From positions 77,471 to 141,470 of the forward strand of contig JAGOQU010000002.1 of assembly GCA_018063165.1 (NCBI GenBank): DNA of 64,000 nucleotides. The letters run 5' to 3'. Shown here in pieces: positions 1 through 64,000 of this stretch. How positions within the stretch are numbered: the stretch's first letter is position 1; every line of letters starts with the position of its first letter. Origin of the DNA: Minisyncoccota bacterium (GTDB lineage: Bacteria > Patescibacteriota > Minisyncoccia > Phycocordibacterales > UBA5272). The notes beneath the pieces are model-generated. The model was not told where the DNA came from. It did no database searches and was given only the letters and a program-made list of their open reading frames with translations. Both the position numbers and the translations under genes were made by a program.

Positions 1-25
1 GTCTAAAAAATAATTTTTACTTTAT

Positions 26-1105
26 ATGCTTCATCCACAATTTGATTTTGATTCTGCTATACGTTGGCACTTGGATCAAGTTCGTAAACTGCGCGCACCA
101 ACTGGACTTTTTACTGCGTCTGCAAGTGATGTCACAACGGGTTACAATAAAGCATGGCTTCGTGATATTTATTTCATGACTCTTGGTTTTAAGTACACAG
201 GTGAATGGAATGTTGTGCAAGATGCAGCAAGGGCACTTCTTAAAATTCTAGCTCTTCATAAAGATAAGATAACATGGGCAGTAAACAATAAGCCATTTGA
301 AACATGGCAATATATACATGCGAGATATAATCCAGAAACATTTGAAGAATATTGGGAGGAGTGGGGGAATAAACAGAACGATGCAGTTGGAGAAGTTTTA
401 TATCTCATTTGTGATTGTGAATTATCTGGATATTCTGTTCTTGAAACAGAAGAAGATAAACAGCTTGTTCAAATGCTTGTTAATTATTTGAATGCTATTG
501 AATATTGGCATGATGCTGATTCTGGTATTTGGGAAGAAAATCAGGAAATGAGAGCTTCTTCTATCGGGTCTGTTGTAAGAGCTCTTTCAACAGCAAAACA
601 ACTTCCTTTTATTTTAATTCCAGATGACGCAATAGAAAAAGGTAATCAAGCTCTTAGGTCACTTCTTCCACGTGAGACGTCTACACGTTTTTGTGATCTT
701 GCCCTCCTTACACTTATTTTTCCATTTGAAGTAACAACAGAAGAGGAGACAAAAACCATACTTTCAAATGTTGAATATTTTCTTACTCGTGATATGGGGG
801 TTATACGATATAGAAATGATAGATATTATAATAAAAATAAAATTGATGGATATAGCGAAGAGGCTGAGTGGTCTATGGGTCTCGCATGGCTTGCTATTAT
901 TTATGCAAAAAGAGGTGATCTTGAAAAAGCAAAATATTATTTAGAGAGGTCAGAGAAAACAGTAAATAAAGATGGGCTTATTCCAGAGCTTTGGTATTCT
1001 CACACAGAGGAATCAAATGATAATATTCCACTTGGGTGGGCAGAAAGTATGCATGTAGTTGCTCTTGTGTGTGTAAAAGATTTGATTGCTAAAAATACTC
1101 AGTAA
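26..1105 (+). CDS. glycoside hydrolase family 15-like (glucoamylase/glucodextranase family) protein
   Basis: 359 aa ORF. Motifs GYNKAWLRD and SGIWEE resemble the GH15 (alpha/alpha)6 signatures (WxRD and the WEE general-acid region). It is short for a full GH15 enzyme. Confidence 0.5.
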   Translation: MLHPQFDFDSAIRWHLDQVRKLRAPTGLFTASASDVTTGYNKAWLRDIYFMTLGFKYTGEWNVVQDAARALLKILALHKDKITWAVNNKPFETWQYIHARYNPETFEEYWEEWGNKQNDAVGEVLYLICDCELSGYSVLETEEDKQLVQMLVNYLNAIEYWHDADSGIWEENQEMRASSIGSVVRALSTAKQLPFILIPDDAIEKGNQALRSLLPRETSTRFCDLALLTLIFPFEVTTEEETKTILSNVEYFLTRDMGVIRYRNDRYYNKNKIDGYSEEAEWSMGLAWLAIIYAKRGDLEKAKYYLERSEKTVNKDGLIPELWYSHTEESNDNIPLGWAESMHVVALVCVKDLIAKNTQ

Positions 1106-1170
1106 AAGTACGTATGCTTGGTTTGTTGTTTTGTCACAAAAGACAATGTAACCTGTTATACTAAGTAAGT

Positions 1171-1545
1171 ATGAATATACAAAAAATAAATAGAATTGTT
1201 ACATATATTTTTGTTGTACTTGCATGGTCACCTCACGCAGTTAAAGAATGTGTAGACGTATGTAACGGGCCTATTTTTATATCTCCTTTACTAGTCGGTT
1301 TTTTTACACCATTTGTACAACTCGATATGTCGATGCGTGGTTTTTTAATGCAACTTATATGGTCTATTCCTTTTATTTTTGTTATGTGGGGTATGATGTA
1401 TATACGAGATAATACGAAATATGGCACTTTTCTAAAAGTGTACCTTGTAGCATGGATTATTTTCGCTGTTATACTTCTTACGCTCTATAATCTTTTATTT
1501 TGGGGAGGTCTTCGTTCTTATATTTTTCCATTGTTTTATTTTTAA
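1171..1545 (+). CDS. small hydrophobic membrane protein (hypothetical)
   Basis: 124 aa ORF with multiple predicted transmembrane segments, immediately upstream of the flavocytochrome gene. No recognisable motif. Confidence 0.3.
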   Translation: MNIQKINRIVTYIFVVLAWSPHAVKECVDVCNGPIFISPLLVGFFTPFVQLDMSMRGFLMQLIWSIPFIFVMWGMMYIRDNTKYGTFLKVYLVAWIIFAVILLTLYNLLFWGGLRSYIFPLFYF

Positions 1546-1556
1546 TACGTATTACT

Positions 1557-2900
1557 ATGCCAAACAAGCAACAACTTTTTTTACACAGATTTAGAAATTC
1601 GTGGAGAATGGTACTTGGTAGTATTCTTGTTGTTCCTTTAATTGTATGGTCACAAATAACACCACTGTCTGAACGTTTTTCTGATATGACTAGTATTTTT
1701 GATTCGTTAGGTCAAATCACTGGAATAACAGGCACCCTTCTTTTCTCGTGGTCACTTATTCTTAGTTACAGAAATAGAATAACAGAAATTATATTTGGTG
1801 GTCTTGATAAAGTGTATCGTATACATCATTTGTCGGGTATGTACGGGCTCTTTTTGCTTTTATTACACCCATTATTTTTGAGTGTAACGAAACTGTCATA
1901 TTCTGCTGAATATGCTATGAATTTTTTTACACCTTTTAAAACATCAACGGCTGTTGATTTTGGTATTTTCTCTCTTTTGTTTTTTATGATCCTTATAGGT
2001 ATTACTCTTTTTGGTGTTATTTTTTCTTATCAGTCACTCAAAAAATTTCATATGTTTCTTGGTGCTGCTTTTTTGCTTGGTGCTGTTCATGGTTTTTTGA
2101 TAGAAAGTGATATTAATGAAAATGTTTTTCTTCGTGTATGGGTTCTTGGTTTTGTTATTCTAGGACTGTGTTGTTATGTTGCCTATACATTTCTAAAAAA
2201 GATCACTGTTCCTAGAAAGTTATTTACTATTTCTGACGTACAAAAAAAAGAAGGAGGTGTTACTCAAGTTTCACTTGTTCCTATGACGGAAGGTATTGTT
2301 CATTTACCTGGACAATTTTGTTTTTTTTCTTTTGTTAATTCTTCTGTTGTAAAAAATAATGAAGCACATCCTTTTACAGTGTCTTCATGGAAAAATGATG
2401 GAAGTGTTGTTATTTCTGTTAAAACATTGGGTGATTTTACAGAGAGTTTTGCACAGGAAAAAGTTGGGGTTTTGGTTGAAGTAGAAGGACCCTTTGGTGA
2501 ATTTAGTTATGGGTATGGTTGCGAAAAACAAGTATGGATAGCAGGTGGTATTGGTGTAACACCTTTCGCTTCTTTTGCTGAACATATAGTAACTCAAAAA
2601 GATTTTATATATGATGTTGATTTTTTCTATTCTGTAAAAACAAAAAATGACGATGTATTTAATGATTTATTTAATAAAGTTTCAGAGTTACACCCTTCTT
2701 TTAAATATTATTGTGTACCAAGTGATACAGAAGGGTATGTATCTGGTGAAATGATTGTACAAAAAGTGTCTGACATCTTTGTTAGAGATATATTTATGTG
2801 TGGCCCACCTCTAATGATGAATTCATTAGAAGCTTCACTTGAAAAGTTAGATGTAAAACAGTCAAACATTCATTCGGAATTGTTTTCGTTATTAAAATAA
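1557..2900 (+). CDS. ferric-reductase/NADPH-oxidase-like flavocytochrome (heme-binding FRD domain plus FAD/NAD(P)-binding domain)
   Basis: Paired His in transmembrane helices (IHHLSGMYGLFLLLLHP and HMFLGAAFLLGAVHG) match bis-heme ferric-reductase spacing. HPFTVSS matches the FAD-binding HPFT motif and GGIGVTPFAS the NAD(P) motif. The first ATG is at 1557; the track ORF begins at a TTG at 1500. Confidence 0.7.
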   Translation: MPNKQQLFLHRFRNSWRMVLGSILVVPLIVWSQITPLSERFSDMTSIFDSLGQITGITGTLLFSWSLILSYRNRITEIIFGGLDKVYRIHHLSGMYGLFLLLLHPLFLSVTKLSYSAEYAMNFFTPFKTSTAVDFGIFSLLFFMILIGITLFGVIFSYQSLKKFHMFLGAAFLLGAVHGFLIESDINENVFLRVWVLGFVILGLCCYVAYTFLKKITVPRKLFTISDVQKKEGGVTQVSLVPMTEGIVHLPGQFCFFSFVNSSVVKNNEAHPFTVSSWKNDGSVVISVKTLGDFTESFAQEKVGVLVEVEGPFGEFSYGYGCEKQVWIAGGIGVTPFASFAEHIVTQKDFIYDVDFFYSVKTKNDDVFNDLFNKVSELHPSFKYYCVPSDTEGYVSGEMIVQKVSDIFVRDIFMCGPPLMMNSLEASLEKLDVKQSNIHSELFSLLK

Positions 2901-2911
2901 AATTACTTATT

Positions 2912-3451
2912 ATGAAAAATACTTTTATTATAGCTGTCTGTATATTTTGGGGATTCGTTATTGCTGTTATAAGTGCAGGGTATATTGTAAAACAAAATAG
3001 AATAGCTCAAGAAGATATGCAAAAGAAATATGTAGATAGTTTAAAACAGATAACTGAAAGTCTTGTAAAAACAAATCAAGGAAACACTACGACAACATCT
3101 CAACAAGCACAAGTTGTTACAAAGGGTGAGGGTGTTAAGAATGTGTCTGTAAGTAAAACTCCTACAAATGTAGGCCAAGCACCGTCTACTGTTACTTCAC
3201 CAAAGATTGTGTCTAATCAAAATTCTCTTACGATGGATATTGTAGCTAAGCATAATTCACAAAATGATTGTTGGATAGTAATTAATCGTAAGGTGTATTC
3301 TGTGACATCATATATTCCTATGCACCCAGGTGGAGCAAAAAGAATAGTACGATTGTGTGGTGCTGATGCTACTAGTGGATATGATGGACAAGGACATTCG
3401 AGTTACGCAAATTCGTTACTGGGTTCATATTTAGTTGGTCCTTTGCAATAA
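2912..3451 (+). CDS. membrane-anchored cytochrome b5-like heme-binding protein
   Basis: N-terminal transmembrane helix and a Thr/Ser-rich linker. The C-terminal CWIVINRKVYSVTSYIPMHPGG matches the cytochrome b5 signature (W..VYDVT.F...HPGG). Confidence 0.7.
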   Translation: MKNTFIIAVCIFWGFVIAVISAGYIVKQNRIAQEDMQKKYVDSLKQITESLVKTNQGNTTTTSQQAQVVTKGEGVKNVSVSKTPTNVGQAPSTVTSPKIVSNQNSLTMDIVAKHNSQNDCWIVINRKVYSVTSYIPMHPGGAKRIVRLCGADATSGYDGQGHSSYANSLLGSYLVGPLQ

Positions 3452-3455
3452 ATAA

Positions 3456-3797
3456 ATGAATTCTATTTTTCTTTTTACAGGTGTTACGGTGTGTGCGATA
3501 GGAACAGTATTTTTTTCTAATTCTCTTATTGCTCGTGAAAATAAAAAACAAGCAAACGCTGTAGTAACTTTTACAGACCAAAAATACAAAGAACATGTGG
3601 CAAGTCGTAAAGTTTCTGAGGTTCTGCCTACTAGTGTTTTAAAAAAAGAAACAGGGGGCACGAATACAAGTCTTATATTTCAATCTTCAAATTCTATTGG
3701 CGACACACAACAAAACAATAATAAAGCACAAGAACCACTTTCTGTAAAAAATAACATATATCATGATGAAGAGGATGAGGAAGAAGATGATGATTAA
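3456..3797 (+). CDS. hypothetical secreted/membrane protein with polyacidic C-terminal tail
   Basis: 113 aa. N-terminal hydrophobic segment and a DEEDEEEDDD tail. No known motif. Confidence 0.35.
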   Translation: MNSIFLFTGVTVCAIGTVFFSNSLIARENKKQANAVVTFTDQKYKEHVASRKVSEVLPTSVLKKETGGTNTSLIFQSSNSIGDTQQNNNKAQEPLSVKNNIYHDEEDEEEDDD

Positions 3798-3870
3798 AAT
3801 AGGTATCTGATTAGTAATTTTTTGAAATAGAATTTGCTTTTCATATTAGTAAGTGCTAATATGAAATAGT

Positions 3871-4137
3871 ATGGTTAAAAAAGAAAATATATATAAAGTG
3901 TTTTCAAATAAAAAAAGGGTAGAACTTATTATGTGTTTAACTCAAGAGAAATGTGTTACTGATTTACTTTCTTTGTGTACTCTTTCACAGTCAGCTTTAT
4001 CACAACATCTTAAAATATTAAAAGATGCAGATATGGTTTCTTGTAAGAGAGAATGGAAACAACAAAAATATCATGTTAAAAATAAACAGGTAAAAAAAAT
4101 AGCAGAATTATTATTAGCTTTAGAAAATAATATATAG
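3871..4137 (+). CDS. ArsR/SmtB family transcriptional regulator
   Basis: 88 aa. RVELIMCL...TDLLSLCTLSQSALSQHLKILKDADMV fits the ArsR winged-HTH pattern. Confidence 0.65.
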   Translation: MVKKENIYKVFSNKKRVELIMCLTQEKCVTDLLSLCTLSQSALSQHLKILKDADMVSCKREWKQQKYHVKNKQVKKIAELLLALENNI

Positions 4138-4140
4138 TAT

Positions 4141-4446
4141 ATGTTTGGATTATTTAGAAAAAAAGAAATGGTTGATGTAAAAGACTTGGTAAAAAATGGT
4201 GCGATTATACTTGATGTGCGTAGTAAAGAAGAATTTAATAGTGGTCATATTAAGGGAGCGGTTAATATTCCTTTAGATGCTCTTGCTTCGTCTGTTTCAA
4301 AACTTGGTAATAAAGATAAAAATATCATCACCTGTTGCATGTCAGGTGGAAGAAGTTCTATGGCAAAAAGTATTTTACATGGAGCTGGGTATAACAATGT
4401 TCATAATGGTGGTGGATGGCATTCTTTACAAAATAAACTTAATTAA
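4141..4446 (+). CDS. single-domain rhodanese-like sulfurtransferase
   Basis: 101 aa. DVRSKEEFNSGHIKGAVNIP and the CCMSGGRS active-site Cys loop are typical rhodanese. Confidence 0.75.
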   Translation: MFGLFRKKEMVDVKDLVKNGAIILDVRSKEEFNSGHIKGAVNIPLDALASSVSKLGNKDKNIITCCMSGGRSSMAKSILHGAGYNNVHNGGGWHSLQNKLN

Positions 4447-4459
4447 TTTTTTAAAAACT

Positions 4460-4702
4460 ATGACTAATAAAAAAGTGATCGTATATTCAACACAAGCGTG
4501 TCATTATTGTGTTTTGGCAAAAAATCATCTTACAAAAATGGGTGTTGCTTATGAGGATAAAAATGTTGGTGTAGATAGAGTGGCTGCACAAGAAATGATT
4601 ATGAAAAGTGGTCAAATGGGTGTTCCTGTTGTTGATATTGACGGGGAGATAATCGTAGGCTTTAGACCTGATGTTTTTGAAAAGCTTATTAATTCTAAAT
4701 AA
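4460..4702 (+). CDS. glutaredoxin-like protein (Grx/NrdH family)
   Basis: VIVYSTQACHYCVLAKNHL carries a CxxC motif and the thioredoxin-fold pattern. The internal ATG at 4460 was chosen because the track ORF 4277..4702 overlaps the upstream rhodanese gene. Confidence 0.7.
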   Translation: MTNKKVIVYSTQACHYCVLAKNHLTKMGVAYEDKNVGVDRVAAQEMIMKSGQMGVPVVDIDGEIIVGFRPDVFEKLINSK

Positions 4703-4709
4703 AAATAGA

Positions 4710-5705
4710 ATGAAAAATAAAAATAATAGCTTTGTATTATTTGGAGCAATTGGTTTGATTATATTTGCATTATTTATAGCAACTTTTACAAAGAGTAATT
4801 CTTGGCTTTTGGGTTCAGATTTTATGAATACATATAATGCTACTCCTAATTCTGTACTTGTGGATGTTAGAACTCCTGGTGAGTTTTTGACAGGACATAT
4901 TGATAAAGCTGTTAATATTGATTTTGAGAATCAGTCATTTCTTTCAGAGATTAAAAAACTTGACGTAAATAAAACATATTTCATTTATTGTCGCTCTGGC
5001 AATAGATCAGGACAGGTTATTTCTTTGATGAAAGCAAATGGAATAAAAAATATTTATGAACTACAAGGAGGAATTGTTTCTAATAAAAACACTATAACAC
5101 TTGTAACAGCAAATATCAGTGAGCCAGAATATGTTATTGATGAAAGTGATATGATTAATGGTCAGGCTCTTATTTCAGGAATAAAAAAATCAGAATTAAC
5201 TGAAAAGGAAAAACTTGGGCTTATTCAAATGCGTGAAGAAGAAAAATTAGCTCGAGATGTATATACAACACTTGGAAATGTATGGGGTACAAGAATCTTT
5301 TCTAATATTGCTTCTTCGGAACAAACACATACCGATGCTATAAAAGTGCTTCTTACAAGGTATACTATTAAAGACCCTGTAATAAATGATACTGTTGGAG
5401 TGTTCACTTCAAAAACTATGCAAGAACTTTATGATAATCTTGTTTCCCAAGGAAAAGTTTCATTATCAGAAGCTTTTAAAGTTGGTGCCACTATTGAAGA
5501 TTTAGATATTCATGATTTGGATATTCTTAAAAATGAAACAACGAAGGAAGATATTTTACTTACATACAACAATTTACAGAAAGGGTCTCGTAATCATTTA
5601 AGAGCTTTCGTAAGAGTAAGTGGTGTTAACTATACCCCTAAATATATTAGTCAGTCAGATTATGCTTCAATCATTAGCTCTTCTCAAGAAAGAGGGAGAC
5701 AGTAA
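4710..5705 (+). CDS. membrane-anchored rhodanese domain fused to a ferritin-like (DUF2202-type) domain
   Basis: N-terminal transmembrane segment. Rhodanese motifs VDVRTPGEFLTGHIDKAVNI and YCRSGNRSGQ. The C-terminal half (EEEKLARDVY ... SEQTHTDAIKVLL ... RNHLRAF) resembles the ferritin-like DUF2202 family. Start placed at the ATG after the glutaredoxin stop. Confidence 0.55.
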   Translation: MKNKNNSFVLFGAIGLIIFALFIATFTKSNSWLLGSDFMNTYNATPNSVLVDVRTPGEFLTGHIDKAVNIDFENQSFLSEIKKLDVNKTYFIYCRSGNRSGQVISLMKANGIKNIYELQGGIVSNKNTITLVTANISEPEYVIDESDMINGQALISGIKKSELTEKEKLGLIQMREEEKLARDVYTTLGNVWGTRIFSNIASSEQTHTDAIKVLLTRYTIKDPVINDTVGVFTSKTMQELYDNLVSQGKVSLSEAFKVGATIEDLDIHDLDILKNETTKEDILLTYNNLQKGSRNHLRAFVRVSGVNYTPKYISQSDYASIISSSQERGRQ

Positions 5706-5728
5706 TTATTACAATCTAAAATAGTACT

Positions 5729-6631
5729 ATGAAAATAATTAAAAATATCGGAGTCTTTGATAGAGTTATTAGATTATTTCTTTCAGAAATTTTTTTCTTA
5801 CTTGCATTTTTCTGGACATATGGAACATTACAGATCGTGTTATACGTTCTTTCGTTTGTAATGCTCGCTACGTCATTATTTAGATTCTGTGGTTTGTATA
5901 CTCTTTTCAAAATAAATACTTGTCCTTCAAATGAAAAGCTCATGTCAAAATTCACAATTGGTTTTTCCGTATTACTTTTTGTTGTAATAGCTGTGGTGGG
6001 AAGTTACTACAGCACCTTCTTCACTAAAAAATTCTTTTTAGAAGATTACAATAGAATGAATCAATACTACAAGCAAACACTTTTCTTTACTGGTCAGAAC
6101 AATCGGACAGAAGCAGTGAGTAATTACACTAATCTTGTGAAAGAGTACAGCGTTTTCTATAATAAATATTATACATATCACCCATTTGTTATTTCAAAAG
6201 ATGAGTATTTTAATGAAGATTTAATTTTAATTAAAGATAAAATTATTTCACTTGAAACTGATGTGAATAGTGGAAACCTACTTTCTACCCATTTGGAATT
6301 TGAAATAATTAGACCAATTTTCCAAGATATTTTAAAAAGGAATAATTTTTCAATGCTTGCTGTTTACTTGGTAGATTTTCATGATGCTATGGAAAAGGTT
6401 ATTGCAGGTGCAGATGCTAAGAATGCTTCAGAAGTTATTTCTGTATATCAAGAGGTAAGTGATAAACTAAAAGCAGTAGAAGATGTTGCAAATGATATAG
6501 AGATACAAACTATTCGTCAGAAATTAGAACAAATCACAGCTTCTGCAAGAAGTGGAAATGTGGAAGTTTTACCTACACAAGGAGCAGAATTAAAAAGTAG
6601 CTTTGTTAAAGTGTATTTAAAGAGAGGATAA
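5729..6631 (+). CDS. DUF2892 (YgaP-like) membrane-domain protein with C-terminal extension of unknown function
   Basis: N-terminus IGVFDRVIRLFL ... RFCGLYTLFKINTCP matches the DUF2892 pattern (DR.IR ... G.CP.Y...G..TC). That domain is commonly associated with rhodanese genes. Confidence 0.45.
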   Translation: MKIIKNIGVFDRVIRLFLSEIFFLLAFFWTYGTLQIVLYVLSFVMLATSLFRFCGLYTLFKINTCPSNEKLMSKFTIGFSVLLFVVIAVVGSYYSTFFTKKFFLEDYNRMNQYYKQTLFFTGQNNRTEAVSNYTNLVKEYSVFYNKYYTYHPFVISKDEYFNEDLILIKDKIISLETDVNSGNLLSTHLEFEIIRPIFQDILKRNNFSMLAVYLVDFHDAMEKVIAGADAKNASEVISVYQEVSDKLKAVEDVANDIEIQTIRQKLEQITASARSGNVEVLPTQGAELKSSFVKVYLKRG

Positions 6632-6655
6632 TAATAGAAAATAAATAATAAAAAT

Positions 6656-6880
6656 ATGTCAGTATTTAAAATAAAAACATCACATTGGTATATAGGAAGA
6701 ATTGTGTATCTTCTTGCTGGAATTATTACGCTCACATCAGGATTACTCGTTTTAACTACAGGGGTGGTAGCTTGGGCGTTTCTCGCATTATTCGTCGCAC
6801 TTATGCAAATAATTTTTGCTCTAACTGGATATTGTTTGAGTGCAATTATTATGGATAAGTTTGGTATTCCAAGAGAATAA
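6656..6880 (+). CDS. small DUF2892-family membrane protein
   Basis: 74 aa, two transmembrane segments. GRIVYLLAG ... LTGYCLSAIIMDKFGI is DUF2892-like. Confidence 0.45.
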   Translation: MSVFKIKTSHWYIGRIVYLLAGIITLTSGLLVLTTGVVAWAFLALFVALMQIIFALTGYCLSAIIMDKFGIPRE

Positions 6881-6915
6881 AAAGTGTTCTATCTAATTAA
6901 TACATTTTTTATATA

Positions 6916-8427
6916 ATGAAGAAAAACATAAAAAATATAATACATAATAGTGTTTATTTTAGACGTGTTTTTTTAATTAAAATAGTATTGTTTATTGTTT
7001 TATGTGTAGGTATTTGGAATGTTTGGAAACCTTTACCTGAAAATATTAATAAAAAATGGGGGCAAAGAAATGTGAATGAATCTCAGGTTGCATTTTTGCA
7101 AGACACTACTTACTTTACTTCCGAGGGAGAAAGGAAAGTTGATCAACATATTTTTAATGAAGTTATAGGTATGGTGCGTAATGCGCATTCCTATATTCTT
7201 GTAGATATGTTTTTATGGAATGATTATCTTGGTGGATCAACTACAACACAAAGAAAAATCGCACAAGAATTAGCAACAGAACTTATTCTTAAAAAGAAAG
7301 AAAATCCAAATATAGTAATTGAAGTAATTAGTGACCCTATTAATATTTCCTATTACGGAGGAGTGTCTGATATTTTTGAAAACATGAAAAAGTCTGGTAT
7401 TGATGTAACATTTACGAACCTTTCAAAATTAAGAGACAGTAATCCACTTTTTTCTTCTTTTTGGAGAGTTTTTGTTAATTCTCTTGATATGTTACACGTA
7501 TATCTTTTTAATTCTTATTATACATTTAGAATTTTCCCTAATATTATTAATGCTGGTGGTGAGCCTGTAACACTACGATCATTTCTCTCATTGTTAAATT
7601 TTAAAGCTAACCATAGAAAATTAATAGTTACAGATGAGTTTAGAGAGGGTGGTATACATTATGTAAGCTTAGTGGCATCAGCAAATCCTCACGATGGATC
7701 AAGTTCTCATAGTAATGTAGCAATTAAGATTGACGGTGATATAGCGAAAGATATTATTCTAAGTGAAAATCAGATTTTAAATCTCTCAGGAAAAAGTACT
7801 AAAGCTCAGACATTAGATAACGTTGCGCCTAGTGGTGATATAAAAGTTGCTTTAGTTACAGATGGTGCTATTAAAGATGAAGTTATTTCTCTTATAAGAA
7901 ATACACAAAAAGGTGATTCTATTAATCTGTTAATGTTTTATATTTCAGATAGGGATATTATTAGAGAATTGGTTGATGCTGCAAAAAGAGATGTTTCTGT
8001 GCATATTATTCTTGACCCAAATAAAGATGCGTTTGGAAGAGAGAAAAATGGAATTCCTAATAGAGAAACCGCTGATTCTTTAGTTAAAAAAAGTTCCAAT
8101 AAAATAGTTATTAGATGGTGTGATACACATGGAGAACAGTGTCATGGAAAAATGCTATTAGTAAAACAAAAAGATACACATTCAGTGTTACTTGGTTCAG
8201 CTAATTATACAAGAAGAAATATCGGTGGATATAATCTTGAGACAGATATTTTAGTAACATCAAAAAATGTATTTACAGCATGGAATGATTCATCAGAATA
8301 TTTTTCAAAACTTTGGAATAATGAAAATATGCTTTTTACAACTGAATATACTGTATACAAAGACGAATCAGTTTTTAAGAAAATAATTTCTTGGATAATG
8401 GAAAATAGTGGAGTAGGAACATTTTAA
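6916..8427 (+). CDS. phospholipase D / cardiolipin synthase family protein
   Basis: N-terminal transmembrane segment. Two HKD-like motifs: HRKLIVTD ... SANPH and HGKMLLVKQKDTHSVLLGSANYTRRN. Confidence 0.55.
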   Translation: MKKNIKNIIHNSVYFRRVFLIKIVLFIVLCVGIWNVWKPLPENINKKWGQRNVNESQVAFLQDTTYFTSEGERKVDQHIFNEVIGMVRNAHSYILVDMFLWNDYLGGSTTTQRKIAQELATELILKKKENPNIVIEVISDPINISYYGGVSDIFENMKKSGIDVTFTNLSKLRDSNPLFSSFWRVFVNSLDMLHVYLFNSYYTFRIFPNIINAGGEPVTLRSFLSLLNFKANHRKLIVTDEFREGGIHYVSLVASANPHDGSSSHSNVAIKIDGDIAKDIILSENQILNLSGKSTKAQTLDNVAPSGDIKVALVTDGAIKDEVISLIRNTQKGDSINLLMFYISDRDIIRELVDAAKRDVSVHIILDPNKDAFGREKNGIPNRETADSLVKKSSNKIVIRWCDTHGEQCHGKMLLVKQKDTHSVLLGSANYTRRNIGGYNLETDILVTSKNVFTAWNDSSEYFSKLWNNENMLFTTEYTVYKDESVFKKIISWIMENSGVGTF

Positions 8428-8495
8428 ATAAAAAATATAGTTGTTGTGATTATTTTTTGGAAAATAAAAGTAAAGAGTGTTACACTGTTTGACAT

Positions 8496-10829
8496 ATGAA
8501 CAATGATAAAAATTTTGATGCATACATACGTGCTGCGAACTATCTTTCAGCGGCACAGATTTTTTTACAAGATAATTTTTTACTAGAGAGGCCGCTTTCC
8601 TTTGATGATATTAAACCAAGACTTCTTGGACATTGGGGTACCGCACCTGGTATTAATTTGTTGTATGCGCATCTAAATGCTCTTGTTCAAAAGCATGATA
8701 TTAATATGCTTTTCGTTCTTGGTCCTGGACATGGTTTTGCTGGACTTCAGGCGAATCTTTTTATGGAAGGAACTCTTTCTAAATACTATCCTGATTTACC
8801 TCAAAATTTTGATGGAATGAAAAAAATGACAAAGATGTTTAGTTGGCCTTATGGTTTTCCGAGTCATACAAATCCAGGTACACCAGGAGCTATTTTAGAA
8901 GGAGGGGAATTAGGATATTCTCTTTCTGTTGCATATGGTGCGGTATTAGATAATCCTGACCTTATTGCAGTTGCTATGGTTGGTGATGGTGAATCAGAAA
9001 CTGGCCCAATGGCAACAGCTTGGCATTTAAATAAATTTATTGATCCACAAACTAACGGTACAGTACTTCCTGTACTACACCGTAATGGATATAAAATTTC
9101 AGGGCCTACTATTTTTGGACGTATGTCTCATGAAGAATTAGAGTCTTTATTTACAGGATATGGTTATCATCCATATTTTGTTGATGGTGGTGAAGGTGTT
9201 CATGCAAGGTTATCAGAAACGCTTGAGGCTTGTTATAACGAGATACAGGAAATTAAAAAAACATCTCCTGTTTCTCCTCGTATGCCTATGATTATTCTTA
9301 CAACAGAAAAAGGAGAAGGAGGTATTAAGACATTACATGGAAAGAAAATTGAAGGTAACTTTGCCTCTCATCAAGTGGTAGCAACAAATGCAAAAACTGA
9401 CCCAGAAGAACTTGCGTTAGTTGAAGAATGGCTTCGTTCATACAGATTTAATGAATTATTTAGTCCTGAACATGGTTTTATTGATGACATAAAAGCTCTT
9501 GTTCCAAAAGAAGAAAGGAGGATTGGTGATAATAAGCATTGTTTTGGTGGTGATGCTGTATATAAAGATCTTTCTTTACCAGATGTTGATGCTGACGCAA
9601 GTGATGTTACTGAAAGAGGTGTAACACTTTCAAGTAATATGAAAGCTGCTGGAAATTATTTAAAAAGAGTTATTGAACATAATGAAGAAACTAAAAATTT
9701 TAGAATCTTTTCACCAGATGAAACATACTCAAATAAGTTAGATGCTATTTTTGGAGCAACTAAACGAGCTTTTGTGTGGCCTCATATGGACCACGATGAA
9801 GATCTTGCTAAAAATGGAAGAGTTATAGAAATGCTTTCAGAGCATTCGCTTCAAGGGTTAATGCAAGGATATGTGCTTACTGGTCGCCATGGAGTATTTC
9901 CTTCATATGAAGCGTTTGTGCAGATTATAGGAAGTATGACTGATCAATATATTAAGTTTATTCGTGTTGCACGAGAAATACCATGGAGAGGAAAAGTTTC
10001 TTCTCTTAATTATATTTTAACAAGTCCTGGATGGGCACAAGAACATAATGGTTTTTCTCATCAAAATCCTGGTTTTATTGATACACTTCTTCAAAAACAT
10101 GGTCCATTTGTACACGTGTATTTCCCAGCAGATAAAAATATGACTCTTGTTGTTCTTAAAAAATCACTCGAATCAAAACAAGAAGTAAACGCTATAGTTT
10201 CAGGAAAAGCTGATTTCCCTGAATGGCTAACACTACGTGAAGCAAAAGAGGCTGTGGATAGAGGGGTGATGGTATGGGATTTTGCTTCAGACTCAAACCC
10301 AGATATTGTTCTTTCTTCTGTGGGAGATTATTTAACTAAAGAATGTTTAGCTGCAATTACGATACTTAAAGAAGATATACCTGAAGTGAGGATTCGTTTT
10401 GTTAATATAGTTGAGCTTACGGCTACTGGTATTGGTTCAGGAAACAAGAGTATACCATTCTCTTCTTTTGAAGATTATTTTACTCACGATAAACCGGTTA
10501 TTCTTAATTTTCATGGATACCCAGAAACAATTAAACAAAAATTATTTGATCAAAAAAGTGCACACAATAGATTCTTTGTTCACGGATACACAGAACACGG
10601 TTCAACAACAACACCGTTTGATATGCAGGTGAGAAATAAAACAAGTAGACTTCATTTATCTATGGAAGCTGTTGTATTGCTTGAGAAAAATGAAGTTATA
10701 TCTCCTAACAAAGCTACTGAATTAATACACAAATACAAAACATTACTTGAAGAACATCTTGTGTATATTAAAGAACACGGAGAAGATCCTTCGTATATTG
10801 CAAACTGGCAATGGAAAAAAATATCTTAG
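8496..10829 (+). CDS. xfp: xylulose-5-phosphate/fructose-6-phosphate phosphoketolase
   Basis: 777 aa. LLGHWGTAPGINLLYAHLN, GPGHG and the TPP-binding GDGE region match phosphoketolase throughout, and the length is typical. Confidence 0.9.
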   Translation: MNNDKNFDAYIRAANYLSAAQIFLQDNFLLERPLSFDDIKPRLLGHWGTAPGINLLYAHLNALVQKHDINMLFVLGPGHGFAGLQANLFMEGTLSKYYPDLPQNFDGMKKMTKMFSWPYGFPSHTNPGTPGAILEGGELGYSLSVAYGAVLDNPDLIAVAMVGDGESETGPMATAWHLNKFIDPQTNGTVLPVLHRNGYKISGPTIFGRMSHEELESLFTGYGYHPYFVDGGEGVHARLSETLEACYNEIQEIKKTSPVSPRMPMIILTTEKGEGGIKTLHGKKIEGNFASHQVVATNAKTDPEELALVEEWLRSYRFNELFSPEHGFIDDIKALVPKEERRIGDNKHCFGGDAVYKDLSLPDVDADASDVTERGVTLSSNMKAAGNYLKRVIEHNEETKNFRIFSPDETYSNKLDAIFGATKRAFVWPHMDHDEDLAKNGRVIEMLSEHSLQGLMQGYVLTGRHGVFPSYEAFVQIIGSMTDQYIKFIRVAREIPWRGKVSSLNYILTSPGWAQEHNGFSHQNPGFIDTLLQKHGPFVHVYFPADKNMTLVVLKKSLESKQEVNAIVSGKADFPEWLTLREAKEAVDRGVMVWDFASDSNPDIVLSSVGDYLTKECLAAITILKEDIPEVRIRFVNIVELTATGIGSGNKSIPFSSFEDYFTHDKPVILNFHGYPETIKQKLFDQKSAHNRFFVHGYTEHGSTTTPFDMQVRNKTSRLHLSMEAVVLLEKNEVISPNKATELIHKYKTLLEEHLVYIKEHGEDPSYIANWQWKKIS

Positions 10830-11968
10830 TTGTTAATATAGGTAGTTCTTCAAAAAAATATTCTTTCTACAGTAAAGGAGAGCTAGTTCTTGGTGCTCAT
10901 TTTGAAAAAGATAAAGAAATATTTGAGGTGACGTATGGAAAAGAAGACCCAACCCCTATATCTAAGAATGTCTTTAATGATAGTATTTCAGCATTTTATA
11001 ATGCGCTTTATGCTAGAAAAATAATACAAGAGGGCGGTGTCACTGTATCTGCAATAGGAATGAGAATGGTTGCACCAGGTTTATATTTTACTGAGAATAG
11101 AATTGTCGATTCATTTTTTATGAATATGCTTAAAGAGGTTTCAAAAGAAGATTCTTTACATATTGAGCCTATACAAAAGGAGTTATCAAGAATAAAAGAA
11201 ATTTTTGGAGAAGTTAAGGTGTTTGCAATATCGGATAGTGCTTTTCATCGCACCATGCCGAGTGTTTCAAAAAATTATGCTTTACCAAAGAAAATTATTG
11301 AAGAGTTTGGTTTGTATCGTTTTGGGTATCATGGTATTTCGCTTGCAAGCATAGTGTCTTCGTTAGTAAAAAGAAGTGTTCCACTAGAAAGAAAAATAGT
11401 TATTTGTCATCTTGGTAGTGGTGCTAGTGTGACCGCAGTTCTTGATGGTAAAAGTATAGAGACATCTATGGGGTATTCTCCTCTTGAAGGTCTTGTAATG
11501 AGTTCACGTACTGGTTCTATTGATGTTGGTGCTATTCTTCGTCTTTTTGAAAAAGGTAATACAGAAGAGCTTAGAGAAACTTTTTATAACAAAAGTGGTC
11601 TTTTGGCTCTTAGTGGTCTTTCTAACGATATGAGAGTTCTTATTGATAAAGAAAAAGAAGGTCATGTTGGTGCCAAAAATGCAATAGACGCTTTTGCTTA
11701 TGGTGTAAGAAAACATATAGCTATGGCAGTATCTGCACTTAACGGTATAGATCTTCTTGTTTTTTCTGGAACAATAGGAGAAAGATCTTTTATTCTTCGT
11801 GAGCGTATTTGTAGAGATTTAGGATGGCTAAATGTTAATGTAGACAATGAAAAGAATATACTTGCAAAAAGTGGTGAGTATATAAGTGTATATGGTTCAC
11901 TTGGTGTATGTGTGATGCATAGTGATGAGGATATAGAAATTATGAATAATGTTGAGGATCTTTTATAA
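10811..11968 (+). CDS. ackA: acetate kinase
   Basis: 385 aa. N-terminal ILVVNIGSSSKKYSFY matches the acetate kinase signature (LVLNCGSSSIKY). The start overlaps the xfp 3' end by 19 nt. Confidence 0.85.
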   Translation: MEKNILVVNIGSSSKKYSFYSKGELVLGAHFEKDKEIFEVTYGKEDPTPISKNVFNDSISAFYNALYARKIIQEGGVTVSAIGMRMVAPGLYFTENRIVDSFFMNMLKEVSKEDSLHIEPIQKELSRIKEIFGEVKVFAISDSAFHRTMPSVSKNYALPKKIIEEFGLYRFGYHGISLASIVSSLVKRSVPLERKIVICHLGSGASVTAVLDGKSIETSMGYSPLEGLVMSSRTGSIDVGAILRLFEKGNTEELRETFYNKSGLLALSGLSNDMRVLIDKEKEGHVGAKNAIDAFAYGVRKHIAMAVSALNGIDLLVFSGTIGERSFILRERICRDLGWLNVNVDNEKNILAKSGEYISVYGSLGVCVMHSDEDIEIMNNVEDLL

Positions 11969-11986
11969 ACAATCTAAATATAATAT

Positions 11987-12598
11987 ATGAACTTTACTAA
12001 AAAATATTTCCCCCTGTTTCTTCTTCTTGTTTATGTTTTATTGTTTATAGTTCTTGGTATTAATCCGTACGATAGAGATGTTTGGTATGTAGAAAATGGT
12101 CCTATAGTAGCTATTGTTATATTTCTCGTTGTTTCTTGGTACCGAGGTCTTAGATTTTCCAATCTTTCATACCTTCTTATGAGTGTTCTTTTGTATATGC
12201 ATACAATTGGTGGTCATTTTACGTTTGAAAGAGTTCCTTTTGAATGGTTTAATACTTTTTTTGGTTTTGAAAGAAATATGTATGACAGAATAGCGCATTT
12301 TAGTGTTGGGTTTTATGCGTACCCTTTCGCAGAGTATCTTCTTACAAGAAAACTTGTCGCAAAAAAGTGGATAGCATATGCAATGCCACTCTTTTTTATT
12401 ATGGCATTAGCTGCTTTATATGAAATGTTTGAATGGTGGTATGCTGCTTCTTTTGGAGGTGAAGCTGGTGCTGCTTTTCTTGGTTCACAAGGGGATATTT
12501 GGGATGCACAGAAAGATATTCTTATGGATACATTAGGTGCCATTTTTTCACTTATATTATTTTTATGTGTTCAAATAGTTGGTACAAGTAAAAAATAG
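11987..12598 (+). CDS. YjdF/DUF2238-like integral membrane protein
   Basis: Multi-transmembrane protein. HTIGGHFTFERVP and RNMYDRIAHFSVGF resemble DUF2238. Recalled from memory, so low confidence. Confidence 0.35.
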   Translation: MNFTKKYFPLFLLLVYVLLFIVLGINPYDRDVWYVENGPIVAIVIFLVVSWYRGLRFSNLSYLLMSVLLYMHTIGGHFTFERVPFEWFNTFFGFERNMYDRIAHFSVGFYAYPFAEYLLTRKLVAKKWIAYAMPLFFIMALAALYEMFEWWYAASFGGEAGAAFLGSQGDIWDAQKDILMDTLGAIFSLILFLCVQIVGTSKK

Positions 12599-12635
12599 AA
12601 CAAGAATCTGTTAATTCGTGTGATATACTTTTCTT

Positions 12636-13280
12636 ATGAAAGTTAACCCTGATGTAAAACCTGTTTCTAAAATACGATATTATGCCTCCTTGTTAGAAGC
12701 CGTTATTGTTTTTATTGGAAGTGTTTTTGCTACACATTATGCAAGTAAGTTTGCTGAAGTACATGCAAGTGGACATGTAAATGATATTATTTTAAGTAAC
12801 ACTCAGGTGTATAATTTTGAGTTAGTCTTTGTTGAAGGTGCTATAGTTCTTTCACTTTTTGTTATTGCTCTTTGTTTTAAATTTAGAAAGACAGCACCTT
12901 TTCTTATTAAAGCTGTTTCATTGTTTATTATTATTAGGGCAATATTTGTTTCGCTTACTCATATTGGACCATTTCCAACAAAGTTAGTTCTTGAATCAAG
13001 AGCTCTTGATTTTATTACTTCTGGAAATGATTTGTTTTTTTCTGGGCACACAGGACTTCCTTTTCTTATTGCTCTTATTTTTTGGAACCATCTTTATATT
13101 AGAACCATTTTCCTTGCTGGATCTGTTGTTCTTGGTGCTAGTGCTTTACTTGCTCACCTACATTATTCCATTGATGTCTTCGCAGCGTTTTTTATTACCT
13201 ACAGTATTTATCATATTTCTATCAAGCTTTTCAAGAAAGATTTTGATTTTTTTACACTAGAAGATACTAAACATAAGTAA
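12636..13280 (+). CDS. PAP2-superfamily-like integral membrane protein
   Basis: Multi-transmembrane protein. FSGHTG matches PAP2 motif 2 (PSGH) and HLHYSIDV matches motif 3 (H...D). Confidence 0.4.
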   Translation: MKVNPDVKPVSKIRYYASLLEAVIVFIGSVFATHYASKFAEVHASGHVNDIILSNTQVYNFELVFVEGAIVLSLFVIALCFKFRKTAPFLIKAVSLFIIIRAIFVSLTHIGPFPTKLVLESRALDFITSGNDLFFSGHTGLPFLIALIFWNHLYIRTIFLAGSVVLGASALLAHLHYSIDVFAAFFITYSIYHISIKLFKKDFDFFTLEDTKHK

Positions 13281-13338
13281 TTATTAATATGTATATGTAC
13301 TATGCTTGTAGTTTTTTGATTGTGTTATACTTTATATA

Positions 13339-13752
13339 ATGAAAAAACAAGACGCTTCGATGCCTAGTGTTCACATGGACTATCATCCTAAATTAGTTAA
13401 AGAGGGTGTTTTTATTCTTGAAGAAGAAGTGTGGAGTACTCAAAAGCGTATAGCACGTATTTATGGTAGAAGTATTCCTACAATAAACGATCATCTTAAG
13501 AAAATATATCAAGAAAAAGAACTCATGAAAGCTTTGAGTGAACGTATACTTATGGTTACTCAACAAGAGGGGAAGAAAAAGGTTGCGAGAAAAACATATG
13601 TGTATAATAGTGATATGGTTATTGCTATAGGTTTTCGTGTGAAAGGAGAGTGGGGTAAAGAGTTTCGTGTATGGGCACGTGAAGTGGTAAGAGCGAGTTA
13701 TGATCCAAGAGATCAGGTAAGACATCTTATAGGTAGTCACCCCTTAGGATAA
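13339..13752 (+). CDS. RhuM-family protein, N-terminal fragment (truncated)
   Basis: 137 aa. QKRIARIYGRSIPTINDHLKKIYQEKEL ... GFRVKGEWGKEFRVWAREVV matches the N-terminal region of RhuM-family proteins, which are about 330 aa full length. Its 3' end overlaps the convergent FAD-oxidase gene. Confidence 0.45.
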   Translation: MKKQDASMPSVHMDYHPKLVKEGVFILEEEVWSTQKRIARIYGRSIPTINDHLKKIYQEKELMKALSERILMVTQQEGKKKVARKTYVYNSDMVIAIGFRVKGEWGKEFRVWAREVVRASYDPRDQVRHLIGSHPLG

Positions 13753-15336
13753 TTTTTTTCTTGTTAAGTGTTCTTTGGAATAATTTAGTGTAATGCCTAA
13801 TTTTTTACCTGGATTAAATATGTGAAGCGGATCCCATGCTTCTTTTATTTTTTTAAATATATCAACAGTAGCTTCGTTATACACAAAAGGTAGATAAGGT
13901 GTTCTAGAAACACCTTCACCATCTTTTGCGCTTATTCCTCCTTTATATTTTTTTATAATAGTAAAAATAGTCTGAGTATAGTTTTCTATTTCTTGTTCAT
14001 ATGTTAGAGAAAGAGGGTTGAAAAGAGTTGTAACAGAAATATGACCACTTCCTGCGTTTCCGGTTATTACGTATAATTTTCCAGTTGAATAAAGGTATGT
14101 TTCTAATTCCTCTAAAACAAGAGCGTATTTAGTATTGGAGACTATAAGTGCGTCACAGGAGTATATTGGGGTAAGCGAACCTTGTGTGTATGTTTGTAAC
14201 AGATTTTCTAAAAAAGAAGTTTCTGTTATTTTTTCAATAAAAGAACTGTCCTCGTACACAATACTATTGTTATTTTGTAGATGTGTTTCGTGTGTATATT
14301 TTTTTATGCAATTTTTTACATGTTCTTCGCTGTTTCCGTAAAAAGAAATACATAGAGCGTACGATGCATCGGGGAAAGATAAAAGAGTTTCTGGTCTATA
14401 TCTGTCTGTAAGTTCCATGAAAGTAGAGTCATAGAGAAAAATATGATCAGCATTATGTTGCACAGCTTTTTCTATGTAATTATGCATACTTTCTTTTTCT
14501 TGTATAGGTATACATATCGTTTCTGTATATTGTTTTAGAGGCGTTAATCGTAATGTTACTGTTGTAATTATTCCTAGAGTACCCTCTGATCCAACAATGT
14601 GATTAATAAGTTGCCGTGGGCCTATAGAAGTATTCCATAAGGCATACCCCGTAGCATCATCATTTATATCTGGCTTAGATGCACGAAGCATGGGGCCATT
14701 TTCTGTAAGTATAGGAAAAATAGATTGATAAATACCAAGTAATCTACCACTAGGGCTTACACCATCTCGTATGTGATGTTCCTCACCTGTGTCCACAACA
14801 ATAGTAATGTTCTCTACCCATTCTCGTATTGTGCTTTGTCTAAAAGATGTAGGTGTAACACTTTTAGTTGCTAGTAATGAGGCTATAGTAGAGTGATTGT
14901 TTTGTGCAGTAAGTATTGGAATATCTACATGTAGAGCGTGTAGTTGTTCTCTTAGTTTTTTTATAGTAACACCTGCGTCAACAGTTATTGTTTGGTCAAG
15001 TACATTAATTTGACGTATGTGATTAAAATACCTTGTCATATCAATAATGATCCCTTCACCAATAGAACCTCCTGTATTTGAGGTGCCGTTACCTCTTACT
15101 GTTACAGGCATAGTATATTCACGTGCAAAAGAAAGAATATGTTTTATGTCTGTAACATTTTTTGGATAGAGTATGGCTTGCGGTCTTATTGTGTAAGGTG
15201 ATTTTGTGGTACTGTATTTTTGTATAGATTCTAAGGAACATTCAATTTCACCAGTAATAGATTTTGCTAGTTCTGAAAAAAGAGGGGGAACATGAGAAAA
15301 AATGTTAGATACCTTTATCATAGATACTCTCACCAT
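13744..15336 (-). CDS. FAD-linked oxidase (GlcD/D-lactate dehydrogenase family)
   Basis: 530 aa. N-terminal FAD_binding_4-like region (YTMPVTVRGNGTSNTGGSIGEGIIIDM) and a C-terminal FAD-oxidase-like region. Confidence 0.65.
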   Translation of the reverse strand: MVRVSMIKVSNIFSHVPPLFSELAKSITGEIECSLESIQKYSTTKSPYTIRPQAILYPKNVTDIKHILSFAREYTMPVTVRGNGTSNTGGSIGEGIIIDMTRYFNHIRQINVLDQTITVDAGVTIKKLREQLHALHVDIPILTAQNNHSTIASLLATKSVTPTSFRQSTIREWVENITIVVDTGEEHHIRDGVSPSGRLLGIYQSIFPILTENGPMLRASKPDINDDATGYALWNTSIGPRQLINHIVGSEGTLGIITTVTLRLTPLKQYTETICIPIQEKESMHNYIEKAVQHNADHIFLYDSTFMELTDRYRPETLLSFPDASYALCISFYGNSEEHVKNCIKKYTHETHLQNNNSIVYEDSSFIEKITETSFLENLLQTYTQGSLTPIYSCDALIVSNTKYALVLEELETYLYSTGKLYVITGNAGSGHISVTTLFNPLSLTYEQEIENYTQTIFTIIKKYKGGISAKDGEGVSRTPYLPFVYNEATVDIFKKIKEAWDPLHIFNPGKKLGITLNYSKEHLTRKKLS

Positions 15337-15599
15337 TTTTATAGACTAAAAAAACAACAATTGTTAAAGCAAGTAATATACATAACACCAGAAAAAGGTG
15401 TCTAAATATAACATGGAATGTTTGTTTTTCGGACAGAACTATTTTCTCCTTAGAGGTGTCTTCTTGCAGTGTTTGTTCCATGGTATACAGTATACATCGT
15501 TTGTATAAACTTCTTTATATTTTTTTGTCCACATATACTCTTTTATGATTACGCGATATACTAATATAGATACATTTATTAATTATACATATACTATCT

Positions 15600-17636
15600 A
15601 TGAAGTTTTTATCAACATTTTTTTCTAAGCTTTATCAATACGCTACTGTTTGTATTGTTGTAGGTTCACCTTTATTTTTTATACCTAATACTAGCTTTTC
15701 TCCGGATGTTACTTATTATGTAACTATGGGTATTTTGGTGGCAATCGCACTTCTATCATATGTTGTGTCAGCGCTCATAACACGTTCTTGGCACAGTCTT
15801 TCAAGACTTGAGTTTATTTCATATTTCGCATTCTCACTTGCTGTTATTTTGTCTGTGCTTTTTGCAAAAAATCAGCGCTTTAGTTTGTTTGGTGAAGTGT
15901 TGGAACCTGCATCAGGGGCTGCACTGTTATCGCTCCCGGTAATTATGTATCTTGTGAGAACTCTTCCAGAAAAACTTCGTCATACTCTAAAACTCATTCT
16001 AGGTTCACTTCTAGGTATATCAGCTTTTACGTTTGTAACAGCTCTTATGTATAATGGTGCTATAACTTCCTTCACAAAGCAAATATTTTCTGGTTTCATT
16101 AGTCCTGTTTCTTTTGCTATATATATTGGTTTGTTTGCTGTTGCTTGTCTTTTCTTTGTATTTAAAGGAACGCTTCCTAAAAAACATAAAATTGCTATAG
16201 GTATAACAGGTGTTCTTTTCTTTATGTGGGCATTTGCTATCTCAGCACAAGATGGGGTTAGACCTAACTTCACAAGTACAATGCTTGTTGGTAAAGGTGT
16301 TATGTTAAACGAGGGTGTGTTTGGTATCGGTTCAGGTAATTTTACTAGAGCTTGGCAACTATATAGACCACAAAGTGTTATTAATTCAGAGTATTTTGGA
16401 TATGATTTCAATCAAGGTTCAAGTACAATGAGTACAATTTTTGTAACATTAGGTATTTTTGGTCTTCTGTCATTCCTATTTCTTGTTATTTCTGCTTTAT
16501 ACAATACAGTGATGACGTATCGTCAGAATAAAGAAGGTCAAGAACATTTTATTTTAGGTTTCTTATCTGTTTCTCTTATGTATCTTCTTGTTGCTTCTTT
16601 CTTTTTACCATTTTCATATGCAATGCTTGTCGTGTGGATGGTTGTTTCTGGACTTGGTTTAGCAAAAACAAAATTAACCGAGTATCATCCAAGCAAAAAA
16701 ATAGCATTCCTTATGATTCCACTTACTGTTATATTGGTAAGTCATATGTTTATAACAATTGATAAAGTTAGAGCATTTTCTGTATACAGTATGGTTCAAA
16801 CTGCAAAAACACCAGAAGATTCTTTGAAATATTTAGTTAAAGCTGCTCAAATTTATCCATATGATGGCTTTTATAGACTCCAAGTTGAACAATTAATTCA
16901 AGCGAATAGAAATCTGGTATCTGTTGCAACAGATGATCAAGAAGCATTAAAGAATGAATATCTTGAAACATCTAAAAAAGCCGTAGATGCTGCTTTGTTT
17001 GCTGTAAAACTTAATCCAAATAGTTATCAAAATTATGTTTCTCTAGGTAGGGCGTATGAACTTGCTATACCTTTTGATAAAGAAAATGGATTTGATAGAG
17101 CAAAAAAAGCATACGAAGAAGCTGTTAAGTTATATAAAGATAATCCATATTTGTACTTAATGCTTGCACGTTTAGAGTCTTCTGCAGGTACAAAAGAAGG
17201 AGTTAGACAAAATTTAACTGACGCTCTTAAAAAGAAGCAGAATTTTACAGATGCTCTTTATCTTATGAGTCAGCTTGAAGCGTCAGATAGTAAAATAGAT
17301 GAAGCTATTAACTATGCTGTAGAAGCTATAAAAAGTTCACCAAATGAACCATTAGTATATATACAAGCAGGATTATTATTCTACGGTAAAAAAGATTATG
17401 AGAATGCTGTATATGCACTCAAAGTAGCTCTTGAAAAAGATCAAAATAATGCTAATGTTGCTTACTTCTTAGCTCTAGCTCTTCGTGACGGGGGTCGTCC
17501 TGATATAGCTAAACAAATAGCTGAAGAACTACTTAAACGTAATCCTGACAATGCAGATCTTGTTGCTTTTATTAAAACGCTTGAAGTAAAAGCTGAACCT
17601 GTTTTACCAGAAACAACAAAGAAGACTAAAAAATAA
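15600..17636 (+). CDS. O-antigen ligase (Wzy_C)-like polytopic membrane protein with C-terminal TPR repeats
   Basis: About 10 transmembrane segments with GxGxGNF (FGIGSGNF), followed by roughly 230 aa of TPR-like repeats. Confidence 0.55.
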   Translation: MKFLSTFFSKLYQYATVCIVVGSPLFFIPNTSFSPDVTYYVTMGILVAIALLSYVVSALITRSWHSLSRLEFISYFAFSLAVILSVLFAKNQRFSLFGEVLEPASGAALLSLPVIMYLVRTLPEKLRHTLKLILGSLLGISAFTFVTALMYNGAITSFTKQIFSGFISPVSFAIYIGLFAVACLFFVFKGTLPKKHKIAIGITGVLFFMWAFAISAQDGVRPNFTSTMLVGKGVMLNEGVFGIGSGNFTRAWQLYRPQSVINSEYFGYDFNQGSSTMSTIFVTLGIFGLLSFLFLVISALYNTVMTYRQNKEGQEHFILGFLSVSLMYLLVASFFLPFSYAMLVVWMVVSGLGLAKTKLTEYHPSKKIAFLMIPLTVILVSHMFITIDKVRAFSVYSMVQTAKTPEDSLKYLVKAAQIYPYDGFYRLQVEQLIQANRNLVSVATDDQEALKNEYLETSKKAVDAALFAVKLNPNSYQNYVSLGRAYELAIPFDKENGFDRAKKAYEEAVKLYKDNPYLYLMLARLESSAGTKEGVRQNLTDALKKKQNFTDALYLMSQLEASDSKIDEAINYAVEAIKSSPNEPLVYIQAGLLFYGKKDYENAVYALKVALEKDQNNANVAYFLALALRDGGRPDIAKQIAEELLKRNPDNADLVAFIKTLEVKAEPVLPETTKKTKK

Positions 17637-18601
17637 TGACTATTGCTGAGATAGAAAGCACTTTATACACACTCTTTGCACGACATAATGATCTTAATGA
17701 AGAAACGCTTAAGACGTTGCTTCTGGCAGGAGGTTGGGAAAATGTGCATATACAAGAAGCTTTATCTATTTTTAAAACAATAAAGCCGAAATTGCTACAG
17801 ACTCTTCAGGTTAAAGAAACCCAAGTTGTTGCTCCTGTAGAAAATATTTCAAAAAATACTATAAATCCTGCTGTTGCTGAAAGTAGTAATTTTGTTGTAC
17901 ATGAAAAAGAAAGTGTAAAAGTGGTTACTGATACCCCGCAATCTATTCCTGAAAAAGAAAAAATAGAAGAAAAAGGTATCTCAGAAAATGTACAAGTAAG
18001 CACCACTAAAGATTATACTCAAACAGAAAATATTGTTTATTTTGATAGTAGTGGAGAAGAGGAGAGAGATGTTTCAAGTGTTCCTAATATAGACAGTAAC
18101 CCTGTCTTTATTAAAGAGAAACTAGAAATAAAAAAAGATACAGAAAATGTTCCACGTCAAGAAATAGTACAACAGGAAACTCCTGTAATTGTTGTAACTG
18201 ATAAAAATGATGACAATCAGGCAAGTGTAAATAATCTTAATGAAGAAAAACAAAAAAACACTGAGCCTCAGTCACTTATTGAACATAAAGAAGATACGAG
18301 AGTAATTTCAAAAGAAGTTGAACCACCAATGAATTTACCTCTCAAGCCTTTTGAAAGTTCTCCGCATGTGTGGCCTTTTTCTAAATATAAAGATGTGTTT
18401 CACGGAGAAACAATGCCAGAAATAAAAGAACAAGAGAAAAAAATAACTGGAAATACGTCATCTGAGTCCGTTCAAGAAAAAAATACTATACGTATTTCAG
18501 GTTTCGACCGTGAAGACGAAAGTCTTATTGTGTTAACTGGGGTTGCTCTTCTTGTTATTATTTTGTTACTGGTATACATGTATTCTAATGGAAGGTTATA
18601 A
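17636..18601 (+). CDS. hypothetical protein with C-terminal membrane anchor
   Basis: 321 aa, E/K-rich low-complexity middle, C-terminal transmembrane helix. The start overlaps the previous stop codon (ATGA). Confidence 0.35.
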   Translation: MTIAEIESTLYTLFARHNDLNEETLKTLLLAGGWENVHIQEALSIFKTIKPKLLQTLQVKETQVVAPVENISKNTINPAVAESSNFVVHEKESVKVVTDTPQSIPEKEKIEEKGISENVQVSTTKDYTQTENIVYFDSSGEEERDVSSVPNIDSNPVFIKEKLEIKKDTENVPRQEIVQQETPVIVVTDKNDDNQASVNNLNEEKQKNTEPQSLIEHKEDTRVISKEVEPPMNLPLKPFESSPHVWPFSKYKDVFHGETMPEIKEQEKKITGNTSSESVQEKNTIRISGFDREDESLIVLTGVALLVIILLLVYMYSNGRL

Positions 18602-18661
18602 TTTTGCATTTTTCTGTGTGATATACTAGGTATATTATTAAAAAGATTTTAAGTATATTAT

Positions 18662-19450
18662 ATGGAAATAGATTATAAAAAATATGTATGGGTTACGGGT
18701 TCTCTAGCTCTTGTTGCACTTTCATTTGCATCAGTGGCGTTTGGTATAAATAATCTTTCTCTCACTAAACATCCGAATGGTCAAATTGCCTCTATTACAG
18801 TTTCTGGAGAAGGAGAGGTGACAGCATTACCAGATATAGCAACTGTTATACTTACTGTTCGTGAGTCAGCAAAGACAGTTCCAGAAGCTCAAAAATTAGT
18901 TGAAGCAAAAATTTCTTCTGCGATTAAAGAATTATCAGCTCTCTCTGTTGAAAAGAAAGACACAAAAACACTTTCTTATACAATTAATCCAAAATACGAA
19001 CAACAAGGATCTGGTGTTTGTACAGCATATGGGTGTCCAGCTGTAAAAACAATAGTTACTGGATATGAAGTTGCACAATCTATGCAGGTTAAAGTTCGTA
19101 AAATTGATCAAGCAGGCGCTGTGATAGGTGTTATTGGTAAGGCAAATATTACTGAAGTCTCAGGTCCAGAATTTACTGTCGAAGATATGGATAAAGTAAA
19201 AGCAGAAGCGAAAGCTTTAGCCATAGAAAAAGCTTTAGAAAAAGCAAAACTTACAGCAAAATCTCTTAATGTAGATCTCGGTTCTATTATTAGTTTTAAC
19301 GAAGATGGGGGAAATATGTACCCCGTTATGTATGCACGTGCAAATATGATGGATATGAAAGAGTCTAGTCTTGGTGCTCCAGCTGTAACACTTCCACAAG
19401 GTGAAAATGTAATTAAGTCAAATGTAACCATTACATATACACTTGAATAA
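18662..19450 (+). CDS. SIMPL (DUF541) domain periplasmic protein
   Basis: Signal/transmembrane N-terminus, then ITVSGEGEVTALPDIATVILTV ... TGYEVAQSMQVKVRKIDQAGAVI ... AKALAIEKALEKAK, matching the SIMPL domain pattern. Confidence 0.65.
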   Translation: MEIDYKKYVWVTGSLALVALSFASVAFGINNLSLTKHPNGQIASITVSGEGEVTALPDIATVILTVRESAKTVPEAQKLVEAKISSAIKELSALSVEKKDTKTLSYTINPKYEQQGSGVCTAYGCPAVKTIVTGYEVAQSMQVKVRKIDQAGAVIGVIGKANITEVSGPEFTVEDMDKVKAEAKALAIEKALEKAKLTAKSLNVDLGSIISFNEDGGNMYPVMYARANMMDMKESSLGAPAVTLPQGENVIKSNVTITYTLE

Positions 19451-19467
19451 AAGTTTTTATAATATAC

Positions 19468-19500
19468 AAAAAACGATGTATTTACATCGTTTTTTGTTTT
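19468..19500 (+). terminator. rho-independent terminator
   Basis: Stem AACGATGTA / TACATCGTT with a 3 nt loop, followed by a T-run. Confidence 0.7.
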
Positions 19501-19502
19501 TA

Positions 19503-19531
19503 TTGACAATCTTTGTATAATTTAGTATAAT
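19503..19531 (+). promoter_or_regulatory. sigma70-type promoter upstream of secE-nusG
   Basis: TTGACA, 17 nt spacer, TATAAT: a perfect consensus. An additional TGTATAAT lies inside the spacer. Confidence 0.55.
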
Positions 19532-19598
19532 AGAGTTATACAAATGCCCACGGGGGTGTTTTTTAGAATAAGGGGTACAATAATTCTATTATATATTT

Positions 19599-19781
19599 AT
19601 GGACATTCTCAAATATCTCAAAGAAACAAAAGCTGAACTTAAAGAAGTTACTTTTCCAAGTCGCTCCCAGACAATCGTATATACTATGGTTGTTGTTGGT
19701 ATTTCTATACTTATTGCAGTAGTGCTTAGTCTTACTGATTTTGGTCTTCGTGAAGCACTTACAAAAATACTCTCTCGTTAA
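19599..19781 (+). CDS. secE: preprotein translocase subunit SecE
   Basis: 60 aa with a single transmembrane helix, positioned directly upstream of nusG. Confidence 0.75.
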   Translation: MDILKYLKETKAELKEVTFPSRSQTIVYTMVVVGISILIAVVLSLTDFGLREALTKILSR

Positions 19782-19807
19782 TTTTATAAATAACTCTTTT
19801 TAAATAT

Positions 19808-20353
19808 ATGGCTAAACAAGAATTTACGGGTGATCGTCACTGGTATGCTATTCATACATACAGTGGATATGAAAACGCAGTGCTTCGTAACTTAAAACAA
19901 CGTATTGAATCTCTTCAGATGGAAGATAAGATATTTGCTGTTGTTGTTCCTACTGAAAAGAAAATTAAAGTAAAGGGGACAAAACGAGTTGAAGTAGAAG
20001 AAAAAATATATCCAGGATATATTCTTGTGGATATGATTGTAGATGATAATAGTTGGTATGTTGTCCGCAATACACCACGAGTAACTGGATTCGTTGGGGC
20101 AGGAACTACACCAGTGCCACTAAGACAAGAAGAAATAGATTTTCTCTTTAGTCGTATGAATAATGGTGAAGTTGAACATGATATTTCTGTGGTAGTTGGA
20201 GAACTTGTGGGTATTATAGACGGACCTTTTAAAGATTTTGAAGGAAAAGTAAGTGAAGTTGATAAGGCTCGTGGTAAGTTAAAGGTTCTAGTTAACATGT
20301 TTGGACGAGAAACACCTGTTGAGCTAGACTTCCTTCAAATTAAGAAAGTTTAA
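19808..20353 (+). CDS. nusG: transcription termination/antitermination factor NusG
   Basis: 181 aa. NGN domain (WYAIHTYSGYENAV) and a C-terminal KOW region (GELVGIIDGPFKDFEGKV). Confidence 0.85.
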   Translation: MAKQEFTGDRHWYAIHTYSGYENAVLRNLKQRIESLQMEDKIFAVVVPTEKKIKVKGTKRVEVEEKIYPGYILVDMIVDDNSWYVVRNTPRVTGFVGAGTTPVPLRQEEIDFLFSRMNNGEVEHDISVVVGELVGIIDGPFKDFEGKVSEVDKARGKLKVLVNMFGRETPVELDFLQIKKV

Positions 20354-20552
20354 AAAATCATAAATCACTTCATCTACTTCGTTACAGAAAATTTTCCCTC
20401 CCGCGATTGAATCAGCAGATTCACGGCCTAGCTGTAAATAAATCTCTTGGTCGTAAAAATTTCTGTGCCTTGTAGCTAAAGCAATTTCTGACTTTTCGGA
20501 AATAGGAAATATTCTCTTTGAAATAAAAAAAGTGAAGAAAATAGTTTAAAAG

Positions 20553-20590
20553 ATATGAGCCTTTGTAAGAAGGCTCATATCTTTTTATGG
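20553..20590 (+). terminator. rho-independent terminator
   Basis: 11 bp stem AGATATGAGCC / GGCTCATATCT, then TTTTTAT. Confidence 0.6.
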
Positions 20591-20628
20591 TATAATCCAG
20601 AGTGGAACTAACTTACAAGGAGAAAGTA

Positions 20629-20835
20629 ATGAAAGATTTAGATCTTACTGGTTTAGAAAAAAATAACCCCGTTGCAGATATCTCAGAGGTGGTTCCTGAT
20701 ATAAAACGTACAAATTTTGTTTCTATAGAAGATCTACCATCAAATGAAGTTATTTTGGAACGCGCAAAAATTTCAAAAAAGCGTTTTTACAGAAATGTTA
20801 AGGCTTTTATTGATAGCATGCCAAAGCCTAAGTAG
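20629..20835 (+). CDS. hypothetical small protein
   Basis: 68 aa from the internal ATG, which is preceded by AAGGAG. The track ORF begins at 20602. Confidence 0.35.
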   Translation: MKDLDLTGLEKNNPVADISEVVPDIKRTNFVSIEDLPSNEVILERAKISKKRFYRNVKAFIDSMPKPK

Positions 20836-20988
20836 TAACTACTTTTAAATTAGAACGGTCAAAGAAGATAGTTGAAGCAAGGGGTATACTGTTAAGTTAT
20901 AAGAATTGAATTAAATAGTTTTATGAATACGCCAAAACTCTGTTTTTGGCCTATTTTTATGCTTAAAATAAAACCACTATTAATTGCC

Positions 20989-21017
20989 TTGAAATGATTA
21001 AAGAAACGTGTTAGAAT
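20989..21017 (+). promoter_or_regulatory. sigma70-type promoter upstream of rplK
   Basis: TTGAAA, 17 nt spacer, TAGAAT. Confidence 0.45.
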
Positions 21018-21034
21018 GACTAAACTTTAAATAT

Positions 21035-21448
21035 ATGGCTAAGAAAATTACAAAATACGTTAAGGTTCAGATTGAAGCAGCAAAAGCTACTCCTGCTCCA
21101 CCACTTGGTCCTGCACTCGGACAGGCTGGTGTACAGATTGGTGATTTCGTTAATAAATTTAACGCTGCAACTCAAGGACAAACAGGAAGAATGTCAGTTA
21201 AGATTTATGTGTATGAAGATCGTACATACGACTTTGTTATTAAGACTCCTACTGCTACATCACTTGTTATGAAAGCTGCAAATGTTGCAAAAGGTAATTC
21301 AAAAGGAAAAGCTGGAACAATTTCAAAGGAAAAAATCCGCGAAATTGCAACACTTAAACTTAAAGACCTAACAGCTCATACTGTAGAACAGGGAATGAAG
21401 ATTATCGAAGGTACAGCTCGTTCAGCAGGAATCGCTGTTGTAGCATAA
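21035..21448 (+). CDS. rplK: 50S ribosomal protein L11
   Basis: 137 aa. PPLGPALGQAGVQIGDFVNKFN is the L11 signature. Confidence 0.9.
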   Translation: MAKKITKYVKVQIEAAKATPAPPLGPALGQAGVQIGDFVNKFNAATQGQTGRMSVKIYVYEDRTYDFVIKTPTATSLVMKAANVAKGNSKGKAGTISKEKIREIATLKLKDLTAHTVEQGMKIIEGTARSAGIAVVA

Positions 21449-21465
21449 CCCTCTATCTCTAGAAA

Positions 21466-21497
21466 CAAAAAACCGCATAGTTGCGGTTTTTTGTTTT
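21466..21497 (+). terminator. rho-independent terminator after rplK
   Basis: AAACCGCATAGTTGCGGTTTTTTGTTTT. Confidence 0.7.
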
Positions 21498-21563
21498 GCA
21501 GTGTAGGATTGTCATAGCCCTGGAAACAGGATTACTGTTATTTACAAAGAAAGAGATAGTTCT

Positions 21564-22676
21564 ATGCATAAAATATCTGGTGTGTTTAGCAAAGCAGATT
21601 TTGAGCGTTTGATTTGTTCTAGGCGAATTAAGACACTTAAAGGTTTCAAAGAGGACCATCTTAATCCTGCTTCTCTTGATATTACAACAACAGGAGAAGT
21701 TTTTCGTATTAACCGTCTACTCCAACCAAGTCAACTTGAAAATGAGACAGTTAGAAGTCTACTTTCAAAGATGGAAGCAGATCAAGTTCATGTTGGATCT
21801 GTTATGGAAGTTGGTGCTACATATTTAGCAAAAGCTAGTATAGATATTAACTTTCCTCCTGGTATGTATGGATATTTGAATGCAAAATCAAGCTGTGGAA
21901 GGAATTTTCTTTTCGTGAGATCTCTTGCTGACGGTATTCATGAATTTGATTCCGTTGATAGAAGAAATCATGGATATACAGGGGAATTGTGGCTTGTTAT
22001 CCAACCACTTGCTTTTCCTGTAATTCTTTCTGATAAAGAATGTTACAATCAACTTCGTGTTTTTGATGCTGATACTCGTTTTAGTAAAACTGATCTAGAA
22101 CAACTTCTTTGCGAAAGAGATATTTTATATAGGCGTAATCAGGAGCCATATAAACAAGGTGAGCTTTCTCTTTTTACTAATGATGGTTCTGTACTTTGTA
22201 CGTTAGATGCTTTACCAAAGAAACATGTTGGATATAAAGCAAAAAGTACAAATGTACCAATAGATCTTACAAAAAGAAAATCACTTAACCCTCATGATTT
22301 TTTCGATCCAGTGATTGCAGAATCTTTTGGTGAAGGGAAATATGATGGTTTTGTGCATGTTGAGGCTGGTCATCATTATTTACTTGCTACAAATGAGATG
22401 CTTAAAATTTCTGTTGACTATACAGCAGAATTAACAGCGCTTGACCCTCGTCTAGGTTTCTTTTTTACCCATTTTGCAGGTTTTTTTGATCCTGGCTTTT
22501 TTGGAACAGGAACGTTAGAAGTGTTTGCACCTCATAATACATTTCTTAGACACAAACAACCTCTTGCGCGCTTTGTTTTTGAGAAAATGAAAAATAAAGC
22601 ACCATCGTATGCAGATAATGGTAACTATAGTGGTCAAATCGAAACACAATTACCAAAACAGTTCGCTGATTGGTAG
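21564..22676 (+). CDS. dcd: 2'-deoxycytidine 5'-triphosphate deaminase, long (about 365 aa) form
   Basis: 370 aa. The C-terminal half (HFAGFFDPGFFGTGTLEVFAPHN) and AKSSCGRN align to Dcd motifs (GRSSLAR and DPGW.G...LE). The length matches the long-form Dcd family. Confidence 0.55.
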   Translation: MHKISGVFSKADFERLICSRRIKTLKGFKEDHLNPASLDITTTGEVFRINRLLQPSQLENETVRSLLSKMEADQVHVGSVMEVGATYLAKASIDINFPPGMYGYLNAKSSCGRNFLFVRSLADGIHEFDSVDRRNHGYTGELWLVIQPLAFPVILSDKECYNQLRVFDADTRFSKTDLEQLLCERDILYRRNQEPYKQGELSLFTNDGSVLCTLDALPKKHVGYKAKSTNVPIDLTKRKSLNPHDFFDPVIAESFGEGKYDGFVHVEAGHHYLLATNEMLKISVDYTAELTALDPRLGFFFTHFAGFFDPGFFGTGTLEVFAPHNTFLRHKQPLARFVFEKMKNKAPSYADNGNYSGQIETQLPKQFADW

Positions 22677-22680
22677 TATA

Positions 22681-22712
22681 AAAAAAACGGTCCTCGGACC
22701 GTTTTTTATTTT
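22681..22712 (+). terminator. rho-independent terminator
   Basis: AAAAAAACGGTCCTCGGACCGTTTTTTATTTT. Confidence 0.7.
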
Positions 22713-22724
22713 TGATATACTATA

Positions 22725-23147
22725 GTGATGAAACTTAAAATTAAAAAATTATACGAAAATACAAAATTACCAACACGAGCTCATCATGATGATGCTGGAA
22801 CTGATATGTATGCACAAGGTGATCACATTGTAGAACCTCACACAACTGTTGTAATTCCAACAGGTGTTGCTATGGAATTAGAAAAAGGATATGTGTCACT
22901 TATTTGGGATAAATCTTCAGTTGGATCAAAAGGTATTAAGACATTGGGTGGAGTGATTGATGCAGGGTATCGTGGGGAATATAAAATCATTGTTCATAAT
23001 TTGAATAACGAAGCATATACGTTTACACATGGAGATAAGGTTGCACAACTCCTCGTACAAAAAGTTGAATTTCCAGAACTTGAGGAGGTTGTTGAACTTA
23101 ATGATTCGACACGTGGAGAAGGGGGTTTTGGAAGTACAGGGAAGTAA
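22725..23147 (+). CDS. dut: dUTP diphosphatase
   Basis: 140 aa. AGTDMYA, GVIDAGYRGE and the C-terminal RGEGGFGSTG dUTPase motifs. Confidence 0.85.
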   Translation: MMKLKIKKLYENTKLPTRAHHDDAGTDMYAQGDHIVEPHTTVVIPTGVAMELEKGYVSLIWDKSSVGSKGIKTLGGVIDAGYRGEYKIIVHNLNNEAYTFTHGDKVAQLLVQKVEFPELEEVVELNDSTRGEGGFGSTGK

Positions 23148-23231
23148 CCTCTGCTATTTCTTATTGTTTTAAAGTGTGTAATAAAGAAAAATAAAAAAGC
23201 GATACGTGTACACGTATCGCTTTTGCTGTTT

Positions 23232-24182
23232 TTAAGTCAGAAGAGTCGCACCAATTTTTCCTTGATTCTTATAGTCAATGATTCGAATATCATCCATGGT
23301 AAAAGAGTCTATGTCTTTTATTTCTGGATTAAGCCAAAGTTTAGGTCCTTTGTTAGGAGTTCTTTCTAATTGTTTATTTACAGCTTTTAGATGTCCGTTT
23401 TTCCATACAGGTTTTTTTTCTGCATCAAGACCTGCAAGGTAAATATGACAGTCTTCAAGTGTAATAACAAGCTCCCCAGGAATCATTCCTACACACTGAG
23501 CAACCATGTGATTTAGCATTGCATAACTTGCAATATTGAAAGGTTCTCCAAGAAACATATCACATGACCGTTGATCCATTGAAGTATCAAGATACATTTT
23601 CTTATCGCGTCTATGGCTTGGTCTTACAAAGAATTGCATCTTCATATGGCACGGAGGTAAACACATGTCATCAAGTTCTCCGGGGTTCCATGCATTAACA
23701 ACATGATAACGCATGAAAGGGTCTTCTTTTAACTGTCGTATTACTTTTGCTAATTGATCAATTGAATTACCTTCTGTTGTTTTCCAATCTCTCCATTGTG
23801 CACCGTAAATACGACCGCAGTCTCCTTCGAATTGAGCTCTACCTTTTTTTGCAAAATTTAACTGATCTCCAGTCCACACATTTTTTGCATTAGAAGGTTT
23901 ACCCATTAACTCATTGAATTTTGCTATAGATAGTCTGCCTCCGGTTTCTTTACCTGCATCAAGTAACCAAAGAAGTTCTGCTTTAATAACTTCAAAAGCT
24001 GTAAACTTTGTAGTTATAAGAGGAAAGTTTTTTTGTAAATCAAAGCGCATTTGATGTGCAAAAATTGCAGTGGTAATACCATTGCGACCTTTTCGTCTTG
24101 TTCCTTCTCTTTTTATTTTTCTAAGTACCTCTAGATATTCATCTTCATTTGGGTTAATTCTCGGTATTAATGTAATCATCAT
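23232..24182 (-). CDS. thyA: thymidylate synthase (ThyA family)
   Basis: PPCHMKMQFFV and QRSCDMFLGEPFNIASYAMLNHMVAQ are near-identical to the E. coli ThyA active-site region. The start was moved to an internal ATG preceded by GGAGG, because the track ORF has a 25 aa N-terminal extension. Confidence 0.8.
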   Translation of the reverse strand: MMITLIPRINPNEDEYLEVLRKIKREGTRRKGRNGITTAIFAHQMRFDLQKNFPLITTKFTAFEVIKAELLWLLDAGKETGGRLSIAKFNELMGKPSNAKNVWTGDQLNFAKKGRAQFEGDCGRIYGAQWRDWKTTEGNSIDQLAKVIRQLKEDPFMRYHVVNAWNPGELDDMCLPPCHMKMQFFVRPSHRRDKKMYLDTSMDQRSCDMFLGEPFNIASYAMLNHMVAQCVGMIPGELVITLEDCHIYLAGLDAEKKPVWKNGHLKAVNKQLERTPNKGPKLWLNPEIKDIDSFTMDDIRIIDYKNQGKIGATLLT

Positions 24183-24354
24183 TTTTCCTCCAAAAAGTTT
24201 ATGTAAAGAACTGGTGTATACCAAACAAACTCTACATGTTTTTTGTCTTTGAAGCAACTCTATGTTTTATTTGTTATATTTTCTTTTTATTTTTAAAACT
24301 ATTGTGTTAGTATATGCTTCTAAACTATCGTTCTTTTACATATAAGGAGATGTG

Positions 24355-25050
24355 ATGAAAACTGGAAAAGTAGGAAAACGCACAAGGTTAATTTTAATAG
24401 AAGGAGATGACGTTTCTTCTAAAGAAAAACAAACAAAACTCTTAGTTAACCAGCTTCGAAAAGAAAAATACACAGTTGCAAATATTTCTTTTCCTTACTA
24501 CATACAAACATTTACAGAGTCTTTTAACGGAAAACCAGAAACCAGATTTTCACCATTTGATTATTCAGAGGTTTATAAAGATGAAGCAAAAACCTTTTGC
24601 ACTTCTAAAGGAGAAGATTTTGCATCTTGTTTAGAAGCTTTAATTAAAGAAAATGACATAGTTGTTTTTGATAGATATATTGAATCTAATTTACTTTTTT
24701 ATGGTTCTCAGATTTTAATGGATATTGATAAAATTAATTTTGCTCATTATCTGTTTAATGCTGAATATAAAATTAGCAAGATGCCAAAACTTTCTGATGT
24801 GGTGTATCTTTCTGTTCCTTGGAGTCTTATGCATAAAAGATTTTTATTAAAAAATCCTCATATAGATACTTCTTCTGAACAAGTAAAGAATGACATTGAA
24901 GCAATAAAAAAACAATATGAATCTGGGAATTTTTATTCTAAATTATTAGAATGGAAAATGGTTAGTTGCGTATCTGATTTTCGTGATCTTTCTGAAGAAG
25001 AGGTTCATAATCATATTATGGCTTTGTTAGGGTTTAGGTGCCATATTTAA
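24355..25050 (+). CDS. thymidylate kinase-like protein with degenerate P-loop
   Basis: LILIEGDDVSSKEKQ aligns to the Tmk P-loop (IEG.DGSGKTTQ) but reads GDDVSSKE. VVFDRYIESNLLFYGSQ matches the Tmk DRY motif. AAGGAG lies 5 nt upstream of the ATG. Confidence 0.5.
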   Translation: MKTGKVGKRTRLILIEGDDVSSKEKQTKLLVNQLRKEKYTVANISFPYYIQTFTESFNGKPETRFSPFDYSEVYKDEAKTFCTSKGEDFASCLEALIKENDIVVFDRYIESNLLFYGSQILMDIDKINFAHYLFNAEYKISKMPKLSDVVYLSVPWSLMHKRFLLKNPHIDTSSEQVKNDIEAIKKQYESGNFYSKLLEWKMVSCVSDFRDLSEEEVHNHIMALLGFRCHI

Positions 25051-25121
25051 TTTTTTTAAACCAATTTTACATAGTAAAATTGGTTTTTCTTTTTATTATT
25101 TTGAAAATAAGGTAGTATATA

Positions 25122-26825
25122 GTGATGAATGCTTATAATATAATAACGCAAGAAATAAAAAAAATAGTAGGTGAGGGTGTTGATTTTTCTGTTTCTATTT
25201 CAGAAGATTTTTCTCGAGGTGACTATTCAACAAATCTTGCTTTTGTTCTTGGTAAACAAAAAAGTATTACTCCGAATATGTGTGCTGAAGAACTTGTTCC
25301 AATTCTACAAGAAAAACTTATTGCTGTTGTAGAAAAAATAGAAGTTGCTGGACCTGGCTTTATTAATTTTTCTTTGAAGAAAGAAATTATAAGAGAAGAA
25401 ATTTTGAGATGTCAAAAATTAGAAACATTTACAACAAAATACACAGATAAAAAAGTTCTGGTTGAACACTCATCTCCAAATCTTTTTAAACCATTTAGTG
25501 TTGGTCTCCTTCTTAATCATATTGCTGGAGCATCACTTACCCATCTTATGAAAGCAGGGGGTGCAAAGGTTACAACAGTTTCATTCCCTTCAGATATTTC
25601 TATGGGTATTGCAAAAGCAGTGTACTCAATAAAAAAAGATGGTGGACTTTCTCAAGACATTTTTAATAAAAGTCAGGAAGAGGTTATTGCATATCTTGGC
25701 AGTGCATATACCCGAGGCGTCACATCATTTGATGAATCAGAGTCTGTACAAGGAGAAGTAAAAGAAATTGCAGAGAAACTCTATAGTGAAACACCAAGTG
25801 AAGAGTTCGATATTTTTGAAAAAGGGAAGAATATAAATGTTGCATATTTTGAACACATGCTTTCACTTCTTGGTTCACATTTTGACGGATTCATTTATGA
25901 AAGTGAAGCAGCTGTAGTTGGTAAAGAGATAGTACTTGCACGAGAGGACATATTTACTCATAGTGAAGGTGCTATTGTGTATATTCCAGACGAGGGGACA
26001 AAGGGTGTGCATACGGCAGTATTTATTAATAGTCAAAGGAATCCAACATATGAAGCAAAGGATCTTGGTCTCCTTCATATGAAATTTGAACGTTACACCC
26101 CGGACTATTCTTTTTTTGTTACCGATAATGAGCAAATCTCTCATTTTAATGTTGTGCTCGATGCTGCTTCAAAAATTGAAAAGAAATGGAAAGAGGTGAG
26201 CACTCATGTGTATCATGGTCGTATGACATTTAAGGGTCAGAAGATGTCGAGTAGACTTGGAGGCGTTCCTCTCGCACAAGAAATTTTGGATGTTGTTACA
26301 GACGAAGTAAAAGAAAGATCTGGTGAAAAAATAGATCATCTTACAGAAGAAGAAAAGAACGTCGTATACAAGCAGGTTGCGCTCGGAGCGCTTCGCTTCT
26401 CTATGCTCCGCTCGAAACTTGGTAGTTCAATTAATTTTGATCCAGAAACATCACTCTCATTTGAAGGAGATTCTGGTCCATATGTGCAGTACACCTATGC
26501 ACGAGGAGTATCACTTTTAGCAAAAGGAAAAGAATTAGGATTTTCACCATCGTATCATTCTGGAGAAGAAGTTACGATTCTTGAAAGAAAACTCATGCAG
26601 TGGGAAGGGGTTGCTTTGCGTGCCATAGAAGAAATAGCTCCTCAATATGTTGTAACTTATCTTTTTGAGCTTGCTCAGATGTTTAATAGTTTCTATGCAT
26701 CGACTCCAATTGTTGTAAAGGGTGATGATCTCTCAGAACATAGACTAGCTATTACAGAATCTGTAACGAAAGTGATTAAAAAAGCACTACACCTTCTCGC
26801 TGTTGAAGCACCAGAGAGAATGTAG
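25122..26825 (+). CDS. argS: arginine--tRNA ligase
   Basis: 567 aa with overall ArgRS architecture, a QKMSSR variant of KMSKS and a C-terminus ending APERM as in bacterial ArgRS. The HIGH position appears to read SVGL by eye. Confidence 0.75.
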   Translation: MMNAYNIITQEIKKIVGEGVDFSVSISEDFSRGDYSTNLAFVLGKQKSITPNMCAEELVPILQEKLIAVVEKIEVAGPGFINFSLKKEIIREEILRCQKLETFTTKYTDKKVLVEHSSPNLFKPFSVGLLLNHIAGASLTHLMKAGGAKVTTVSFPSDISMGIAKAVYSIKKDGGLSQDIFNKSQEEVIAYLGSAYTRGVTSFDESESVQGEVKEIAEKLYSETPSEEFDIFEKGKNINVAYFEHMLSLLGSHFDGFIYESEAAVVGKEIVLAREDIFTHSEGAIVYIPDEGTKGVHTAVFINSQRNPTYEAKDLGLLHMKFERYTPDYSFFVTDNEQISHFNVVLDAASKIEKKWKEVSTHVYHGRMTFKGQKMSSRLGGVPLAQEILDVVTDEVKERSGEKIDHLTEEEKNVVYKQVALGALRFSMLRSKLGSSINFDPETSLSFEGDSGPYVQYTYARGVSLLAKGKELGFSPSYHSGEEVTILERKLMQWEGVALRAIEEIAPQYVVTYLFELAQMFNSFYASTPIVVKGDDLSEHRLAITESVTKVIKKALHLLAVEAPERM

Positions 26826-28020
26826 ATCGTATAAGGATCCTTGAGAGTGGTTTTCTTCTGACGGATAAAGTGAATTATTATTGTTAATAAATACAATTAA
26901 TTTTCTATAAAAATGCTATTATTTAGTTATTAATTAAACTAAAAACTTGCATGAAAAATATTCTACTGAAATGGTTATTTATTTATTTGTCTCTTTTTCT
27001 TGGAACTTCTTCATCTTTTGCGATGGTGTGTACTGATCTTACAAAAACCCTCTCTAAAGGTTCAGAAAATAGTGAAGTATTGAAACTACAGCAATTCCTT
27101 TTTGATGGTGAATATTTAACTGCAAAACCAAATGGATATTTTGGAAATGGAACTGTTTCTGCGGTCAGGAAGTTTCAAAAAACAAATGGACTTTCACAAG
27201 TTGGTTTAGTTGGCCCTGGAACAAGGAATAAAATTAAAAGTTTAAGTTGCAGTAATAGTTCTAAAAATGAAACATTACTTATAAGTTTACCTCAAAATAA
27301 GAATAATATTCAAATTAAAGATAAGAAAATAACAGATAACTCTAAAATGATAACTGTATCAAAAGATTCTGATCTTATATACTTTCCTGTTCGTGAGCCT
27401 AGAGATAGTAACATAGATGGTGAAATAAAATCAATTGAAAATATTAAATATTATTTATTAGAGACATACAGAATGGAACCTTTTATTGTTTTTGAAGATT
27501 TCTTTACTCGTGCGATTGACTATAGGAAACTTACTCCTACAGGTGAAGCGTGTACAAGATTATTCGTAAGTAGTCAAAAAAGAGATTTTTATAAAGATAT
27601 CTCTTTATTAGATACAAAGAATTATCTTTTGAGTTTCCCAGAACTTAAAGCTCTAAGAGATATAAATCTTGAATATAAAAAGAACCCGAACAGTTTTAAT
27701 AAGCAACTTAAAGATAGTACACAAGATAGAGCTGAAAAATTCTTAAAAGAGAATGAACTAAAACTTAATGAAACATTTGATCAAAAGTATCTAGCGAGTA
27801 TTCGGTCTTCATATGAAAAATTTGCATCTAGTTATAATACGGATCTATTTAATTCTTGTAGGATTGATAAAAATGGACCACCCATAAAAGTAAATTTTGT
27901 TATTTCTAATAGAGATTTTGGCAGTATTCTTAATTTAAATACTCTTTTAAAGTATATTCTTGAAGATGGAATAATTTAGTTTTTTAAATCTTTAAAAAGT
28001 TTTTCTTCCTAGTTTCTTTA
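26826..28020 (+). mobile_element. putative integrated segment flanked by direct repeats of the argS 3' end (no integrase present)
   Basis: The 1.2 kb between argS and a 95 percent identical in-frame copy of its last 180 bp carries a single secreted peptidoglycan-binding protein gene. Confidence 0.35.
26951..27979 (+). CDS. secreted protein with peptidoglycan-binding (PG_binding_1-like) domain
   Basis: Signal peptide. LKLQQFL ... GYFGNGTVSAVRKFQKTNGLSQVGLVGPGT matches the PG_binding_1 repeat. Confidence 0.5.
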   Translation: MKNILLKWLFIYLSLFLGTSSSFAMVCTDLTKTLSKGSENSEVLKLQQFLFDGEYLTAKPNGYFGNGTVSAVRKFQKTNGLSQVGLVGPGTRNKIKSLSCSNSSKNETLLISLPQNKNNIQIKDKKITDNSKMITVSKDSDLIYFPVREPRDSNIDGEIKSIENIKYYLLETYRMEPFIVFEDFFTRAIDYRKLTPTGEACTRLFVSSQKRDFYKDISLLDTKNYLLSFPELKALRDINLEYKKNPNSFNKQLKDSTQDRAEKFLKENELKLNETFDQKYLASIRSSYEKFASSYNTDLFNSCRIDKNGPPIKVNFVISNRDFGSILNLNTLLKYILEDGII

Positions 28021-28021
28021 G

Positions 28022-28201
28022 TATGTTGTGACCTATCTTTTTGAGCTTGCTCAGATGTTTAATAGTTTCTATGCATCGACTCCAATTGTTGTAGAGGGTG
28101 ATGATCTCTCAGAACATAGACTAGCTATTACAGAATCAGTTACGAAGGTTATTAAAAAAGCACTATACCTTCTCGCTGTTGAAGCACCAGAGAGAATGTG
28201 A
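28022..28201 (+). pseudogene. duplicated 3' fragment of argS (last 59 codons plus stop), no start codon
   Basis: Near-identical to 26646..26825. It is in frame and ends ERM followed by TGA. Six of the eight codon differences are synonymous. Confidence 0.7.
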
Positions 28202-28216
28202 TTTCTTGGCTGAATT

Positions 28217-28353
28217 CCTGGCCAAGAAATCACTTCCAAGCGTAAGCGTTAGGAAGTAAATTTCTTGTCTTAATTTAGAGAAGTGTATTGCTAGTTTCCC
28301 TGGCCAAGAAATCACTTCCAAGCGTAAGCATTAGGAAGTAAATTTCTTGTCTT
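28217..28353 (+). repeat. two copies of a 54 bp hairpin-forming direct repeat (units 28217..28270 and 28309..28353)
   Basis: Unit CCTGGCCAAGAAATCACTTCCAAGCGTAAGCGTTAGGAAGTAAATTTCTTGTCTT contains an internal inverted repeat (AAGAAATCACTTCC / GGAAGTAAATTTCTT). An extra inverted repeat lies at 28200..28231. Confidence 0.6.
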
Positions 28354-28498
28354 GTCCTAATTTTGATGTTTTTTCTCTTGCACCATTATTATTTTCTGTT
28401 AGTATTAAGTAATAAGAGATACGTTGAAGGAATTAATCACTCCTGAGTATGGGAAGAACCTGACATCTCGTCACAAGTAGAACCCGAGTAAATGAGTT

Positions 28499-28538
28499 GG
28501 ATGGTATTTTTTGAAATGCATTTCAAAAAATACCATCC
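28499..28538 (+). promoter_or_regulatory. perfect 40 bp palindrome in the ileS leader
   Basis: GGATGGTATTTTTTGAAATG followed by its exact reverse complement CATTTCAAAAAATACCATCC. Confidence 0.6.
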
Positions 28539-28546
28539 AAAAAACA

Positions 28547-28560
28547 AGGTGGTACCACGA
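28547..28560 (+). promoter_or_regulatory. T-box-like sequence motif in the ileS leader (hypothetical)
   Basis: AAGGTGGTACCACG matches the T-box consensus AGGGUGGNACCGCG at 12 of 14 positions. It lies about 75 nt upstream of the ileS ATG. Confidence 0.3.
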
Positions 28561-28632
28561 CCAAACATCGTCCTTGGAAAAGAAATTAAATTCTTTTCTG
28601 TGGGCGATTTTTATTTTACTAAAAAACAAATC

Positions 28633-31600
28633 ATGAGCAATAATCAAACTAACACCCCAAAAACAATAAGTGAAAAAGAACAGGAGACACTGAAGTTCTG
28701 GCAAGAAAATGCTATTTTTGAAAAAACAATAACAACTCCTGCTAACGAAGAAGCGCGAGGAGATTTTTCATTTTATGACGGACCTCCGTTTGCAACAGGA
28801 CTTCCTCACTATGGACATATTCTTGCGGGTACTATAAAAGATACAATACCTCGATATCAAACAATGAAAGGGAACAGTGTGCGTCGTGTGTGGGGGTGGG
28901 ATTGTCATGGTCTACCAATTGAAAATTTGATTGAAAAGAAACTTGGTCTTACAAGTAAAAAAGATATTGAGGATTTTGGTATTGATAAGTTTAATAAAGA
29001 TGCTAACGATAGTGTTCTTACATACGAAGAGGAATGGAAAAAAGTTGTTCCACGTCTTGGTAGATGGGCTGACATGGATAGACCGTACAAAACAATGGAT
29101 GCAACATATACAGAAAGTATTTGGTGGGCATGGAAACATTTACACGAAAAAGGTTTGGTATACGAGGGGCATAAAATGATGCACATATGTCCACGTTGTG
29201 AGACAACCCTTGCTCAAAGTGAAGTTGGTATGGAATACACAGATATTACAGATTTATCTGTTACAGCTAAGTTTGAACTTGTTGATGAACCAGGGACATT
29301 TGTTCTTGCGTGGACTACTACACCTTGGACTCTTCCAGGTAATAGTGCTCTTGCTGTTAAAGGAGATGCTTCATATGTAGTGGTTGATATAGATGGTATG
29401 GAAGGAAAGTATATTCTTGCAGAAGAAAGAGTTGAACATGTTCTTAAAGATATGAAGTGTGAAGTTGTTAAAAAAATGAAAGGTGAAGATTTGGTAGGAA
29501 AAAAATATATACCACCATTCCCATATTTTAAAGATTCTGATATTGAGTATAAAGAAAATGCGTTCAAGATTTGGCATGCTGATTTTATTACATTAGATAC
29601 AGGTACAGGTATTGCTCATGAGGCTCCAGCATTTGGTGCTGAAGATATGGATCTTGCAAAGCTTCATTCTATTCCTGTTATAAAGCATGTAAAAATGGAT
29701 GGAACATTCATATCTACAGTTACTGATTTTGCTGGAATAAAAGTAAAAGCAAAAGATGATACACAGTCAGCAGATATAGAAATTATTAAATGGCTTGCTC
29801 ATCATAATGTACTTTTTGAAAAACATAAAATTATACATTCATACCCACTTTGTTGGCGCTGTAAAACGCCGTTACTCAACTATGCAACGTCATCGTGGTT
29901 CGTTGATGTTCCGAAGATAAAAGACAAGCTTCTTTCTGAGAATCAGAAGATTGGGTGGACACCTGCGCACACACGTGACGGGCGTTTCGGTAAATGGTTA
30001 GAAGGTGCTCGTGAATGGGCTGTTTCACGTAGTCGTTATTGGGGTGCACCACTTCCAGTTTGGAAAAATGATGATGGTGAAGCGATGATGATTGGCTCTC
30101 TTAAAGAATTAGCAGAACATACATCACAAAAACCAAAAAATACATATTATATAATGCGTCATGGTGAGTCTGTGAGTAATCAAGATGGTATTCTTGAAAC
30201 TAAAGGTGATCCAAATAATCATTTAACAGAAAAAGGAAAAGCACAAGTTATGGATTCTCTTGCTCTTATTAAGTCTCTAGGTATTGATGTTATAATTACA
30301 TCTCCTTTTGTGAGAACAAGAGAAACTGCTGCTATTGTGTCATCTTTTTTAGATATACCTGTAGAGACCGAAGATAGAATACATGAATATGATATGGGTG
30401 AATTTAGTGGGAAGAAGGCTACAGAATATATGGAATATTATGGTCATTCATATTTACGTTTTAATACTCGTCCAAAAGGCGGTGAAACTCATGAAGAGAT
30501 GATGAATAGATCAATGAGTGCAATTATGGATTTTGAGAATCGTTACGAAGGTAAAAATATACTTGTGGTTACTCATGGCGGACCAGCTCGTATGATGCTT
30601 ATTGGTGGAGAACTTTACACAGAAGAAGAAGCTCTTCTTGATGAACGTGCAGTAATAACAACTCTGTATCTTGGTAATGCTGAAATACGAAAACTTAATT
30701 TAAAAATTGTACCACGTGATGAAACTGGTGCTGTTAATCTTCATAGACCATATATTGATAATGTAACGCTTTCAGTAAATGATAAAATATACACACGTAT
30801 ATTAGACGTATTTGATTGTTGGTTTGAGTCAGGGTCTATGCCGTTTGCTTCCATCCACTATCCGTTTGAAAATAAAAAAATATTTGATAAAAATTATCCA
30901 GCTGATTTTATTGCCGAAGGGGTTGATCAGACGCGTGGGTGGTTTTATTCACTTATTAATTTAGGTGTTGGTCTTTTTGATAAAGCACCATATAAACACG
31001 TTATAGTTAATGGTCATATATTGGCATCATCAGGTTTAAAACTTTCAAAGAGTGAAAAGAATTATACAGACCCAATGGAGCTTGTAGAAAAATATGGAGC
31101 AGATGCAATGAGATACGCTCTTATAGCTAGTCCTGCTGTTAAAGGTGAAAACGTTCAGTTTGATGATGAAAATGTTTCTGAGATATATAAGAAATGTATA
31201 TCTAGACTTGAGAATGTTGTGACTCTATATGAAATGAATAAACCAGAGAAGACTCAACCTTTGAATACTTCAGAAAATATTCTTGATAGTTGGATGATAT
31301 CCCGCATTAATGAACTTGTAACAGAATCAACAAAAGGATATGAAGAGTATATGCTTGAAGATGCTACAAGAGGTATAGCAGAAATTATTGATGATATATC
31401 TGTGTGGTATACAAGAAGATCAAGAGATCGTTTAAAAGGGGATGAGGGTGAGATGTCTAAGAAAGAAGCTTATCAAACACTAAAATATACGTTACTAACT
31501 CTTTCAAAAGTGATGGCACCAGTGATGCCTTTCATATCAGAAAGAATATATAAACAGTGTGATGGCGAAAAAGAATCTGTTCATTTAGAATCATGGCCGA

Positions 31601-32082
31601 TATCAGATAATATAGATTATGAAATAATTAAAGATATGAAGATTGTACGAGAACTTGTTTCCCTTGGTCTAATGAAAAGAACTGAAACAAAAATAAATGT
31701 AAAGCAACCACTTCTTTCTGTTTCATTTAAGAAAGTTGTTTCTGGTAAGTACAATAATCTTATTAAAGATGAGTTAAATGTAAAAGATGTTTTCTATAAT
31801 GATTCACAAAAAGAAGATGTTGTTCTTGATACAACGATCACAGAAGAGTTACAGAAGGAGGGTGATATACGTAAACTTATTCGTGCTGTTCAAGACATGA
31901 GAAAAGCAAAAGGACTTAAACAGGTAGACGAAATTAATCTTGTTGTTTCTTCATTAACATCTTTAGGGGATATGTCACTTCTTGTATCAACGTGTAAAAT
32001 AAAAGAAATTAAAGAAGATGTTAGTATTAAAGATAATAGTATTGAATTATCCTCAGGTGTTTTATGTTTTGTATTAGAGTAA
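28633..32082 (+). CDS. ileS: isoleucine--tRNA ligase (type 2-like) with an inserted histidine-phosphatase (PGAM-like) domain
   Basis: HYGH (HIGH) and KLSKS (KMSKS), the editing-domain region, WAVSRSRYWGAPLPVW and DCWFESGSMP. The start was placed at MSNNQTNTPKT because the track ORF extends upstream through the palindrome. Residues encoded by about 30139..30714 carry RHGESVSN and VVTHGG, characteristic of the histidine phosphatase superfamily. Confidence 0.85.
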   Translation: MSNNQTNTPKTISEKEQETLKFWQENAIFEKTITTPANEEARGDFSFYDGPPFATGLPHYGHILAGTIKDTIPRYQTMKGNSVRRVWGWDCHGLPIENLIEKKLGLTSKKDIEDFGIDKFNKDANDSVLTYEEEWKKVVPRLGRWADMDRPYKTMDATYTESIWWAWKHLHEKGLVYEGHKMMHICPRCETTLAQSEVGMEYTDITDLSVTAKFELVDEPGTFVLAWTTTPWTLPGNSALAVKGDASYVVVDIDGMEGKYILAEERVEHVLKDMKCEVVKKMKGEDLVGKKYIPPFPYFKDSDIEYKENAFKIWHADFITLDTGTGIAHEAPAFGAEDMDLAKLHSIPVIKHVKMDGTFISTVTDFAGIKVKAKDDTQSADIEIIKWLAHHNVLFEKHKIIHSYPLCWRCKTPLLNYATSSWFVDVPKIKDKLLSENQKIGWTPAHTRDGRFGKWLEGAREWAVSRSRYWGAPLPVWKNDDGEAMMIGSLKELAEHTSQKPKNTYYIMRHGESVSNQDGILETKGDPNNHLTEKGKAQVMDSLALIKSLGIDVIITSPFVRTRETAAIVSSFLDIPVETEDRIHEYDMGEFSGKKATEYMEYYGHSYLRFNTRPKGGETHEEMMNRSMSAIMDFENRYEGKNILVVTHGGPARMMLIGGELYTEEEALLDERAVITTLYLGNAEIRKLNLKIVPRDETGAVNLHRPYIDNVTLSVNDKIYTRILDVFDCWFESGSMPFASIHYPFENKKIFDKNYPADFIAEGVDQTRGWFYSLINLGVGLFDKAPYKHVIVNGHILASSGLKLSKSEKNYTDPMELVEKYGADAMRYALIASPAVKGENVQFDDENVSEIYKKCISRLENVVTLYEMNKPEKTQPLNTSENILDSWMISRINELVTESTKGYEEYMLEDATRGIAEIIDDISVWYTRRSRDRLKGDEGEMSKKEAYQTLKYTLLTLSKVMAPVMPFISERIYKQCDGEKESVHLESWPISDNIDYEIIKDMKIVRELVSLGLMKRTETKINVKQPLLSVSFKKVVSGKYNNLIKDELNVKDVFYNDSQKEDVVLDTTITEELQKEGDIRKLIRAVQDMRKAKGLKQVDEINLVVSSLTSLGDMSLLVSTCKIKEIKEDVSIKDNSIELSSGVLCFVLE

Positions 32083-32121
32083 TCTGTATACAGTAAATGT
32101 GAACATTACAAAAGAGTAGAT

Positions 32122-32676
32122 ATGGCTATAGAAAAGTACACAACTGAATGTATAGTGGTAGAGTCGTTCAATAACGGAGAGCACGATAAAGTATATAAAG
32201 TTTTTACAAGAGATTTTGGTATGATACTAGCGCATGCTAAAAGTATTAGAAAACTTGAAAGTAAACTTCGCGCACATATTCAAGAAAGAAGTGTAAGTCT
32301 GATTACTCTTGTACAAGGTAGAGATGTTTTTAGATTGGTTGGTGCAGAAGAGAGATATACAGAAAAAATGTTTATTCATGAAGTTGTTTCTCTTCTTAAA
32401 CGTTTTGTTCGTGGAGAGGGTGCACATAAAGCGTTATATGATAGACTTATTATTTTTTTAAAAACAAAAGCATCGTACGACATATCTTTATCAAGAACAC
32501 TTCTCTACTATATTGTTTTGGTTGAACTTGGGTATGCAGATTCTAAAGTTATTGGTGCAAAAAGTAATAAAGAATATGTTTCTTGGACAAATGATGATTT
32601 GTATACTCATTGTATTTTATCTCACGCTTTAGTAAAAGCACATGTGCATGATGTGCTTAAAGAAATGCAATTATAA
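32122..32676 (+). CDS. recO: RecO-like DNA repair protein (short form)
   Basis: 184 aa. The N-terminal OB-fold region (ECIVVESFNNGEHDKVYKVFTRDFGMILAHAKSIRK) resembles the RecO N-terminus. Shorter than canonical RecO. Confidence 0.4.
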   Translation: MAIEKYTTECIVVESFNNGEHDKVYKVFTRDFGMILAHAKSIRKLESKLRAHIQERSVSLITLVQGRDVFRLVGAEERYTEKMFIHEVVSLLKRFVRGEGAHKALYDRLIIFLKTKASYDISLSRTLLYYIVLVELGYADSKVIGAKSNKEYVSWTNDDLYTHCILSHALVKAHVHDVLKEMQL

Positions 32677-32754
32677 TGTATTTGATAGCCGAAATGTTAT
32701 TCAAAAAATATTGACAGTATCACTGTTATATGTGAAAAGTCTTTGCTATACTAG

Positions 32755-34638
32755 GTGTATATGCAATTATCTCATCAACCAGAACGAAGCGACAGTGCTC
32801 TAGATTCACTTGAGCATGAACTTTATAATCCAAAAAATAAAATGGAGATGGATGATCTTCATCGTGTGAGAGATAAAAAAACTCAAGAACTTCCTGTTTC
32901 ATGGGGTGATAATGCCCCAATCATTACTCATGGTAGAGATGAAAGTGGTTTTTCTTTTGGTGCAAAATTTTTAATTGTTGCTCTTATTTTACTTCTTGCT
33001 TCTGTTTCGTTTGCTTTATATCGTGTTATGTCTTCTAGTAGTGTTGTCTCATCTGCAAACATAGATATGTCTCTGGAGATGAATCCATATGTCGAAGGAG
33101 GAGAATCATCACCACTTTCATTTTCGTTGCACAACAGAAACACTGTACCTCTTCAAGATGCTTTTATAGTCGTTGAATATAAACGTGGGGCAGGATCTCA
33201 AGATGAAGAAGAAAAAGTATATGAAAAAAGAGAGCTCGGTAGTATTAATTCTGGAGATTTTAAACGTCAGGATTTTGACGTGGTTCTGTATGGTGCTGAA
33301 GCAGAACAAAGAAGTGTTACTGTAAAACTGGAATATAAAATAGCCGGATCAGGTGGATCATTTAGTAAAATAGCAACAGCTTCTACAATACTTAAAACAC
33401 CACAAATAGCTGTCCGCATAGATGGACCTGAAGTGCTTTCTGTTGGTCAAAGTGGCGTTTTTACTATTACTGTTAAAAATAATTCAGCAACAACTTCATT
33501 ACCTAGTGTTCTTCAACTAGCAATACCTAACACGCTTACCGTGACTAATTATGAGCCGAAACTTAGTTCCAGAGGTCAAATTTGGTCAGTGAAACCTCTT
33601 TCATCCGGTGAATCAAAAGTATTTACTGTAACAGGATATCTTTCTGGTAAACAAGGGGAAGTAGCAACAATGAAAGCTATAGTTGGTGCAGAGGGGAGTA
33701 ATAATACAAATATGGGAATTGTATATTCTTCTCAAACCATTGATATCAAATTACGTTCGTCTCCGCTTAATTTTGTAGTGGCGCTTGATACCCAAAATGG
33801 ACTTTCTGAAAAGATTAGATACGGAGATAGAGCAAATCTTTCTATAACATACACTAACACAAGTGATAGTCCTCTCTTTGATGTTTCTATTGAACTTCTG
33901 CTTTCTGGAGAAGCTCCGTTATATAAGGATATTTTTTCACAAGAAGGATATTATGATTCAATTAATAAAACAATAACATGGGATAAAACAAGTATACCTG
34001 CACTTGCTAATGTTCCAGCAAATTCAAACGCGACATTTGTTGTACAAATTCCGATGGTGACAAGTGGCAGTAATTCTCCTAATGTAAAAATGACTCTAAC
34101 GGGTAAGGCAACAGATAAAGAGTCTGATGATGTTATTTCTATCATTTCAAAAACATGGCAAGTAGAAGGTAGTGCTTCTCTTACAGCAAAAACATTACAC
34201 AAAAATTCTTCTTTACAAAATACAGGCCCTATACCACCTGAACCAAATATTGAAACTTCTTATACTGCACATCTTCTTGTGTCCGCTCAAAATGCTCTAG
34301 TTAATACAAAAGTTTCCTTTACACTTCCTACATACGTATCATGGACTGGTGTTGTTTCAACTTCATCATATGTAACATATGATAAAAAATTGCGTACAGT
34401 AACATGGAATATAGGTAACTTAGCAGCGGATGCTGTTGTACAAACAGATATAAATGTATTAGTAAAACCATCTCAGACACATGTTGGTAAAATGCCACCA
34501 ATTACTTCTGGTATAGTTCTTGATGCTGATGAAGAAATATCACGCTCTCACATAAAGACAACACTTTCACCTCTTACTACATATCTTGCAGGGGAGAATT
34601 GGGGAAGTGAAGACCCTTCTCGTGTTGCCGATAGATAA
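32755..34638 (+). CDS. type II membrane protein with large extracytoplasmic repeat region (CARDB/DUF11-like beta-sandwich repeats)
   Basis: 75 aa cytoplasmic N-terminus, one transmembrane helix, then a Ser/Thr-rich region with repeated VxVTNTS-type motifs. Confidence 0.35.
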   Translation: MYMQLSHQPERSDSALDSLEHELYNPKNKMEMDDLHRVRDKKTQELPVSWGDNAPIITHGRDESGFSFGAKFLIVALILLLASVSFALYRVMSSSSVVSSANIDMSLEMNPYVEGGESSPLSFSLHNRNTVPLQDAFIVVEYKRGAGSQDEEEKVYEKRELGSINSGDFKRQDFDVVLYGAEAEQRSVTVKLEYKIAGSGGSFSKIATASTILKTPQIAVRIDGPEVLSVGQSGVFTITVKNNSATTSLPSVLQLAIPNTLTVTNYEPKLSSRGQIWSVKPLSSGESKVFTVTGYLSGKQGEVATMKAIVGAEGSNNTNMGIVYSSQTIDIKLRSSPLNFVVALDTQNGLSEKIRYGDRANLSITYTNTSDSPLFDVSIELLLSGEAPLYKDIFSQEGYYDSINKTITWDKTSIPALANVPANSNATFVVQIPMVTSGSNSPNVKMTLTGKATDKESDDVISIISKTWQVEGSASLTAKTLHKNSSLQNTGPIPPEPNIETSYTAHLLVSAQNALVNTKVSFTLPTYVSWTGVVSTSSYVTYDKKLRTVTWNIGNLAADAVVQTDINVLVKPSQTHVGKMPPITSGIVLDADEEISRSHIKTTLSPLTTYLAGENWGSEDPSRVADR

Positions 34639-34685
34639 AATACTATGTGTTTCTTCGTGGAGGGCTCTTGTGTTAGAATGCATAT

Positions 34686-35729
34686 ATGAAAGAAACAACA
34701 CATATAAGTATTTCGTCAGGAACTATTATTAAAATACTTTTTTATTGTACTATATTTGCGGGGTTGTTTTATGTAAGAGATTTTGTTGTAGCTCTTTTAG
34801 TTGCTGTTGTTCTAGCGTCTGCTATCGAGATGCCTGTTAAAGCAATGTTAAAATGGGGAATCCCTAGATCTATTTCGGTTGTTATATTGTTTTTATCTTT
34901 AATTATTTCTATTGTATCTGTTGCGGTTATTTTTATTCCGACGATGGCAGATGATGTTGCGAAATTCATTAAGACGCTTCCACAGATTTTAGATTCTGTA
35001 AGAATTTTTGGGAAAGATATGGGTTTTAAAGATTTATCTCTTGCTATTCAAGAGCTTTCAAGAGATATATCAAAAGGTCAAATTTTAACAGTTATAAAAA
35101 ATGCTATTTTTGGTTCTAGTGGTTTTTTTGCAACAACGTCTGTTGTTATAGCTGGCGTGTTTAATTTTGTATTAACATTTGTTCTTGCTTTTTATTTATC
35201 TCTTGAAGAAAATGGTGTGCAAAAGTTTTTACGTTTAATCGTTCCAAAAATTAAAGAAGGGTACATAGAAGATTTGTGGGGCAGGGCTCAGAAAAAAATT
35301 GGACTTTGGATGCAGGGTCAATTATTGCTGTCACTTTTTGTTGCTCTTCTTGTATATGTTCCTTCTCTTATATTAAATATTCCTTATGCATCTCTGCTGG
35401 CTGTTCTAGCTTTTATTGGTGAACTAATTCCAATGGTTGGTCTCACTCTTGCAATGGTTCCAGCACTTTTCTTGGCGTGGACACATGGCGGTTTTGATCT
35501 TCTTTGGATAACTGGACTTATTTATTTTGCTATTTCTCAAATTGAGAGTCATATTTTGTATCCTAGGGTTATGAGTAAAATGGTCGGTGTTCCATCGGTT
35601 GTTGTTATTATCTCAATAGTAATTGGTGCTAAAATAGCTGGTATTTGGGGTGTAATACTTTCTGTGCCAATTGCTTCTGTTCTTATGGAGCTTGCGTCTG
35701 ATTTAGAAAAAAGAAAATCTCATGAATAA
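34686..35729 (+). CDS. AI-2E family transporter (UPF0118/PerM)
   Basis: 347 aa, about 8 transmembrane segments, with the characteristic C-terminal region (LYPRVMSKMVGVPSVVVIISIVIGAKIAGIWGVILSVPIASV). Confidence 0.7.
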   Translation: MKETTHISISSGTIIKILFYCTIFAGLFYVRDFVVALLVAVVLASAIEMPVKAMLKWGIPRSISVVILFLSLIISIVSVAVIFIPTMADDVAKFIKTLPQILDSVRIFGKDMGFKDLSLAIQELSRDISKGQILTVIKNAIFGSSGFFATTSVVIAGVFNFVLTFVLAFYLSLEENGVQKFLRLIVPKIKEGYIEDLWGRAQKKIGLWMQGQLLLSLFVALLVYVPSLILNIPYASLLAVLAFIGELIPMVGLTLAMVPALFLAWTHGGFDLLWITGLIYFAISQIESHILYPRVMSKMVGVPSVVVIISIVIGAKIAGIWGVILSVPIASVLMELASDLEKRKSHE

Positions 35730-37191
35730 TAAAAAGTTTTATATCACCACAACACTTCCTTATGTGAATTCTGATCCACATATTGGTTTTGCTATGGAGA
35801 TAGTAAGAGCGGATGTAATTGCGAGATATAAAAGTCTAACAGGGTGTGATGTATTTTTTAATACAGGAACAGATGAACATGGTGCAAAAATTTATGAAAA
35901 CGCTTGTATTAAAAATATATCACCGCAATCGTATGTGGATGGATATGCTTCAAAATTTAAAACATTAACCAGTGACCTTGCTATTGATAGTGTACATTTT
36001 ATTCGTACTACTGACGAAAAGCATATAGAAGCTGCAAAAGAAATATGGAAGCGTTGTTTTGATAATGGGTATATTTATAAAAAAACATATCAGACAAAAT
36101 ATTGTGTAGGGTGTGAGTTAAATAAAACAGATAGCGAGCTAGATAACGGTGTCTGCACACTTCATCCAAATAGAAGTATTGAACTAATTGATGAAGAAAA
36201 TTATTTTTTCAAGTTTTCTGAATTTCAAAAGCCACTTCTAGATTTTTATGAATCACACCCTGATTTTGTTATTCCTTCTTTTAGGTTTAATGAAATAAAA
36301 AATTTTGTTGAACGTGGTCTTGAAGATTTTTCTATTTCACGTCTTAAAGAAAAAATGCCGTGGGGTATTTCTGTTCCTAATGATGATGACCATGTGATGT
36401 ATGTATGGTTTGATGCACTTACAAGCTATATTTCTACACTAGGTTTTGGAACAGATAATAAAGATTTTTCTTTTTGGGAAGAAGGAGAGCCTGTTCAATA
36501 TTGTGGTAAAGATAATCTTCGTCAGCAGTCAGCTATGTGGCAAGCGATGCTTATGGCAGCAGGACTCCCTAATTCACGCCATATTATTATTAATGGATTT
36601 ATTACAGGTGTTGATGGTCAAAAAATGAGCAAATCACTTGGTAATGTAATATCACCATTTGATGTTCTTGATATATATAAAGAAGTAACAGAATATCCAG
36701 AAGATGTACTTCGTTTTGTTGTGCTTCAAAATCTTTCTTCTTTTGAAGATGGTGGTATTTCTCTTGATTCTATTAAAGTAAGTTATCAGGCTAATCTTCA
36801 GAATGGTATAGGAAATCTTACGAATCGTATTATGAAATTAGCAAGTTCTCACTTATCTGAACCAGTAAATATTTCTCATCTTCAAGGAATAAAATCCTTT
36901 ACCTCATCTCAGTGCGATGCGCTAAACACTTATGATATAAAACATTTTACAGATGAAATTCTAAAAGATATAAACGCTATAGATTCTTCAATAGCAGAAC
37001 TTGAACCTTTTAAAGTAATTAAAACTGATCGTGAGAAAGGGATTATTATGATAAGAACTCTTGTAGAATCTTTAGCGAGAGTAGCTAATGTATATTCTTG
37101 TGTGTTACCACATACATCAAAAAAAATTCTCGAATGTATTATTGAAAATAAAATGCCTGAAAAGCCACTTTTTAATCGTTTTGTATCATAA
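35722..37191 (+). CDS. metG: methionine--tRNA ligase (short form lacking the C-terminal tRNA-binding domain)
   Basis: PYVNSDPHIGF (a HIGH variant reading HIGF), FNTGTDEHGAKI and KMSKSLGNV. 489 aa. Confidence 0.8.
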   Translation: MNNKKFYITTTLPYVNSDPHIGFAMEIVRADVIARYKSLTGCDVFFNTGTDEHGAKIYENACIKNISPQSYVDGYASKFKTLTSDLAIDSVHFIRTTDEKHIEAAKEIWKRCFDNGYIYKKTYQTKYCVGCELNKTDSELDNGVCTLHPNRSIELIDEENYFFKFSEFQKPLLDFYESHPDFVIPSFRFNEIKNFVERGLEDFSISRLKEKMPWGISVPNDDDHVMYVWFDALTSYISTLGFGTDNKDFSFWEEGEPVQYCGKDNLRQQSAMWQAMLMAAGLPNSRHIIINGFITGVDGQKMSKSLGNVISPFDVLDIYKEVTEYPEDVLRFVVLQNLSSFEDGGISLDSIKVSYQANLQNGIGNLTNRIMKLASSHLSEPVNISHLQGIKSFTSSQCDALNTYDIKHFTDEILKDINAIDSSIAELEPFKVIKTDREKGIIMIRTLVESLARVANVYSCVLPHTSKKILECIIENKMPEKPLFNRFVS

Positions 37192-37225
37192 AAATATACC
37201 AGTCATTAAGACTGGTATATGTATA

Positions 37226-38221
37226 TTAACTAAGAAAACCAACATTTGTTTTCTTGTTAATTTTAATGGGTGAATGTTTGATATGTATGCTAGAACTTTT
37301 ATATAGTTTTGCATTACCAAACCCACTCATAAGAATACGTCGCATTTCACGTGGTCCAAAATCAGACAGAATATTCAGAACTTCATCTTTTGGAGTTTCT
37401 TCAAAATATTTACCCCAGTTATGAAGTGATCGTATCGATGTATATAGATTATAAGCAACTTTACGAGATTGTTCACGCGTTGGTTTTTTAATTTCAAAGA
37501 CATTCATTCTGTTAAGAATTGGTTCTGGAATAGAACGTTCATCATTAGCGGTCGTCACCCAGATGACTTGACTTGCATCAATTGGAATATCTGCAAATTC
37601 ATCTGTAAATGTTTTTGCTGTGTCATGCTCAAGTAATCCATAGAGTGCACCAAGAGGGTCATATTGAGCAAAGTTACTTGCTTTATCAATTTCATCAACA
37701 ACAATAACAGGGTTTGCGTACTCTCCTGTAACGAGTGTTTCAAAAATTTTACCAGGTCCTGAGTGTTGCCATTTTGATGCAGAGCCAGAAAGTATCCAGC
37801 CTGCTGTGGTAGAACTCATGGAGACTAAAGACATGCTCGTGCCTAATAGATCACCAATTTTTTGAGAAAAAAATGTTTTACCTACTCCAGGTGGTCCAAG
37901 AAGTAATATCGGTGTTATTTCAAGACCGTCATCACTATCTTCGCATAATGCAACATTTCTTTTTATATCATCTAAAACCTCTTCAAAGTTTGGTAATTCT
38001 TCATAAAGTGACTCCATGTCTGGAGTACCAGAAAGAGTCACATGAAAACGTTCGCCACCACGTTCAAGCATTTCCATATACATAAGACGGAGATCGTCAT
38101 TTGCATTTTCCCGCAAACTTGTTAATCGTTTTTCTACGTCGTGTTTGTGATATACATGACGCATTTTTGCTATTGGAAATCTAATCTTGTCGCTTTTTTT
38201 AGGAATAGTTCTTTGTTCCAT
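37226..38221 (-). CDS. Lon-like AAA+ ATPase module without protease domain
   Basis: LLLGPPGVGKTFFSQ (Walker A), VIVVDEIDKAS (Walker B) and PILNRMNVFEI match the Lon ATPase domain (GPPGVGKTS, LDEIDK, LLDRMEVI). No Lon protease Ser-Lys dyad region. Confidence 0.55.
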   Translation of the reverse strand: MEQRTIPKKSDKIRFPIAKMRHVYHKHDVEKRLTSLRENANDDLRLMYMEMLERGGERFHVTLSGTPDMESLYEELPNFEEVLDDIKRNVALCEDSDDGLEITPILLLGPPGVGKTFFSQKIGDLLGTSMSLVSMSSTTAGWILSGSASKWQHSGPGKIFETLVTGEYANPVIVVDEIDKASNFAQYDPLGALYGLLEHDTAKTFTDEFADIPIDASQVIWVTTANDERSIPEPILNRMNVFEIKKPTREQSRKVAYNLYTSIRSLHNWGKYFEETPKDEVLNILSDFGPREMRRILMSGFGNAKLYKSSSIHIKHSPIKINKKTNVGFLS

Positions 38222-38326
38222 TGATACGCTCCTTGATAGATTGTTACATGTACTTTCTTATCCAATACTATGCTTTTTATATAATATAGTCAAAATAGAA
38301 GAATTTATGCTATTATTTTAATATCT

Positions 38327-39139
38327 ATGAATTATGCACTTTTTGATATACATTCCCATGTTCATGATAAAGCTTTTAATGATGATAGGGAAAAAGTATT
38401 AGAAGAAATGAAATCGTACGGTGTTGGTACAATAACAATTGGTACTGATTGTAAAGAAAGTGAAGCATCAGTAGCTCTTTCTGAGAAATATGCACATGTA
38501 TATGCATCTGTTGGTTTGCATCCAAATGATAATAAAGAAGAATTGTTTGATGAAAAAAAATATGAAGAACTAGCACTACATGAAAAGGTTGTGGCTATTG
38601 GTGAATGTGGTCTTGATTATTTTAGACTTGAAGAAGTAAAAGATGTTGTGATTGATGAAGAAAAAGCAAGACAGAAAGGTATTTTTATACAACAAATAGA
38701 ACTTGCTGTAAAAGTAAATAAGCCACTTATGCTTCATGGTAGACCTAGTAAGGGGACCATGGATGCGTATGAAGACATGCTTACTATTTTAGAAGAAAGT
38801 AAAAAAAAGTATGGTAATAAATTAAGAGGCAATGCTCATTTTTTTGCAGGTAATATAGATATAGCTCAGCGATTTATTAATATTGGTTTTACAATGAGTT
38901 TTTCTGGTGTGATTACTTTTACAAAAGAATTTGATGATGTGGTTAGATTCATACCACTTACCCTTCTTCATGCTGAAACAGATAGTCCATATGCTACACC
39001 AGTACCATATCGCGGAAAAAGAAATACACCAATGTATGTGCAAGAGGTGGTTGCAAAAATAGCAGTAATACGAGAACAGCCTATGGAAGAAGTAAGAGTG
39101 CAATTACTTGAAAACGCTAGACGAGTTTTTGGTATTTAA
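38327..39139 (+). CDS. tatD: TatD family metal-dependent hydrolase (DNase)
   Basis: 270 aa. DIHSHVH and GECGLDYF TatD motifs. Confidence 0.8.
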   Translation: MNYALFDIHSHVHDKAFNDDREKVLEEMKSYGVGTITIGTDCKESEASVALSEKYAHVYASVGLHPNDNKEELFDEKKYEELALHEKVVAIGECGLDYFRLEEVKDVVIDEEKARQKGIFIQQIELAVKVNKPLMLHGRPSKGTMDAYEDMLTILEESKKKYGNKLRGNAHFFAGNIDIAQRFINIGFTMSFSGVITFTKEFDDVVRFIPLTLLHAETDSPYATPVPYRGKRNTPMYVQEVVAKIAVIREQPMEEVRVQLLENARRVFGI

Positions 39140-39145
39140 ATTTTG

Positions 39146-39174
39146 TTGACAAAAAAACTGAAAAAGTACAGAAT
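39146..39174 (+). promoter_or_regulatory. sigma70-type promoter
   Basis: TTGACA, 17 nt spacer, CAGAAT, upstream of the small ORF at 39209. Confidence 0.4.
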
Positions 39175-39208
39175 GCGTTCAGAGTAGTTTTACTATAAAG
39201 GGGTCAAT

Positions 39209-39484
39209 ATGCAAACACTTACTGGGATTCCTCATAAAGATATTCCTGTTGCTGGATTTGTGCGTGGATTAAAAGATCTTCGTGACGGTAATACAAAATT
39301 CCGTATTGTGGATTCATGGTTTATTGTTCCTACAAAAAGTACATATGCAAAAATAGTTCATGAATATGAAAAAGTGGTTGTTGTTTTTTCAAATAGTGGT
39401 AAAAAGCATCCAAAAATTATTTCTATTACTCCGGTTGGAAACATTGGAGATTTGCTAAAAATAATGTCCTCATATCATGAATAG
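39209..39484 (+). CDS. hypothetical small protein
   Basis: 91 aa. An AAAGGGG Shine-Dalgarno-like sequence upstream. No motif recognised. Confidence 0.4.
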   Translation: MQTLTGIPHKDIPVAGFVRGLKDLRDGNTKFRIVDSWFIVPTKSTYAKIVHEYEKVVVVFSNSGKKHPKIISITPVGNIGDLLKIMSSYHE

Positions 39485-39563
39485 AAGTAATACATTAAAC
39501 GAAAGATCTACACATTGTTGTAGGTCTTTTCTTTTACCTAAAAACGTGGTATAATAGCACCCT

Positions 39564-40079
39564 ATGACTGATATAAATGAAATCACAGTAGACAGCCGTG
39601 TGTATGAAATTTCTTTCATCTTTGATAACAAACTAGATGAAGGAGCGGCGCTTGATAAGGCAAACGCAATCAAGCAGTCTATTGCTACCTTAGGAGGTAG
39701 CTTCATTTCAGAAGAAGCTCCGTATATGCGTGAGCTTGCCTATGAAATGGTGCGCGTTGTTAACAATGTTAACGTTCGTTTTAATGAAGGATATTTTGGA
39801 TGGATAAAATTCGAAATGGAAGGTTCTAATGTTAAGGAGTTTGAAAAAGCACTTAAATTAGATGAACAAATAGTTCGTTACTTGGTTGTAAAAACAGTTA
39901 GAGAGAATACTGTATATACAAAGCGTGCACCTGTTATAAAAGTAGAATCATTAGCTAATAATGAAACTGACGATATAGTAGATATTGATACTACAAAAGA
40001 CGCAGATATTATTTTAGATGAAGTAAGACCAAGTCTTGAATCTGTTGATTCAGAAGTTACTGGCGAAATAGTAAAATAA
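39564..40079 (+). CDS. rpsF: 30S ribosomal protein S6 with C-terminal extension
   Basis: N-terminal YEISFIFD resembles the S6 start (YEIVFMV). Operon context with ssb and rpsR. Acidic C-terminal extension. Confidence 0.7.
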   Translation: MTDINEITVDSRVYEISFIFDNKLDEGAALDKANAIKQSIATLGGSFISEEAPYMRELAYEMVRVVNNVNVRFNEGYFGWIKFEMEGSNVKEFEKALKLDEQIVRYLVVKTVRENTVYTKRAPVIKVESLANNETDDIVDIDTTKDADIILDEVRPSLESVDSEVTGEIVK

Positions 40080-40122
40080 AGTTTACACTAGTAACTACTA
40101 TTAATCAGTAATTAGTTATCGT

Positions 40123-40590
40123 ATGTACCTCAATAAAACATTTTTGTTCGGAAATCTTACTCGTGATCCTGAAATGAAATCTCTTCCTAACGGAACAGCT
40201 GTCACTCAGTTCTCTATTGCAACTAACCGTATCTATAAAGATGCACAAGGTCAGAAGCAAGAGCAAGCAGAGTACCACAATATTGTAATATTCGGAAGAC
40301 AAGCAGAAACAAGTGCTCAGTACCTTAAAAAAGGACAAGGAGTCATGATAGAAGGACGTATACAAACTCGTTCATGGGATGATAAAACAACCGGTGAGAA
40401 AAAGTATCGTACAGAAATTATTGCTGATCAAGTTCAATTTGGTCCAAAATCTGGCCCTGCACCAGAAGGTGGCTACGCTCCAAAGCCTGCACAAACAGGA
40501 AATGCTACTCCAGCACCATCTGCTATGCCAGATCTCGACACAATCGACTATGGTGATAGCAATGTAAATGTTGATGACATTCCTTTCTAA
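40123..40590 (+). CDS. ssb: single-stranded DNA-binding protein
   Basis: OB-fold region with [10 protein letters not shown], a Gly/Pro/Ala-rich linker and a C-terminal DDIPF tail. Confidence 0.85.
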
Positions 40591-40631
40591 AACACAAAAA
40601 GTTTACTTATAAATTATTAATAATCGTAGAT

Positions 40632-40835
40632 ATGAAAAAACAAGATCACTTCAATCAGAACAGTATTAAGTTTATTGACTACAAGGATACAGAAATCCTC
40701 GTTAAGTTCATTAACCCACATGCTCGTATTCTTAATCGTCGCAAGACAGGGCTCACAGCAAAGAATCAGAGAGCTCTTGCGAATGCTATCAAGCGTTCAC
40801 GTTTCATGGGGCTTCTTCCATACGTTGCGCACTAA
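40632..40835 (+). CDS. rpsR: 30S ribosomal protein S18
   Basis: 67 aa. IDYKDTEIL ... KFI ... [33 protein letters not shown] is the S18 signature. Confidence 0.85.
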
Positions 40836-40917
40836 CACGACCACAGACTTCGCAGACGAGACATAGATCACGTAGATGAAATGCACACAAAAGCGAACTC
40901 TTACGAGTTCGCTTTTG

Positions 40918-41154
40918 TTATTTGTATGTATTCTCATCTCTCAATTTTACCGAATCAATTACAGTATCATTGTTTTCTTTGTGGAAAATAATTCTAAAGT
41001 TACCTTTACGGATTCTATAGAGTTCTAATCCTTTTAACTTTATCGGTTTTAAATGTGAAATATCTTTTTCATTAAGAATTTCTTCTATGACGAATAAGAG
41101 AGCTTCTCTATCCTTTTTAGAAATTTTATTAAGTAGTTTTTCTATTTTGTTCAT
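40918..41154 (-). CDS. RelE/ParE-superfamily type II toxin
   Basis: 78 aa. ELYRIRKGNFRIIFHKENNDTVIDSVKLRDENTY matches the RelE/ParE C-terminal pattern (R.R.G.YRIIY ... V ... RK). Confidence 0.55.
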   Translation of the reverse strand: MNKIEKLLNKISKKDREALLFVIEEILNEKDISHLKPIKLKGLELYRIRKGNFRIIFHKENNDTVIDSVKLRDENTYK

Positions 41155-41164
41155 AGAAATTCTA

Positions 41165-41416
41165 TTACTGAAGCTTCTTTAATATTTTTACAAGTTCAGT
41201 TGCCTTAATTCCTTTTCCATTATTATCTCTAATTGCATCAAAAACAGTGTATGCAGGGTCTCCTTTTTCAAGGCGTGCAGGGGATATGTGAAGTGTATCA
41301 CCTTTCTGAGTTACAAGAATAGTATTGGTTTTTGTCATATTGCGCCACGCTACAGGAAGGGTGATTTGCCCTTTGCTTGTTATCTTTTGTATTCTTTCTT
41401 GCGATGTTGTTTTCAT
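41165..41416 (-). CDS. AbrB/MazE (SpoVT-AbrB fold) antitoxin
   Basis: 83 aa. KGQITLPVAWR matches the swapped-hairpin AbrB/MazE motif. It sits immediately upstream of, and co-oriented with, the toxin gene. Confidence 0.55.
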   Translation of the reverse strand: MKTTSQERIQKITSKGQITLPVAWRNMTKTNTILVTQKGDTLHISPARLEKGDPAYTVFDAIRDNNGKGIKATELVKILKKLQ

Positions 41417-41542
41417 ATTCCTTATTTTATTACTTCCTTACTTACCTGTCAACACAATTAGTTATACTAATAACTATATAGTATTTTTTATTACAAAATA
41501 CTATACTTAGTATATTAGATTCTATAATTTATTTTTACATAC

Positions 41543-42100
41543 ATGAAAATAGAAAATAAGGTGCTCAGAGCACAGGCAAGAGAAGCTCTTTCAGGAAAGT
41601 GGTGGTCAGCTATTGGTGCCTTTATTATTTTTGAAGTGGCTTTAATTGCATCTAGTTATGTTAATCCAAGGACTAGTGGTTTTATTTACGGGGATACAAT
41701 TGGAGATATCGTATATGTAATTTATGCAATTTTTGGGGAAACAATTGTGGATATCATATGTACAATTATACAATATTGTATCGCTGGTCTAGCTACAATA
41801 GGTCTAATTTTTTACTATATAAAACTCTCAAGAGGTCAAAGTACTGATCTGTCGCATTTAGCGGTAGGTTTCACAAGATTCTTTAGGAATGTTCTCGCAT
41901 ATGTAATGGTACTTGTTGCGACAATGTTTGGTTTCATGTTATTTATTATTCCTGGCGTTATTATCGCACTTATGTTTTCACAAACATTGTTTATTCTTGC
42001 TGATAATCAGGAAATTGGTGCAGTTGACGCAATAAAGAAAAGTGTAAAAATGATGGATGGAAATAAAAGAAAGTTGCTTGGTATGTTGTCATATTTTTAG
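41543..42100 (+). CDS. DUF975-like membrane protein, N-terminal part (possibly one gene split with 42103..42429)
   Basis: The N-terminus (KVLRAQAREALSGKWWSAIGAFIIF) resembles the DUF975 pattern. The ORF ends at a TAG that is followed 2 nt later by another hydrophobic ORF in a different frame. Confidence 0.4.
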   Translation: MKIENKVLRAQAREALSGKWWSAIGAFIIFEVALIASSYVNPRTSGFIYGDTIGDIVYVIYAIFGETIVDIICTIIQYCIAGLATIGLIFYYIKLSRGQSTDLSHLAVGFTRFFRNVLAYVMVLVATMFGFMLFIIPGVIIALMFSQTLFILADNQEIGAVDAIKKSVKMMDGNKRKLLGMLSYF

Positions 42101-42102
42101 CG

Positions 42103-42429
42103 ATGTTGTTGTTATCTGTTGTTGGTATTTTTATTTTAGTAACGATATGGTGGTGGGTATATGCATCAGTAGGTGGGGTAGCAGGTTTTAATGTAACAAA
42201 TTTCTTTGGTAGTGCTACGGGTATTTTAATAGCAAGATTTTTAAGGTTCTTCGTAAGTTTTTTTTGGATATGTCCATATATGATGGTTTCATTGGCTAAG
42301 TTTTACGATGATATTAAGAGTGTTAATGATGAGATCTTTATTGCTCCTAAAGTAAATACACCCACAGAAGCTATTTCTCAGAGTTCTGAGGATACTTCTG
42401 CCTCAGTTACCGCTTCTGTGGTAGTGTAA
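42103..42429 (+). CDS. hydrophobic membrane protein, possible C-terminal part of the split DUF975-like gene
   Basis: 108 aa with transmembrane segments. It abuts the previous ORF with a frame change. Confidence 0.35.
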   Translation: MLLLSVVGIFILVTIWWWVYASVGGVAGFNVTNFFGSATGILIARFLRFFVSFFWICPYMMVSLAKFYDDIKSVNDEIFIAPKVNTPTEAISQSSEDTSASVTASVVV

Positions 42430-42633
42430 TCTGCTTTTTCTTGCAAATAAAGTGCTGTGTTATACTTTAAAATATGGTTAAAAAGTTATTAGTAATTGTT
42501 GCAGTTTTAGTATTTTTTAGCATTGTTGGTGTTTTGTTATATTTAAGACAAGCAGCAAAACAAAGTCCTTCTATACAAGGAAATGAATATGATAAAAATA
42601 TGAAGAAGAAAACAGAAGAATTTTTAAAATAAT

Positions 42634-42984
42634 ATGAATGAAGCACCTCTTAATCTTTCTAGTCAAGAAAATAAGAATCAAACTTCTTCTAAGGAAAAAT
42701 TACTTGGAAAATATGACAAAGAAAGTGTCTATAAAAAAATAATGGAAATGAGTGAAGCTGATAAAGATGCTTTTAAATTAGCTCTTAACTTAAATGGTTT
42801 TGATCCTGATCAAATGGAAAAAGAAGTTGAAGACATGATGTTTGATGATTCTGATTACACAGAAGAAAGAGGAGCTAAAATTTCTTCTTTGCTTGGGGAT
42901 TTTAAGTATCATACTGACACAGCATCAAAGAAATTAATAGCGAGAGATTTGGTATATTGTTTGCAAGGAAAAGTTTTGCACTAG
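42634..42984 (+). CDS. hypothetical protein
   Basis: 116 aa, acidic. No motif recognised. Confidence 0.35.
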   Translation: MNEAPLNLSSQENKNQTSSKEKLLGKYDKESVYKKIMEMSEADKDAFKLALNLNGFDPDQMEKEVEDMMFDDSDYTEERGAKISSLLGDFKYHTDTASKKLIARDLVYCLQGKVLH

Positions 42985-43079
42985 TTTAGTGTAAAAAAGA
43001 GTGAGTTTACCTTTGGCAAAGTCACTCTTTTTTGTTAGTATTAACACTAATTACTAATAATCAATAACTAAGAATTAAT

Positions 43080-43691
43080 ATGCATCCAAAAAAAGAAAGA
43101 ACATTTGTTATCCTTAAGCCAGACGCAGTACAGCGTGGTCTTGTTGGAGATATTATTAAGCGTTTCGAGCGTATTGGTCTTAAGATTGTAGGCATGAAAA
43201 TGCATATGGTCAATGAGCAAACACTTTGGGATCATTATAATAAAGACGATGCTTGGTATATAAAGAAGGGAAGTAATATTGTTGAGAATAAAAAGAAGCT
43301 TGGCATGGTTGTAGATAAGGAACCTATTGAGTATGGAAAGGATATTATTCGTGCGATGGTGCACTACATGTGCGCTTCACCAGTAGTCTCACTTGTTATT
43401 GAGGGTAACGGTGCTCAGTCTGTAGTAAAGCGTCTTGTAGGAAGCACAGAACCATCAACAGCGGATACTGGAACTATACGTGGTGACTATTCACTCGATT
43501 CATACTATCTTTGTGATACAGATGGTTCACGTGGTATGCGTAACCTTATTCATTGTACAGATCCAGCAGATGGTGAGGGTGCATATGAAAGAGAGGTTAA
43601 TCTTTGGTTTACTAAGGAAGAAGTTATGAATTATCGTCTCGTTTCAGAAGCGATGCTTTATGATGTTAATCTTGATGGAATTCTTGAATAA
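43080..43691 (+). CDS. ndk: nucleoside diphosphate kinase (long form with insertions)
   Basis: TFVILKPDAVQRGLVGDIIKRFE and NLIHCTD (catalytic His region) match NDK. At 203 aa it is long compared with the usual 140 to 150 aa. Confidence 0.7.
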   Translation: MHPKKERTFVILKPDAVQRGLVGDIIKRFERIGLKIVGMKMHMVNEQTLWDHYNKDDAWYIKKGSNIVENKKKLGMVVDKEPIEYGKDIIRAMVHYMCASPVVSLVIEGNGAQSVVKRLVGSTEPSTADTGTIRGDYSLDSYYLCDTDGSRGMRNLIHCTDPADGEGAYEREVNLWFTKEEVMNYRLVSEAMLYDVNLDGILE

Positions 43692-43812
43692 ATTAGCTGA
43701 TAGACAATAGTCGATAGATTATAGTAAAAGTAAATACAAAAGTGGTCTCGACAAGACCACTTTTGTTATTTGTGTGTAGTCGGGTAAAAGTGTATACTTT
43801 TAAGTATTAAAT

Positions 43813-44211
43813 ATGTTATATTTATTCTCCACTGAAGGCAGAATTTCAAGAGAAAAATTCTGGAAAGGTTTCATCCTCTATTTTGTAGTTTCAGTTATCG
43901 CGTACGGTTTTTTTACGCAGACAGCTTTCAGCACAAATGGTTCTTTTGACGGTTCTTCAGCTCATTTAATGGGTTTTATTATTATATTCCAAATTTTTGC
44001 TAAGCTTATTTTTCTCTTATTTATGGTAAGACGAATTCATGATAGAGATAAAAGTGGTTGGTGGGTGCTGTTAGGATTGGTTCCGGGTCTTGGTTTTTGG
44101 TGGGTTGTAATTGAAGGTGGTTTATTGAAGGGTACGTCTGGTTCAAATAAATATGGACTAGATCCGCTTGACTCAAATGATGTGTTGACAGTTCCTATTG
44201 ATAGACAATAG
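43813..44211 (+). CDS. DUF805 family membrane protein
   Basis: GRISREKFW ... RRIHDRDKSGWWVL matches the DUF805 signature (R.HD.G.SGWW). Confidence 0.6.
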   Translation: MLYLFSTEGRISREKFWKGFILYFVVSVIAYGFFTQTAFSTNGSFDGSSAHLMGFIIIFQIFAKLIFLLFMVRRIHDRDKSGWWVLLGLVPGLGFWWVVIEGGLLKGTSGSNKYGLDPLDSNDVLTVPIDRQ

Positions 44212-44540
44212 TTTTCCGACTATAGCAAAAAAAGCACAAAATGAACTCTAAACTACCAAGTTTACTTCTTGGAAGATGGGGTCGTTTTTGTATTGCTATT
44301 GTCTATAAGCTATGTGCTATAAGCTGTATCTGCTATCCACTCTATCCACCTAATCCACACCAATTTTTTGACTTGCAAGGTTCTGTGGGAGGAATATAAT
44401 ACGCATAGGTGCTCTAGTTATCATAACTGTTTTCCTTCGAAGGGTTGGTGCATGTCAGATGTTGCATAGTCGTTCGTGACGCATGTCTCTCTAATACGTA
44501 TCAGCACAGTGTATGGAATTGTGAGTACCTCCACTATAGA

Positions 44541-44575
44541 AAAATCCTGATGAGTGTCATCGGGATTTTTCTTTT
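44541..44575 (+). terminator. rho-independent terminator-like hairpin in an ORF-free region
   Basis: AUCCUGAUGA / UCAUCGGGAU stem with one G-U pair, then a T-run. Confidence 0.5.
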
Positions 44576-44749
44576 CCGGAGACTCTTTACTTTTTTTATT
44601 GTAAGCATATAATGATTTATAGGGAGCTTAGGTATTTTTCTGGATAATACATCTTTGGGTTATGGAATATTGCGAAAAGACTGTGGTCCTTCCGTTTTCT
44701 TACCCACCTGACATAAAACATCAGGAAGATGTCCTTGGCTCCCAAACAA

Positions 44750-44776
44750 AACATCACCGAAAGGTGATTTTTTGTT
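44750..44776 (+). terminator. rho-independent terminator-like hairpin
   Basis: ATCACCGAAAGGTGAT followed by TTTTTTG. Confidence 0.55.
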
Positions 44777-44826
44777 TCTGTTCGCGCCTACTAGCAACTA
44801 TGAGCGAGTAACTATATACTATATAC

Positions 44827-45207
44827 ATGATACGAATTATTCTTTCATTACTTTTTTTACTTACGGTATTTTCTATTTCTAAATTTATATTTGATCCGGC
44901 GTATCTTTATTATGAGCTTCCTTGGCTTGATATACCTATGCATGTTATTGGTGGTATTTGTGTTGCTTTTCTTGTTACATCACTTCTTTTATATAAAAAA
45001 ATAAAAGTATCATTTCTGTATATAGTTGTGTGGTACATGATAATAGCTTTTTCTTGGGAAATATATGAACACATTCTTAATTATATGCATGTAAAAACGT
45101 GGTATGGCAGTAGAATGCCTTTAGAAGATATAGTTGATTCATTGTATGATTTTTTAAATGGTTTTATAGGTATGAGTATTTTCTATCTTTTTATGAAGAA
45201 AAAATAG
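44827..45207 (+). CDS. hypothetical membrane protein
   Basis: 126 aa with 3 or 4 transmembrane segments. Confidence 0.4.
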   Translation: MIRIILSLLFLLTVFSISKFIFDPAYLYYELPWLDIPMHVIGGICVAFLVTSLLLYKKIKVSFLYIVVWYMIIAFSWEIYEHILNYMHVKTWYGSRMPLEDIVDSLYDFLNGFIGMSIFYLFMKKK

Positions 45208-45266
45208 TATATACTAATTGGTAGTGTATATTTCTATTTACAATCAATTTTACATCATTAGTTTTT

Positions 45267-46640
45267 ATGTCTACATTCAAAATTACATTTGCAGGAGGTG
45301 CACAGATGCCAACAGGTTCTAACTTTTTGGTGGAATTTGGTGGTAAAAAAATTCTTATAGATTGTGGTCTTGTCCAAGGAGAAAAATATTCAGTACCTAT
45401 CAATAGTGAACCTTTTTCATATGACCCAAAAAGTGTTGATTTCCTTTTCATTACTCATGCGCACCTAGATCATGTAGGAAAAATTCCAAGACTTGTTCGT
45501 GAAGGGTTTAGAAATAACATAATAAGCACAGAACCTACACGTGAGATGGCTGAACTTATCATGCTTGATTCTATGGGGATACTTGCAAAAGAGGCGACAA
45601 GAGATGGTACACCAATGCTTTATGAAGAAAAAGATGTTTTAGAAACTATGCATTTATGGGGAACAACACTACCGTATGAAAAAGCATACACTATAACAAC
45701 AGACGATGGTGATGCTACTGTGACACTACACGATGCTGGGCATATTTTAGGAAGTGCAATTATTGAGATTGCATATAAAGGGAAGAAGCTTGCTTTCACC
45801 GGAGACTTGGGTAATACGCCGTCACCACTTATGAGAGACACTACTTTACTTAAAGATATTGATTATCTAGTTATAGAAAGTGTGTACGGTGATAGAAATC
45901 ATAAAGATAAAGATAGACGTATAGAGATTTTTAAGGAAGCAGTTACGACGACTATACACAAAGGAGGAACAGTTCTTATTCCTGCATTTTCTATTGAACG
46001 TACACAAGAAATGCTTCTTGCTTTTAATGAATTAGTTGAAACAAAACAAATACCAGAGATACCAGTGTATCTTAATTCTCCATTAGGAATAAACATTACA
46101 AAAATCTATAAAAAATATGACAGTTGGTTTAATGAAAATATAGAATCAATTATTAAAAGTGGTGACGATATTTTTGCATTTAAAGGTCTCATACAGACAC
46201 CGTCACCAGAAGAAAGTAAAGCAATAAATGGAGATAATAGGCCAAAGGTAATTATCGCAGGAAGTGGCATGAGTAATGGTGGCCGTATTTTACACCATGA
46301 AGCAAAGTATCTACCTGATCCAAACAGTACTATTATTATCGCAGGGTATCAAGCAGTAAACACTCTCGGTAGACATATAGTAGACGAAGAGAGGGAAGTA
46401 TATATACACGGTAATCCAATCCCACTTAGAGCACGTGTTGTTAATATTCATGGTTTTTCTGCACATAAAGATTCAGAGCATCTGGTTGAGTTTGTTGCGT
46501 CTACCGCAGACACTCTCAAGAAAGTTATTGTGGTTCTTGGTGAGCCAAAGAGTACATATTTCTTGGGTCAGCGTATACACGAGACGTATGATCTTCCTGT
46601 ATCTGTTCCTGAAAAAGGGGATGTAATGATTCTTGAATAA
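45267..46640 (+). CDS. MBL-fold beta-CASP family hydrolase (RNase J/CPSF-like RNA-processing nuclease)
   Basis: HAHLDHVG (the HxHxDH motif), followed by the beta-CASP region and a C-terminal RNA-metabolising MBL motif (HGFSAHKD). Confidence 0.7.
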   Translation: MSTFKITFAGGAQMPTGSNFLVEFGGKKILIDCGLVQGEKYSVPINSEPFSYDPKSVDFLFITHAHLDHVGKIPRLVREGFRNNIISTEPTREMAELIMLDSMGILAKEATRDGTPMLYEEKDVLETMHLWGTTLPYEKAYTITTDDGDATVTLHDAGHILGSAIIEIAYKGKKLAFTGDLGNTPSPLMRDTTLLKDIDYLVIESVYGDRNHKDKDRRIEIFKEAVTTTIHKGGTVLIPAFSIERTQEMLLAFNELVETKQIPEIPVYLNSPLGINITKIYKKYDSWFNENIESIIKSGDDIFAFKGLIQTPSPEESKAINGDNRPKVIIAGSGMSNGGRILHHEAKYLPDPNSTIIIAGYQAVNTLGRHIVDEEREVYIHGNPIPLRARVVNIHGFSAHKDSEHLVEFVASTADTLKKVIVVLGEPKSTYFLGQRIHETYDLPVSVPEKGDVMILE

Positions 46641-46699
46641 TGTTTCATTAAAAGTATTATTCACTATCATCTATTATATATAAGCTATATACTATTTTT

Positions 46700-47275
46700 A
46701 TGAAACAACAACGAATTACAATTAGTGTGTCAGGTGCAGCAGAAATTGCTCATTGCGGTCCTACAGTTATTCCTATAGCAAAGGAACTAGGGCGTGAGAT
46801 CGCTCGCCAAGGGTGTCAAATTATTACTGGTGCAACAAGTGGTTTTCCAATGTATTCTGCAGAAGGCGCAAAAGAAGCTGGTGGTTTTTCTTTTGGTCTT
46901 TCTCCTGCAGCTAGTAAAAAAGAACATTTGGAAGTGTATCGTCTCCCATTAAAAGCAATGGATACTGTTATTTATACAGGATTTGGTTTCCCTGGACGTG
47001 ACCTTATGCTTATACGGTCGTCAGACGCTGTTGTTGTCGGCTGTGGACGAATTGGGACAATTCATGAGTTTACTGTTGCCTGGGAGGCAAATATGCCTCT
47101 TGGTGTGCTTACAGGGGAGTGGGCAACAGATGAAGTAATACAAAATATCATTAAAAATAGTGGTAGAACTAATCCAAATGTTGTCTTTGAAAAAGATCCA
47201 AAAATAATGATAGAAAAGCTTATTGAAATGGTAAGAAAACAAGAAGTGAATGGCGAAAGAGAAATGAGATTATAA
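46700..47275 (+). CDS. TIGR00725-like Rossmann-fold protein (LOG/SLOG superfamily)
   Basis: ITGATSGFPMYSAEGAKEAGGFSFGL and VVGCGRIGTIHEF resemble the LOG-family and TIGR00725 patterns. Confidence 0.4.
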   Translation: MKQQRITISVSGAAEIAHCGPTVIPIAKELGREIARQGCQIITGATSGFPMYSAEGAKEAGGFSFGLSPAASKKEHLEVYRLPLKAMDTVIYTGFGFPGRDLMLIRSSDAVVVGCGRIGTIHEFTVAWEANMPLGVLTGEWATDEVIQNIIKNSGRTNPNVVFEKDPKIMIEKLIEMVRKQEVNGEREMRL

Positions 47276-47316
47276 TAGTGTTTAAGAAATAAAAATATAA
47301 TAAACATTTATTTTAC

Positions 47317-48045
47317 ATGACATCAAAATTGACCATATCTTTACTAACTCTTTGTGTTTTATTTTTCTTTATTAATGGTTTTTTTGATTTTTCTAATTCA
47401 CAATTAGACAAAATCTATCTCACGGTAAGTACTTTTTTATTTTCCATATTTAATGGTTTTTTTATTTCAAGACAATCAAGTAGATATAGTGAGATTCGTA
47501 ATAATTTAAGCCGTTTCGATGCAAATATGAGTATTATTTTTCGAGAAAGTTCTCATTTAACAAAAGAAGAACATGCATATTTTGGAGATGTTATTAAAGA
47601 GTATTATATGAAGATACTTTCAAGTAAAGATTGGTCATACTATTTTACACATAAAACAGATTTGATATCAAAACTTCATGTGTATTTAGAAAAATGTGGT
47701 GAAGCAGGAATGGATAAAATACGTGGAGAGGCTCAACGTAAAATATTAGGTACCTTAGATGACGTTCAAATAATACGAAAGGTATTAGTTTCTCTTAAAG
47801 AAGAAACAATACCTCGTTTTCAGCAGTTTTTTATTTATACTTTGGCTGTAATTTTATTTTTAGCAATTATGACTCTTCCTTCAGAGGGTCTTGTTGTTGC
47901 GTCTATTTTAAAAAGTGTGTATATGGTTACGGTGATTTCTGTGGTAATACTTCTTAAAAAGTTTAATGATTTGACGTTGTTTGAGGGTGTTATAGGTGAG
48001 CATAGCGCAAGAGATGTTGTGGGTATTATAGATGGGGAGAAATAG
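47317..48045 (+). CDS. hypothetical membrane protein
   Basis: 242 aa with N- and C-terminal transmembrane helices. Confidence 0.4.
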   Translation: MTSKLTISLLTLCVLFFFINGFFDFSNSQLDKIYLTVSTFLFSIFNGFFISRQSSRYSEIRNNLSRFDANMSIIFRESSHLTKEEHAYFGDVIKEYYMKILSSKDWSYYFTHKTDLISKLHVYLEKCGEAGMDKIRGEAQRKILGTLDDVQIIRKVLVSLKEETIPRFQQFFIYTLAVILFLAIMTLPSEGLVVASILKSVYMVTVISVVILLKKFNDLTLFEGVIGEHSARDVVGIIDGEK

Positions 48046-48095
48046 TGATCATATAAAAGTGAGGAGAGTTGTGCGTACCTCGTGCTTCAAATATG

Positions 48096-48130
48096 GATAA
48101 ATAAAGAAAAGCGCGACCTTCGGTCGCGCT
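48096..48130. terminator. bidirectional rho-independent terminator between convergent genes
   Basis: AAAGCGCGACCTTCGGTCGCGCTTTT with A-runs and T-runs on both sides. Confidence 0.7.
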
Positions 48131-48175
48131 TTTCTATTTTGCTGTCAACTATAGTCTATCGACTGTTTGCTGTAT

Positions 48176-48523
48176 TTACGCTTTAACGTGGTTTACGATA
48201 CGTGTAAAAGTTTCTGGGTGTTCTGCTGCAATTTCTGTAAGCATTTTACGATTGATCGACATATTCTTTTTTGCAAGTTTTCCAATGAAAACAGAGTAAG
48301 TAATATCAAGAGCGCGTAGTCCTGCATTAAGACGTGTTGTCCAAAGGCGACGCATATCAGTCTTCTTATCTTTTCTGTGAGCAAAAGCATGAGCTCCAGC
48401 GTGACGTAATGCAACTTTTGCTTCTACTTCTTTCTTACTGCGTCCAAAACGAAAACCTTTGGCTTGTTTTAGGACATTGCGACGATGCTTCATCGCCATT
48501 GTGCTTCTTTTTACGCGTGACAT
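48176..48523 (-). CDS. rplT: 50S ribosomal protein L20
   Basis: MSRVKRSTMAMKHRRNVLKQAKGFRFGRSK is the L20 N-terminal signature. Confidence 0.85.
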   Translation of the reverse strand: MSRVKRSTMAMKHRRNVLKQAKGFRFGRSKKEVEAKVALRHAGAHAFAHRKDKKTDMRRLWTTRLNAGLRALDITYSVFIGKLAKKNMSINRKMLTEIAAEHPETFTRIVNHVKA

Positions 48524-48560
48524 AGTGGTTGATTAAATAAAATAAATGAGTCTAAAAGGT

Positions 48561-48749
48561 TTAGAACATACCAGGGAGGAAACGTGACTTTTCTTTTCCT
48601 GTCATAGCAAAATCTTGTGCACGTTTACCAGCTAATTGCTTACTTCGTGATGCTTTTGCATTGAAGTGGTTGAGTCCTGGTTTACGAGCGAGGATTTTAC
48701 CGTTTTTTGTGACCTTGAGTCTTTTCAAGAATGATTTGTTTGTCTTCAT
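48561..48749 (-). CDS. rpmI: 50S ribosomal protein L35
   Basis: MKTNKSFLKRLKVTKNGKILARKPGLNHFNAKASRSKQ is L35-like. An internal start was used, and the gene sits between infC and rplT. Confidence 0.7.
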   Translation of the reverse strand: MKTNKSFLKRLKVTKNGKILARKPGLNHFNAKASRSKQLAGKRAQDFAMTGKEKSRFLPGMF

Positions 48750-48953
48750 ACGTTTTTCTAAATTATGTTCTTTCCTTTCAGATAGTCGGGTTATTCTATC
48801 ATAGATATTCAATTTTATCAAGCCTGAATATCAGTTTGTAGTCGATGGACTATAGCTGATAGCTCTTAATGTGAGCATAGTCTTTATAGAATTGATTTTT
48901 CTGAATTTAATTAAGCTATTTGCTATAGACTATTAACTATTGTCTGAATCTTG

Positions 48954-49466
48954 CTATTTTGCTTTTTCGAGTACAACCATCATAGATTTTGGTATTTTTT
49001 TGAGAGGTTCTGCGATTTTGTAGTCAGCGGGGACAATAGCCAAAATACGGTTCATTCTTTCACGAAGAAACTTCTCATCCATGTATTTTGTTCGTCCTTT
49101 TAGCTGAAGATCTATCTTTACTCGATGACCTTCGTTGATCCATTCAGCTGTTTTTTTAGCTTTCATCATAAGATCATTGTCACTAATAGACACACTTATC
49201 TGTACTGTTTTTGTTTCGGTGACATGTGCCTTTGCCTTTACTTCCTTTAATTTTTTTGAAGTTTCGTAGGTGTATTTTCCATAATCTGCTATACGAGCAA
49301 CAGGTGGGTCAGCATGTGGAGATACTTCTATTAGATCAAGTCCTACATTTTTAGCTTGAAGAAGAGCTTCTTCTTTTGTAAGAACACCTAAATTATCTCC
49401 GTTGTGTCCAATGACACGAAGTTTAGGTGCACGTATATTGTTATTGATGTTTACTTTTTCTGCCAA
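48954..49466 (-). CDS. infC: translation initiation factor IF-3
   Basis: NIRAPKLRVIG ... GLDLIEVSPHADPPVARIADYGKYTYE is highly similar to bacterial IF3. The true start codon may be a non-ATG. Confidence 0.8.
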   Translation of the reverse strand: MAEKVNINNNIRAPKLRVIGHNGDNLGVLTKEEALLQAKNVGLDLIEVSPHADPPVARIADYGKYTYETSKKLKEVKAKAHVTETKTVQISVSISDNDLMMKAKKTAEWINEGHRVKIDLQLKGRTKYMDEKFLRERMNRILAIVPADYKIAEPLKKIPKSMMVVLEKAK

Positions 49467-49572
49467 AGCGTTATATGAATACTATTATAGCACGAAATTA
49501 GAGAAAAGGGAATGATTTTGTGATAGACTTAGATTGCTATAAACAATAATTAGTAATAACAATATAAAGTAT

Positions 49573-50070
49573 ATGTCTCTTCTTTTTTTTATTGCATCTA
49601 CACCGCATCTTTTTTTTATTGCATCTATACTACATCTTTTTCTACCAATTGTAATTTATTTTCGTACTTTACCTAGCTTGAAGAGAGATTATCTGGAAGG
49701 GAAAAATACTCTTAAGGTTTCCATTTCAAAACTTAATACTATTTTTTTGATTCCACTTTTTATTGGTATTGCTTTTGTTCTCGTTTCTAGTTTTCTGGTG
49801 CACAAACTTAATATTATTAATGATAATGCTATGGCGATTGGATTTATAAGTATCTATTTAATAATTTCAACTTTCACTCTTTTACCAATTGTTTCGACAA
49901 TCTTAACGGTTATTGCTTATTTCAAGTTAAAGGAGTTTAAGGAGAATGGTGGAGTAGATGGCAAATTTTCAAGTGCGCTTAATATGTTTACACGATACTT
50001 CTTTTATTTTATTTTGTTACTAATTGTTTCAATTTGTATTGCCTTTTTAATAGCAAGTCAACTCAATTAA
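49573..50070 (+). CDS. hypothetical polytopic membrane protein
   Basis: 165 aa, about 4 transmembrane segments. Its 5' end contains a 30 bp tandem duplication. Confidence 0.4.
   Translation: MSLLFFIASTPHLFFIASILHLFLPIVIYFRTLPSLKRDYLEGKNTLKVSISKLNTIFLIPLFIGIAFVLVSSFLVHKLNIINDNAMAIGFISIYLIISTFTLLPIVSTILTVIAYFKLKEFKENGGVDGKFSSALNMFTRYFFYFILLLIVSICIAFLIASQLN
49583..49640 (+). repeat. about 30 bp tandem direct repeat (2 copies) at the 5' end of the CDS
   Basis: TTTTTTTTATTGCATCTACACCGCATC and TTTTTTTTATTGCATCTATACTACATC, encoding LFFIASTPH and LFFIASILH. Confidence 0.6.
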
Positions 50071-50152
50071 TTTAGTAATAAAAAGAAAGAACGATGGCAT
50101 GCTCATTTCATTTAAAGTGGAAGGTTGGTACATTGAAATGTGAGTAGAAATT

Positions 50153-50235
50153 CGGGCACATGCTTGACCAGAATTTGAGAAGTTAAAAATACTTTCGGAG
50201 TGTAGTATTGGGTTTAGTGAGTGGTTGAAGAGGGG
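50153..50235 (+). repeat. copy A of an approximately 83 bp dispersed repeat
   Basis: About 85 percent identical to 51912..51993. Shared core CGGGCACA...CCAGAATTTGAGAAGTTAAA...ATTGGGTTTAGTGA.TGGTTGAA. Confidence 0.6.
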
Positions 50236-50247
50236 TATAAAGTTCAA

Positions 50248-51405
50248 TTAGAGACCGTTTCTTTGTTTGGATGTATGTAATAATGCCCCATTCTTTAATA
50301 TATCAGCAATTTTTTGAGCTTTATCTAGAGGTTGTCCAGGAATTAAAATTCCATTAAATAAGAAACCGCCTTGCCCTGTTTGTGCTTGCTGTGAAGCATT
50401 TGTTATTTTCACATTAGAAATTCCTAGTACTCTATCAATGATACCTTGCTCAATCGTAACATCTTGAATCGTGTTGTAAGGTGCATGTTTTTCTTGTCTA
50501 GAAATAATACCAGATTTGAGATATATATATTCTGGTGTAAATTTAAAAGAGAATGTTTTTTTCCAAAAAAAGGTGTAAATATTTTTAAATATAAAAAGAA
50601 TAAAGAAAATAAGAGAAATAATCAAAGTGTTTACTTGTATTTGAAATTTGTTCGCAACAGAGAATGAGCTTTCTCCTGTAGAAAAAAGAACATAACATAC
50701 GAGTAGTGTGTAAAAAAAACTCCACATGATACTACCTAACATTCTTGCGATTATCCAATTACCAGAAATTGGATACGTTTTTATTGAAACTTCTTCATTA
50801 ATATTAAAGGTTTCTGATTTATTTTTTGTTTGTTCATTTGATGTTGTTGAAGATTTATTCATTTCCAATGAGTAGTAGTTGTTACTCCTTTCTTTTATTT
50901 TTTGTAAAAATGTATTTTTTAAACGTTCTGCTGTTTCTGCATCAACTCCATCAATATGTGCCTCGATTCCAGAATTGGCGGTTGCACTTGCAATGTGAAC
51001 ATCATATAACCCAATAACCCTGTCTATAATATCTTGATCAACATATACATCTTGAATTTTTTGATATTGTACATGTATTTCTGTTGGAGAAAAAATACCT
51101 TTTTTAATTGTAATAAAATCAGAGTCCGTATCATAGAAATAATATTTTATATAAGCTTTTATGTAAATAGCTTCGAAAATCATTAGTGAAATGAACATAG
51201 TTAAGTAAATAGAGATTCCTACAGTAACTAAAGATTCTGAACTATTTAATTGAGTATTACTTAATATGTAAACAACAAAAATAATTAAAGAAAGAAATGC
51301 TGAAAGTAGACTAATTGAAACAGCTTCTTCAAGAAACTTCTTCCAGAATTTTCTTGGATTAAGTGGGTTGTTAATCTGAAAGTTGCTTTTAATTGAGTTT
51401 GACAT
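50248..51405 (-). CDS. membrane protein with two bacterial PH (bPH_2/DUF304, YdbS/YdbT-like) domains
   Basis: Two repeats of the pattern KKGIFSPTEIHVQYQKIQDVYVDQDIIDRVIGLYDVHI and KSGIISRQEKHAPYNTIQDVTIEQGIIDRVLGISNVKI, each following transmembrane helices. Confidence 0.55.
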   Translation of the reverse strand: MSNSIKSNFQINNPLNPRKFWKKFLEEAVSISLLSAFLSLIIFVVYILSNTQLNSSESLVTVGISIYLTMFISLMIFEAIYIKAYIKYYFYDTDSDFITIKKGIFSPTEIHVQYQKIQDVYVDQDIIDRVIGLYDVHIASATANSGIEAHIDGVDAETAERLKNTFLQKIKERSNNYYSLEMNKSSTTSNEQTKNKSETFNINEEVSIKTYPISGNWIIARMLGSIMWSFFYTLLVCYVLFSTGESSFSVANKFQIQVNTLIISLIFFILFIFKNIYTFFWKKTFSFKFTPEYIYLKSGIISRQEKHAPYNTIQDVTIEQGIIDRVLGISNVKITNASQQAQTGQGGFLFNGILIPGQPLDKAQKIADILKNGALLHTSKQRNGL

Positions 51406-51850
51406 ATTAATGCTAAATTATTATATATTAGTAATAATTGTACCATGTTTCCCTAGTCTTATTCTAAGTTATTAAATTTTGTAAATAGGTTAGTAAAACT
51501 AAAATTCAACAGGAAAAGTTTATTTTAGTTGTTTTTAAAATAAAATATAAGCAGTGTGTACACATTATGGACACCCAATCCAAATTACAACTCGAAAAAC
51601 TTTATTGTTTAGCTATTTTTGCTACAAATACGACTAACTTTTATAATACGATAAAGGTGGGCTTCATCGGTCACCGCTACGGATCGCTTTGAAAAGCTTT
51701 GCTTTCCTCATCTCGGCACGTAGCCTCGACCCCGAGAAAAACCGACAAAATTATTTCTAAAAACACTGAACCCAGTTTTTGGAAATAATTGTGTAGACGG
51801 TTTTTCGTTTGATTCCGACATAAGTCAGTTTGAAATGACTTATTCCCATC

Positions 51851-51907
51851 TCTACAGAAATAAATTAAACCGCATCAATTGATGCGGTTTAATTATTTCT
51901 GTGGAGA
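51851..51907. repeat. long imperfect inverted repeat with perfect 24 bp palindromic core
   Basis: TCTACAGAAATAAATTAAACCGCATCAATTGATGCGGTTTAATTATTTCTGTGGAGA. The core AAACCGCATCAATTGATGCGGTTT is a perfect palindrome. Confidence 0.6.
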
Positions 51908-51911
51908 TAAA

Positions 51912-51993
51912 CGGGCACACGTCGAACCAGAATTTGAGAAGTTAAAGATAGTATCAGAGTATATTATTGGGTTTAGTGATTGGTTGAAAAAAG
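51912..51993 (+). repeat. copy B of the approximately 83 bp dispersed repeat
   Basis: See copy A. Both copies lie just 3' of minus-strand genes, at 50248 and 52017. Confidence 0.6.
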
Positions 51994-52016
51994 AAAATAT
52001 CCTTAAATAATTAACT

Positions 52017-52994
52017 TTATTTAATTCTAATCATCCTTCCGTTTCCTGGAATTGGATTTCCTTCTTTATCTTTTAAGGTGCCCCACTCATCCCATTTGTT
52101 TGCAATTTCTGGTGGAATTAATTTCGCCCATTTTTTCCAATCTTTATCACCATCAGGGGTTACTACATAGACACGTTTAAGCTCATCTGCTTCCCAGCCA
52201 TTCTTTTTAACAAGATTTCCTGTATGTCCTTTCTTTCCATTGATTTTATTTAAAATCATTAATGTTTTATCCCAACGTTTAACATCTACATTTTTTAGAA
52301 AACGTGCCAACTGACCGCCTTGCATAAAAGGTACATTTTCAAACGAATTTAAATTTTTCCAAATAGTTTCCTTTGCTTCTGAAATAGTTAAACCACTTAG
52401 CCCCTTCACACTGTTTTGAAGTTGTATCCCAACAGATTGAGTCATTTTGTCATTTAAAAATTCATCCACAGTGTTATAGCTAAGAGCTAAAGAAAACCAA
52501 CACAAAAGATTATCTTTTCTATACGTATCTTCATTTTGATTTTCAGCAAGAATATCTGTATCATAACTATATTCAGTATCCCTCTTTTCGACCTTAACAG
52601 AAACAAATGTTGGCAGTCCTCCAATTTTGGAATTGTACCCTACAGCATTTTTTAAATAATTAATCATACCAGCACCAGAATCAGCAACAAAAACACCAGC
52701 ACCATCGGGGGTATTATCATTACCAATATTTTTTATATCGAGTTTTTCTTTTGGTTTTAGACCGTTAGCAAGAATACTATCAATAATTCCCCCTCCTTCT
52801 CCAGTTAAAGTTCCATGCCAGTAATATTCGGCTTTCGGCATTCTTTCTAAGTTAATCTGAGGAGTTTCGATGTTTTTAGTTTCAGGTGATTCGACGAGGT
52901 ATTTTTCATCCTGTTCTTTAGGGGAGAGCTTTTGTGCTTGTTTTTTATCCCTAGTTTCTGTTTTATTTTCTGGTAATGATTCTAGTGTTGTCAT
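52017..52994 (-). CDS. PARP/Tpt1 (KptA)-fold ADP-ribosyltransferase-like protein
   Basis: YYWHGTLTGEGGGIIDSILANGLKPKE and GAGVFVADSGAGMINY align to the PARP catalytic signature (LLWHGS..N..GIL..GL and G.GIYFAD...S..Y). They also align to Tpt1/KptA (LYHGT ... GL ... HYVHLSAD). A low-complexity N-terminus and about 150 aa of C-terminal extension of unknown function. Confidence 0.45.
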   Translation of the reverse strand: MTTLESLPENKTETRDKKQAQKLSPKEQDEKYLVESPETKNIETPQINLERMPKAEYYWHGTLTGEGGGIIDSILANGLKPKEKLDIKNIGNDNTPDGAGVFVADSGAGMINYLKNAVGYNSKIGGLPTFVSVKVEKRDTEYSYDTDILAENQNEDTYRKDNLLCWFSLALSYNTVDEFLNDKMTQSVGIQLQNSVKGLSGLTISEAKETIWKNLNSFENVPFMQGGQLARFLKNVDVKRWDKTLMILNKINGKKGHTGNLVKKNGWEADELKRVYVVTPDGDKDWKKWAKLIPPEIANKWDEWGTLKDKEGNPIPGNGRMIRIK

Positions 52995-53185
52995 ATTGAA
53001 TAGTATAACTCTTTTTTTAGAAATAAATAGTTGGAGGAATCGGTCACAAAACTACCTCGCTTTGCTCGAAGTAGTTTCCCGACCCGTATTCGATTCCGCC
53101 GAAAGCCAAGCAGTTGGCTTTCTCCTTTTCCTCACTGAAATATAAAAATACCCCTAGGGTTACCTAAGGGTATTTTTATATTTAG

Positions 53186-53575
53186 TGGAGGTGGGCGGAA
53201 TCGAACCCCCGTGTACTAAGGTATGATGCATGGGTCTACTGTACGTAGTTTGCTTATATGTGTTCGCATGCATTATAGAAAACAAACGAAAACAATGAAT
53301 GTATAGCATGAATTATTTCAATAGTAATGCTATGCAACATTACAATCTACTTCCACTGTTATATTGCCCAGACTTTTTCCGTGGTTACGAAAAAGAAGGA
53401 CACCCGGTCGGCCAGTATTTAGGCGAACGCAGGAACTAGACCAAACGCGTATGGCGATGGAATAGCCTTACCAGTTGTTTTTGCAACATGGGCGCTCTAA
53501 CGTTAACGAGTGCTAGAGCAGTCTCGGTACAGCGCATACAACATATTCTTAGTGTCAAAGCCAAAGATCACCCCC
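53186..53575 (-). ncRNA. ssrA: tmRNA (ssrA)
   Basis: Minus-strand 5' end GGGGGUGAUCUUUGGCUUUGACAC resembles tmRNA 5' ends (GGGGCUGAUUCUGGAUUCGAC). The 3' end has a T-arm GGGGGUUCGAUUCCGCC and acceptor CACCUCC pairing with the 5' GGGGGUG, then A/CUA. An internal ORF begins at a GCA resume-like codon and encodes AKTTGKAIPSPYAFGLVPAFA followed by stop. smpB is adjacent. Confidence 0.7.
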
Positions 53576-53655
53576 CGTGTGGCACAGCAAATAGTTACTA
53601 GTTCAGAAGTCGATAGTTTAGAATTCTATTCTAGCTATCGATTATTAGTTGTGGT

Positions 53656-54090
53656 CTATTTGCTTTCACGTAGTTCTCTACGTGCTATATCTTTTTTGAT
53701 ATCTTCTCGTTTATCTCGAGAATCTTTTTTCTTGCACACTGCAACATCACATTTGATGAGGCCATGTGCATCGTACAATGAATTAGGAGCAAGTGTCAAG
53801 GTTTTTGATTGTTCTTTTTGAAAAAGTTCTGTGATCTCTGATTTTTTAAGGAGTAATTTTCGTGTTCTGTAAGCATCATATGATTTTGGAGTATTAGATG
53901 CTTGATAGGGTGGAATGTACACACCAACCAAAAAAGCTTCACCACCGCGAATAAGAACCTTTGCTCCGTCTAGTGACCCTTGTTTTTTTCTGAGTGCTTT
54001 TACTTCAAAACCAAAAAGCTCAATACCTGCTTGATATGACTCTTGTATTACATGTGTAAGGTGAAGTTTTTTACTTTCTATTAATTTCAT
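53656..54090 (-). CDS. smpB: SsrA-binding protein SmpB
   Basis: EVKALRKKQGSLDGAKVLIRGGEAFLVGVYIPPY ... YRTRKLLLKKSEI matches SmpB (GTEVKSLR ... ISPY ... RTRKLLL). Confidence 0.85.
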   Translation of the reverse strand: MKLIESKKLHLTHVIQESYQAGIELFGFEVKALRKKQGSLDGAKVLIRGGEAFLVGVYIPPYQASNTPKSYDAYRTRKLLLKKSEITELFQKEQSKTLTLAPNSLYDAHGLIKCDVAVCKKKDSRDKREDIKKDIARRELRESK

Positions 54091-54183
54091 TTCTGTTATT
54101 TTAACACACTATTAGATTTGTTTATTGTTTTAGTTTGTCGTAGAGTATGTAAAGAAGTTCTTACATTAAAAGGAGAAATAGGT

Positions 54184-54522
54184 ATGGCAGATAAAAAAAT
54201 ACCAAAAGCTGTTAAACGCTGGAGAAGAGATAGAAATATAAGACGACTTGAAAGAGATTTCAAGGAGTTGTGGTCTATTCTCAAAGGAAAAAATATACGA
54301 GAAAAAACTACTATTTTTACGGAAGATGAAAAGAAAAAATATTTTTTTAAAAAAGATGCAATTGGAACGATTACGTGTCCTCTATGTGGAAAAGTAACTT
54401 TTGTAGCTAATCCAAATGGTATACATGGTGACGCTTTGTATGATTATATTATGCGCCATAATGCAAAAAAAACTTTATGTAGCGCATCTCTGATGCCTGT
54501 TAAAAACTTTTTTGATGATTAG
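54184..54522 (+). CDS. hypothetical small zinc-ribbon-like protein
   Basis: Internal ATG preceded by AAAGGAGAAATAGGT. CPLCG ... H ... C motif and a basic N-terminus. Confidence 0.35.
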   Translation: MADKKIPKAVKRWRRDRNIRRLERDFKELWSILKGKNIREKTTIFTEDEKKKYFFKKDAIGTITCPLCGKVTFVANPNGIHGDALYDYIMRHNAKKTLCSASLMPVKNFFDD

Positions 54523-54694
54523 ATTAAGTTAGTGTACAGAAGTGACAAAATCATAAAAGTGTATATTCTCATGTGTTCTTTATTATTATGTTTTGCTCTT
54601 AATTCAAAAAAGTGTGTCATATAAAAACTAGTCTTTAGGGCTAGTTTTTTCTTTGGGTAACTTTTCTTCTAATCTGTTATAATAGTCGAATATT

Positions 54695-56602
54695 ATGAAA
54701 AAGATGAACATGCCAAAAATTAAAAATGTTATAAAAGATGGTCAAGAAAAAATAACGACAGGAAAAAAAGTACAAGGGTTTTCTCAACAACTCTTAGGTA
54801 CTTTTATTATTTTTATGGTTCTTGTGTGGGGATATTCTGTTATTTCTGAAAAGAAATCTACACCAACTGTACCACTTTCAGAATTTGCCACTCTTGTTAA
54901 CGGACAACAAATAGTTTCTATCACAGTAGAAGGTGACGCACTCACCGGAGAAAAAGCAGACAAAACAAAAGTAATAAGTAAAAAAGAATCTGGTTCATCT
55001 GTGCTTGAAACATTAAAGATATACGGTGTTAGTTCTTCAACATTAGCAACCACAACAATACTTGTGTCTTCAGAAAAAGGTCTTTCTTTTTGGGGGTCAC
55101 TTATTCCAATTATACTTCCAATCCTTTTCTTAGGATTTATGATTTGGTGGCTTGCTCGAGGTATCAAAGGTGCAAATGTACAAGCTATGTCTTTTGGACA
55201 GTCACGTGCAAAAATTATTTACCCAGATGATACAAAAGAAAAAATTACTTTCAAAGATGTTGCTGGTGCAAAAGAAGCAAAAGAGGAGCTTGCTGAGATA
55301 GTAGAATTTCTTCGAGCCCCAAAAAAGTTTACAGATATTGGAGCAGAGATTCCAAAAGGTGTTCTTCTTATGGGGGCGCCAGGTACTGGTAAGACTATGC
55401 TCGCTCGTGCTGTAGCAGGGGAGGCTGGTGTGCCATTCTTTCATCTTTCTGGTTCTGAATTTGAAGAAATGTTTGTCGGTGTTGGTGCTTCACGCGTGCG
55501 TGATCTTTTTGATATGGCAAAAAAAGAAGCTCCTGCTATTATTTTTATTGATGAAATAGACGCTGTCGGACGTGCTCGTGGTTCATCTATTAGTGGTCAA
55601 GGAGAAGGTAGGGAGCAAACACTTAATCAGATTCTTGTGGAAATGGACGGTTTTGAACCAACTATGAATCTTATTGTCATGGCTGCAACCAATAGACCAG
55701 ATGTTCTTGATCAAGCACTTCTTCGTCCAGGAAGATTTGATCGTCGTGTCACACTTGACCTTCCTGACAGAGAAGACAGAGAAGCGATACTTTCAGTACA
55801 TGTAAAATTAAAACCACTCGCAGAAGATGTTAATTTAAAAATAATTGCAGAGCGTACACCTGGTTTTTCTGGTGCCGATCTGTATTCTCTTATGAATGAA
55901 GGTGCAATACTCGCTGCTCGTGAAGAAAGAAAGAAAGTGGCACAATTTGACCTTATCCGTTCAATAGAAAAAGTGATGCTCGGACCAGAAAGAAAGAGTC
56001 ATGTGCTTTCTCCACGTGAAAAGAAAATAACAGCGTATCATGAAGCGGGACACGCTCTTGTTGCGTCATGTTTGCCAGACGCTGATCCTGTGCATAAGAT
56101 TTCTATTATCGCAAGAGGGAATGCAGGAGGATATACTCTCAAACTTCCTTTTGACGAGAGACGTCTTATGAGTCGTGCATCATTTTTAGATGATATCGCT
56201 ATGTCTCTTGGTGGATATGTTGCAGAAAAAGAAATATTTGGTGACATAACAACAGGACCATCTAACGATCTTCAAGTCGCTACCGCTATGGCACGAGCTA
56301 TGGTGACTAAGTATGGTATGAGTACACTCGGCCCTATAGCACTTTCATCACCACAAGAAGAAAGAAGTATTTTTTCAAGTAAAGAATATAGTGAAACAAT
56401 GGGCACAAAGATAGATGATGAAGTGAAGCGTATCATGGATGAAGCATGGGCTCGTGCTCGGAAAATTATTCTTGATAAACGTGAGGCACTCACTGCAATT
56501 GCAGATGAGCTTATGACTGTTGAAAATATAGAACGCGAAGCATTTGAGAGATTACTCATATTGCACGGAATTACACCTAAGAAAAGAGAAGATATTATTT
56601 AA
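54695..56602 (+). CDS. ftsH: ATP-dependent zinc metalloprotease FtsH
   Basis: N-terminal transmembrane helices, AAA module ([37 protein letters not shown]) and the HEAGHAL zinc-binding motif. Confidence 0.9.
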
Positions 56603-56610
56603 TACTATAA

Positions 56611-56640
56611 AGAAACCACCCAAGAGGGTGGTTTTTTAAA
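56611..56640 (+). terminator. rho-independent terminator after ftsH
   Basis: AAACCACCCAAGAGGGTGGTTTTTTAAA. Confidence 0.7.
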
Positions 56641-56646
56641 TAGATA

Positions 56647-56841
56647 TTATTTTTTGTTTTTTAATCTGTATTCTTCTGCTTTAGATTTTCCTTTTTCTAT
56701 ATTTGACCCAATAGCACCGGTTCTACCTAAGCAAGTATTTTTACTATCACTGAAAGAACAATATCCTTTTTTTATTTGATTGATACAATCTTCTCCACCT
56801 GGAACAAGACGTTCACAGTGGTTTTTTACTTTATCTGCCAT
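56647..56841 (-). CDS. hypothetical small Cys-rich protein
   Basis: 64 aa with five Cys. No motif recognised. Confidence 0.25.
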   Translation of the reverse strand: MADKVKNHCERLVPGGEDCINQIKKGYCSFSDSKNTCLGRTGAIGSNIEKGKSKAEEYRLKNKK

Positions 56842-57000
56842 TACGCACTTCTCCTTATAGTTAGACTTTTTTGAAAGATATTAAATACACCTTTCAAAAT
56901 ATATAGTACTCTTTTAGGCTTTTTTGTAAAGTGCTCACAATATAAAAAGCACACTGTCATTTCATGGTGAATATGATATAGGTATATTTTATATACAAAG

Positions 57001-57073
57001 TGCGCCCACCAGGACTCGAACCTGGGACCAGTCGTGTATAAGACGACGGCTCTACCAACTGAGCTATAGGCGC
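57001..57073 (-). tRNA. tRNA-Ile (anticodon UAU)
   Basis: Manual fold of the minus strand. Acceptor GCGCCUA / UGGGCGC, D-arm GCUC-AGUUGGUA-GAGC, anticodon stem GUCGU / ACGAC with loop CUUAUAC (U33, A37, anticodon UAU), variable loop UGGUC, T-arm CCAGG-UUCGAGU-CCUGG, discriminator A. No encoded CCA. Confidence 0.75.
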
Positions 57074-57187
57074 ACTTTATGTACAAAACTATCTTTTATA
57101 CTTATAAACTATAGCAAAAAATATGAAGTTATTCCAGAGCTTCATTTTTGCTTTGATTATCTTAGCGTTTTTGGTATTCTTCATTAT

Positions 57188-58189
57188 ATGAAAACTAATG
57201 TAGTTATTTCAAAAAATTTTTCTTCTCTTCGTGTTGGTGGTGAGTGTGAAATGGTGACTCTTACGAATGAAGATCAAATTCCTGAAATTATTGCTTATGC
57301 AAAAACTAAAAAATGTAGATTGTTCGTAATTGGTATGGGTACTAACACATTTTTTAATGACACAGTAAAAGATGTGTTACTAGTTAAAAATGAAATTAAG
57401 GGTATAGAGTTTGTACCTTTTGGTAATAGTGTACATGTTCGTGTAGGGGGTGGTGAAATTTTTGACGATGTTGTTACACTTTCTGTAGAAAAAGGATTTT
57501 GGGGTATCGAAAATTTATCATATATCCCCGGCACAGCAGGCGCTGCTCCTGTTCAAAATATAGGAGCATATGGCACTGAGTGTAAAGATGTATTTGTCTC
57601 TCTCAGAGCATATGATATACAAAATTCTTTATTCGTAGAATTTCTAAAAGATGATTGCGCTTTTGGTTATCGTGATTCTGTGTTTAAACGAGAAAGTGGC
57701 AGATATATTATTATATCTATTGTCATAGCTCTTTCGATCACCCCAAAACCCGTACTTACTTATAAGCCACTTGATACGCTTTTAGAAAAAAAAGATATCA
57801 CAGTTTCTGAAATTAGAGATTTAGTTATAAGAACAAGAATAGCAAAATTGCCTGATTGGCGTACATATCCAAATGCAGGTTCTTTTTTTAAAAATCCTGT
57901 AGTGTCTTCTGTGCAAGGCGAAACTTTGCGCGCCTCATACCCAGATATACCACTCATGGAACATGGTGATATGTATAAGATACCCACAGCATGGCTTATA
58001 GAACATGTAGCAGAAATGAAAGGAATGAGAATTGATAATCTTGGATTATGGCCCATGCAACCACTTGTTTTAGTTAATTATGGTAACGCAACCGCGGGAG
58101 AAGTTATTTCTTTTTCAAAACAAGTTATTGAACGTATACAAGAAAAAACTGGAATTGTTCTAGAAAGAGAAGTCTGTTTTGTTGCTTAG
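57188..58189 (+). CDS. murB: UDP-N-acetylenolpyruvoylglucosamine reductase
   Basis: 333 aa. FAD-binding PCMH region (LFVIGMGTNTFF) and a C-terminal MurB region (IPTAWLIEHV ... GMRIDNLGLWP). Confidence 0.75.
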   Translation: MKTNVVISKNFSSLRVGGECEMVTLTNEDQIPEIIAYAKTKKCRLFVIGMGTNTFFNDTVKDVLLVKNEIKGIEFVPFGNSVHVRVGGGEIFDDVVTLSVEKGFWGIENLSYIPGTAGAAPVQNIGAYGTECKDVFVSLRAYDIQNSLFVEFLKDDCAFGYRDSVFKRESGRYIIISIVIALSITPKPVLTYKPLDTLLEKKDITVSEIRDLVIRTRIAKLPDWRTYPNAGSFFKNPVVSSVQGETLRASYPDIPLMEHGDMYKIPTAWLIEHVAEMKGMRIDNLGLWPMQPLVLVNYGNATAGEVISFSKQVIERIQEKTGIVLEREVCFVA

Positions 58190-58282
58190 TGTACATATAT
58201 TGCATACTTTTATATTGTGTGGTATTGTAAAAGTATTGCACACGACGGTGCAAATCATATTTTGTGAGTAAAGGAGTTCTTT

Positions 58283-58708
58283 ATGGGTATTAAATTTGGT
58301 ATCGCGGTAGAAGCATATAGAAAAAAATTATTTATTTATTTGTCACAGGGTAAGGAGCATCATTGTTCTTTTGCTGAGATAAAGCTTGGTATTGGGAATG
58401 TTTTGTATACAGAATCGTATCTGCTGTATCCAGATGGTGTTGTTGGCGTTCTTTCTGTTAATAATTTTTTTCAATTTAAAGTTTGTAGAAAAATAACTAA
58501 CATATGGGTTCCAACTAAAACTCAAATGCAAGCTTTGCAAGGTACTCTTCTAGAAGAAAATATTATGTTTAGTGGTGAGTATCAAATAAAAGAAATGTCA
58601 GAAAGTGATTTGTTTCCACGTGCGGAACATACAACAGATGAGATGCGTTTCAAGAACCCTAAAGGTGCTTGGGATACAGTTGTTGCGAGATGTCTTTTTG
58701 GATCATAG
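58283..58708 (+). CDS. hypothetical protein
   Basis: 141 aa. No motif recognised. Confidence 0.35.
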   Translation: MGIKFGIAVEAYRKKLFIYLSQGKEHHCSFAEIKLGIGNVLYTESYLLYPDGVVGVLSVNNFFQFKVCRKITNIWVPTKTQMQALQGTLLEENIMFSGEYQIKEMSESDLFPRAEHTTDEMRFKNPKGAWDTVVARCLFGS

Positions 58709-58776
58709 GATGTATAAAGTGTTACACAATAGTTGTAACACTTTTTTATTGTCTATATATTTGTTAGGATGTACAT

Positions 58777-59469
58777 ATGGAAACATCTTACGGAATTCTT
58801 TATATTGTACCCACACCAATTGGTAATCTTGAAGATATAACTCTTAGAGCTATTCGAATTTTAAAAGAAGTAGATTTGGTTTTGTGTGAAGATACGTCAG
58901 TTACTCAAAAGCTTTTTAAACACTACGATATTACAACAAAGACAAGTCTTTTTTATGCACAAACAGGAATCAAGAATATTGAAAAAATATTAAATACTCT
59001 TTCTGAAGGAAAAAAAATTGCACTTGTTAGTGATGCTGGGACCCCTACTATTTCTGATCCTGGTGTTCTTTTGGTTGATAGAGTAAGAAAAGAATTAAAA
59101 GATGTTTCTGTTATATCTTTACCAGGTGCTTCTGCTCTTGTAACTGCTCTAGCTTCTTCTGGTATTTCATCAGCATCTTTTACGTTTTACGGTTTTTTAC
59201 CTCATAAAAAAGGAAGAGAAACATTATTCAAAATAATAGCAGAAAATAAATTCACGTCTGTTTTTTATGAATCTGTACATCGTATAGAAAAAACATTAGA
59301 AGCTTTATCAAAAATACTTTCTAATACTCGTCAGATTGTTATAGCTCGAGAATTAACAAAAATGCACGAAGAAGTAATTAGGGGTACATCAGAAGAAATA
59401 TCTCAGTATTTTAAAAACAATAAAGACCATATACGAGGAGAATTTGTTGTGATAGTGGAGGGGGTGTAG
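58777..59469 (+). CDS. rsmI: 16S rRNA (cytidine1402-2'-O)-methyltransferase RsmI
   Basis: LYIVPTPIGNLEDITLRAIRILKEVDLVLCEDT is the RsmI/tetrapyrrole-methylase-family N-terminal signature. Confidence 0.8.
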   Translation: METSYGILYIVPTPIGNLEDITLRAIRILKEVDLVLCEDTSVTQKLFKHYDITTKTSLFYAQTGIKNIEKILNTLSEGKKIALVSDAGTPTISDPGVLLVDRVRKELKDVSVISLPGASALVTALASSGISSASFTFYGFLPHKKGRETLFKIIAENKFTSVFYESVHRIEKTLEALSKILSNTRQIVIARELTKMHEEVIRGTSEEISQYFKNNKDHIRGEFVVIVEGV

Positions 59470-59558
59470 TTGACATAAGTAATCTGTGTTGTGTTATTCA
59501 TGTTTCAGTGACGCACTATAGTATTTTTTGAATTATATCTGCTATAATAGACACTATT

Positions 59559-59771
59559 ATGTCACCACTTGGAATTAAACGAACCGTTGCTTTTCTTCTT
59601 ATTTTTTCACCGTGGATTTTTGTACCCGATATAACTAAAGATATTTTTTTTATTTTTGCGGGTATATTTTTATTAATAAGTACTCTTGATTTACGTAAAA
59701 AAGTTATTATACATCCTGATCATCAAGAAACCGAAAGTTACCCTGTAAAAGACCATATTGTTAATTCATGA
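59559..59771 (+). CDS. hypothetical small membrane protein
   Basis: 70 aa, two hydrophobic segments. Overlaps the next gene's start by 4 nt. Confidence 0.3.
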   Translation: MSPLGIKRTVAFLLIFSPWIFVPDITKDIFFIFAGIFLLISTLDLRKKVIIHPDHQETESYPVKDHIVNS

Positions 59772-60958
59772 AACTAGCGATTGCTACCAGTCTTGTGTTT
59801 GGTGTACTTATTTTTTGGGTATTGTATAGCGGTCATAAACATGTTTCTTTTGTAAAAGAGTTCGGTAAAGAAGAATATGTAATAGATACTGGTGCTAGCG
59901 CTACTACAACTTTAGAGGGAGGTACTTCTTTGTCTTACGCTACAACAACAGCAACAACCACAAAAAGTATTACTCATATACAAACACCTGAACATGTAAA
60001 ATCTATTTATATGTCTTCTTGGGTAGCCGGAACACCATCGATACGTAATAAGCTTGTAAAGCTTATCGAAGATACAGAATTAAATGCAGTTGTGATAGAT
60101 GTAAAAGATAACACTGGGATTATTTCTTGGGATGGTCGTATCAGGGATCTTGAAGATTTTATAGAAGAATTACATAGTAAAAATATTTATGTTATTGCAC
60201 GTATTGCAGCTTTTCAGGATCCATTATATGTAAAAAGATTTCCAGAAGAGGCTGTGCGTTCAAAAAAAACAGGTGAAGTATGGAAAGATCATAAAGGTAT
60301 ACCGTGGGTAGATTCTGGTTCAAAAAAAATGTGGGAATATGTTGATTATCTATCTAAAGAAAGTTACAAAAGAGGTTTTGATGAAATTAATTTAGATTAT
60401 ATTCGTTTCCCTACCGATGGGGTGCTTTCTGATATGACGTTTCCTATAAGTGGGAAAAATGGAACTATTGTAAACAAGCCACAAATTATCGGTGATTTTT
60501 ATCACTATATAACAGATTCGCTTCGTAAAGAAGGTGTGCCTGTATCGGGTGATCTTTTTGGTATAGTAATGGTTACTAAAGTGGATATTGTTGTGTTAGG
60601 TCAAGACATGCATACAGCACTTGAAACATTTGATTATGTTGCTCCAATGATATACCCATCACACTTTTATGCAGGAACTGCAGGGTATCAAAAACCTGCT
60701 CTTCATCCTGGTGAAATCATAGATTATTCTATGAGGCTTGGTATAGCAATTGCAGATGAAGTTGCAAGTAGTACACAAGTAGCAACAAGTACTATACGAG
60801 CAAAATACAGACCATGGTATCAAGATTTTGATATGGGAGGAACATATACTGCAGACATGGTGAGGGCACAAATAGACGCTGGAGAAAAGCTTGGAATTAA
60901 TTCATGGATGTTATGGGATCCTGCTAATACATATACAAAAGAAGCGTTAAAAAAATAA
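59768..60958 (+). CDS. membrane-anchored secreted protein, putative TIM-barrel glycoside-hydrolase-like (GHL/DUF4015-type)
   Basis: N-terminal transmembrane helix and a Thr-rich linker. VVIDVKDNTGIISWDGRI ... IYVIARIAAFQD ... INLDYIRFP resembles predicted glycoside-hydrolase-like TIM-barrel families. Confidence 0.4.
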   Translation: MKLAIATSLVFGVLIFWVLYSGHKHVSFVKEFGKEEYVIDTGASATTTLEGGTSLSYATTTATTTKSITHIQTPEHVKSIYMSSWVAGTPSIRNKLVKLIEDTELNAVVIDVKDNTGIISWDGRIRDLEDFIEELHSKNIYVIARIAAFQDPLYVKRFPEEAVRSKKTGEVWKDHKGIPWVDSGSKKMWEYVDYLSKESYKRGFDEINLDYIRFPTDGVLSDMTFPISGKNGTIVNKPQIIGDFYHYITDSLRKEGVPVSGDLFGIVMVTKVDIVVLGQDMHTALETFDYVAPMIYPSHFYAGTAGYQKPALHPGEIIDYSMRLGIAIADEVASSTQVATSTIRAKYRPWYQDFDMGGTYTADMVRAQIDAGEKLGINSWMLWDPANTYTKEALKK

Positions 60959-61036
60959 TTAATACCGTGTATCTCTTACGTGTGATTTAGTGTTATTCTC
61001 TACCACCCTCTAGATAAAGGTTGTATACTGTGTAGT

Positions 61037-63019
61037 ATGTCAGATGGTGAACATCAAAAAATTACATATCTAGGAAAGATTGATTATCGTGATAAACAGG
61101 TAACTTTTGGTATTAAAGAAAACGACAGAACTAAGCATACCTATATCATAGGTAAATCAGGTATGGGTAAATCAACACTTCTTGAAAATTTAATTATTCA
61201 AGATATTACTGGTGGAGAAGGTGTATGTGTTATTGATCCTCATGGGGCATTAGCAGAAACAATACTTCATTATATTCCAGAATCTCGCATTAAAGATGTT
61301 GTTTATTTTGCTCCTTTTGATGGAGATTTTCCTATGGGTCTTAATATGCTAGAAAAAGTGTCAGCAGAAAAAAGATACTTGCTAGCAAATGGTATGATGT
61401 CTGCGTTTAAGAAAATTTTTACCGACGGTGATGGTAAGGGGACATTTTCTGCACGTATGGAATATGTTCTTAATAACATTATTCTTGCACTTCTTGAAAA
61501 TGAAGGTCAGACACTTCTCGGTGTTAACAGAATGCTTTTTGATAAAGAGTATAGAAAATTTATTGTGAGTAATGTAACAGACCCAACAGTAAAAGATTTT
61601 TGGGTAAATGAATATGCTAATTATACAGACAAAACTGCTCAAGAACTTGCTCCTTCAATACAAAATAAAATAGGTCAATTTGTGTCTAATCCACTTATTA
61701 GAAATATTATCGGTCAAAAGAAAACATCCTTTGATATACGAAAGATAATGGATGAGAAAAAGATTTTTATAGCTAATCTTTCAAAAGGGAAAGTTGGCGA
61801 AGGAAATGCAAATCTTCTTGGTTCTCTTCTTATTACAAAAATATATTTAGCTGCGATGTCACGCGCTGATGTTGACGTGTATGAAGCAAAGAATTTACCA
61901 CCGTGTTATTTTTATGTGGACGAGTTTCAAAACTTTGCCAATGAATCTTTTGCAAGTATTTTGTCAGAAGCTCGTAAGTATAAACTTGCTCTTACTGTTG
62001 CTCATCAATATATAGAACAAATGACAGATGAAGTGAGATCTGCTGTTTTTGGAAACGTTGGCACTATGATTACATTTCGCATTGGTGCAACAGATGCAGA
62101 GATTTTTGAAAAAGAATTTGCTCCTAAATTTGTCCTTGATGATTTTGTGAATCTTTCCGCATATCAAATTTATTTACGTCTTATGATTGACGGTCAGGGT
62201 TCACAACCATTTTCCGCTAGAACACTTCCGTCAACAGAAAGACCTGTACATTCGTATGAACAAGCTGTCATAGCTTATTCACGTTTAGAACATGCAAAGC
62301 AAAAGTTTTTGGTTGAGGATGAGATTATGGAATTTTATAAACCTGTACCAAAAGTAGAAAAAATAAAAACAGAGATACCTTCTCCTGATGTAAAGTTTTT
62401 AAAAGTGAATGAATATAAAAATGAACAACCTTCATATCCATCAAAACGTAATGACAGCTTTAAACGTTTTGATGCTAAGAAAAATAATGAGGAAAGAAGA
62501 TATCAGACATCTCCAATCACAAGATATGATTCTCCTGAAAGAAAAGATGAGAAGCAGAATATTGCTCATTCTTCTGTAGATACTGCACAAGCCGTTGTTG
62601 CTAATTCTGAGCCAACCACAGTTGTTCATAAAGAAAACAATATAGAAAAAAATAACAGAAGAGAAGAACAAAAATATATTCCTGAAATAGAAAAAAAAGA
62701 AATTAAAATTGAAAGTGTGTTTGATACAGTAAAACAACCTGTTTATAAAAAAGAATATGTTGACAAAACAGTAGAACAAAAACCTACTCCAGTTTTTGAC
62801 GATAAGCCAGCAATGTCTCTTAAAGAAGCTCTAGAAAAAGCACTTAAAGATCAAAAGCCAATAACAGAAAATGTGTACCAAAAGAAAGAGGTGACAGATC
62901 AAGAAGATATAAACAATGGTGAGGTAAAAGATAGAAAAATAAAAGAAGACATGCAAGTTTCTTTACCTAAGAAGAAAGAAGTACCAGAAGATGTTCTTCG
63001 AAAATTGATAGAAGAATAA
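61037..63019 (+). CDS. type IV secretion coupling-protein-like (TraG/TraD/VirD4 family) P-loop ATPase with K/E-rich C-terminal tail
   Basis: Walker A IIGKSGMGKST, DPHG, Walker B YFYVDEFQNF and ARKYKLALTVAHQYIEQM match the T4CP patterns (hhhhDE and the A.QS..QL sensor). No N-terminal transmembrane domain. The last 230 aa are low-complexity. Confidence 0.5.
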   Translation: MSDGEHQKITYLGKIDYRDKQVTFGIKENDRTKHTYIIGKSGMGKSTLLENLIIQDITGGEGVCVIDPHGALAETILHYIPESRIKDVVYFAPFDGDFPMGLNMLEKVSAEKRYLLANGMMSAFKKIFTDGDGKGTFSARMEYVLNNIILALLENEGQTLLGVNRMLFDKEYRKFIVSNVTDPTVKDFWVNEYANYTDKTAQELAPSIQNKIGQFVSNPLIRNIIGQKKTSFDIRKIMDEKKIFIANLSKGKVGEGNANLLGSLLITKIYLAAMSRADVDVYEAKNLPPCYFYVDEFQNFANESFASILSEARKYKLALTVAHQYIEQMTDEVRSAVFGNVGTMITFRIGATDAEIFEKEFAPKFVLDDFVNLSAYQIYLRLMIDGQGSQPFSARTLPSTERPVHSYEQAVIAYSRLEHAKQKFLVEDEIMEFYKPVPKVEKIKTEIPSPDVKFLKVNEYKNEQPSYPSKRNDSFKRFDAKKNNEERRYQTSPITRYDSPERKDEKQNIAHSSVDTAQAVVANSEPTTVVHKENNIEKNNRREEQKYIPEIEKKEIKIESVFDTVKQPVYKKEYVDKTVEQKPTPVFDDKPAMSLKEALEKALKDQKPITENVYQKKEVTDQEDINNGEVKDRKIKEDMQVSLPKKKEVPEDVLRKLIEE

Positions 63020-63039
63020 AATTCTTTTGTATGAAAAAA

Positions 63040-64000
63040 ATTCTCTTCATTATTACTTTGCTATTAAGCATGAATGGATATGGGGACATGCTTAGTATTA
63101 ATGAAATCATGTCTAATCCGGTTGGTGATGATAGTGGAAGAGAGTGGATAGAATTACATAATACCAGTTCGAGTACTGTTGACATTAGCACCCTTACTAT
63201 CTCAGTTAAAGGTGGTGCGTTCGTAGGTGTTGTTCCACTTTCTGGTGGTACGAGTATTGAACCTGACGGATATGCAATCATTGGATCTACTGTGAGTGGT
63301 GCTACAAAATTTTCTCAAGATTATTCTAGTTATAACGGTCCACTTTTTAGAAGTTCTGTGAGTCTTGTAAATACTGGTGTTACATCACTTGAGATAAGTT
63401 TACAGGGAGTTTCTCTAGATAAGATTTCTTCATATACGGCTGCAAAAGAGGGGTTTACTCTTTCTAAGGTAGATGGAGCTCTTGTATCTACCAATCCAAC
63501 ACCAGGAGCCAAAAATGAGCCTTTAGTAAACGATAACACCCAAGAGTCATCATCTGTATCAACTTCTAGTGTTACAACGTCTACACAAAGCATTATTTCA
63601 CAAGCATTTATTCCTACACCTGACATTGTCCTTTATATGGATTCAGAAAAAATTGCTGTCGCAGGAGCTGGTACTACTTTTTCACTTTTTGGTTTAACTA
63701 GATCAGGAAAATATATTGATAATATGCGTTATACATGGACTTTTGGAGACGGCGGACAAAGTACGGGTAGTAGTACAGAATATCATTATGCATATCCTGG
63801 TACATATATTGCAGTTGTTGAAGGTTCAAATGGAATTGTATATGGTCAAGGACGTATGCGAGTCAGAGTCGTAGCTCCAGATCTTGTAATACGAGGTATA
63901 CAAACAGGAAAATATGGTTCTTATGTTGATATAGAAAATCCTAACGAATACGATCTTGATCTCTCGGGATGGAGACTTGTAATTAATGGTGCTTCATACA
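63040..64000 (+). CDS. secreted lamin-tail-domain (LTD) protein with PKD-like domain, 3'-truncated by the window end
   Basis: Signal peptide. INEIMSNPVGDDSGREWIELHN matches the LTD signature. WTFGDGGQSTGSSTEYHYAYPGTYIAVVEG is a PKD-like motif, and a second LTD-like LDLSGWRLVINGAS lies at the window edge. Confidence 0.6.
   Translation, partial: MLFIITLLLSMNGYGDMLSINEIMSNPVGDDSGREWIELHNTSSSTVDISTLTISVKGGAFVGVVPLSGGTSIEPDGYAIIGSTVSGATKFSQDYSSYNGPLFRSSVSLVNTGVTSLEISLQGVSLDKISSYTAAKEGFTLSKVDGALVSTNPTPGAKNEPLVNDNTQESSSVSTSSVTTSTQSIISQAFIPTPDIVLYMDSEKIAVAGAGTTFSLFGLTRSGKYIDNMRYTWTFGDGGQSTGSSTEYHYAYPGTYIAVVEGSNGIVYGQGRMRVRVVAPDLVIRGIQTGKYGSYVDIENPNEYDLDLSGWRLVINGASY

Follow-up and report, generated by a model that had tools for sequence, protein, structure and literature searches.

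The DNA analysed here is a 64,000-nt stretch from a low-GC Patescibacterium (hereafter the window), in which the isoleucyl-tRNA synthetase gene, ileS, is preceded by a duplicated argS 3′ end, a group of repeats, a probable promoter and a structured leader. The gene and the features upstream of the leader are as follows.

28022..28202, + strand: duplicate of the argS 3′ end (DALR domain remnant, with a 57-aa ORF at 28028-28201); genomic context, outside the putative riboswitch
28198..28233, no strand assigned: perfect 13-bp inverted repeat, sharing bases with the argS-remnant stop codon and with the beginning of repeat copy 1
28217..28271, + strand: copy 1 of a 55-nt direct repeat, folding as an imperfect hairpin (repeat search, folding)
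28299..28353, + strand: copy 2 of the 55-nt direct repeat, ending ~25 nt before the -35 box
28378..28405, + strand: probable ileS promoter (-35 TTGCAC 28378-83, 16-nt spacer, -10 TAGTAT 28400-05)
28633..32082, + strand: ileS, the gene under putative control, 1149 aa (Pfam, homologs, N-terminal alignment from residue 1)

The ileS gene starts at the ATG at 28633, and alignments with IleRS homologs begin at residue 1 of that start. Two longer gene models, an ORF beginning at 28492 and the NCBI model P0001 (1188 aa, start 28516), were rejected because they over-extend ileS beyond this alignment. The suspicion, raised in a sequence-only reading of this DNA, that the ORF extending the IleRS N-terminus through a palindrome is an artefact was therefore well founded; the deposited gene model begins inside the riboswitch described below, and its start is corrected here. 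We found no supported ORF in the spacer between the argS remnant and ileS, and the ATG at 28633 is preceded by no Shine-Dalgarno or GGAGG-like sequence. The argS remnant shares 95% identity across 178-182 nt with the full argS 3′ end at 26646-26827, and matches positions 62-117 of Pfam DALR_1.

All the features pointed out in the sequence-only reading are present, and chance would be expected to produce none of them. The arms of the inverted repeat (28198-28210 and 28221-28233) are 13 nt each and 100% complementary, so that the element previously placed at 28200..28231 is present and spans 28198-28233. The tandem unit noted earlier is likewise present in two copies; the unit measures 55 nt, and its second copy starts at 28299 rather than 28309. 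The two copies are identical at 54/55 positions with a period of 82, and the 28-nt core of the unit was matched in no shuffle. The unit has only these two tandem copies in the 64-kb window and no counterpart in 82 related loci. The promoter, in contrast to these repeats, is conserved: a TTGCAC/TTTAC..-N16-17-TG-n-TAGTAT(TAA) block stands at an equal distance from Stem I of the leader in L003, L006, L008, L009, L081 and others, and the TG lies at 28397-98 in the window. A generic promoter scan chose a neighbouring hexamer pair, 28363-28392. Judging from the position of the conserved block, ileS transcription would start near 28411-28413. To our knowledge, neither promoters nor intrinsic termination have been studied in these organisms.

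Elements of the ileS leader

The region from approximately 28412 to 28632 is very probably the ileS 5′ leader, forming a T-box riboswitch that senses the charging of tRNA-Ile(GAU) and is read out by a terminator. The T-box core spans 28412-28617 and consists of the following elements.

28419..28450, + strand: ultrashort Stem I (RNAalifold, covariation, Rfam alignment)
28419-22 with 28447-50: Stem I base helix AUAC/GUAU
G28426 A28427 with G28445 A28446: K-turn-type G.A pairs of Stem I, with the bulge at 28423-25
28428-31 with 28441-44: Stem I upper helix, with the terminal specifier loop at 28432-28440
28436..28439, + strand: specifier AUC (Ile) and conserved purine A (invariance across leaders)
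28451..28485, + strand: Stem II (invariant S-turn positions, covariation of the base)
28451-53 with 28483-85: Stem II base GGG/CCC
28454-58 and 28476-82: Stem II S-turn strands AAGAA and AGUAGAA
28461-73: Stem II distal hairpin UGAC-AUCUC-GUCA
28486..28496, + strand: A-rich linker GAGUAAAUGAG, with the conserved RAG as its last bases (28494-96), replacing the Stem IIA/B pseudoknot and linker
28497..28540, + strand: Stem III, a perfect palindrome of 44 nt that pairs over 20 bp in the RNA (-24.7 kcal/mol); AAAA comes next, at 28541-44
28545..28576, + strand: antiterminator (Rfam alignment, RNAalifold, covariation), -4.4 kcal/mol
28545-49 with 28572-76: antiterminator helix A1, CAAGG/CCUUG
28550-56: 7-nt T-box bulge UGGUACC, of which UGGU would pair with the tRNA 3′ ACCA
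28557-60 with 28568-71: antiterminator helix A2, ACGA/UCGU
28563..28617, + strand: putative intrinsic terminator (part of the MFE fold, covariation), -18.9 kcal/mol
28563-28612: terminator hairpin, AUCGUCC..GGAAAAGAA / UUCUUUUCU..GGGCGAU
28608-28617: terminator U tract UUUUUAUUUU

A match to the Rfam T-box family RF00230 spans the whole model at 28415-28578 (38.8 bits; E 6e-7 local, 4e-5 for the whole window) and is the single T-box match in the 64 kb. It was seen in a permissive search and lies far below the gathering score of 93; at Rfam gathering thresholds, no T-box is found in the window or in 19 clade relatives. Other Rfam matches on the palindrome (CRISPR-DR50, miRNA precursors, RNA-OUT; E 0.007-4) were dismissed as generic long hairpins. 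The leader folds with an MFE of -65.2 kcal/mol, more stable than shuffled sequences (z = -5.2). The T-box motif AAGGTGGTACCACG recognised previously is present one base to the left of its earlier coordinates, at 28546-28559, and lies 74 nt before the ileS ATG at 28633; the 14-nt T-box sequence AAGGUGGUACCACG matches the consensus at 12/14 positions. The earlier proposal of a T-box is thus borne out by a significant sub-threshold RF00230 match, an AUC specifier, antiterminator/terminator pairing and covarying conservation upstream of ileS. The comparison with the classic T-boxes of Firmicutes and Actinobacteria does not hold, as the leader is without the distal Stem I platform and without the IIA/B pseudoknot.

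Which codon does the leader display? In Stem I, 6 nt replace the 75 model positions of the distal platform, and the terminal loop is 7-9 nt long, all clade relatives being alike in this respect. Within this loop, A23 A24 T25 C26 are invariant and A27 is nearly so (18 sequences), and AAUC[A/G] occurs in 22/22 leaders. AUC and AUU had both been considered as specifiers; AUC is invariant, while the neighbouring AUU of the window reads ACU in relatives. The expected partner, tRNA-Ile(GAU), was found neither in the 64-kb window nor among the 60 loci searched. The sole tRNA-Ile in the window is tRNA-Ile(UAU), whose A73 would pair with the U of UGGU.

Conservation and covariation among relatives

Upstream of ileS, >20 MAGs of related Patescibacteria have the same architecture, and every helix shows compensatory changes. 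The motif GGTGGTACC[A/G]CG was found 90-110 nt upstream of ileS in ~20 of 80 related IleRS loci. With a covariance model built from the clade leaders, the window scores 116 bits, the 21 clade leaders 77-129 and six more distant loci 24-60, and an independent RNAalifold prediction yields Stem I as well as the antiterminator with its bulge.

Alignments made with MAFFT and with the covariance model (A1-A5) slip by 1 nt where Stems I and II meet and around Stem III, so that the helices there are unscorable on them. In the A6 alignment, fixed-length segments anchored on invariant motifs were concatenated, so that its rows are not contiguous sequence; its Stem III and terminator segments were anchored by their own MFE folds, which inflates the percentage paired, though not the diversity of pair types. 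In the 22-sequence alignment, pairing holds in 99.1% of cells, and 8/15 pairs show double changes. None of 500 shuffles matched the observed pairing, and registers slid out of place gave at most 45.6% paired.

The individual helices show the same behaviour. The Stem I helices are 97-100% paired, with double changes at 5/6 pairs, and between these covarying helices the G-A/G-A positions of the K-turn are invariant and the bulge is 3 nt, an assignment at the level of sequence and secondary structure only. The Stem II base is 100% paired at its three innermost pairs, where double changes replace GC by AU; GAA and GUAGA (AGUAGA) of the S-turn are invariant among the clade leaders, and the distal hairpin of Stem II varies from 0 to 22 bp. 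The GUAGA corresponds to the G67-U68-A69-G70-A71 string described for the ileS T-box of N. farcinica (PMC7583486). No Stem IIA/B pseudoknot with F-box was found in the clade, where 8-13 A-rich nucleotides separate Stems II and III; this linker ends in GAG or AAG in all leaders having Stem III. The Stem III flanks are GAG and AAAA in the window, and RAG and RAA in the other leaders having this stem. RAG and RRRxG motifs, or purines flanking Stem III, have been described for T-box discriminators (PMC11297988, PMC7583486).

The basal six pairs of Stem III are 97.6% paired in the relatives, with double changes at 6/6. Pairing in helices A1 and A2 is 99-100%, and three pairs show double changes. 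The pair closing A2 beside the bulge is A-U in the window; in the clade it is A-U in 17/22, G-C in 5/22 and never G.U. The canonical G.U “steric sensor” pair at the A2 base is thus replaced by A-U in the window.

The 5′ arm of the terminator reuses the 3′ halves of A2 and A1, and the two structures are mutually exclusive. The terminator is the more stable of the two in the window (-18.9 vs -4.4 kcal/mol), and in the clade the terminators range from -19 to -36 and the antiterminators from -3.7 to -6.3 kcal/mol. An equivalent hairpin with a U tract was parsed in 20/22 relatives, and L020 also folds one; the terminator segments, anchored by their own MFE folds, are 90.9% paired with double changes. 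In L009 and L021, A1 has become UGAGG/CCUCA, and the 3′ arm of the terminator has likewise become UUGAGG, a three-way covariation. A generic terminator scan of the region returned 0 sites, and per-sequence folding was used instead; in our reading, the hairpin was missed because an internal loop interrupts its stem and G-C pairs are few. These features suggest that the riboswitch probably switches a transcription terminator.

Competing explanations for the palindrome, the read-out and the repeats

How is the palindrome to be understood? It is perfect over 44 bp (28497-28540), with 22-nt arms and no spacer, and so is real but longer than the 40 bp first described. It had been taken as an element separate from the T-box; it is Stem III, expanded to 20 bp, and a hairpin occupies the equivalent position in all relatives having one, from 3 bp (L017) to 21 bp (L011), while L020 and L023 are without Stem III. 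The sequence-only reading had also offered a protein operator for the near-palindromic GTGGTACCAC and the palindrome, in which case one or both would bind a dimeric repressor or activator and the T-box likeness would be incidental. The perfect 44-bp dyad symmetry without a spacer, the symmetry of GTGGTACCAC itself and the position of both between the promoter and the start codon all suit an operator. What the relatives conserve, however, is the pairing of the hairpin and not its sequence, over lengths of 0 to 21 bp. Pair 4 is A-U in the window, G.U in L081 and G-C in L082, pair 8 changes from U-A to A-U in relatives, and the basal pair is G.U in 9/21 sequences; with G.U pairs an RNA helix survives, whereas a DNA palindrome is broken. 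Because the relatives maintain Stem III through A-U, G.U and G-C pairs, selection acts on the RNA, and conservation of the palindrome among relatives, proposed earlier as a check, is thus at the RNA level. Moreover, GGUGGUACC is the universal T-box bulge, embedded in a covarying helix-bulge-helix that competes with a covarying terminator. We therefore attach almost no weight to an operator. The extension of Stem III might instead have originated as a mobile or slippage-born palindromic insertion (MITE/REP-like) tolerated at the tip of the stem, a question of origin that leaves the identity of Stem III unaffected. Long near-perfect hairpins stand at the Stem II tips in L001, L002, L004 and L006 and at the Stem III tips in the window, L009, L021, L011 and L008, the terminator loop of L081 bears a ~125-nt insertion, and many clade members presumably function with a 6-bp Stem III. 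Against such an origin, the palindromic 44-mer has no further copy in the 64-kb window or the 82 related loci, and the extension has passed down vertically while acquiring compensatory changes, as seen in the window, L081 and L082 and, at a greater distance, in L009 and L021, so that its pairing has long been maintained. An insertion of this kind is accordingly unlikely.

With Stem III assigned to the T-box, the read-out has to be considered. The leader could act on translation as a sequestrator, as do the ultrashort ileS T-boxes of Actinobacteria; in the literature that could be searched, all ultrashort T-boxes are translational (10.1101/2023.02.28.530422; PMC7583486), an anti-SD/SD hairpin stands at the end of high-GC metagenomic leaders that share the Stem I/II signature (L140, L160, L153), and the hairpin of the window ends ~20 nt before the AUG, where it could hinder 30S loading. 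Before the window ATG, however, there is no GGAGG-like sequence and so nothing to sequester, and the U tract following the alternative hairpin in the window and in 20 parsed relatives, often with a complementary A tract preceding the hairpin, is the anatomy of an intrinsic terminator. Translational control is hence very improbable here, and termination is the read-out we favour. The 55-nt tandem repeats had been counted as part of the ileS leader; as the conserved promoter (28378-28405) lies downstream of them, the repeats (28217-28353) fall outside it. They might still serve ileS as an operator or enhancer array, or as a leader element via read-through from argS, considering that the two near-identical copies, each with internal dyad symmetry, are 82 bp apart (~8 helical turns) and end ~25 bp upstream of the -35. 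Yet they are missing in all relatives, of which the nearest, L081, keeps the promoter and the T-box; they directly follow the duplicated argS 3′ end, i.e. lie within a recently rearranged region, and their Rfam matches are at noise level only. A function in ileS control is very improbable. Rather, repeats and inverted repeat together (28198-28353) are a distinct duplication that is specific to the strain and adjoins the duplicated argS 3′ end, and the 55-nt repeats are most simply a duplicated hairpin, possibly a terminator, that followed argS. The idea that the repeat unit (GAAATCACTTCC) is a decayed Stem I (TTAATCACTCC) was rejected, as the clade covariance model has only a single match in the window.

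Working model and place among known T-boxes

We propose the following sequence of events for the terminator-coupled T-box. Transcription would start at the conserved promoter (28378-28405), and the nascent RNA would fold the ultrashort Stem I, displaying AUC-A in its terminal loop. By analogy with the ileS T-boxes of Nocardia and Mycobacterium, the purines of the Stem II S-turn should clamp the codon-anticodon helix. Next would come a short, purine-rich linker with GAG at its end, then Stem III, the 44-nt palindrome, and after it the T-box bulge UGGUACC. When tRNA-Ile is uncharged, its 3′ ACCA would pair with UGGU and stabilise the weak antiterminator, in which A1 and A2 stack on Stem III, allowing RNA polymerase to read through into ileS. 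With charged tRNA, or with none, the 3′ strands of helices A1 and A2 would instead pair with 28591-28608 to form the far more stable terminator followed by the U tract, and transcription would stop ~20 nt before the start codon.

T-boxes are a model system for how one RNA reads another. In current models, the Stem I platform is essential for the fast cotranscriptional capture of tRNA; where the platform is absent, Stem II and the IIA/B module take its place, and the ultrashort form is tied to slower, reversible translational control in Actinobacteria. According to reviews, ultrashort ileS T-boxes were reportedly described by Sherwood et al. 2015 in Actinobacteria (M. smegmatis, M. tuberculosis, N. 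farcinica).

The window resembles this Actinobacterial class, represented by the structures 6UFG/6UFH, in many respects. In both, ileS is the gene under control and AUC the specifier; Stem I is cut down to a K-turn and a short helix, displays the specifier in its terminal loop and has no elbow-binding platform; Stem II carries GGAAGAA ... AGUAGAACC (S-turn); RAG precedes Stem III, and the bulge is UGGUACC. The specifier loop reads GCAAUCACC in the Actinobacterial type and ACUAAUCAC in the window. The known class possesses a Stem IIA/B pseudoknot with F-box and an anti-SD/SD sequestrator, and is translational (PMC7583486; 10.1101/2023.02.28.530422). The metagenomic leaders L140 and L160 are examples of it, with the pseudoknot and anti-SD/SD, and a single DNA pattern from the Stem I/II junction of the window retrieved both kinds of T-box from metagenomes. 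In the window, by contrast, an 11-nt linker replaces the pseudoknot, SD is absent, a terminator and its U tract are present, A2 is closed by an A-U rather than a G.U pair, Stem III measures 20 bp, and the organism is a low-GC Patescibacterium.

The leader also shares features with the transcriptional T-boxes of Firmicutes (B. subtilis tyrS and ileS; RF00230): the order Stem I-II-III-antiterminator/terminator, the K-turn, the specifier plus purine, the S-turn, the 14-nt T-box sequence (12/14 identical), and a terminator that reuses the antiterminator 3′ strand and is followed by a U tract. It differs from them in that ~75 Stem I model positions are missing (distal bulge, AG bulge and double T-loop platform), the specifier lies in a hairpin loop instead of an internal loop, there is no IIA/B pseudoknot, and its score is under half of the Rfam gathering threshold. 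The glyQS-type T-boxes are naturally reduced and transcriptional as well, and one accessory tRNA contact is dispensable there. They keep the long Stem I platform and drop Stem II and IIA/B, whereas the window does the opposite for Stems I and II and also drops IIA/B. The distant Patescibacteria leaders L043, L064, L029 and L053 share the ultrashort Stem I with AUC, the S-turn and the terminator with U tract, but still have a Stem IIA hairpin (CGGG..CCCG) with an F-box-like GUAAUAGC after it, which the window clade lacks. The loss of the pseudoknot in the window clade therefore appears to be secondary.

Transcriptional T-boxes are generally said to need a long Stem I (PMC7583486). In the literature searched, ultrashort T-boxes are described only as translational and Actinobacterial, and no paper links a T-box with the Candidate Phyla Radiation, Patescibacteria or Parcubacteria. 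The ultrashort T-box of the window appears to be terminator-coupled, is free of the pseudoknot and is missed by Rfam at its gathering score. We consider the chances about even that this clade of Patescibacteria (Paceibacteria) uses a natural minimal terminator-coupled T-box without the platform, the IIA/B hub and the G.U sensor pair. If such a T-box works, it would contradict the need of transcriptional T-boxes for a long Stem I for fast tRNA capture, and would rank as the smallest T-box decoding module in nature. Kinetic compensation might come from the 20-bp Stem III specific to this lineage, or from pausing there.

A conserved, ultrashort, pseudoknot-free T-box combined with an intrinsic terminator would thus directly test the current models of T-box function, and would offer a very small natural scaffold of ~105 nt without the Stem III extension. 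For the organisms themselves, the leaders indicate that tRNA-sensing riboswitches occur in reduced CPR genomes, yet go unnoticed in standard annotation, since no copy examined reaches the Rfam threshold.

The ileS leader and its T-box

The element upstream of ileS is very probably a genuine T-box riboswitch for this gene, and it is likely to act by transcription attenuation. All features named in the sequence-only reading are present between the argS remnant and ileS (28202-28632), with small coordinate corrections; the second repeat copy, for instance, starts at 28299, not 28309. The leader RNA has a folding energy of -65.2 kcal/mol, better by 5.2 sd than that of shuffled sequences.

Features upstream of and within the ileS leader
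25122-26825: complete argS
26951-27979: low-GC gene with a PG_binding_1 domain
57 codons, upstream of ileS: argS remnant
28198-28210 and 28221-28233: inverted repeat, 13-nt arms
28217-28271 and 28299-28353: direct repeat of 55 nt, 54/55 identical, 82-nt period
28378-28405: probable promoter, TTGCAC (28378-83), 16-nt spacer with TG, TAGTAT (28400-05)
28419-28450: Stem I, with base helix, K-turn-type bulge, upper helix of 3-4 bp and terminal loop
28451-28485: Stem II, with GGG/CCC base, invariant GAA and AGUAGA strands and variable distal hairpin
28486-28496: linker, GAGUAAAUGAG
28497-28540: Stem III, the perfect 44-bp palindrome, then AAAA
28545-28576: antiterminator, with helix A1 CAAGG/CCUUG, bulge UGGUACC and helix A2 ACGA/UCGU
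28546-28559: T-box motif AAGGTGGTACCACG, 74 nt 5′ of ATG 28633
28563-28612: terminator, then UUUUUAUUUU to 28617

At gathering thresholds, Rfam reported no T-box. In E-value mode, the Rfam T-box covariance model RF00230 matched 28415-28578 over the whole model with 38.8 bits (E = 6e-7 in a 901-nt search, 4e-5 in all 64 kb), and this was the sole T-box match in the 64-kb window. The score is low because 6 nt stand in for 75 distal Stem I model positions in the alignment. Of 19 clade loci tested, not one reached the gathering score of 93; the more distant loci scored 31-58 bits. Together with the AUC specifier and the antiterminator/terminator competition, the RF00230 match upholds the T-box reading.

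For comparison, 80 loci encoding related IleRS N-termini were fetched. In about 20 of the closest, GGTGGTACC[A/G]CG lies 90-110 nt 5′ of ileS, and these loci have one leader architecture in common. A covariance model trained on 18 of these leaders matched the window once (28413-28579, 116 bits), and it scored 77-129 bits on 21 clade leaders and 24-60 bits on six more distant loci; on the other ~54 loci it found nothing below E = 1.

The same promoter block stands at equal distance from Stem I in five related loci (L003, L006, L008, L009 and L081), with similar extended -10 boxes in other leaders, and we infer a transcription start near 28412. In Stem I, the G-A/G-A of the K-turn-type bulge is invariant, as is the loop AAUC followed by a purine, which identifies AUC (28436-38) plus A as the specifier; the AUU two bases 5′ of it in the window is ACU in relatives. 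The clade linkers are A-rich with RAG at the end and measure only 8-13 nt, which leaves no room for a Stem IIA/B pseudoknot. The AAAA after Stem III agrees with the purine-flank motif in the literature (PMC7583486, PMC11297988). The ileS ATG at 28633 has no Shine-Dalgarno sequence 5′ of it. This start is supported by homolog alignments, and the earlier doubt about an ORF extending the N-terminus was justified: the starts of the mechanical ORF (28492) and of NCBI's deposited protein model (28516; P0001, 1188 aa) both fall within Stem III.

Covariation and the proposed switch

Unguided RNAalifold predicted both Stem I helices and the bulged antiterminator, with compensatory changes in 8 of 15 pairs. 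In the 22-sequence covariance-model alignment, 99.1% of the cells are paired; none of 500 shuffles matched the observed covariation, and slid registers reached at most 45.6%. Since the MAFFT and covariance-model alignments contained 1-nt register shifts in Stem II, Stem III and the terminator, fixed-length segments anchored on invariant motifs were concatenated and then scored. Anchoring by each sequence's own fold inflates the percentage paired, not the variety of pair types, and on this basis the three innermost base pairs of Stem II are 100% paired (one pair is GC in 19 sequences and AU in 4), the six basal pairs of Stem III are 97.6% paired with compensatory changes at all six, and the terminator is 90.9% paired with compensatory changes at four pairs.

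The terminator takes its 5′ arm from A2 and A1, whose 3′ strands form it. By folding energy, the antiterminators (-3.7 to -6.3 kcal/mol) are weaker than the terminators (-19 to -36 kcal/mol). In L009 and L021, A1 is UGAGG/CCUCA and the 3′ arm of the terminator is altered in step, a three-way covariation that marks a switch. While canonical T-boxes close A2 beside the T-box bulge with a G·U wobble, a proposed aminoacyl “steric sensor”, the corresponding pair (28557/28571; columns 189/256 of alignment A4) is A-U in 17, G-C in 5 and G·U in none of the 22 clade leaders. L081 carries a ~125-nt insertion in the loop of its terminator hairpin (2862-2990), with both arms retained.

The palindrome, the tandem repeats and the neighbouring genes

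The palindrome is the expanded Stem III of the ileS T-box. Every relative with a Stem III has a hairpin at this position, variable in length and sequence: 3 bp in L017, 6 bp in many, and 19-21 bp in the window, L081, L082, L009, L021 and L011. Among the leaders compared, L020 and L023 have no Stem III. Within the window's immediate group, pair 4 is A-U in the window, G·U in L081 and G-C in L082, and at pair 8 the U-A of the window is replaced by A-U in L081 and L082. The basal pair is G·U in nine sequences. A protein operator had been offered as the alternative, but the data do not support it: the G·U pairs in relatives keep the RNA helix but break the DNA symmetry, so selection acts on the RNA. 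Nor is the hairpin itself a terminator, since no U tract follows it. In solved T-box structures, Stem III stacks on the antiterminator, and Stem III insertions are known (PMC7583486); its tip faces away from the tRNA, which would explain the tolerance of expansion.

Hairpin extensions of 10-22 bp, often perfect, sit on the tips of T-box stems, and not always on the same stem from one lineage to the next: Stem II in L001, L002, L004, L006, L011, L023 and L082, and Stem III in the window, L081, L082, L009, L021, L011 and L008. Several have the core CAGTTTTG...CAAAACTG or TTTTTTGAAA...TTTCAAAAAA, and they may stem from slippage or small palindromic insertion.

The tandem repeats, which had been counted as part of the leader, are unrelated neighbours of the T-box. 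They lie 5′ of the conserved promoter and directly 3′ of the duplicated argS end, and have no similarity in 82 related loci, including L081, which retains the promoter and T-box almost unchanged. Each 55-nt unit folds as an imperfect hairpin with a U-rich stretch behind it. On the simplest reading, a hairpin once located 3′ of argS underwent strain-specific duplication in tandem, during the rearrangement that also copied the argS end and introduced the PG_binding gene. The argS 3′ end is present twice (178-182 nt; 26646-26827 and 28022-28202, 95% identity), the remnant being part of the second copy. The copies flank a 1.2-kb low-GC insert (26828-28021), in which the PG_binding_1 gene is the only one. 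In L081, the nearest relative found (IleRS identity 84%), the argS-ileS spacer holds three different small ORFs; the spacer is thus variable and resembles a hot spot for insertions.

The IleRS has a 100% identical counterpart in a ‘Candidatus Pacebacteria’ MAG, and its best 120 homologs are all from Patescibacteria/CPR assemblies. Its catalytic domain (gene 28633-32082) contains a full histidine-phosphatase-superfamily domain at aa 506-656 (~nt 30148-30600; Pfam His_Phos_1, E 6e-35), with the RHG, R, E and THGG motifs intact. All of these best 120 homologs (63-100% identity, Patescibacteria MAGs) have the insert, and the literature searched yielded no paper combining isoleucyl-tRNA synthetase, histidine phosphatase and insertion. 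The sole tRNA gene in the window (57000-57073, - strand) encodes tRNA-Ile(UAU) rather than the CAU/lysidine type that is usual for AUA, with discriminator A73 and no encoded CCA.

Relation to known T-boxes

As a kind, the T-box riboswitch is already known. In the literature searched, ultrashort Stem I T-boxes are a translational class regulating ileS, translational T-boxes are mostly Actinobacterial with Stem II and the IIA/B pseudoknot, and transcriptional T-boxes generally need a long Stem I platform (PMC7583486; bioRxiv 10.1101/2023.02.28.530422; PMC12990946). In TBDB, translational ileS T-boxes were sought in Actinobacteria only. We found no paper connecting T-boxes with CPR, Patescibacteria or Parcubacteria, and could not find in this literature a description of the present combination: an ultrashort Stem I without the IIA/B pseudoknot, read out by a terminator, in a Patescibacterial host and with a sub-threshold score in Rfam.

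Scanning metagenomes with the Stem I/II signature of the window gave leaders of three kinds: low-GC, window-like ones; high-GC ones with the IIA/B pseudoknot and an anti-SD/SD hairpin, the known Actinobacterial type; and a few mid-GC ones without IIA/B. The last are the ileS leaders of L113 (6420-6558, - strand) and L115 (806-951, + strand), both with an ultrashort Stem I; the alternative hairpin sequesters GGAGG in L113, and in L115 it contains the SD and is followed by a U tract. The distant Patescibacterial loci L043, L064, L029 and L053 have a terminator and retain both a Stem IIA hairpin and an F-box-like GUAAUAGC. The window's clade therefore looks like an ultrashort terminator-coupled form that has been reduced further.

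L029, on a Patescibacteria-like contig, has a second reduced T-box (76-247, - strand; Rfam 46 bits, below the gathering score) 5′ of a gene running off the locus. Its Stem I loop is short, CCUACCAAA, and may present an ACC specifier; its bulge is UGGA. This is a hint that genes other than ileS also carry reduced T-boxes in the group. Mainly for riboswitch specialists, the reduced T-box of the window would be a natural test of which tRNA contacts are needed co-transcriptionally.

Follow-up and report, generated by a model that had tools for sequence, protein, structure and literature searches.

Results

The ileS::HP gene and its surroundings

In the window, by which we mean the whole 64,000-nucleotide stretch of DNA analysed here, one continuous open reading frame (ORF) of 1196 codons runs along the forward strand from 28492, the position of its first ATG, to 32082. 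It contains a gene that we designate ileS::HP (28633..32082, +; 1149 aa from Met48), encoding a type-2 isoleucyl-tRNA synthetase (IleRS) with an internal histidine phosphatase (HP) domain. Translation probably starts at Met48 (28633), from which the residue numbers of the protein, such as His510, are counted; this start is the likelier one because the first 47 codons of the ORF overlap a T-box-like leader upstream of ileS (28415..28578, +). The leader is a weak match (RF00230, 38.8 bits, E 5e-7, under the Rfam gathering score) with a palindrome at 28497-28540 within its region, and in a search of six loci a T-box leader was present only in L001, the close relative of the window. On either side, argS for arginyl-tRNA synthetase (25122..26825, +; Pfam and synteny) and a recO-like gene (32122..32676, +; Pfam RecO_N and synteny) form the upstream and downstream anchors of an argS-(HP)-ileS-recO arrangement. 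The order argS, ileS, recO, AI-2E transporter is a conserved housekeeping order of the CPR around this site.

The N-terminal part of the synthetase (28633..30129, +) comprises the first half of the Rossmann fold, the CP1/editing domain and the WAVSRSRYWGAPLPVW strand (30016-30063, +), and its translation places the HYGH motif at 28807-28818 (+). The C-terminal part (30730..32079, +) holds HRPYID, the DCWFESGSMP segment (30814-30843, +), the KLSKS motif (31039-31053, +; by translation), the anticodon-binding domain and the type-2 C-terminal domain (DUF5915). Between them lies a branch-1, PGAM-like histidine phosphatase domain of about 200 aa (30130..30729, +; Pfam match 30148-30600). Pfam analysis of the whole protein puts His_Phos_1 at ORF residues 553-703, between two tRNA-synt_1 pieces, and also finds Anticodon_1 (PF08264) and DUF5915 (PF19302). 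The original prediction, made from this DNA before our analysis, had described a continuous frame with HYGH and KLSKS intact, and this is what we find in the single ORF.

The product scores 842 bits against the TIGR00392 ileS equivalog (cut-off 621.4), and its best solved relatives are IleRS2 8C8U and yeast IleRS. It is collinear over the whole synthetase with type-2 IleRS (Priestia megaterium 8C8U and Thermus thermophilus 1ILE; E 2.5e-214), and shares with these enzymes the HxGH and KMSKS motifs and the CP1 editing, anticodon-binding and type-2 C-terminal domains. The editing domain is collinear with that of IleRS2 8C8U, including the WTTTPWTLPGN and GTGIAHEAP motifs, and HYGH and KLSKS are conserved across 66 insert-bearing homologues. 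Judged from its sequence, the synthetase portion is that of an intact type-2 enzyme, editing domain included. It does differ from type-2 IleRS: residues 6-499 and 700-1122 align to chain residues 4-480 and 485-918 of the P. megaterium enzyme (8C8U), so that about 200 residues (nt 30130-30729) stand in place of a loop of about 4 residues, and the four Cys ligands of a zinc knuckle are gone. These Cys4 ligands are missing in 55 of the 66 insert-bearing sequences, the window protein among them. The insert had been thought to occupy a linker between the editing side and the KMSKS half. It does lie between the IleRS segments named in that prediction, but not in a simple inter-domain linker: HP is inserted at the tip of the former Cys4 zinc-knuckle hairpin, which follows the WGxPLPVW strand and precedes the DCWFESG helix, within the second half of the Rossmann fold.

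Another bacterial IleRS with an extra enzymatic domain inside its polypeptide is ileS_w_GNAT (NF040702, example P0072), which differs in having a GNAT domain, in its insertion before the GWTP/WGxP segment and in its lineage. The window protein reaches 287 bits against that model (cut-off 1999) and has no GNAT match in Pfam. The leucine-specific domain of LeuRS is a lineage-specific insertion module, and it, the zinc knuckles and the IleRS2 "INS" in ARD2 are likewise surface-loop insertions of class Ia synthetases; those modules are small and non-catalytic, whereas HP is a complete enzyme fold whose active site is invariant and which also exists in free-standing form. Class Ia synthetases tolerate or exploit insertions in surface loops of their Rossmann or anticodon domains (bioRxiv 10.64898/2026.02.03.703510).

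We found nothing to suggest that faulty assembly or gene calling fused ileS with a separate phosphatase gene, and such an artefact is extremely improbable. At least 80 species genomes of Parcubacteria/Paceibacteria share the architecture of ileS::HP, which answers the question whether related ileS genes carry the insertion. These independent genomes span flank, insert and flank, and the NCBI protein MBP6948690.1, encoded on a 175-kb NCBI contig, is identical to the ileS::HP product; together these rule out mis-assembly. Of 80 independent genome loci, 66 have a continuous frame of at least 1100 codons with fixed junctions, the GC content does not change abruptly where insert and flanks meet, and all 120 of the 120 best full-length database homologues carry PF00300. 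An intein was rejected, in line with the original prediction: there is no Hint match in Pfam, and in none of 66 sequences do the junctions (...KPKN|TYYIMRHG and ...PRDETG|AVNLHRPY in the window protein) show the Cys/Ser/Thr or His-Asn residues that mark intein boundaries. Four short "stand-alone" matches (P0023, P0029, P0040 and P0041) proved to be gene-call fragments of fused IleRS and not free genes. The author of the prediction knew of no described aminoacyl-tRNA synthetase-phosphatase fusion of this kind, and our literature searches gave none, including in a survey from 2026 that covered about 1500 IleRS sequences.

The inserted domain and its active site

The claim of a complete PGAM-type branch-1 domain inside IleRS is upheld by several lines of evidence. 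His_Phos_1 (PF00300) matches the translation of exactly nt 30139-30714, the segment first proposed as the insert, with E 2.3e-36 and 125.7 bits (cut-off 21.7). The AlphaFold model of the HP domain alone has a pLDDT of 96.8 and a pTM of 0.92, and Foldseek relates it with probability 1.0 to PspA, PhoE, GpgP, CobC and dPGM. The full-length model (pTM 0.44) predicts the insert better than any other part and the Rossmann core poorly. As modelled, HP is an autonomously folding domain. Translation places both hallmark motifs: the RHG motif, with Arg509, the nucleophile His510 and Gly511, at 30157..30165 (+), and the THG motif at 30571-30579 within VVTHGG, with the second catalytic residue, His648, at 30574..30576 (+). 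The set is completed by Asn516 (30178-30180, +), by the second phosphate-binding Arg, Arg561 in SPFVRTRETA (30313..30315, +), and by the general acid Glu585 in HEYDMG (30385..30387, +), the latter two aligning to the equivalent Arg and Glu of PhoE.

None of R509, H510, N516, R561, E585 and H648 varies among the 66 full-length sequences, although their mean pairwise identity is only 36% for the insert, against 70% for the IleRS catalytic core; the insert evolves at the rate of peripheral domains. Essentially all copies that are free-standing or lie at two other insertion sites (sites 2 and 3, below) also keep the R, H, R and H of this core. From this complete, conserved active site the HP domain is predicted to be catalytically competent, and apparently is. 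One could instead suppose that catalysis has been lost and that HP is a scaffold replacing the zinc knuckle, a reading that the missing Cys4 ligands would suit. It is highly unlikely given six invariant catalytic residues despite 36% overall identity and their retention in free-standing proteins.

HP has the fold of the small, broad-specificity branch-1 phosphatases PhoE/YhfR (1H2E, 1EBB), PspA (4IJ5), CobC, GpgP Rv2419c and HFP (9MMH), with a Foldseek probability of 1.0 and a TM of about 0.6-0.7, and it shows the catalytic set (RHG, Arg, Glu, His), the compact cap and the size (about 190 aa) of PhoE/PspA/CobC-type enzymes. It is only 23-31% identical to them, falls below every curated equivalog cut-off and, unlike them, either lies within an aminoacyl-tRNA synthetase or is genetically linked to one. 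The insert scores 78.1 against CobC (TIGR03162, cut-off 162.9), 70.4 against PspA (NF045917, 350) and 34.9 against SixA (TIGR00249, 74.5), and the free-standing HP forms are likewise below these cut-offs. For dPGM, whose substrate-binding criteria are FTGW, ERHYG, Lys100 and Arg116/117, the insert scores 92.5 against dPGM_arch (cut-off 225) and 28 against pgm_1 (81.7); FTGW and ERHYG are absent, the insert reading RHGESVSNQDGILETKGD and HEYDMGEFSG. We therefore rejected the idea that the insert is a missing glycolytic dPGM. Among its top-scoring curated families is the actinobacterial bifunctional RNase H/acid phosphatase (Rv2228c type, NF005567), in which a CobC-like branch-1 phosphatase is also joined to a nucleic-acid enzyme. 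In that protein the phosphatase is fused at a terminus instead of being inserted internally, and its partner is RNase HI, not a synthetase; at 81 bits, far under the cut-off of 326, the window protein is not a member of the family. An anti-phage defence link was also rejected: PADLOC gave no match for the insert, and for the free HP only a marginal one (E 4.6e-4, 18 bits) to a Cas4-like nuclease model.

Free and inserted phosphatases among relatives

In sister lineages HP is a free 19-kDa protein whose gene lies directly upstream of an insert-less ileS (argS-HP-ileS-recO); in L082, for example, a free 189-aa HP lies 1 nt upstream of such an ileS. Among 80 metagenome loci, free HP was directly upstream of ileS in 47 and within 1.1 kb in 2, and HP was inserted in 21; the loci were picked by similarity to free-standing HP forms in a scan with 7 sequences, so these proportions are not prevalences. 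Per locus, HP is either free or inside IleRS and almost never both, L011 being the sole exception. A neighbor-joining tree of IleRS cores, the only tree method used, interleaves the two states and requires at least 6 changes, and a single origin of either state had support in 0 of 100 bootstraps. A close pair illustrates such a change: L120 (inserted) and L119 (free) have IleRS that are 66% identical, and the L120 insert is 58% identical to the free HP of L119 and at most 62% identical to other free HPs, every other insert being more distant. HP domains also occur at two or three other IleRS loops (site 2, site 3), or in 2-4 copies. Sequence comparison thus indicates that one and the same HP subfamily is present as free gene or insert and has switched state repeatedly. 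From this alternation and switching, HP appears to behave as a dedicated partner or subunit of IleRS, and not as a chance passenger.

The two states also differ in charge. Per 100 aa, the median net charge is +11 for free HPs, +1.2 for IleRS of the same loci and -2 for inserted HPs; the net charge of a free HP is about +20, and 78% of free HPs exceed the 95th percentile of neighboring ORFs. Recently inserted HPs (L110, L120 and L143) have intermediate charge. The basic charge of free HP points towards RNA, but its role could instead be to bind the ribosome or some other partner.

These comparisons bear on whether HP is an independent housekeeping phosphatase (for phosphoserine, for a sugar phosphate, or as a "missing" phosphoglycerate mutase) tied to ileS by synteny and co-expression only, its insertion in a tolerant surface loop being a ratchet that would be hard to reverse. 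The CPR gene order at the site is conserved anyway, the insert evolves at peripheral-domain speed, and the closest solved relatives (PhoE, PspA, GpgP and HFP) are metabolite phosphatases; the reported failure to detect PGM in several shallow Parcubacteria clades (PMC7304191) is a hint only. However, the state switching, the further insertion sites (at least 3) and the multi-copy variants are all confined to IleRS, free and inserted copies hardly ever share a locus (L011 being the exception), a metabolic enzyme would not usually show such a charge pattern, and the dPGM, PspA, CobC and SixA models are all far under their cut-offs, with the dPGM motifs absent. We regard a housekeeping role as unlikely.

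Discussion

Based on these findings, we propose that ileS::HP encodes a bifunctional protein in which an apparently intact type-2 IleRS carries, at the tip of the zinc-knuckle hairpin, a predicted competent branch-1 histidine phosphatase that is a dedicated partner of IleRS; we put the probability of this reading at roughly 85%. What the phosphatase acts on can be proposed with much less assurance. Our favored, though tentative, candidate is a phosphate borne by tRNA: HP would act on a phosphomonoester of the RNA that the synthetase uses as its substrate, in the simplest case a 2'- or 3'-phosphate on the acceptor end of the tRNA, which would otherwise block aminoacylation. In this scheme, the phosphate would pass to His510, giving a phospho-histidine intermediate, while Glu585 would donate a proton to the ribose oxygen as it leaves; the same polypeptide would then charge the healed tRNA. 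A free HP would require an RNA affinity of its own, which would explain its charge of about +20, and a built-in HP, delivered to the tRNA by the synthetase, would lose this basic charge. The original prediction had put forward a tRNA-end phosphate or a nucleotide by-product as speculation; the dedicated linkage to ileS and the very basic free forms make the tRNA-phosphate version somewhat more plausible. The fuller proposal, in which IleRS across much of the CPR would be a two-enzyme machine whose HP, as free basic subunit or domain, removes a phosphate from tRNA(Ile) just before charging, for example a 2'- or 3'-terminal one left by damage or a toxin, is a little more speculative still. Several points weigh against a tRNA phosphate. 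We know of no branch-1 histidine phosphatase acting on RNA ends; nothing accounts for a need of end-healing in IleRS alone among synthetases; RNA-repair genes of the RtcB, 2H/LigT and Pnkp types are absent among the annotated neighbors; and the full-length model, at pTM 0.44, does not support a placement of the active site relative to tRNA.

The fusion partners of HP raise the possibility of product clearance, in which HP would hydrolyse PPi (as an unconventional PPase), AMP or another nucleotide beside the synthetic site, and the removal would pull isoleucine activation forward or recycle the nucleotide. Besides IleRS, an ArgRS-HP fusion in the argS-HP-ileS-recO neighborhood and a Sua5/TsaC-HP fusion were found, and these partners in close relatives are all adenylate-forming and PPi-releasing; further fusions involve ATP sulfurylase, which is likewise adenylate-forming and PPi-releasing, and CinA. 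A diffusible substrate would also fit the varied insertion sites and the variants with 2-4 copies, the top curated families of the insert include nucleotide-like phosphatases such as CobC, and in L142 a canonical ppa lies directly upstream of ileS::HP. The theme of PPi-releasing partners is nonetheless thin, because the free-standing tandem two-domain HP relatives that we looked up belong to non-CPR genomes, a context that weakens it, and because the hosts of the ATP-sulfurylase and CinA fusions are unassigned. The family I PPase of L142, found with an E. coli Ppa query, also means that HP is no replacement for a missing PPase, an idea that we rejected. To our knowledge, PPi hydrolysis is not among branch-1 activities. 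Product clearance leaves the extreme basic charge of the free forms and its loss on insertion unexplained, and gives no reason for the choice of IleRS among some 20 PPi-releasing synthetases. We consider it less likely than a tRNA phosphate as substrate, if somewhat less doubtful than a housekeeping role.

The geometry of the domain allows a further proposal. At 62 aa, the cap region between Glu585 and His648 is short enough to suggest that the pocket is open, and the insertion site of the window protein (site 1) lies in the Rossmann half bearing KLSKS. HP might thus be a protein phosphatase or regulator that dephosphorylates IleRS or a partner, for example at a serine of the KMSKS loop that a HipA-like kinase toxin has phosphorylated; in a variant of this, HP would sense a phosphometabolite and tune IleRS activity. 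Branch-1 includes protein and phosphohistidine phosphatases (PGAM5, Sts-1 and SixA), which provides a precedent. Against this, the neighborhoods examined contain no kinase or toxin gene, the PADLOC results described above point to no such system, SixA is below its cut-off, and the basic free forms are left unexplained. Such a role seems improbable, more so than the housekeeping one.

Aminoacyl-tRNA synthetases are among the best-studied enzymes, and we know of no bacterial one that needs a phosphatase. Here, an essential synthetase of a major, largely uncultivated radiation keeps an active-looking phosphatase tied to it over deep evolutionary time, as a neighboring gene, as an internal domain at several loops and in multiple copies. 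This pattern makes a case for a genuine biochemical step tied to the charging of isoleucine. The relationship between IleRS and HP is hidden by automatic annotation, which reads "class I tRNA ligase family protein" or "histidine phosphatase family protein, partial." The locus also offers a rare natural series in which a neighboring gene becomes an internal domain of another protein, possibly returning again. If the dephosphorylation of tRNA(Ile) were true, it would constitute a new step of tRNA repair or quality control physically coupled to aminoacylation, and HP would be the first RNA-directed branch-1 histidine phosphatase.

Results

The isoleucyl-tRNA synthetase (IleRS) gene carrying a built-in histidine phosphatase (HP) domain, ileS::HP, is a single uninterrupted frame at 28492..32082 (+), with HYGH at 28807-28818 (+) and KLSKS at 31039-31053 (+). 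Across the whole ORF, Pfam finds tRNA-synt_1 in two pieces around His_Phos_1 (PF00300, ORF residues 553-703, E 6.9e-35), then Anticodon_1 and DUF5915. With the NCBIfam isoleucine-tRNA ligase equivalog model the protein reaches 842 bits (cut-off 621). The protein is deposited as MBP6948690.1, annotated "class I tRNA ligase family protein", from a 175-kb contig. Its first ATG (28492) lies inside a T-box-like leader at 28415-28578 (+; RF00230, 38.8 bits, E 5e-7, below the gathering score of 93), and therefore the NCBI N-terminus (1188 aa) is probably too long. Since the first 47 codons overlap this leader and homologues begin MSNNQ..., the start is probably 28633, and residues are counted here from that methionine (Met48). 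The leader includes AAGGUGGUACCACG and holds a perfect 22+22-nt palindrome at 28497-28540; a similar leader is found in the related locus L001 (4381-4567) and is absent from the free-HP loci L082, L086, L100 and L119 and from the inserted-type L120. Upstream of it, two intergenic copies of a 55-nt direct repeat (28217-28271 and 28299-28353) are 98% identical and 82 nt apart, each with internal hairpin potential.

The solved Priestia megaterium IleRS2 structure, 8C8U, aligns in two blocks (IleRS residues 6-499 with chain residues 4-480, and 700-1122 with 485-918); therefore about 200 residues (nt 30130-30729) replace a loop of roughly four. Both junctions are fixed in 66 full-length homologues, reading ...GS(L)xEL...K.(G/K)N.Y.(M)RHG on the N-side and ...P(H/R)(N/D)...(L)HRPYID on the C-side. 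Because the flanking cysteine pairs, CxxC...CxC(G), persist in 11 of the 66 (the window protein has lost them), the insertion point as read from the alignments (site 1) is the tip of the zinc-knuckle hairpin, in the second half of the Rossmann fold. GC content is constant across the junctions, and intein features are absent from both the ORF and the 66 homologue junctions.

Translated, nt 30139-30714 matches His_Phos_1 with E 2.3e-36, and the two hallmark motifs, RHG and THG, lie at 30157-30165 and 30571-30579 (both +). Modelled alone by AlphaFold, the domain reaches pLDDT 96.8 and pTM 0.92, and Foldseek matches it to PspA, PhoE, GpgP, CobC, HFP and dPGMs with probability 1.0. The original prediction of a PGAM-type domain without intein boundary residues, in a continuous frame with intact synthetase motifs, is thus borne out. 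AlphaFold confidence for the full-length protein is highest in the insert, but an overall pTM of 0.44 makes that model uninformative about inter-domain geometry. The insert scores far below all cut-offs of the curated subfamilies dPGM, CobC, PspA, SixA and RNase H/acid phosphatase, and it lacks the dPGM substrate-binding motifs. Arg509, His510 (the nucleophile), Asn516, Arg561, Glu585 (the acid) and His648 align with the catalytic residues of PhoE and are invariant in 66/66 sequences, with a mean pairwise identity of 36% for the insert versus 70% for the synthetase catalytic core. By these comparisons the insert appears to be a functional enzyme. A purely structural insert would fit the loss of the zinc ligands in most sequences, but we give it almost no weight against invariant catalytic residues.

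Scanning a single genome for each species gave 80 loci with flank, insert and flank all covered at 39-73% identity; the hosts include Paceibacterota, Kaiser-, Wolfe-, Adler-, Yonath-, Taylor-, Vogel-, Nomura- and Lloydbacteria. A stop-free frame of at least 1100 codons is present in 66 of these loci, and PF00300 in all 120 best full-length database homologues (63-100% identity). Together, these observations exclude mis-assembly.

Searching exhaustively with the insert by HMMER, then parsing domains with family-built HMMs, revealed further architectures (P numbers denote database homologues, L numbers genome or metagenome loci), including free-standing HP proteins of about 190 aa. HP domains also occupy site 2, between HYPF... 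and FPADFIAEG (P0314, P0267, P0275, P0255), and site 3, before the LDRWI helix of the anticodon-binding domain (P0243, P0254, P0267, P0275), both confirmed by direct sequence reading and Pfam; P0241 has another between CP1 and the GWTP segment. Two to four copies occur in P0378, P0324 (from Candidatus Peribacteria), P0376, P0311 and P0241. The 1419-aa IleRS of L084 (5001-9260) lacks a site-1 insert but has one HP domain each at site 2 and site 3; it belongs to the P0267 cluster, which has six members on contigs of up to 1.06 Mb. Since its neighbours (adenylosuccinate synthase, DAHP synthase and an SLH-domain protein) look atypical of a candidate phyla radiation (CPR) genome, the HP-IleRS association may extend beyond the CPR.

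The contig of the free-standing P0257 reads smpB-infC-rpmI-rplT-argS-HP-ileS-x-recO, its insert-less 931-aa IleRS beginning 1 nt past the HP stop codon, and the window neighbourhood (argS, ileS::HP, recO, DUF11, AI-2E transporter) matches it. We retrieved 80 metagenome loci by scanning with free-standing forms, a sampling biased by the retrieval: a separate HP ORF lies directly upstream of an insert-less ileS in 47 and 0.7-1.1 kb upstream in 2, HP is inserted at site 1 in 21, and no same-strand ileS follows in the other 10 (about half are truncated where the contig stops, and in three ileS is convergent). The free proteins, from Staskawiczbacteria and other Patescibacteria, are annotated "histidine phosphatase family protein" or "PhoE". 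A protein phosphatase or regulator would fit the branch-1 family, which counts protein phosphatases among its members, but is very unlikely here, as kinase and toxin genes are absent from the neighbourhoods examined.

Other genes of the region include a tmRNA at 53183-53575 (-; RF00023, 81 bits); tmRNA or smpB lies near argS-ileS in 5/6 related loci scanned, the exception being L001. A pyrimidine deoxynucleotide cluster (21564-25050; dCTP deaminase, dUTPase, minus-strand thymidylate synthase and a thymidylate-kinase-like gene) lies just upstream of argS. A NOX/ferric-reductase-like membrane flavocytochrome ORF (1500-2900, +; Ferric_reduct, FAD- and NAD-binding domains) is followed by a cytochrome b5-domain ORF (2912-3451, +), a pair unexpected for a reduced CPR genome.

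We masked HP and built a neighbour-joining tree from 155 IleRS cores: insert-less and site-1 enzymes are intermixed, neither state is monophyletic in any of 100 bootstrap replicates, and Fitch parsimony counts at least six state changes. IleRS identity between the inserted L120 and the free L119 is 66%, compared with a mean of 50% for pairs of site-1 cores. For the L120 insert, the closest other insert reaches 53% identity, less than the HP of L119 (58%) and free HPs from related loci (62%). Read side by side with the free form, the whole protein, from N-terminal KN.YF.LRHG to C-terminal KNGEIR, is enclosed by GSxK(D/E)L on one side and (L)D(L/F)HRPYID on the other, with the zinc knuckle still intact. 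The inserted HP and the gene directly upstream of ileS share a common origin. Upstream and inserted copies occur together only in L011 among all loci examined (divergent free HP ORF 3458-4327; ileS with inserted HP 4642-8073), which may be an intermediate between the inserted and free states. On these distance trees, the two states appear to have interchanged repeatedly, in one direction or both; horizontal transfer or recombination could also have produced the interleaving. An unrelated metabolic phosphatase, held in place by synteny and a fusion ratchet, would be in keeping with the conserved housekeeping gene order, but repeated switching and multiple sites, all confined to IleRS, make it distinctly unlikely.

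Discussion

Our findings show that the window protein is a bifunctional type-2 IleRS with a branch-1 histidine phosphatase predicted to be catalytically competent, and that HP is a conserved, dedicated IleRS partner in Parcubacteria and some other CPR lineages. Automatic Pfam annotation already exposes the architecture in public databases; our literature searches gave no account of it, in line with the original prediction, nor a description of the HP-ileS gene pair. The text of a 2026 preprint that segmented about 1500 IleRS sequences into domains (bioRxiv 10.64898/2026.02.03.703510) does not mention "phosphatase", "Patescibacteria" or "CPR". Synthetases are already known to carry extra domains: the IleRS fragment P0072, with a GNAT acetyltransferase inserted before the GWTP/WGxP segment, matches NCBIfam ileS_w_GNAT and represents a second type of enzyme-in-IleRS insertion. 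What is new, judging from sequence, is a conserved phosphatase partner with intact catalytic residues.

We propose, at a probability of roughly 0.35, that HP strips a phosphomonoester from IleRS-presented tRNA through phospho-His510. One candidate substrate would be a terminal 2'- or 3'-phosphate, the intermediate would be phospho-His510, and the dephosphorylated tRNA would become chargeable by IleRS. The main reason for favouring an RNA-borne phosphate is charge. Per 100 residues, free HPs have a median net charge of +11 (about +20 for the whole protein) and the adjacently encoded IleRS +1.2. In 78% of free HPs the charge is above the 95th percentile for long ORFs from these loci; small enzymes so basic usually bind a polyanion. 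Inserted HPs carry -2 per 100 residues, similar to the synthetase, and the recently inserted HPs of L110, L120 and L143 are intermediate (+5 to +8.5). The basic charge would be dispensable once HP is part of an enzyme that itself binds tRNA.

Clearance of PPi or AMP is an unlikely alternative to which two single-case fusions are relevant: in the familiar argS-recO neighbourhood, an ArgRS that ends in an HP domain and has recO next to it, ileS being missing from between them (L081, 6001-8070), and a fusion of Sua5/TsaC to an HP that shares 49% identity with an IleRS insert (L168, 977-2140). The fusion partners of HP release PPi, and in L142 a canonical family I inorganic pyrophosphatase gene (ppa, 2306-2803) lies 14 nt upstream of ileS::HP, in the place held by free HP elsewhere. 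This ppa, the sole match across 1.59 Mb of related loci, itself shows that HP is no substitute pyrophosphatase.

The window holds a tRNA-Ile gene with anticodon UAU (TAT) at 57000-57073 (-), which suggests that decoding of AUA does not involve the usual lysidine-modified CAU tRNA, and this tRNA-Ile(UAU) may bear on tRNA recognition by the window IleRS.

Follow-up and report, generated by a model that had tools for sequence, protein, structure and literature searches.

Whether the DNA between the tmRNA gene (ssrA) and infC is an accessory island that entered at the tmRNA 3′ end, as an earlier note on this sequence had suggested, is the question raised by this locus, which lies in a 64,000-nt stretch of DNA analysed here as a whole (the window). 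We consider it likely that positions 49467–53182 represent accessory DNA accumulated at a site-specific integration hot spot in ssrA, now a decayed array without a recombinase. The suggestion of an island was supported by synteny, by deviating tetranucleotide usage, by recombinases in relatives and by decayed att-like modules. The following features make up the segment and its flanks:

48954..49466, minus strand: infC (Pfam IF3_N and IF3_C, and synteny), first gene of the conserved flank infC-rpmI-rplT
49573..50070, plus strand: small membrane ORF, hydrophobic, 165 aa, with an in-frame 27-nt tandem duplication
50141..50229, minus strand: rep1, right copy of a direct repeat, its mini-element lost in the window and kept in the sister genome L098
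50248..51405, minus strand: bPH gene, membrane protein with two bPH_2 domains (YdbT-like; Pfam PF03703, E = 6.6e-30)
51406..51650, minus strand: AT-rich spacer (GC 0.234 over 51406–51649) upstream of the bPH gene
51651..51915, minus strand: mini-element E2, a decayed second copy, with collinear matches to models R1 and R2
51900..51988, minus strand: rep2, left copy of the direct repeat, its last bases CCCGTTTATCTCCACA being the acceptor-like start of E2
52017..52994, minus strand: orf325, an orphan protein with an N-terminal ADP-ribosyltransferase (ART) fold
53024..53182, minus strand: mini-element E1, ~160 nt, palindromic, matched by relative-built covariance models R1 and R2 and directly following ssrA
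53183..53575, minus strand: ssrA (tmRNA; Rfam RF00023, 81.4 bits, E = 5e-30, full length), its 3′ end being the proposed integration target

The ssrA gene was missed by ARAGORN and found instead by its covariance match to RF00023; the tmRNA discriminator A is position 53186, and the gene ends in CUA, with CCA not encoded. In the window smpB lies upstream of ssrA, and the gene order FtsH<|smpB>ssrA>[gap]>infC>rpmI>rplT was kept across Paceibacteria (26 relatives). Within this order the ssrA–infC gap varied from 29 nt to ~7 kb among the 26 relatives and carried cargo unrelated from genome to genome; all compared genomes are MAGs, and some of these gap differences may be assembly or binning errors. 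Between the tmRNA end and infC lay 29 nt in L062, 63 nt in L016, 68 nt in L084 and 127 nt in L082 (range 29–130), 474 nt in L009, 3720 nt in the window and 7038 nt in L012, a 240-fold spread. Cargo in the relatives included DUF1295 (twice), SPFH, BtpA, ParB_N, LAGLIDADG together with a tRNA, and an FAD monooxygenase. The three window genes were found at none of 80 species-level ssrA loci and, among relatives, only L098 has any window cargo gene. As is typical of islands at tRNA and tmRNA genes (tDNA islands), the segment lies directly 3′ of ssrA and breaks the synteny kept in relatives, with infC as the distal boundary of the variable stretch. The synteny comparison, which the earlier note had proposed as a check, favoured an island, with a short gap in some genomes and up to ~7 kb of unrelated cargo in others.

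In six relatives (L008, L043, L059, L076, L070 and L031) large serine recombinase genes (Resolvase, Recombinase and Zn_ribbon domains) abutted the ssrA 3′ end, converging on the tmRNA 3′ end and reading into it, and L043 carried a second, small serine recombinase as well. In a set of 141 ORFs downstream of ssrA in the relatives, serine recombinase domains ranked with the commonest families; each tyrosine integrase family was represented once at most. L017 and L019, which are 97.7% identical over 10.9 kb, allow a direct comparison of an empty with an occupied site: at precisely the tmRNA 3′ end, L019 has an additional insertion of ~209 nt that lies between 19-nt direct repeats of that end, and L017 represents the empty site. 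Direct copies of the 3′ 17-mer, exact or nearly so, were also present at +139 to +211 in L032, L047 and L045, and the direct copies started at (T)CGATTCC or CAATTCC (L019, L032, L047, L045, L006 and E1 of the window). Judged by sequence, insertion would be in the T-loop, and the repeat extends from the T-loop to the 3′ end. The recombinase-bearing elements of the relatives do not share the left end of the mini-element.

Two covariance models, R1 and R2, were built from relatives with the window sequence excluded. R1 matched the window at E values of 1e-18 and 3e-9, whereas background matches did not go below 0.05. The module adjoining ssrA, E1, was recovered by R1 (53086–53195, 82.4 bits) and R2 (53024–53088, 61.4 bits), belongs by covariance model to the same family as the L019 insertion, with its repeat degenerate, and reads from ssrA outwards as follows:

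53138–53183: ssrA terminator hairpin
next: tmRNA acceptor strand in reverse-complement copy
53101–53122: hairpin hp1
53089–53100: T-loop/T-stem in reverse complement, GGCGGAATCGAA
next: inner hairpin, then P arm (...GTGAC)
~53030–53046: degenerate direct copy of the tmRNA 3′ end, CGATTCC-TCCAAC

The E1 segment was kept beside ssrA in L006, L005, L013 and L019 despite different cargo. The second module, E2, was matched by R1 at 51805–51915 (44.4 bits; best background match 15.8 bits) and by R2 at 51651–51735 (17.9 bits, E = 0.004), the latter being the second-best R2 match in the window and collinear with the R1 match. Its order is ATCTCCACAG, a palindromic terminator (51848–51908), CTGTAGAGATGG, an hp1-like hairpin, GTCGGAATCAAAC, an inserted hairpin (51736–51806), a P-arm-like GGGGTCGAGG...GGTGAC and an att remnant, CGATGAAGCCCACCT. 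Tandem modules were not peculiar to the window: two occurred in each of L047, L048, L061 and L005, and three in L098. The statement that no clear copy of the tmRNA 3′ end was present could accordingly not be upheld, as the relative-only models gave two tmRNA-3′-end/terminator modules with two degenerate att-like ends (~53030–53046 and 51651–51665). Among the points against an island are that both of these copies are degenerate (CGATTCC-TCCAAC in E1, CGATGAAGCCCACCT in E2) and that none was found at the infC-proximal boundary.

Recognition of E2 also changed the description of the stretch 51406–52016, which had been taken for GC-richer, ORF-free DNA. It is indeed ORF-free (longest ORF ≤43 aa), and it is GC-richer locally (0.431 over 51650–51830), but over its whole length GC is 0.316 against 0.334 for the window, the 27th percentile among 611-nt windows. 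The stretch is not foreign DNA rich in GC; it represents the element usually found behind ssrA, in a second and decayed copy. The inverted repeat noted there is the E2 terminator; its sizes, formerly given as 57 bp around a 24-bp palindrome, were revised to a perfect 32 nt (51863–51894) inside 61 nt (51848–51908), and the palindrome scores as a bidirectional terminator. Likewise, the 8-nt AGGTGGGC, placed at 51653 and dismissed as too short to count, is at 51655–51662, within CGATGAAGCCCACCT, and is the att remnant of E2. A search of 49400–53250 against Rfam at E ≤ 10 gave no family match for the ORF-free stretch or E1, only hairpin-driven hits far below gathering scores.

The bPH-domain membrane protein proposed from the sequence was borne out by PF03703 (103.6 bits, cut-off 22, over two stretches), and 432 homologues were found, mostly at 40–45% identity, plus one at 89%. 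The gene is bracketed by rep1 and rep2. The earlier description of an 83-bp repeat in two copies at the same offset 3′ of minus-strand genes was right as to copy number, with no third copy in the window, but the repeat is 89 nt long (81% identity, with a 63-nt core at 89%) and the offsets are similar rather than identical (19 and 29 nt from the stop codons). In L098, the sister genome at 84–89% nucleotide identity, the repeat and mini-element units on either side of the bPH gene are retained: the orthologue of rep2 is at 5678–5790 (88.6%), and the counterpart of rep1 (7435–7539) has an R1 module (65.5 bits) behind it. The spacer was conserved along with the gene (window 51647–50169 corresponding to L098 6018–7501, 89%) and is presumably the promoter and leader of the bPH gene; promoter-like matches in it were no more frequent than by chance. 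Neighbours of the bPH unit in L098 were an IS (rve), an R-M system, Phage_CRI and five other ORFs, and two of its three mini-element copies (5774–5981 and 7518–7725) lie far from any t(m)RNA gene. E1 and both of these L098 copies end in an identical truncated sequence, CGATTCCTCC; therefore, E1 and the L098 units were probably copied as blocks rather than integrated separately into ssrA.

In composition, the segment was deviant by one measure and not by another: its tetranucleotide usage was the most deviant of all 3.6-kb windows (L1 0.243, mean 0.165, sd 0.022), while its GC content (0.314 versus 0.334) was only at the 11th percentile. A Pfam scan of all ORFs in the segment agreed with the earlier observation that no integrase is present, bPH_2 being the sole match, with no recombinase, transfer or replication genes. 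The window thus has neither the integrase or recombinase of its own that characterises tDNA islands, nor a large serine recombinase on the reverse strand beside attL, nor the integrase of an integron (IntI tyrosine integrase with attI and a Pc promoter).

The closest precedent is provided by the ssrA islands of Dehalococcoides (McMurdie et al. 2011, PMC3146451), which sit in tandem right behind the single ssrA copy, within a hypervariable region, are bounded by ~20-bp direct repeats of the ssrA 3′ end and carry a large (~500–540 aa) and a small serine recombinase on the reverse strand beside attL; units without an integrase are read there as cis-mobilizable or fixed and as built by accretion. 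Exactly the same pair of large and small recombinases occurs in L043, whereas the window lacks any integration module and its repeats are degenerate. Other differences are the host phylum (here Patescibacteria), the size of the cargo units (single genes of 1–2 kb versus islands of at least 10 kb) and the junctions, which here sit in a conserved palindromic mini-element with an inverted tmRNA 3′ end, of which PMC3146451 describes none. As in the tRNA- and tmRNA-gene islands of Williams (Islander/TIGER, PMC4383910), the target gene would be interrupted and made whole again by sequence that the element brings, the far end would be marked by the displaced 3′ fragment, and insertion would fall between the T-loop and the 3′ end; those resources mostly describe island-encoded tyrosine integrases, in contrast to the serine recombinases of the relatives here and to the window, which has none. 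The L019 insertion resembles CIMEs (Guédon et al. 2017, PMC5704250) in being att-flanked and encoding no recombination or transfer function. Compared with CIMEs, however, the mini-element is far smaller (150–250 nt), consists essentially of att arms and is highly palindromic, and related copies are found at tmRNA, tRNA-Ser(GCT) and tRNA-Ile(UAU) genes, with putative mobilisation in trans. Islands beside ssrA are well known as a type, and more of the novelty lies in a by-product, the family of mini-elements.

The history that we propose starts from the T-loop-to-3′-end segment of ssrA as the integration hot spot. Mobile elements would enter ssrA and bring a replacement tmRNA 3′ end with a terminator, and the displaced old 3′ end, with the DNA following it, would be pushed toward infC. 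Large serine recombinases, present at this site in relatives, would be the likely agents in the window as well. Two copies of a mini-element of ~160–250 nt, read as two generations, are retained, E1 intact and supplying the ssrA terminator, E2 decayed. The cargo consists of the ART-fold orphan gene between E1 and E2, the bPH gene bracketed by the 89-nt repeat (in the sister genome, by the repeat plus a mini-element) and the small membrane ORF. The hypervariable gap, the recombinases at this site in relatives, the pair of empty and occupied sites with the 19-nt repeat and the two modules of the window are shown by the data. This order of events is conjectural; the window pieces would have been brought by the same recombination and may now be immobile or mobilisable only in trans.

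A bolder possibility, on balance unlikely, is that the mini-elements are an undescribed miniature integrative family of Patescibacteria (~150–250 nt) at the 3′ ends of tmRNA, tRNA-Ser(GCT) and tRNA-Ile(UAU) genes and perhaps also landing pads for single-gene cassettes (ART-fold, bPH) captured and exchanged by trans-acting recombinases; every copy may then carry an inverted plus a direct T-loop-to-3′-end copy of its own target, supplying that target's terminator. If true, t(m)RNA genes would anchor a platform of these mini-elements that resembles an integron. We think it quite unlikely that E1 and E2 are attC/attI-like recombination sites at which a trans recombinase swaps single-gene cassettes (orf325; bPH with its repeat) beside ssrA, tRNA-Ser and tRNA-Ile. 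Single genes do lie between element copies (orf325 between E1 and E2, bPH bracketed in L098), tandem copies are 0.6–0.8 kb apart in L047, L048 and L061, the same internal modules recur at three different target genes, and the hp1 stem covaries perfectly (98.4% paired, double changes in eight of nine pairs, no G-U), consistent with a hairpin in DNA or with a protein-binding site of dyad symmetry. However, the arrays have no dedicated recombinase alongside, cases are few, no cassette was seen in two different arrays, homologues of orf325 occur in unrelated contexts without the element, and accretion followed by decay explains the same layout. Little credence is given to the 89-nt repeat being a plus-strand small protein gene (42–62 aa) or a 3′-UTR/terminator element common to the two upstream genes, rather than a sequence involved in junctions or recombination: although three of four copies (rep2 and both in L098) share a similar open frame on the opposite strand (...FCGDKRAHVEPEFEKLKI.SE..IGFSEWLKK...), with several synonymous or conservative changes, and gene callers place ORFs of 42, 54 and 62 aa at the repeat, rep1 has an in-frame stop, substitutions favour neither strand's frame clearly, database matches are only these same small ORFs, and both L098 copies are fused to mini-elements as a single unit of ~300 nt.

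In at least 11 of 50 loci E1 is found right behind ssrA, its offset fixed (+75 to +145), and this could also point to an RNA function, as a structured part of the ssrA 3′ trailer or as a small RNA gene, with ordinary lineage-specific genes making up the variable stretch beyond; we hold this to be improbable. It is similarly doubtful that the reverse-complement arm of E1 pairs with the tmRNA 3′ end and guides termination, processing or stability. The E1 arms match the tmRNA sequence of each genome, compensatory changes preserve the hairpins, a CTGC loop is conserved too, and the ssrA terminator is included; yet the element is polymorphic for presence, with its 19-nt direct repeat, between the nearly identical L017 and L019, some copies are remote from every t(m)RNA gene (E2 and the two in L098), there are 0 G-U pairs in 126 stem cells, no Rfam family matched, and the element is palindromic, so both strands score. 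That no island exists, the segment being ordinary fast-evolving chromosomal DNA that resembles the tmRNA 3′ end by chance, is very improbable and already disfavoured: GC is near the genome mean, the segment lacks a recombinase and bPH-type proteins are common in the phylum, but the R1 matches far exceed background, the gap varies 240-fold with unrelated cargo, six relatives have recombinases at the same site, and no other part of the window deviates as strongly in tetranucleotide usage.

Two cargo genes of the proposed ssrA island are absent from L098. One of them, orf325, called PARP-like in the earlier note, does have an ADP-ribosyltransferase fold, with a split beta-sheet NAD-binding core; as to a putative catalytic triad (H-Y-E or R-S-E), all eight full-length homologues share a WH[GA]T motif, and hardly any variation occurs at D145 and D147. 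No curated ART or PARP family matched it (Pfam at E ≤ 0.1; profile search of PDB sequences). It differs from ART toxins (pertussis-like ArtA/LT, DarT, Tpt1, the PARP catalytic domain) in having no Pfam ART-family or PDB-chain match, no neighbouring antitoxin, macrodomain or immunity gene, and a Trp-rich C-terminal half without known counterpart. The other, the 165-aa ORF, was found in none of the relatives, L098 included; its tandem duplication, formerly described as 30 bp, has a period of 27 nt and 2.3 copies (49581–49641).

Between ssrA and infC, the segment 49467–53182 consists of accessory DNA that occupies a bona fide integration hot spot at ssrA. It is a decayed mosaic without a recombinase, composed of a mini-element directly 3′ of ssrA (E1, 53024–53182), the 325-aa ART-fold orphan orf325, one copy of an 89-nt direct repeat with a decayed second mini-element (E2, 51651–51915), a gene for a bPH-domain membrane protein, the other repeat copy and a small membrane ORF. 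In minus-strand direction, smpB and ssrA come first, followed by 188 nt of non-coding DNA, orf325, a 611-nt ORF-free stretch, the bPH gene, a 165-aa ORF and infC-rpmI-rplT.

Features of the segment and its ssrA flank
53656–54090, minus strand: smpB, just upstream of ssrA on the same strand
53183–53575, minus strand: ssrA (tmRNA; Rfam, 81.4 bits)
52017–52994, minus strand: orf325, between the 188-nt non-coding piece and the ORF-free stretch
50248–51405, minus strand: protein with two bPH_2 domains
49573–50070, plus strand: 165-aa hydrophobic ORF, between the bPH gene and infC

ARAGORN did not call the tmRNA in the window, despite the Rfam score of 81 bits. The terminus of the gene (53183–53186) reads ...CCTCCA-CTA, without an encoded CCA; CCA is encoded in the tmRNA genes of several relatives (L009, L011, L012 and L017; such handles denote ssrA loci of related Paceibacteria). 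Between smpB and ftsH lies a 134-aa ORF with CxxC pairs (54118–54522, plus strand) and no Pfam match; because among relatives it was matched only weakly and only in L012 (37% over 70 aa), the flank beyond smpB is another variable spot. Beside ftsH, a tRNA-Ile with anticodon UAU, which is uncommon in bacteria, is found at 57001–57073 (minus strand), a position kept in most related loci. A second presence/absence polymorphism involves a bestrophin-like gene (47317–48045, plus strand) that separates rplT from the SLOG gene; it is present in L006, L012 and the sister-genome contig L098 and absent from L005, L009 and L013–L015.

Patescibacteria (CPR) have tiny genomes, and how they gain genes is poorly understood. 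A SmpB scan yielded 80 species-level loci, in which a widely conserved order was seen: smpB, ssrA, the gap, infC, rpmI and rplT on one strand, flanked on the opposite strand by FtsH on one side and by SLOG and MBL on the other. The tmRNA 3′ end and infC were 29 nt apart in L062, 63 in L016, 68 in L084, 127 in L082, 474 in L009 and 3720 in the window, with a maximum of 7038 nt in L012. Gap cargo was unlike in every genome and included DUF1295 paralogues, SPFH, BtpA, an FAD monooxygenase, and a ParB_N protein with a LAGLIDADG protein and a tRNA; the window's three gap genes occurred in none of the gaps of the 80 loci. The locus shows that accessory DNA has repeatedly entered Paceibacteria genomes at the ssrA-infC junction, and that a short palindromic element marks the island junctions.

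The 188 nt 3′ of the window's ssrA are conserved in relatives whose cargo differs. Read in the tmRNA sense, the mini-element has the following parts.

Parts of the mini-element
Part 1: tmRNA 3′ end
Part 2: AT-rich terminator hairpin
Part 3: acceptor strand, reverse complement (GTGGAGRTGG)
Part 4: small hairpin hp1, loop mostly CTGC
Part 5: T-loop and T-stem, reverse complement
Part 6: one or more hairpins
Part 7: conserved arm GGGGTCGNGA-(stem-loop)-TNGTGAC
Part 8: direct copy of the tmRNA 3′ end, beginning within the T-loop

An inverted 12-mer matching each genome's own tmRNA was located between +75 and +145: nine of 50 loci had it with at most one mismatch and two more at lower stringency, and only two matches fell elsewhere in ~ 700 kb. 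Over 10.9 kb, loci L017 and L019 share 97.7% identity, and L019 has ~ 209 nt more at precisely the tmRNA 3′ end, with a 19-nt direct repeat flanking this addition; the mini-element is therefore an insertion or deletion at a repeat resembling a recombinase attachment (att) site, and is in effect a miniature element without a recombinase. In 14 copies, 98.4% of hp1 stem positions were paired, double compensatory changes affected eight of nine pairs, and G-U pairs were entirely missing. Such pairing hints at a DNA-level constraint, possibly a hairpin or a dyad-symmetric binding site. A known RNA family was ruled out for 49400–53250, where an Rfam search (E ≤ 10) returned spurious hairpin matches only.

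Two covariance models, built from relatives only and without window sequence, were used to locate the element: R1 extends from the tmRNA 3′ end to include the inverted T part, and R2 covers the arm and the direct copy. R1 scored 82.4 bits at 53086–53195 and 44.4 bits (E = 3e-9) at 51805–51915, against a best background match of 15.8 bits. R2 scored 61.4 bits at 53024–53088 and 17.9 bits (E = 0.004) at 51651–51735, the latter being its second-best match in the window and collinear with that of R1. These matches identify the ORF-free stretch as E2, a second copy in decay, and orf325 sits between the two copies. Kinship was seen only by the covariance models: blastn-short comparison of the two GC-richer patches gave nothing significant. 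No exact or near-exact direct copy of the tmRNA 3′ 17-mer was present in the window at up to three mismatches, and counts in a sigma-70 promoter scan equalled chance.

The earlier note had proposed an island 3′ of the tmRNA, to be refuted by conserved synteny without compositional deviation; this was not what was found, since gap length and cargo vary among relatives and tetranucleotide usage makes the segment the most deviant 3.6-kb window. The island reading explains every odd feature listed there, and the segment indeed lacks a recombinase, although several details required correction. The ORF-free stretch, described as GC-richer, has a GC content of 0.316 against a window mean of 0.334 (27th percentile); only 51650–51830 is elevated (0.431), adjoining a very AT-rich 244 nt (0.234). 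A 57-bp inverted repeat around a perfect 24-bp palindrome does exist but is larger, with 61 nt inverted and 32 nt perfect (51863–51894); this palindrome is the E2 terminator, flanked by ATCTCCACAG and CTGTAGAGATGG. An 8-nt match to the tmRNA 3′ end had been set aside as too short to count, yet AGGTGGGC at 51655–51662 is the remnant of E2's direct copy of that end. The duplication in the 5′ end of the membrane-protein gene has a period of 27 rather than 30 nt, and the repeat reported as 83 bp is present in two copies as claimed, each 89 nt long and 81% identical (50141–50229 and 51900–51988).

No third copy of this repeat was found in the window. L098 encodes a homologue 89% identical to the bPH protein, and the contig is 84–89% identical to the window across the flank. 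There too the bPH gene is bracketed by the repeat, and each copy is fused to a well-preserved mini-element (R1 65 bits twice, then R2-like ends); the repeated unit is therefore ~ 300 nt long, and the first window copy (50141–50229) has lost its element. Neighbours of the L098 bPH gene differ from those in the window on both sides, with an rve-type IS, an Eco47II-type R-M pair and a Phage_CRI protein upstream and five other ORFs between bPH and infC; orf325 and the 165-aa ORF are absent from L098. The upstream region (L098 1–5700) encodes a Phage_CRI replication protein, an Eco47II-type restriction enzyme with a DNA methylase and an rve-family transposase, and contains a type II tRNA-like sequence at ~ 5440–5535. 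Both assemblies of the sister organism break at or near this region.

Other origins for the repeat fared poorly. The idea that it derives by decay from the 3′ part of the tmRNA body was rejected beyond the last ~ 15 nt, local alignment scores being within the range of shuffled sequences and the tmRNA model giving no match. Descent from a serine recombinase C-terminus, which would make the repeat a remnant of the P arm of attP, was unsupported, as none of the recombinase loci compared gave a tblastn match, and the opposite-strand frame matched only ORFs of 42–62 aa in database searches. When the 610-nt stretch and the repeat were compared with the 80 species-level loci (nhmmer/blastn), matches fell only on contigs of the same organism. 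Exact matches to a 20-mer of the repeat core (nine in JGI metagenomes, one in IMG/VR) were all attributable to chance, with unrelated flanks.

Serine recombinase domains were detected in 7–8 of 141 ORFs downstream of ssrA, and no tyrosine integrase was seen among those families with at least two members. Large serine recombinase genes (Resolvase, Recombinase and Zn_ribbon_recom domains, ~ 480–570 aa) lie on the opposite strand at ssrA in L008, L043, L059, L076, L070 and L031, with a second, small serine recombinase adjoining the large one in L043. The large ORFs lack their own stop codon and continue into the tmRNA 3′ end.

Serine recombinase ORFs reading into ssrA
L008, 7946–9649, minus strand
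L043, 10904–12370, minus strand
L059, 10730–12376, minus strand
L036, 10875–11495, minus strand

Their C-termini read through the junction into the opposite strand of the tmRNA gene (e.g. ...WRWAESNRRVIRYEI). The lack of a stop before the junction implies an attP within the recombinase gene, at its 3′ end, and a protein C-terminus that is altered by integration. In its serine recombinase and T-loop insertion point, the Paceibacteria ssrA-infC junction resembles the ssrA islands of Dehalococcoides. Which recombinase acted in the window, the order of events and any remaining mobility of the segment are matters of inference. In organisms that lack a genetic system, such recombinases could be used as tools for integration, with the tmRNA T-arm as their natural attB.

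The same internal modules were also found 3′ of two tRNA genes.

Mini-elements at tRNA genes
L043, 560–840: 3′ of tRNA-Ser(GCT)
L029, 5230–5470: 3′ of tRNA-Ser(GCT)
L048, 4700–4940: 3′ of tRNA-Ser(GCT)
L020, 4360–4605: 3′ of tRNA-Ser(GCT)
L025, 1760–2080: 3′ of tRNA-Ile(UAU)
L051, 6330–6550: 3′ of tRNA-Ile(UAU)

Here the direct and inverted arms match the T-loop-to-3′-end segment of the tRNA concerned; in L043, ...TTTGTGAC/CGAATCCCACCGTCTCC (slash at the junction) is an exact repeat of the tRNA-Ser 3′ end. A family of small elements adapted to several t(m)RNA targets is suggested by these matches; a limited literature search found no published description of it. The two covariance models offer a simple marker of island boundaries in CPR MAGs.

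As for cargo, a protein annotated from a Candidatus Pacebacteria MAG has the same sequence as orf325, which places the window in a CPR/Patescibacteria genome. The orf325 family is tiny (13 representatives at 50% clustering). Neither Pfam nor PDB offered a sequence match, and a family-profile search against PDB sequences gave no ART match; only fold comparison succeeded. No conserved partner (antitoxin or immunity gene) emerged, the neighbours of homologues being unrelated. This orphan ART-fold family is a candidate toxin or defence cargo.

Several gaps among relatives showed further peculiarities. In the L013 gap (10931–15902), genes for a ParB_N-domain protein and a LAGLIDADG protein are accompanied by an 86-nt tRNA; after this tRNA comes a full mini-element, whose arms are tmRNA-type and do not match the tRNA. 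Small ORFs right after ssrA in L009 (11020–11256) and L012 (11416–11679) start M(Y/H)YVYIL.N...KYIG....L..RL.EHN, which by eye may resemble the GIY-YIG nuclease motif. Also 3′ of ssrA, a ~ 30-nt unit occurs three times in tandem in L017 (10930–11014; GTGCGTGTACTGCGTAGCTTTAGCGAAGTA) and a 42-nt unit is duplicated in L011 (10200–10360; TTTTGGTAGGAC.CTGAGGAATTCTCATCGAAGATGAGAATG). Another conserved ssrA flank, CCACTTCGC-(hairpin)-GCTTCGCGGTGCGCGCAC, is present in L009, L012, L017, L019 and L042.
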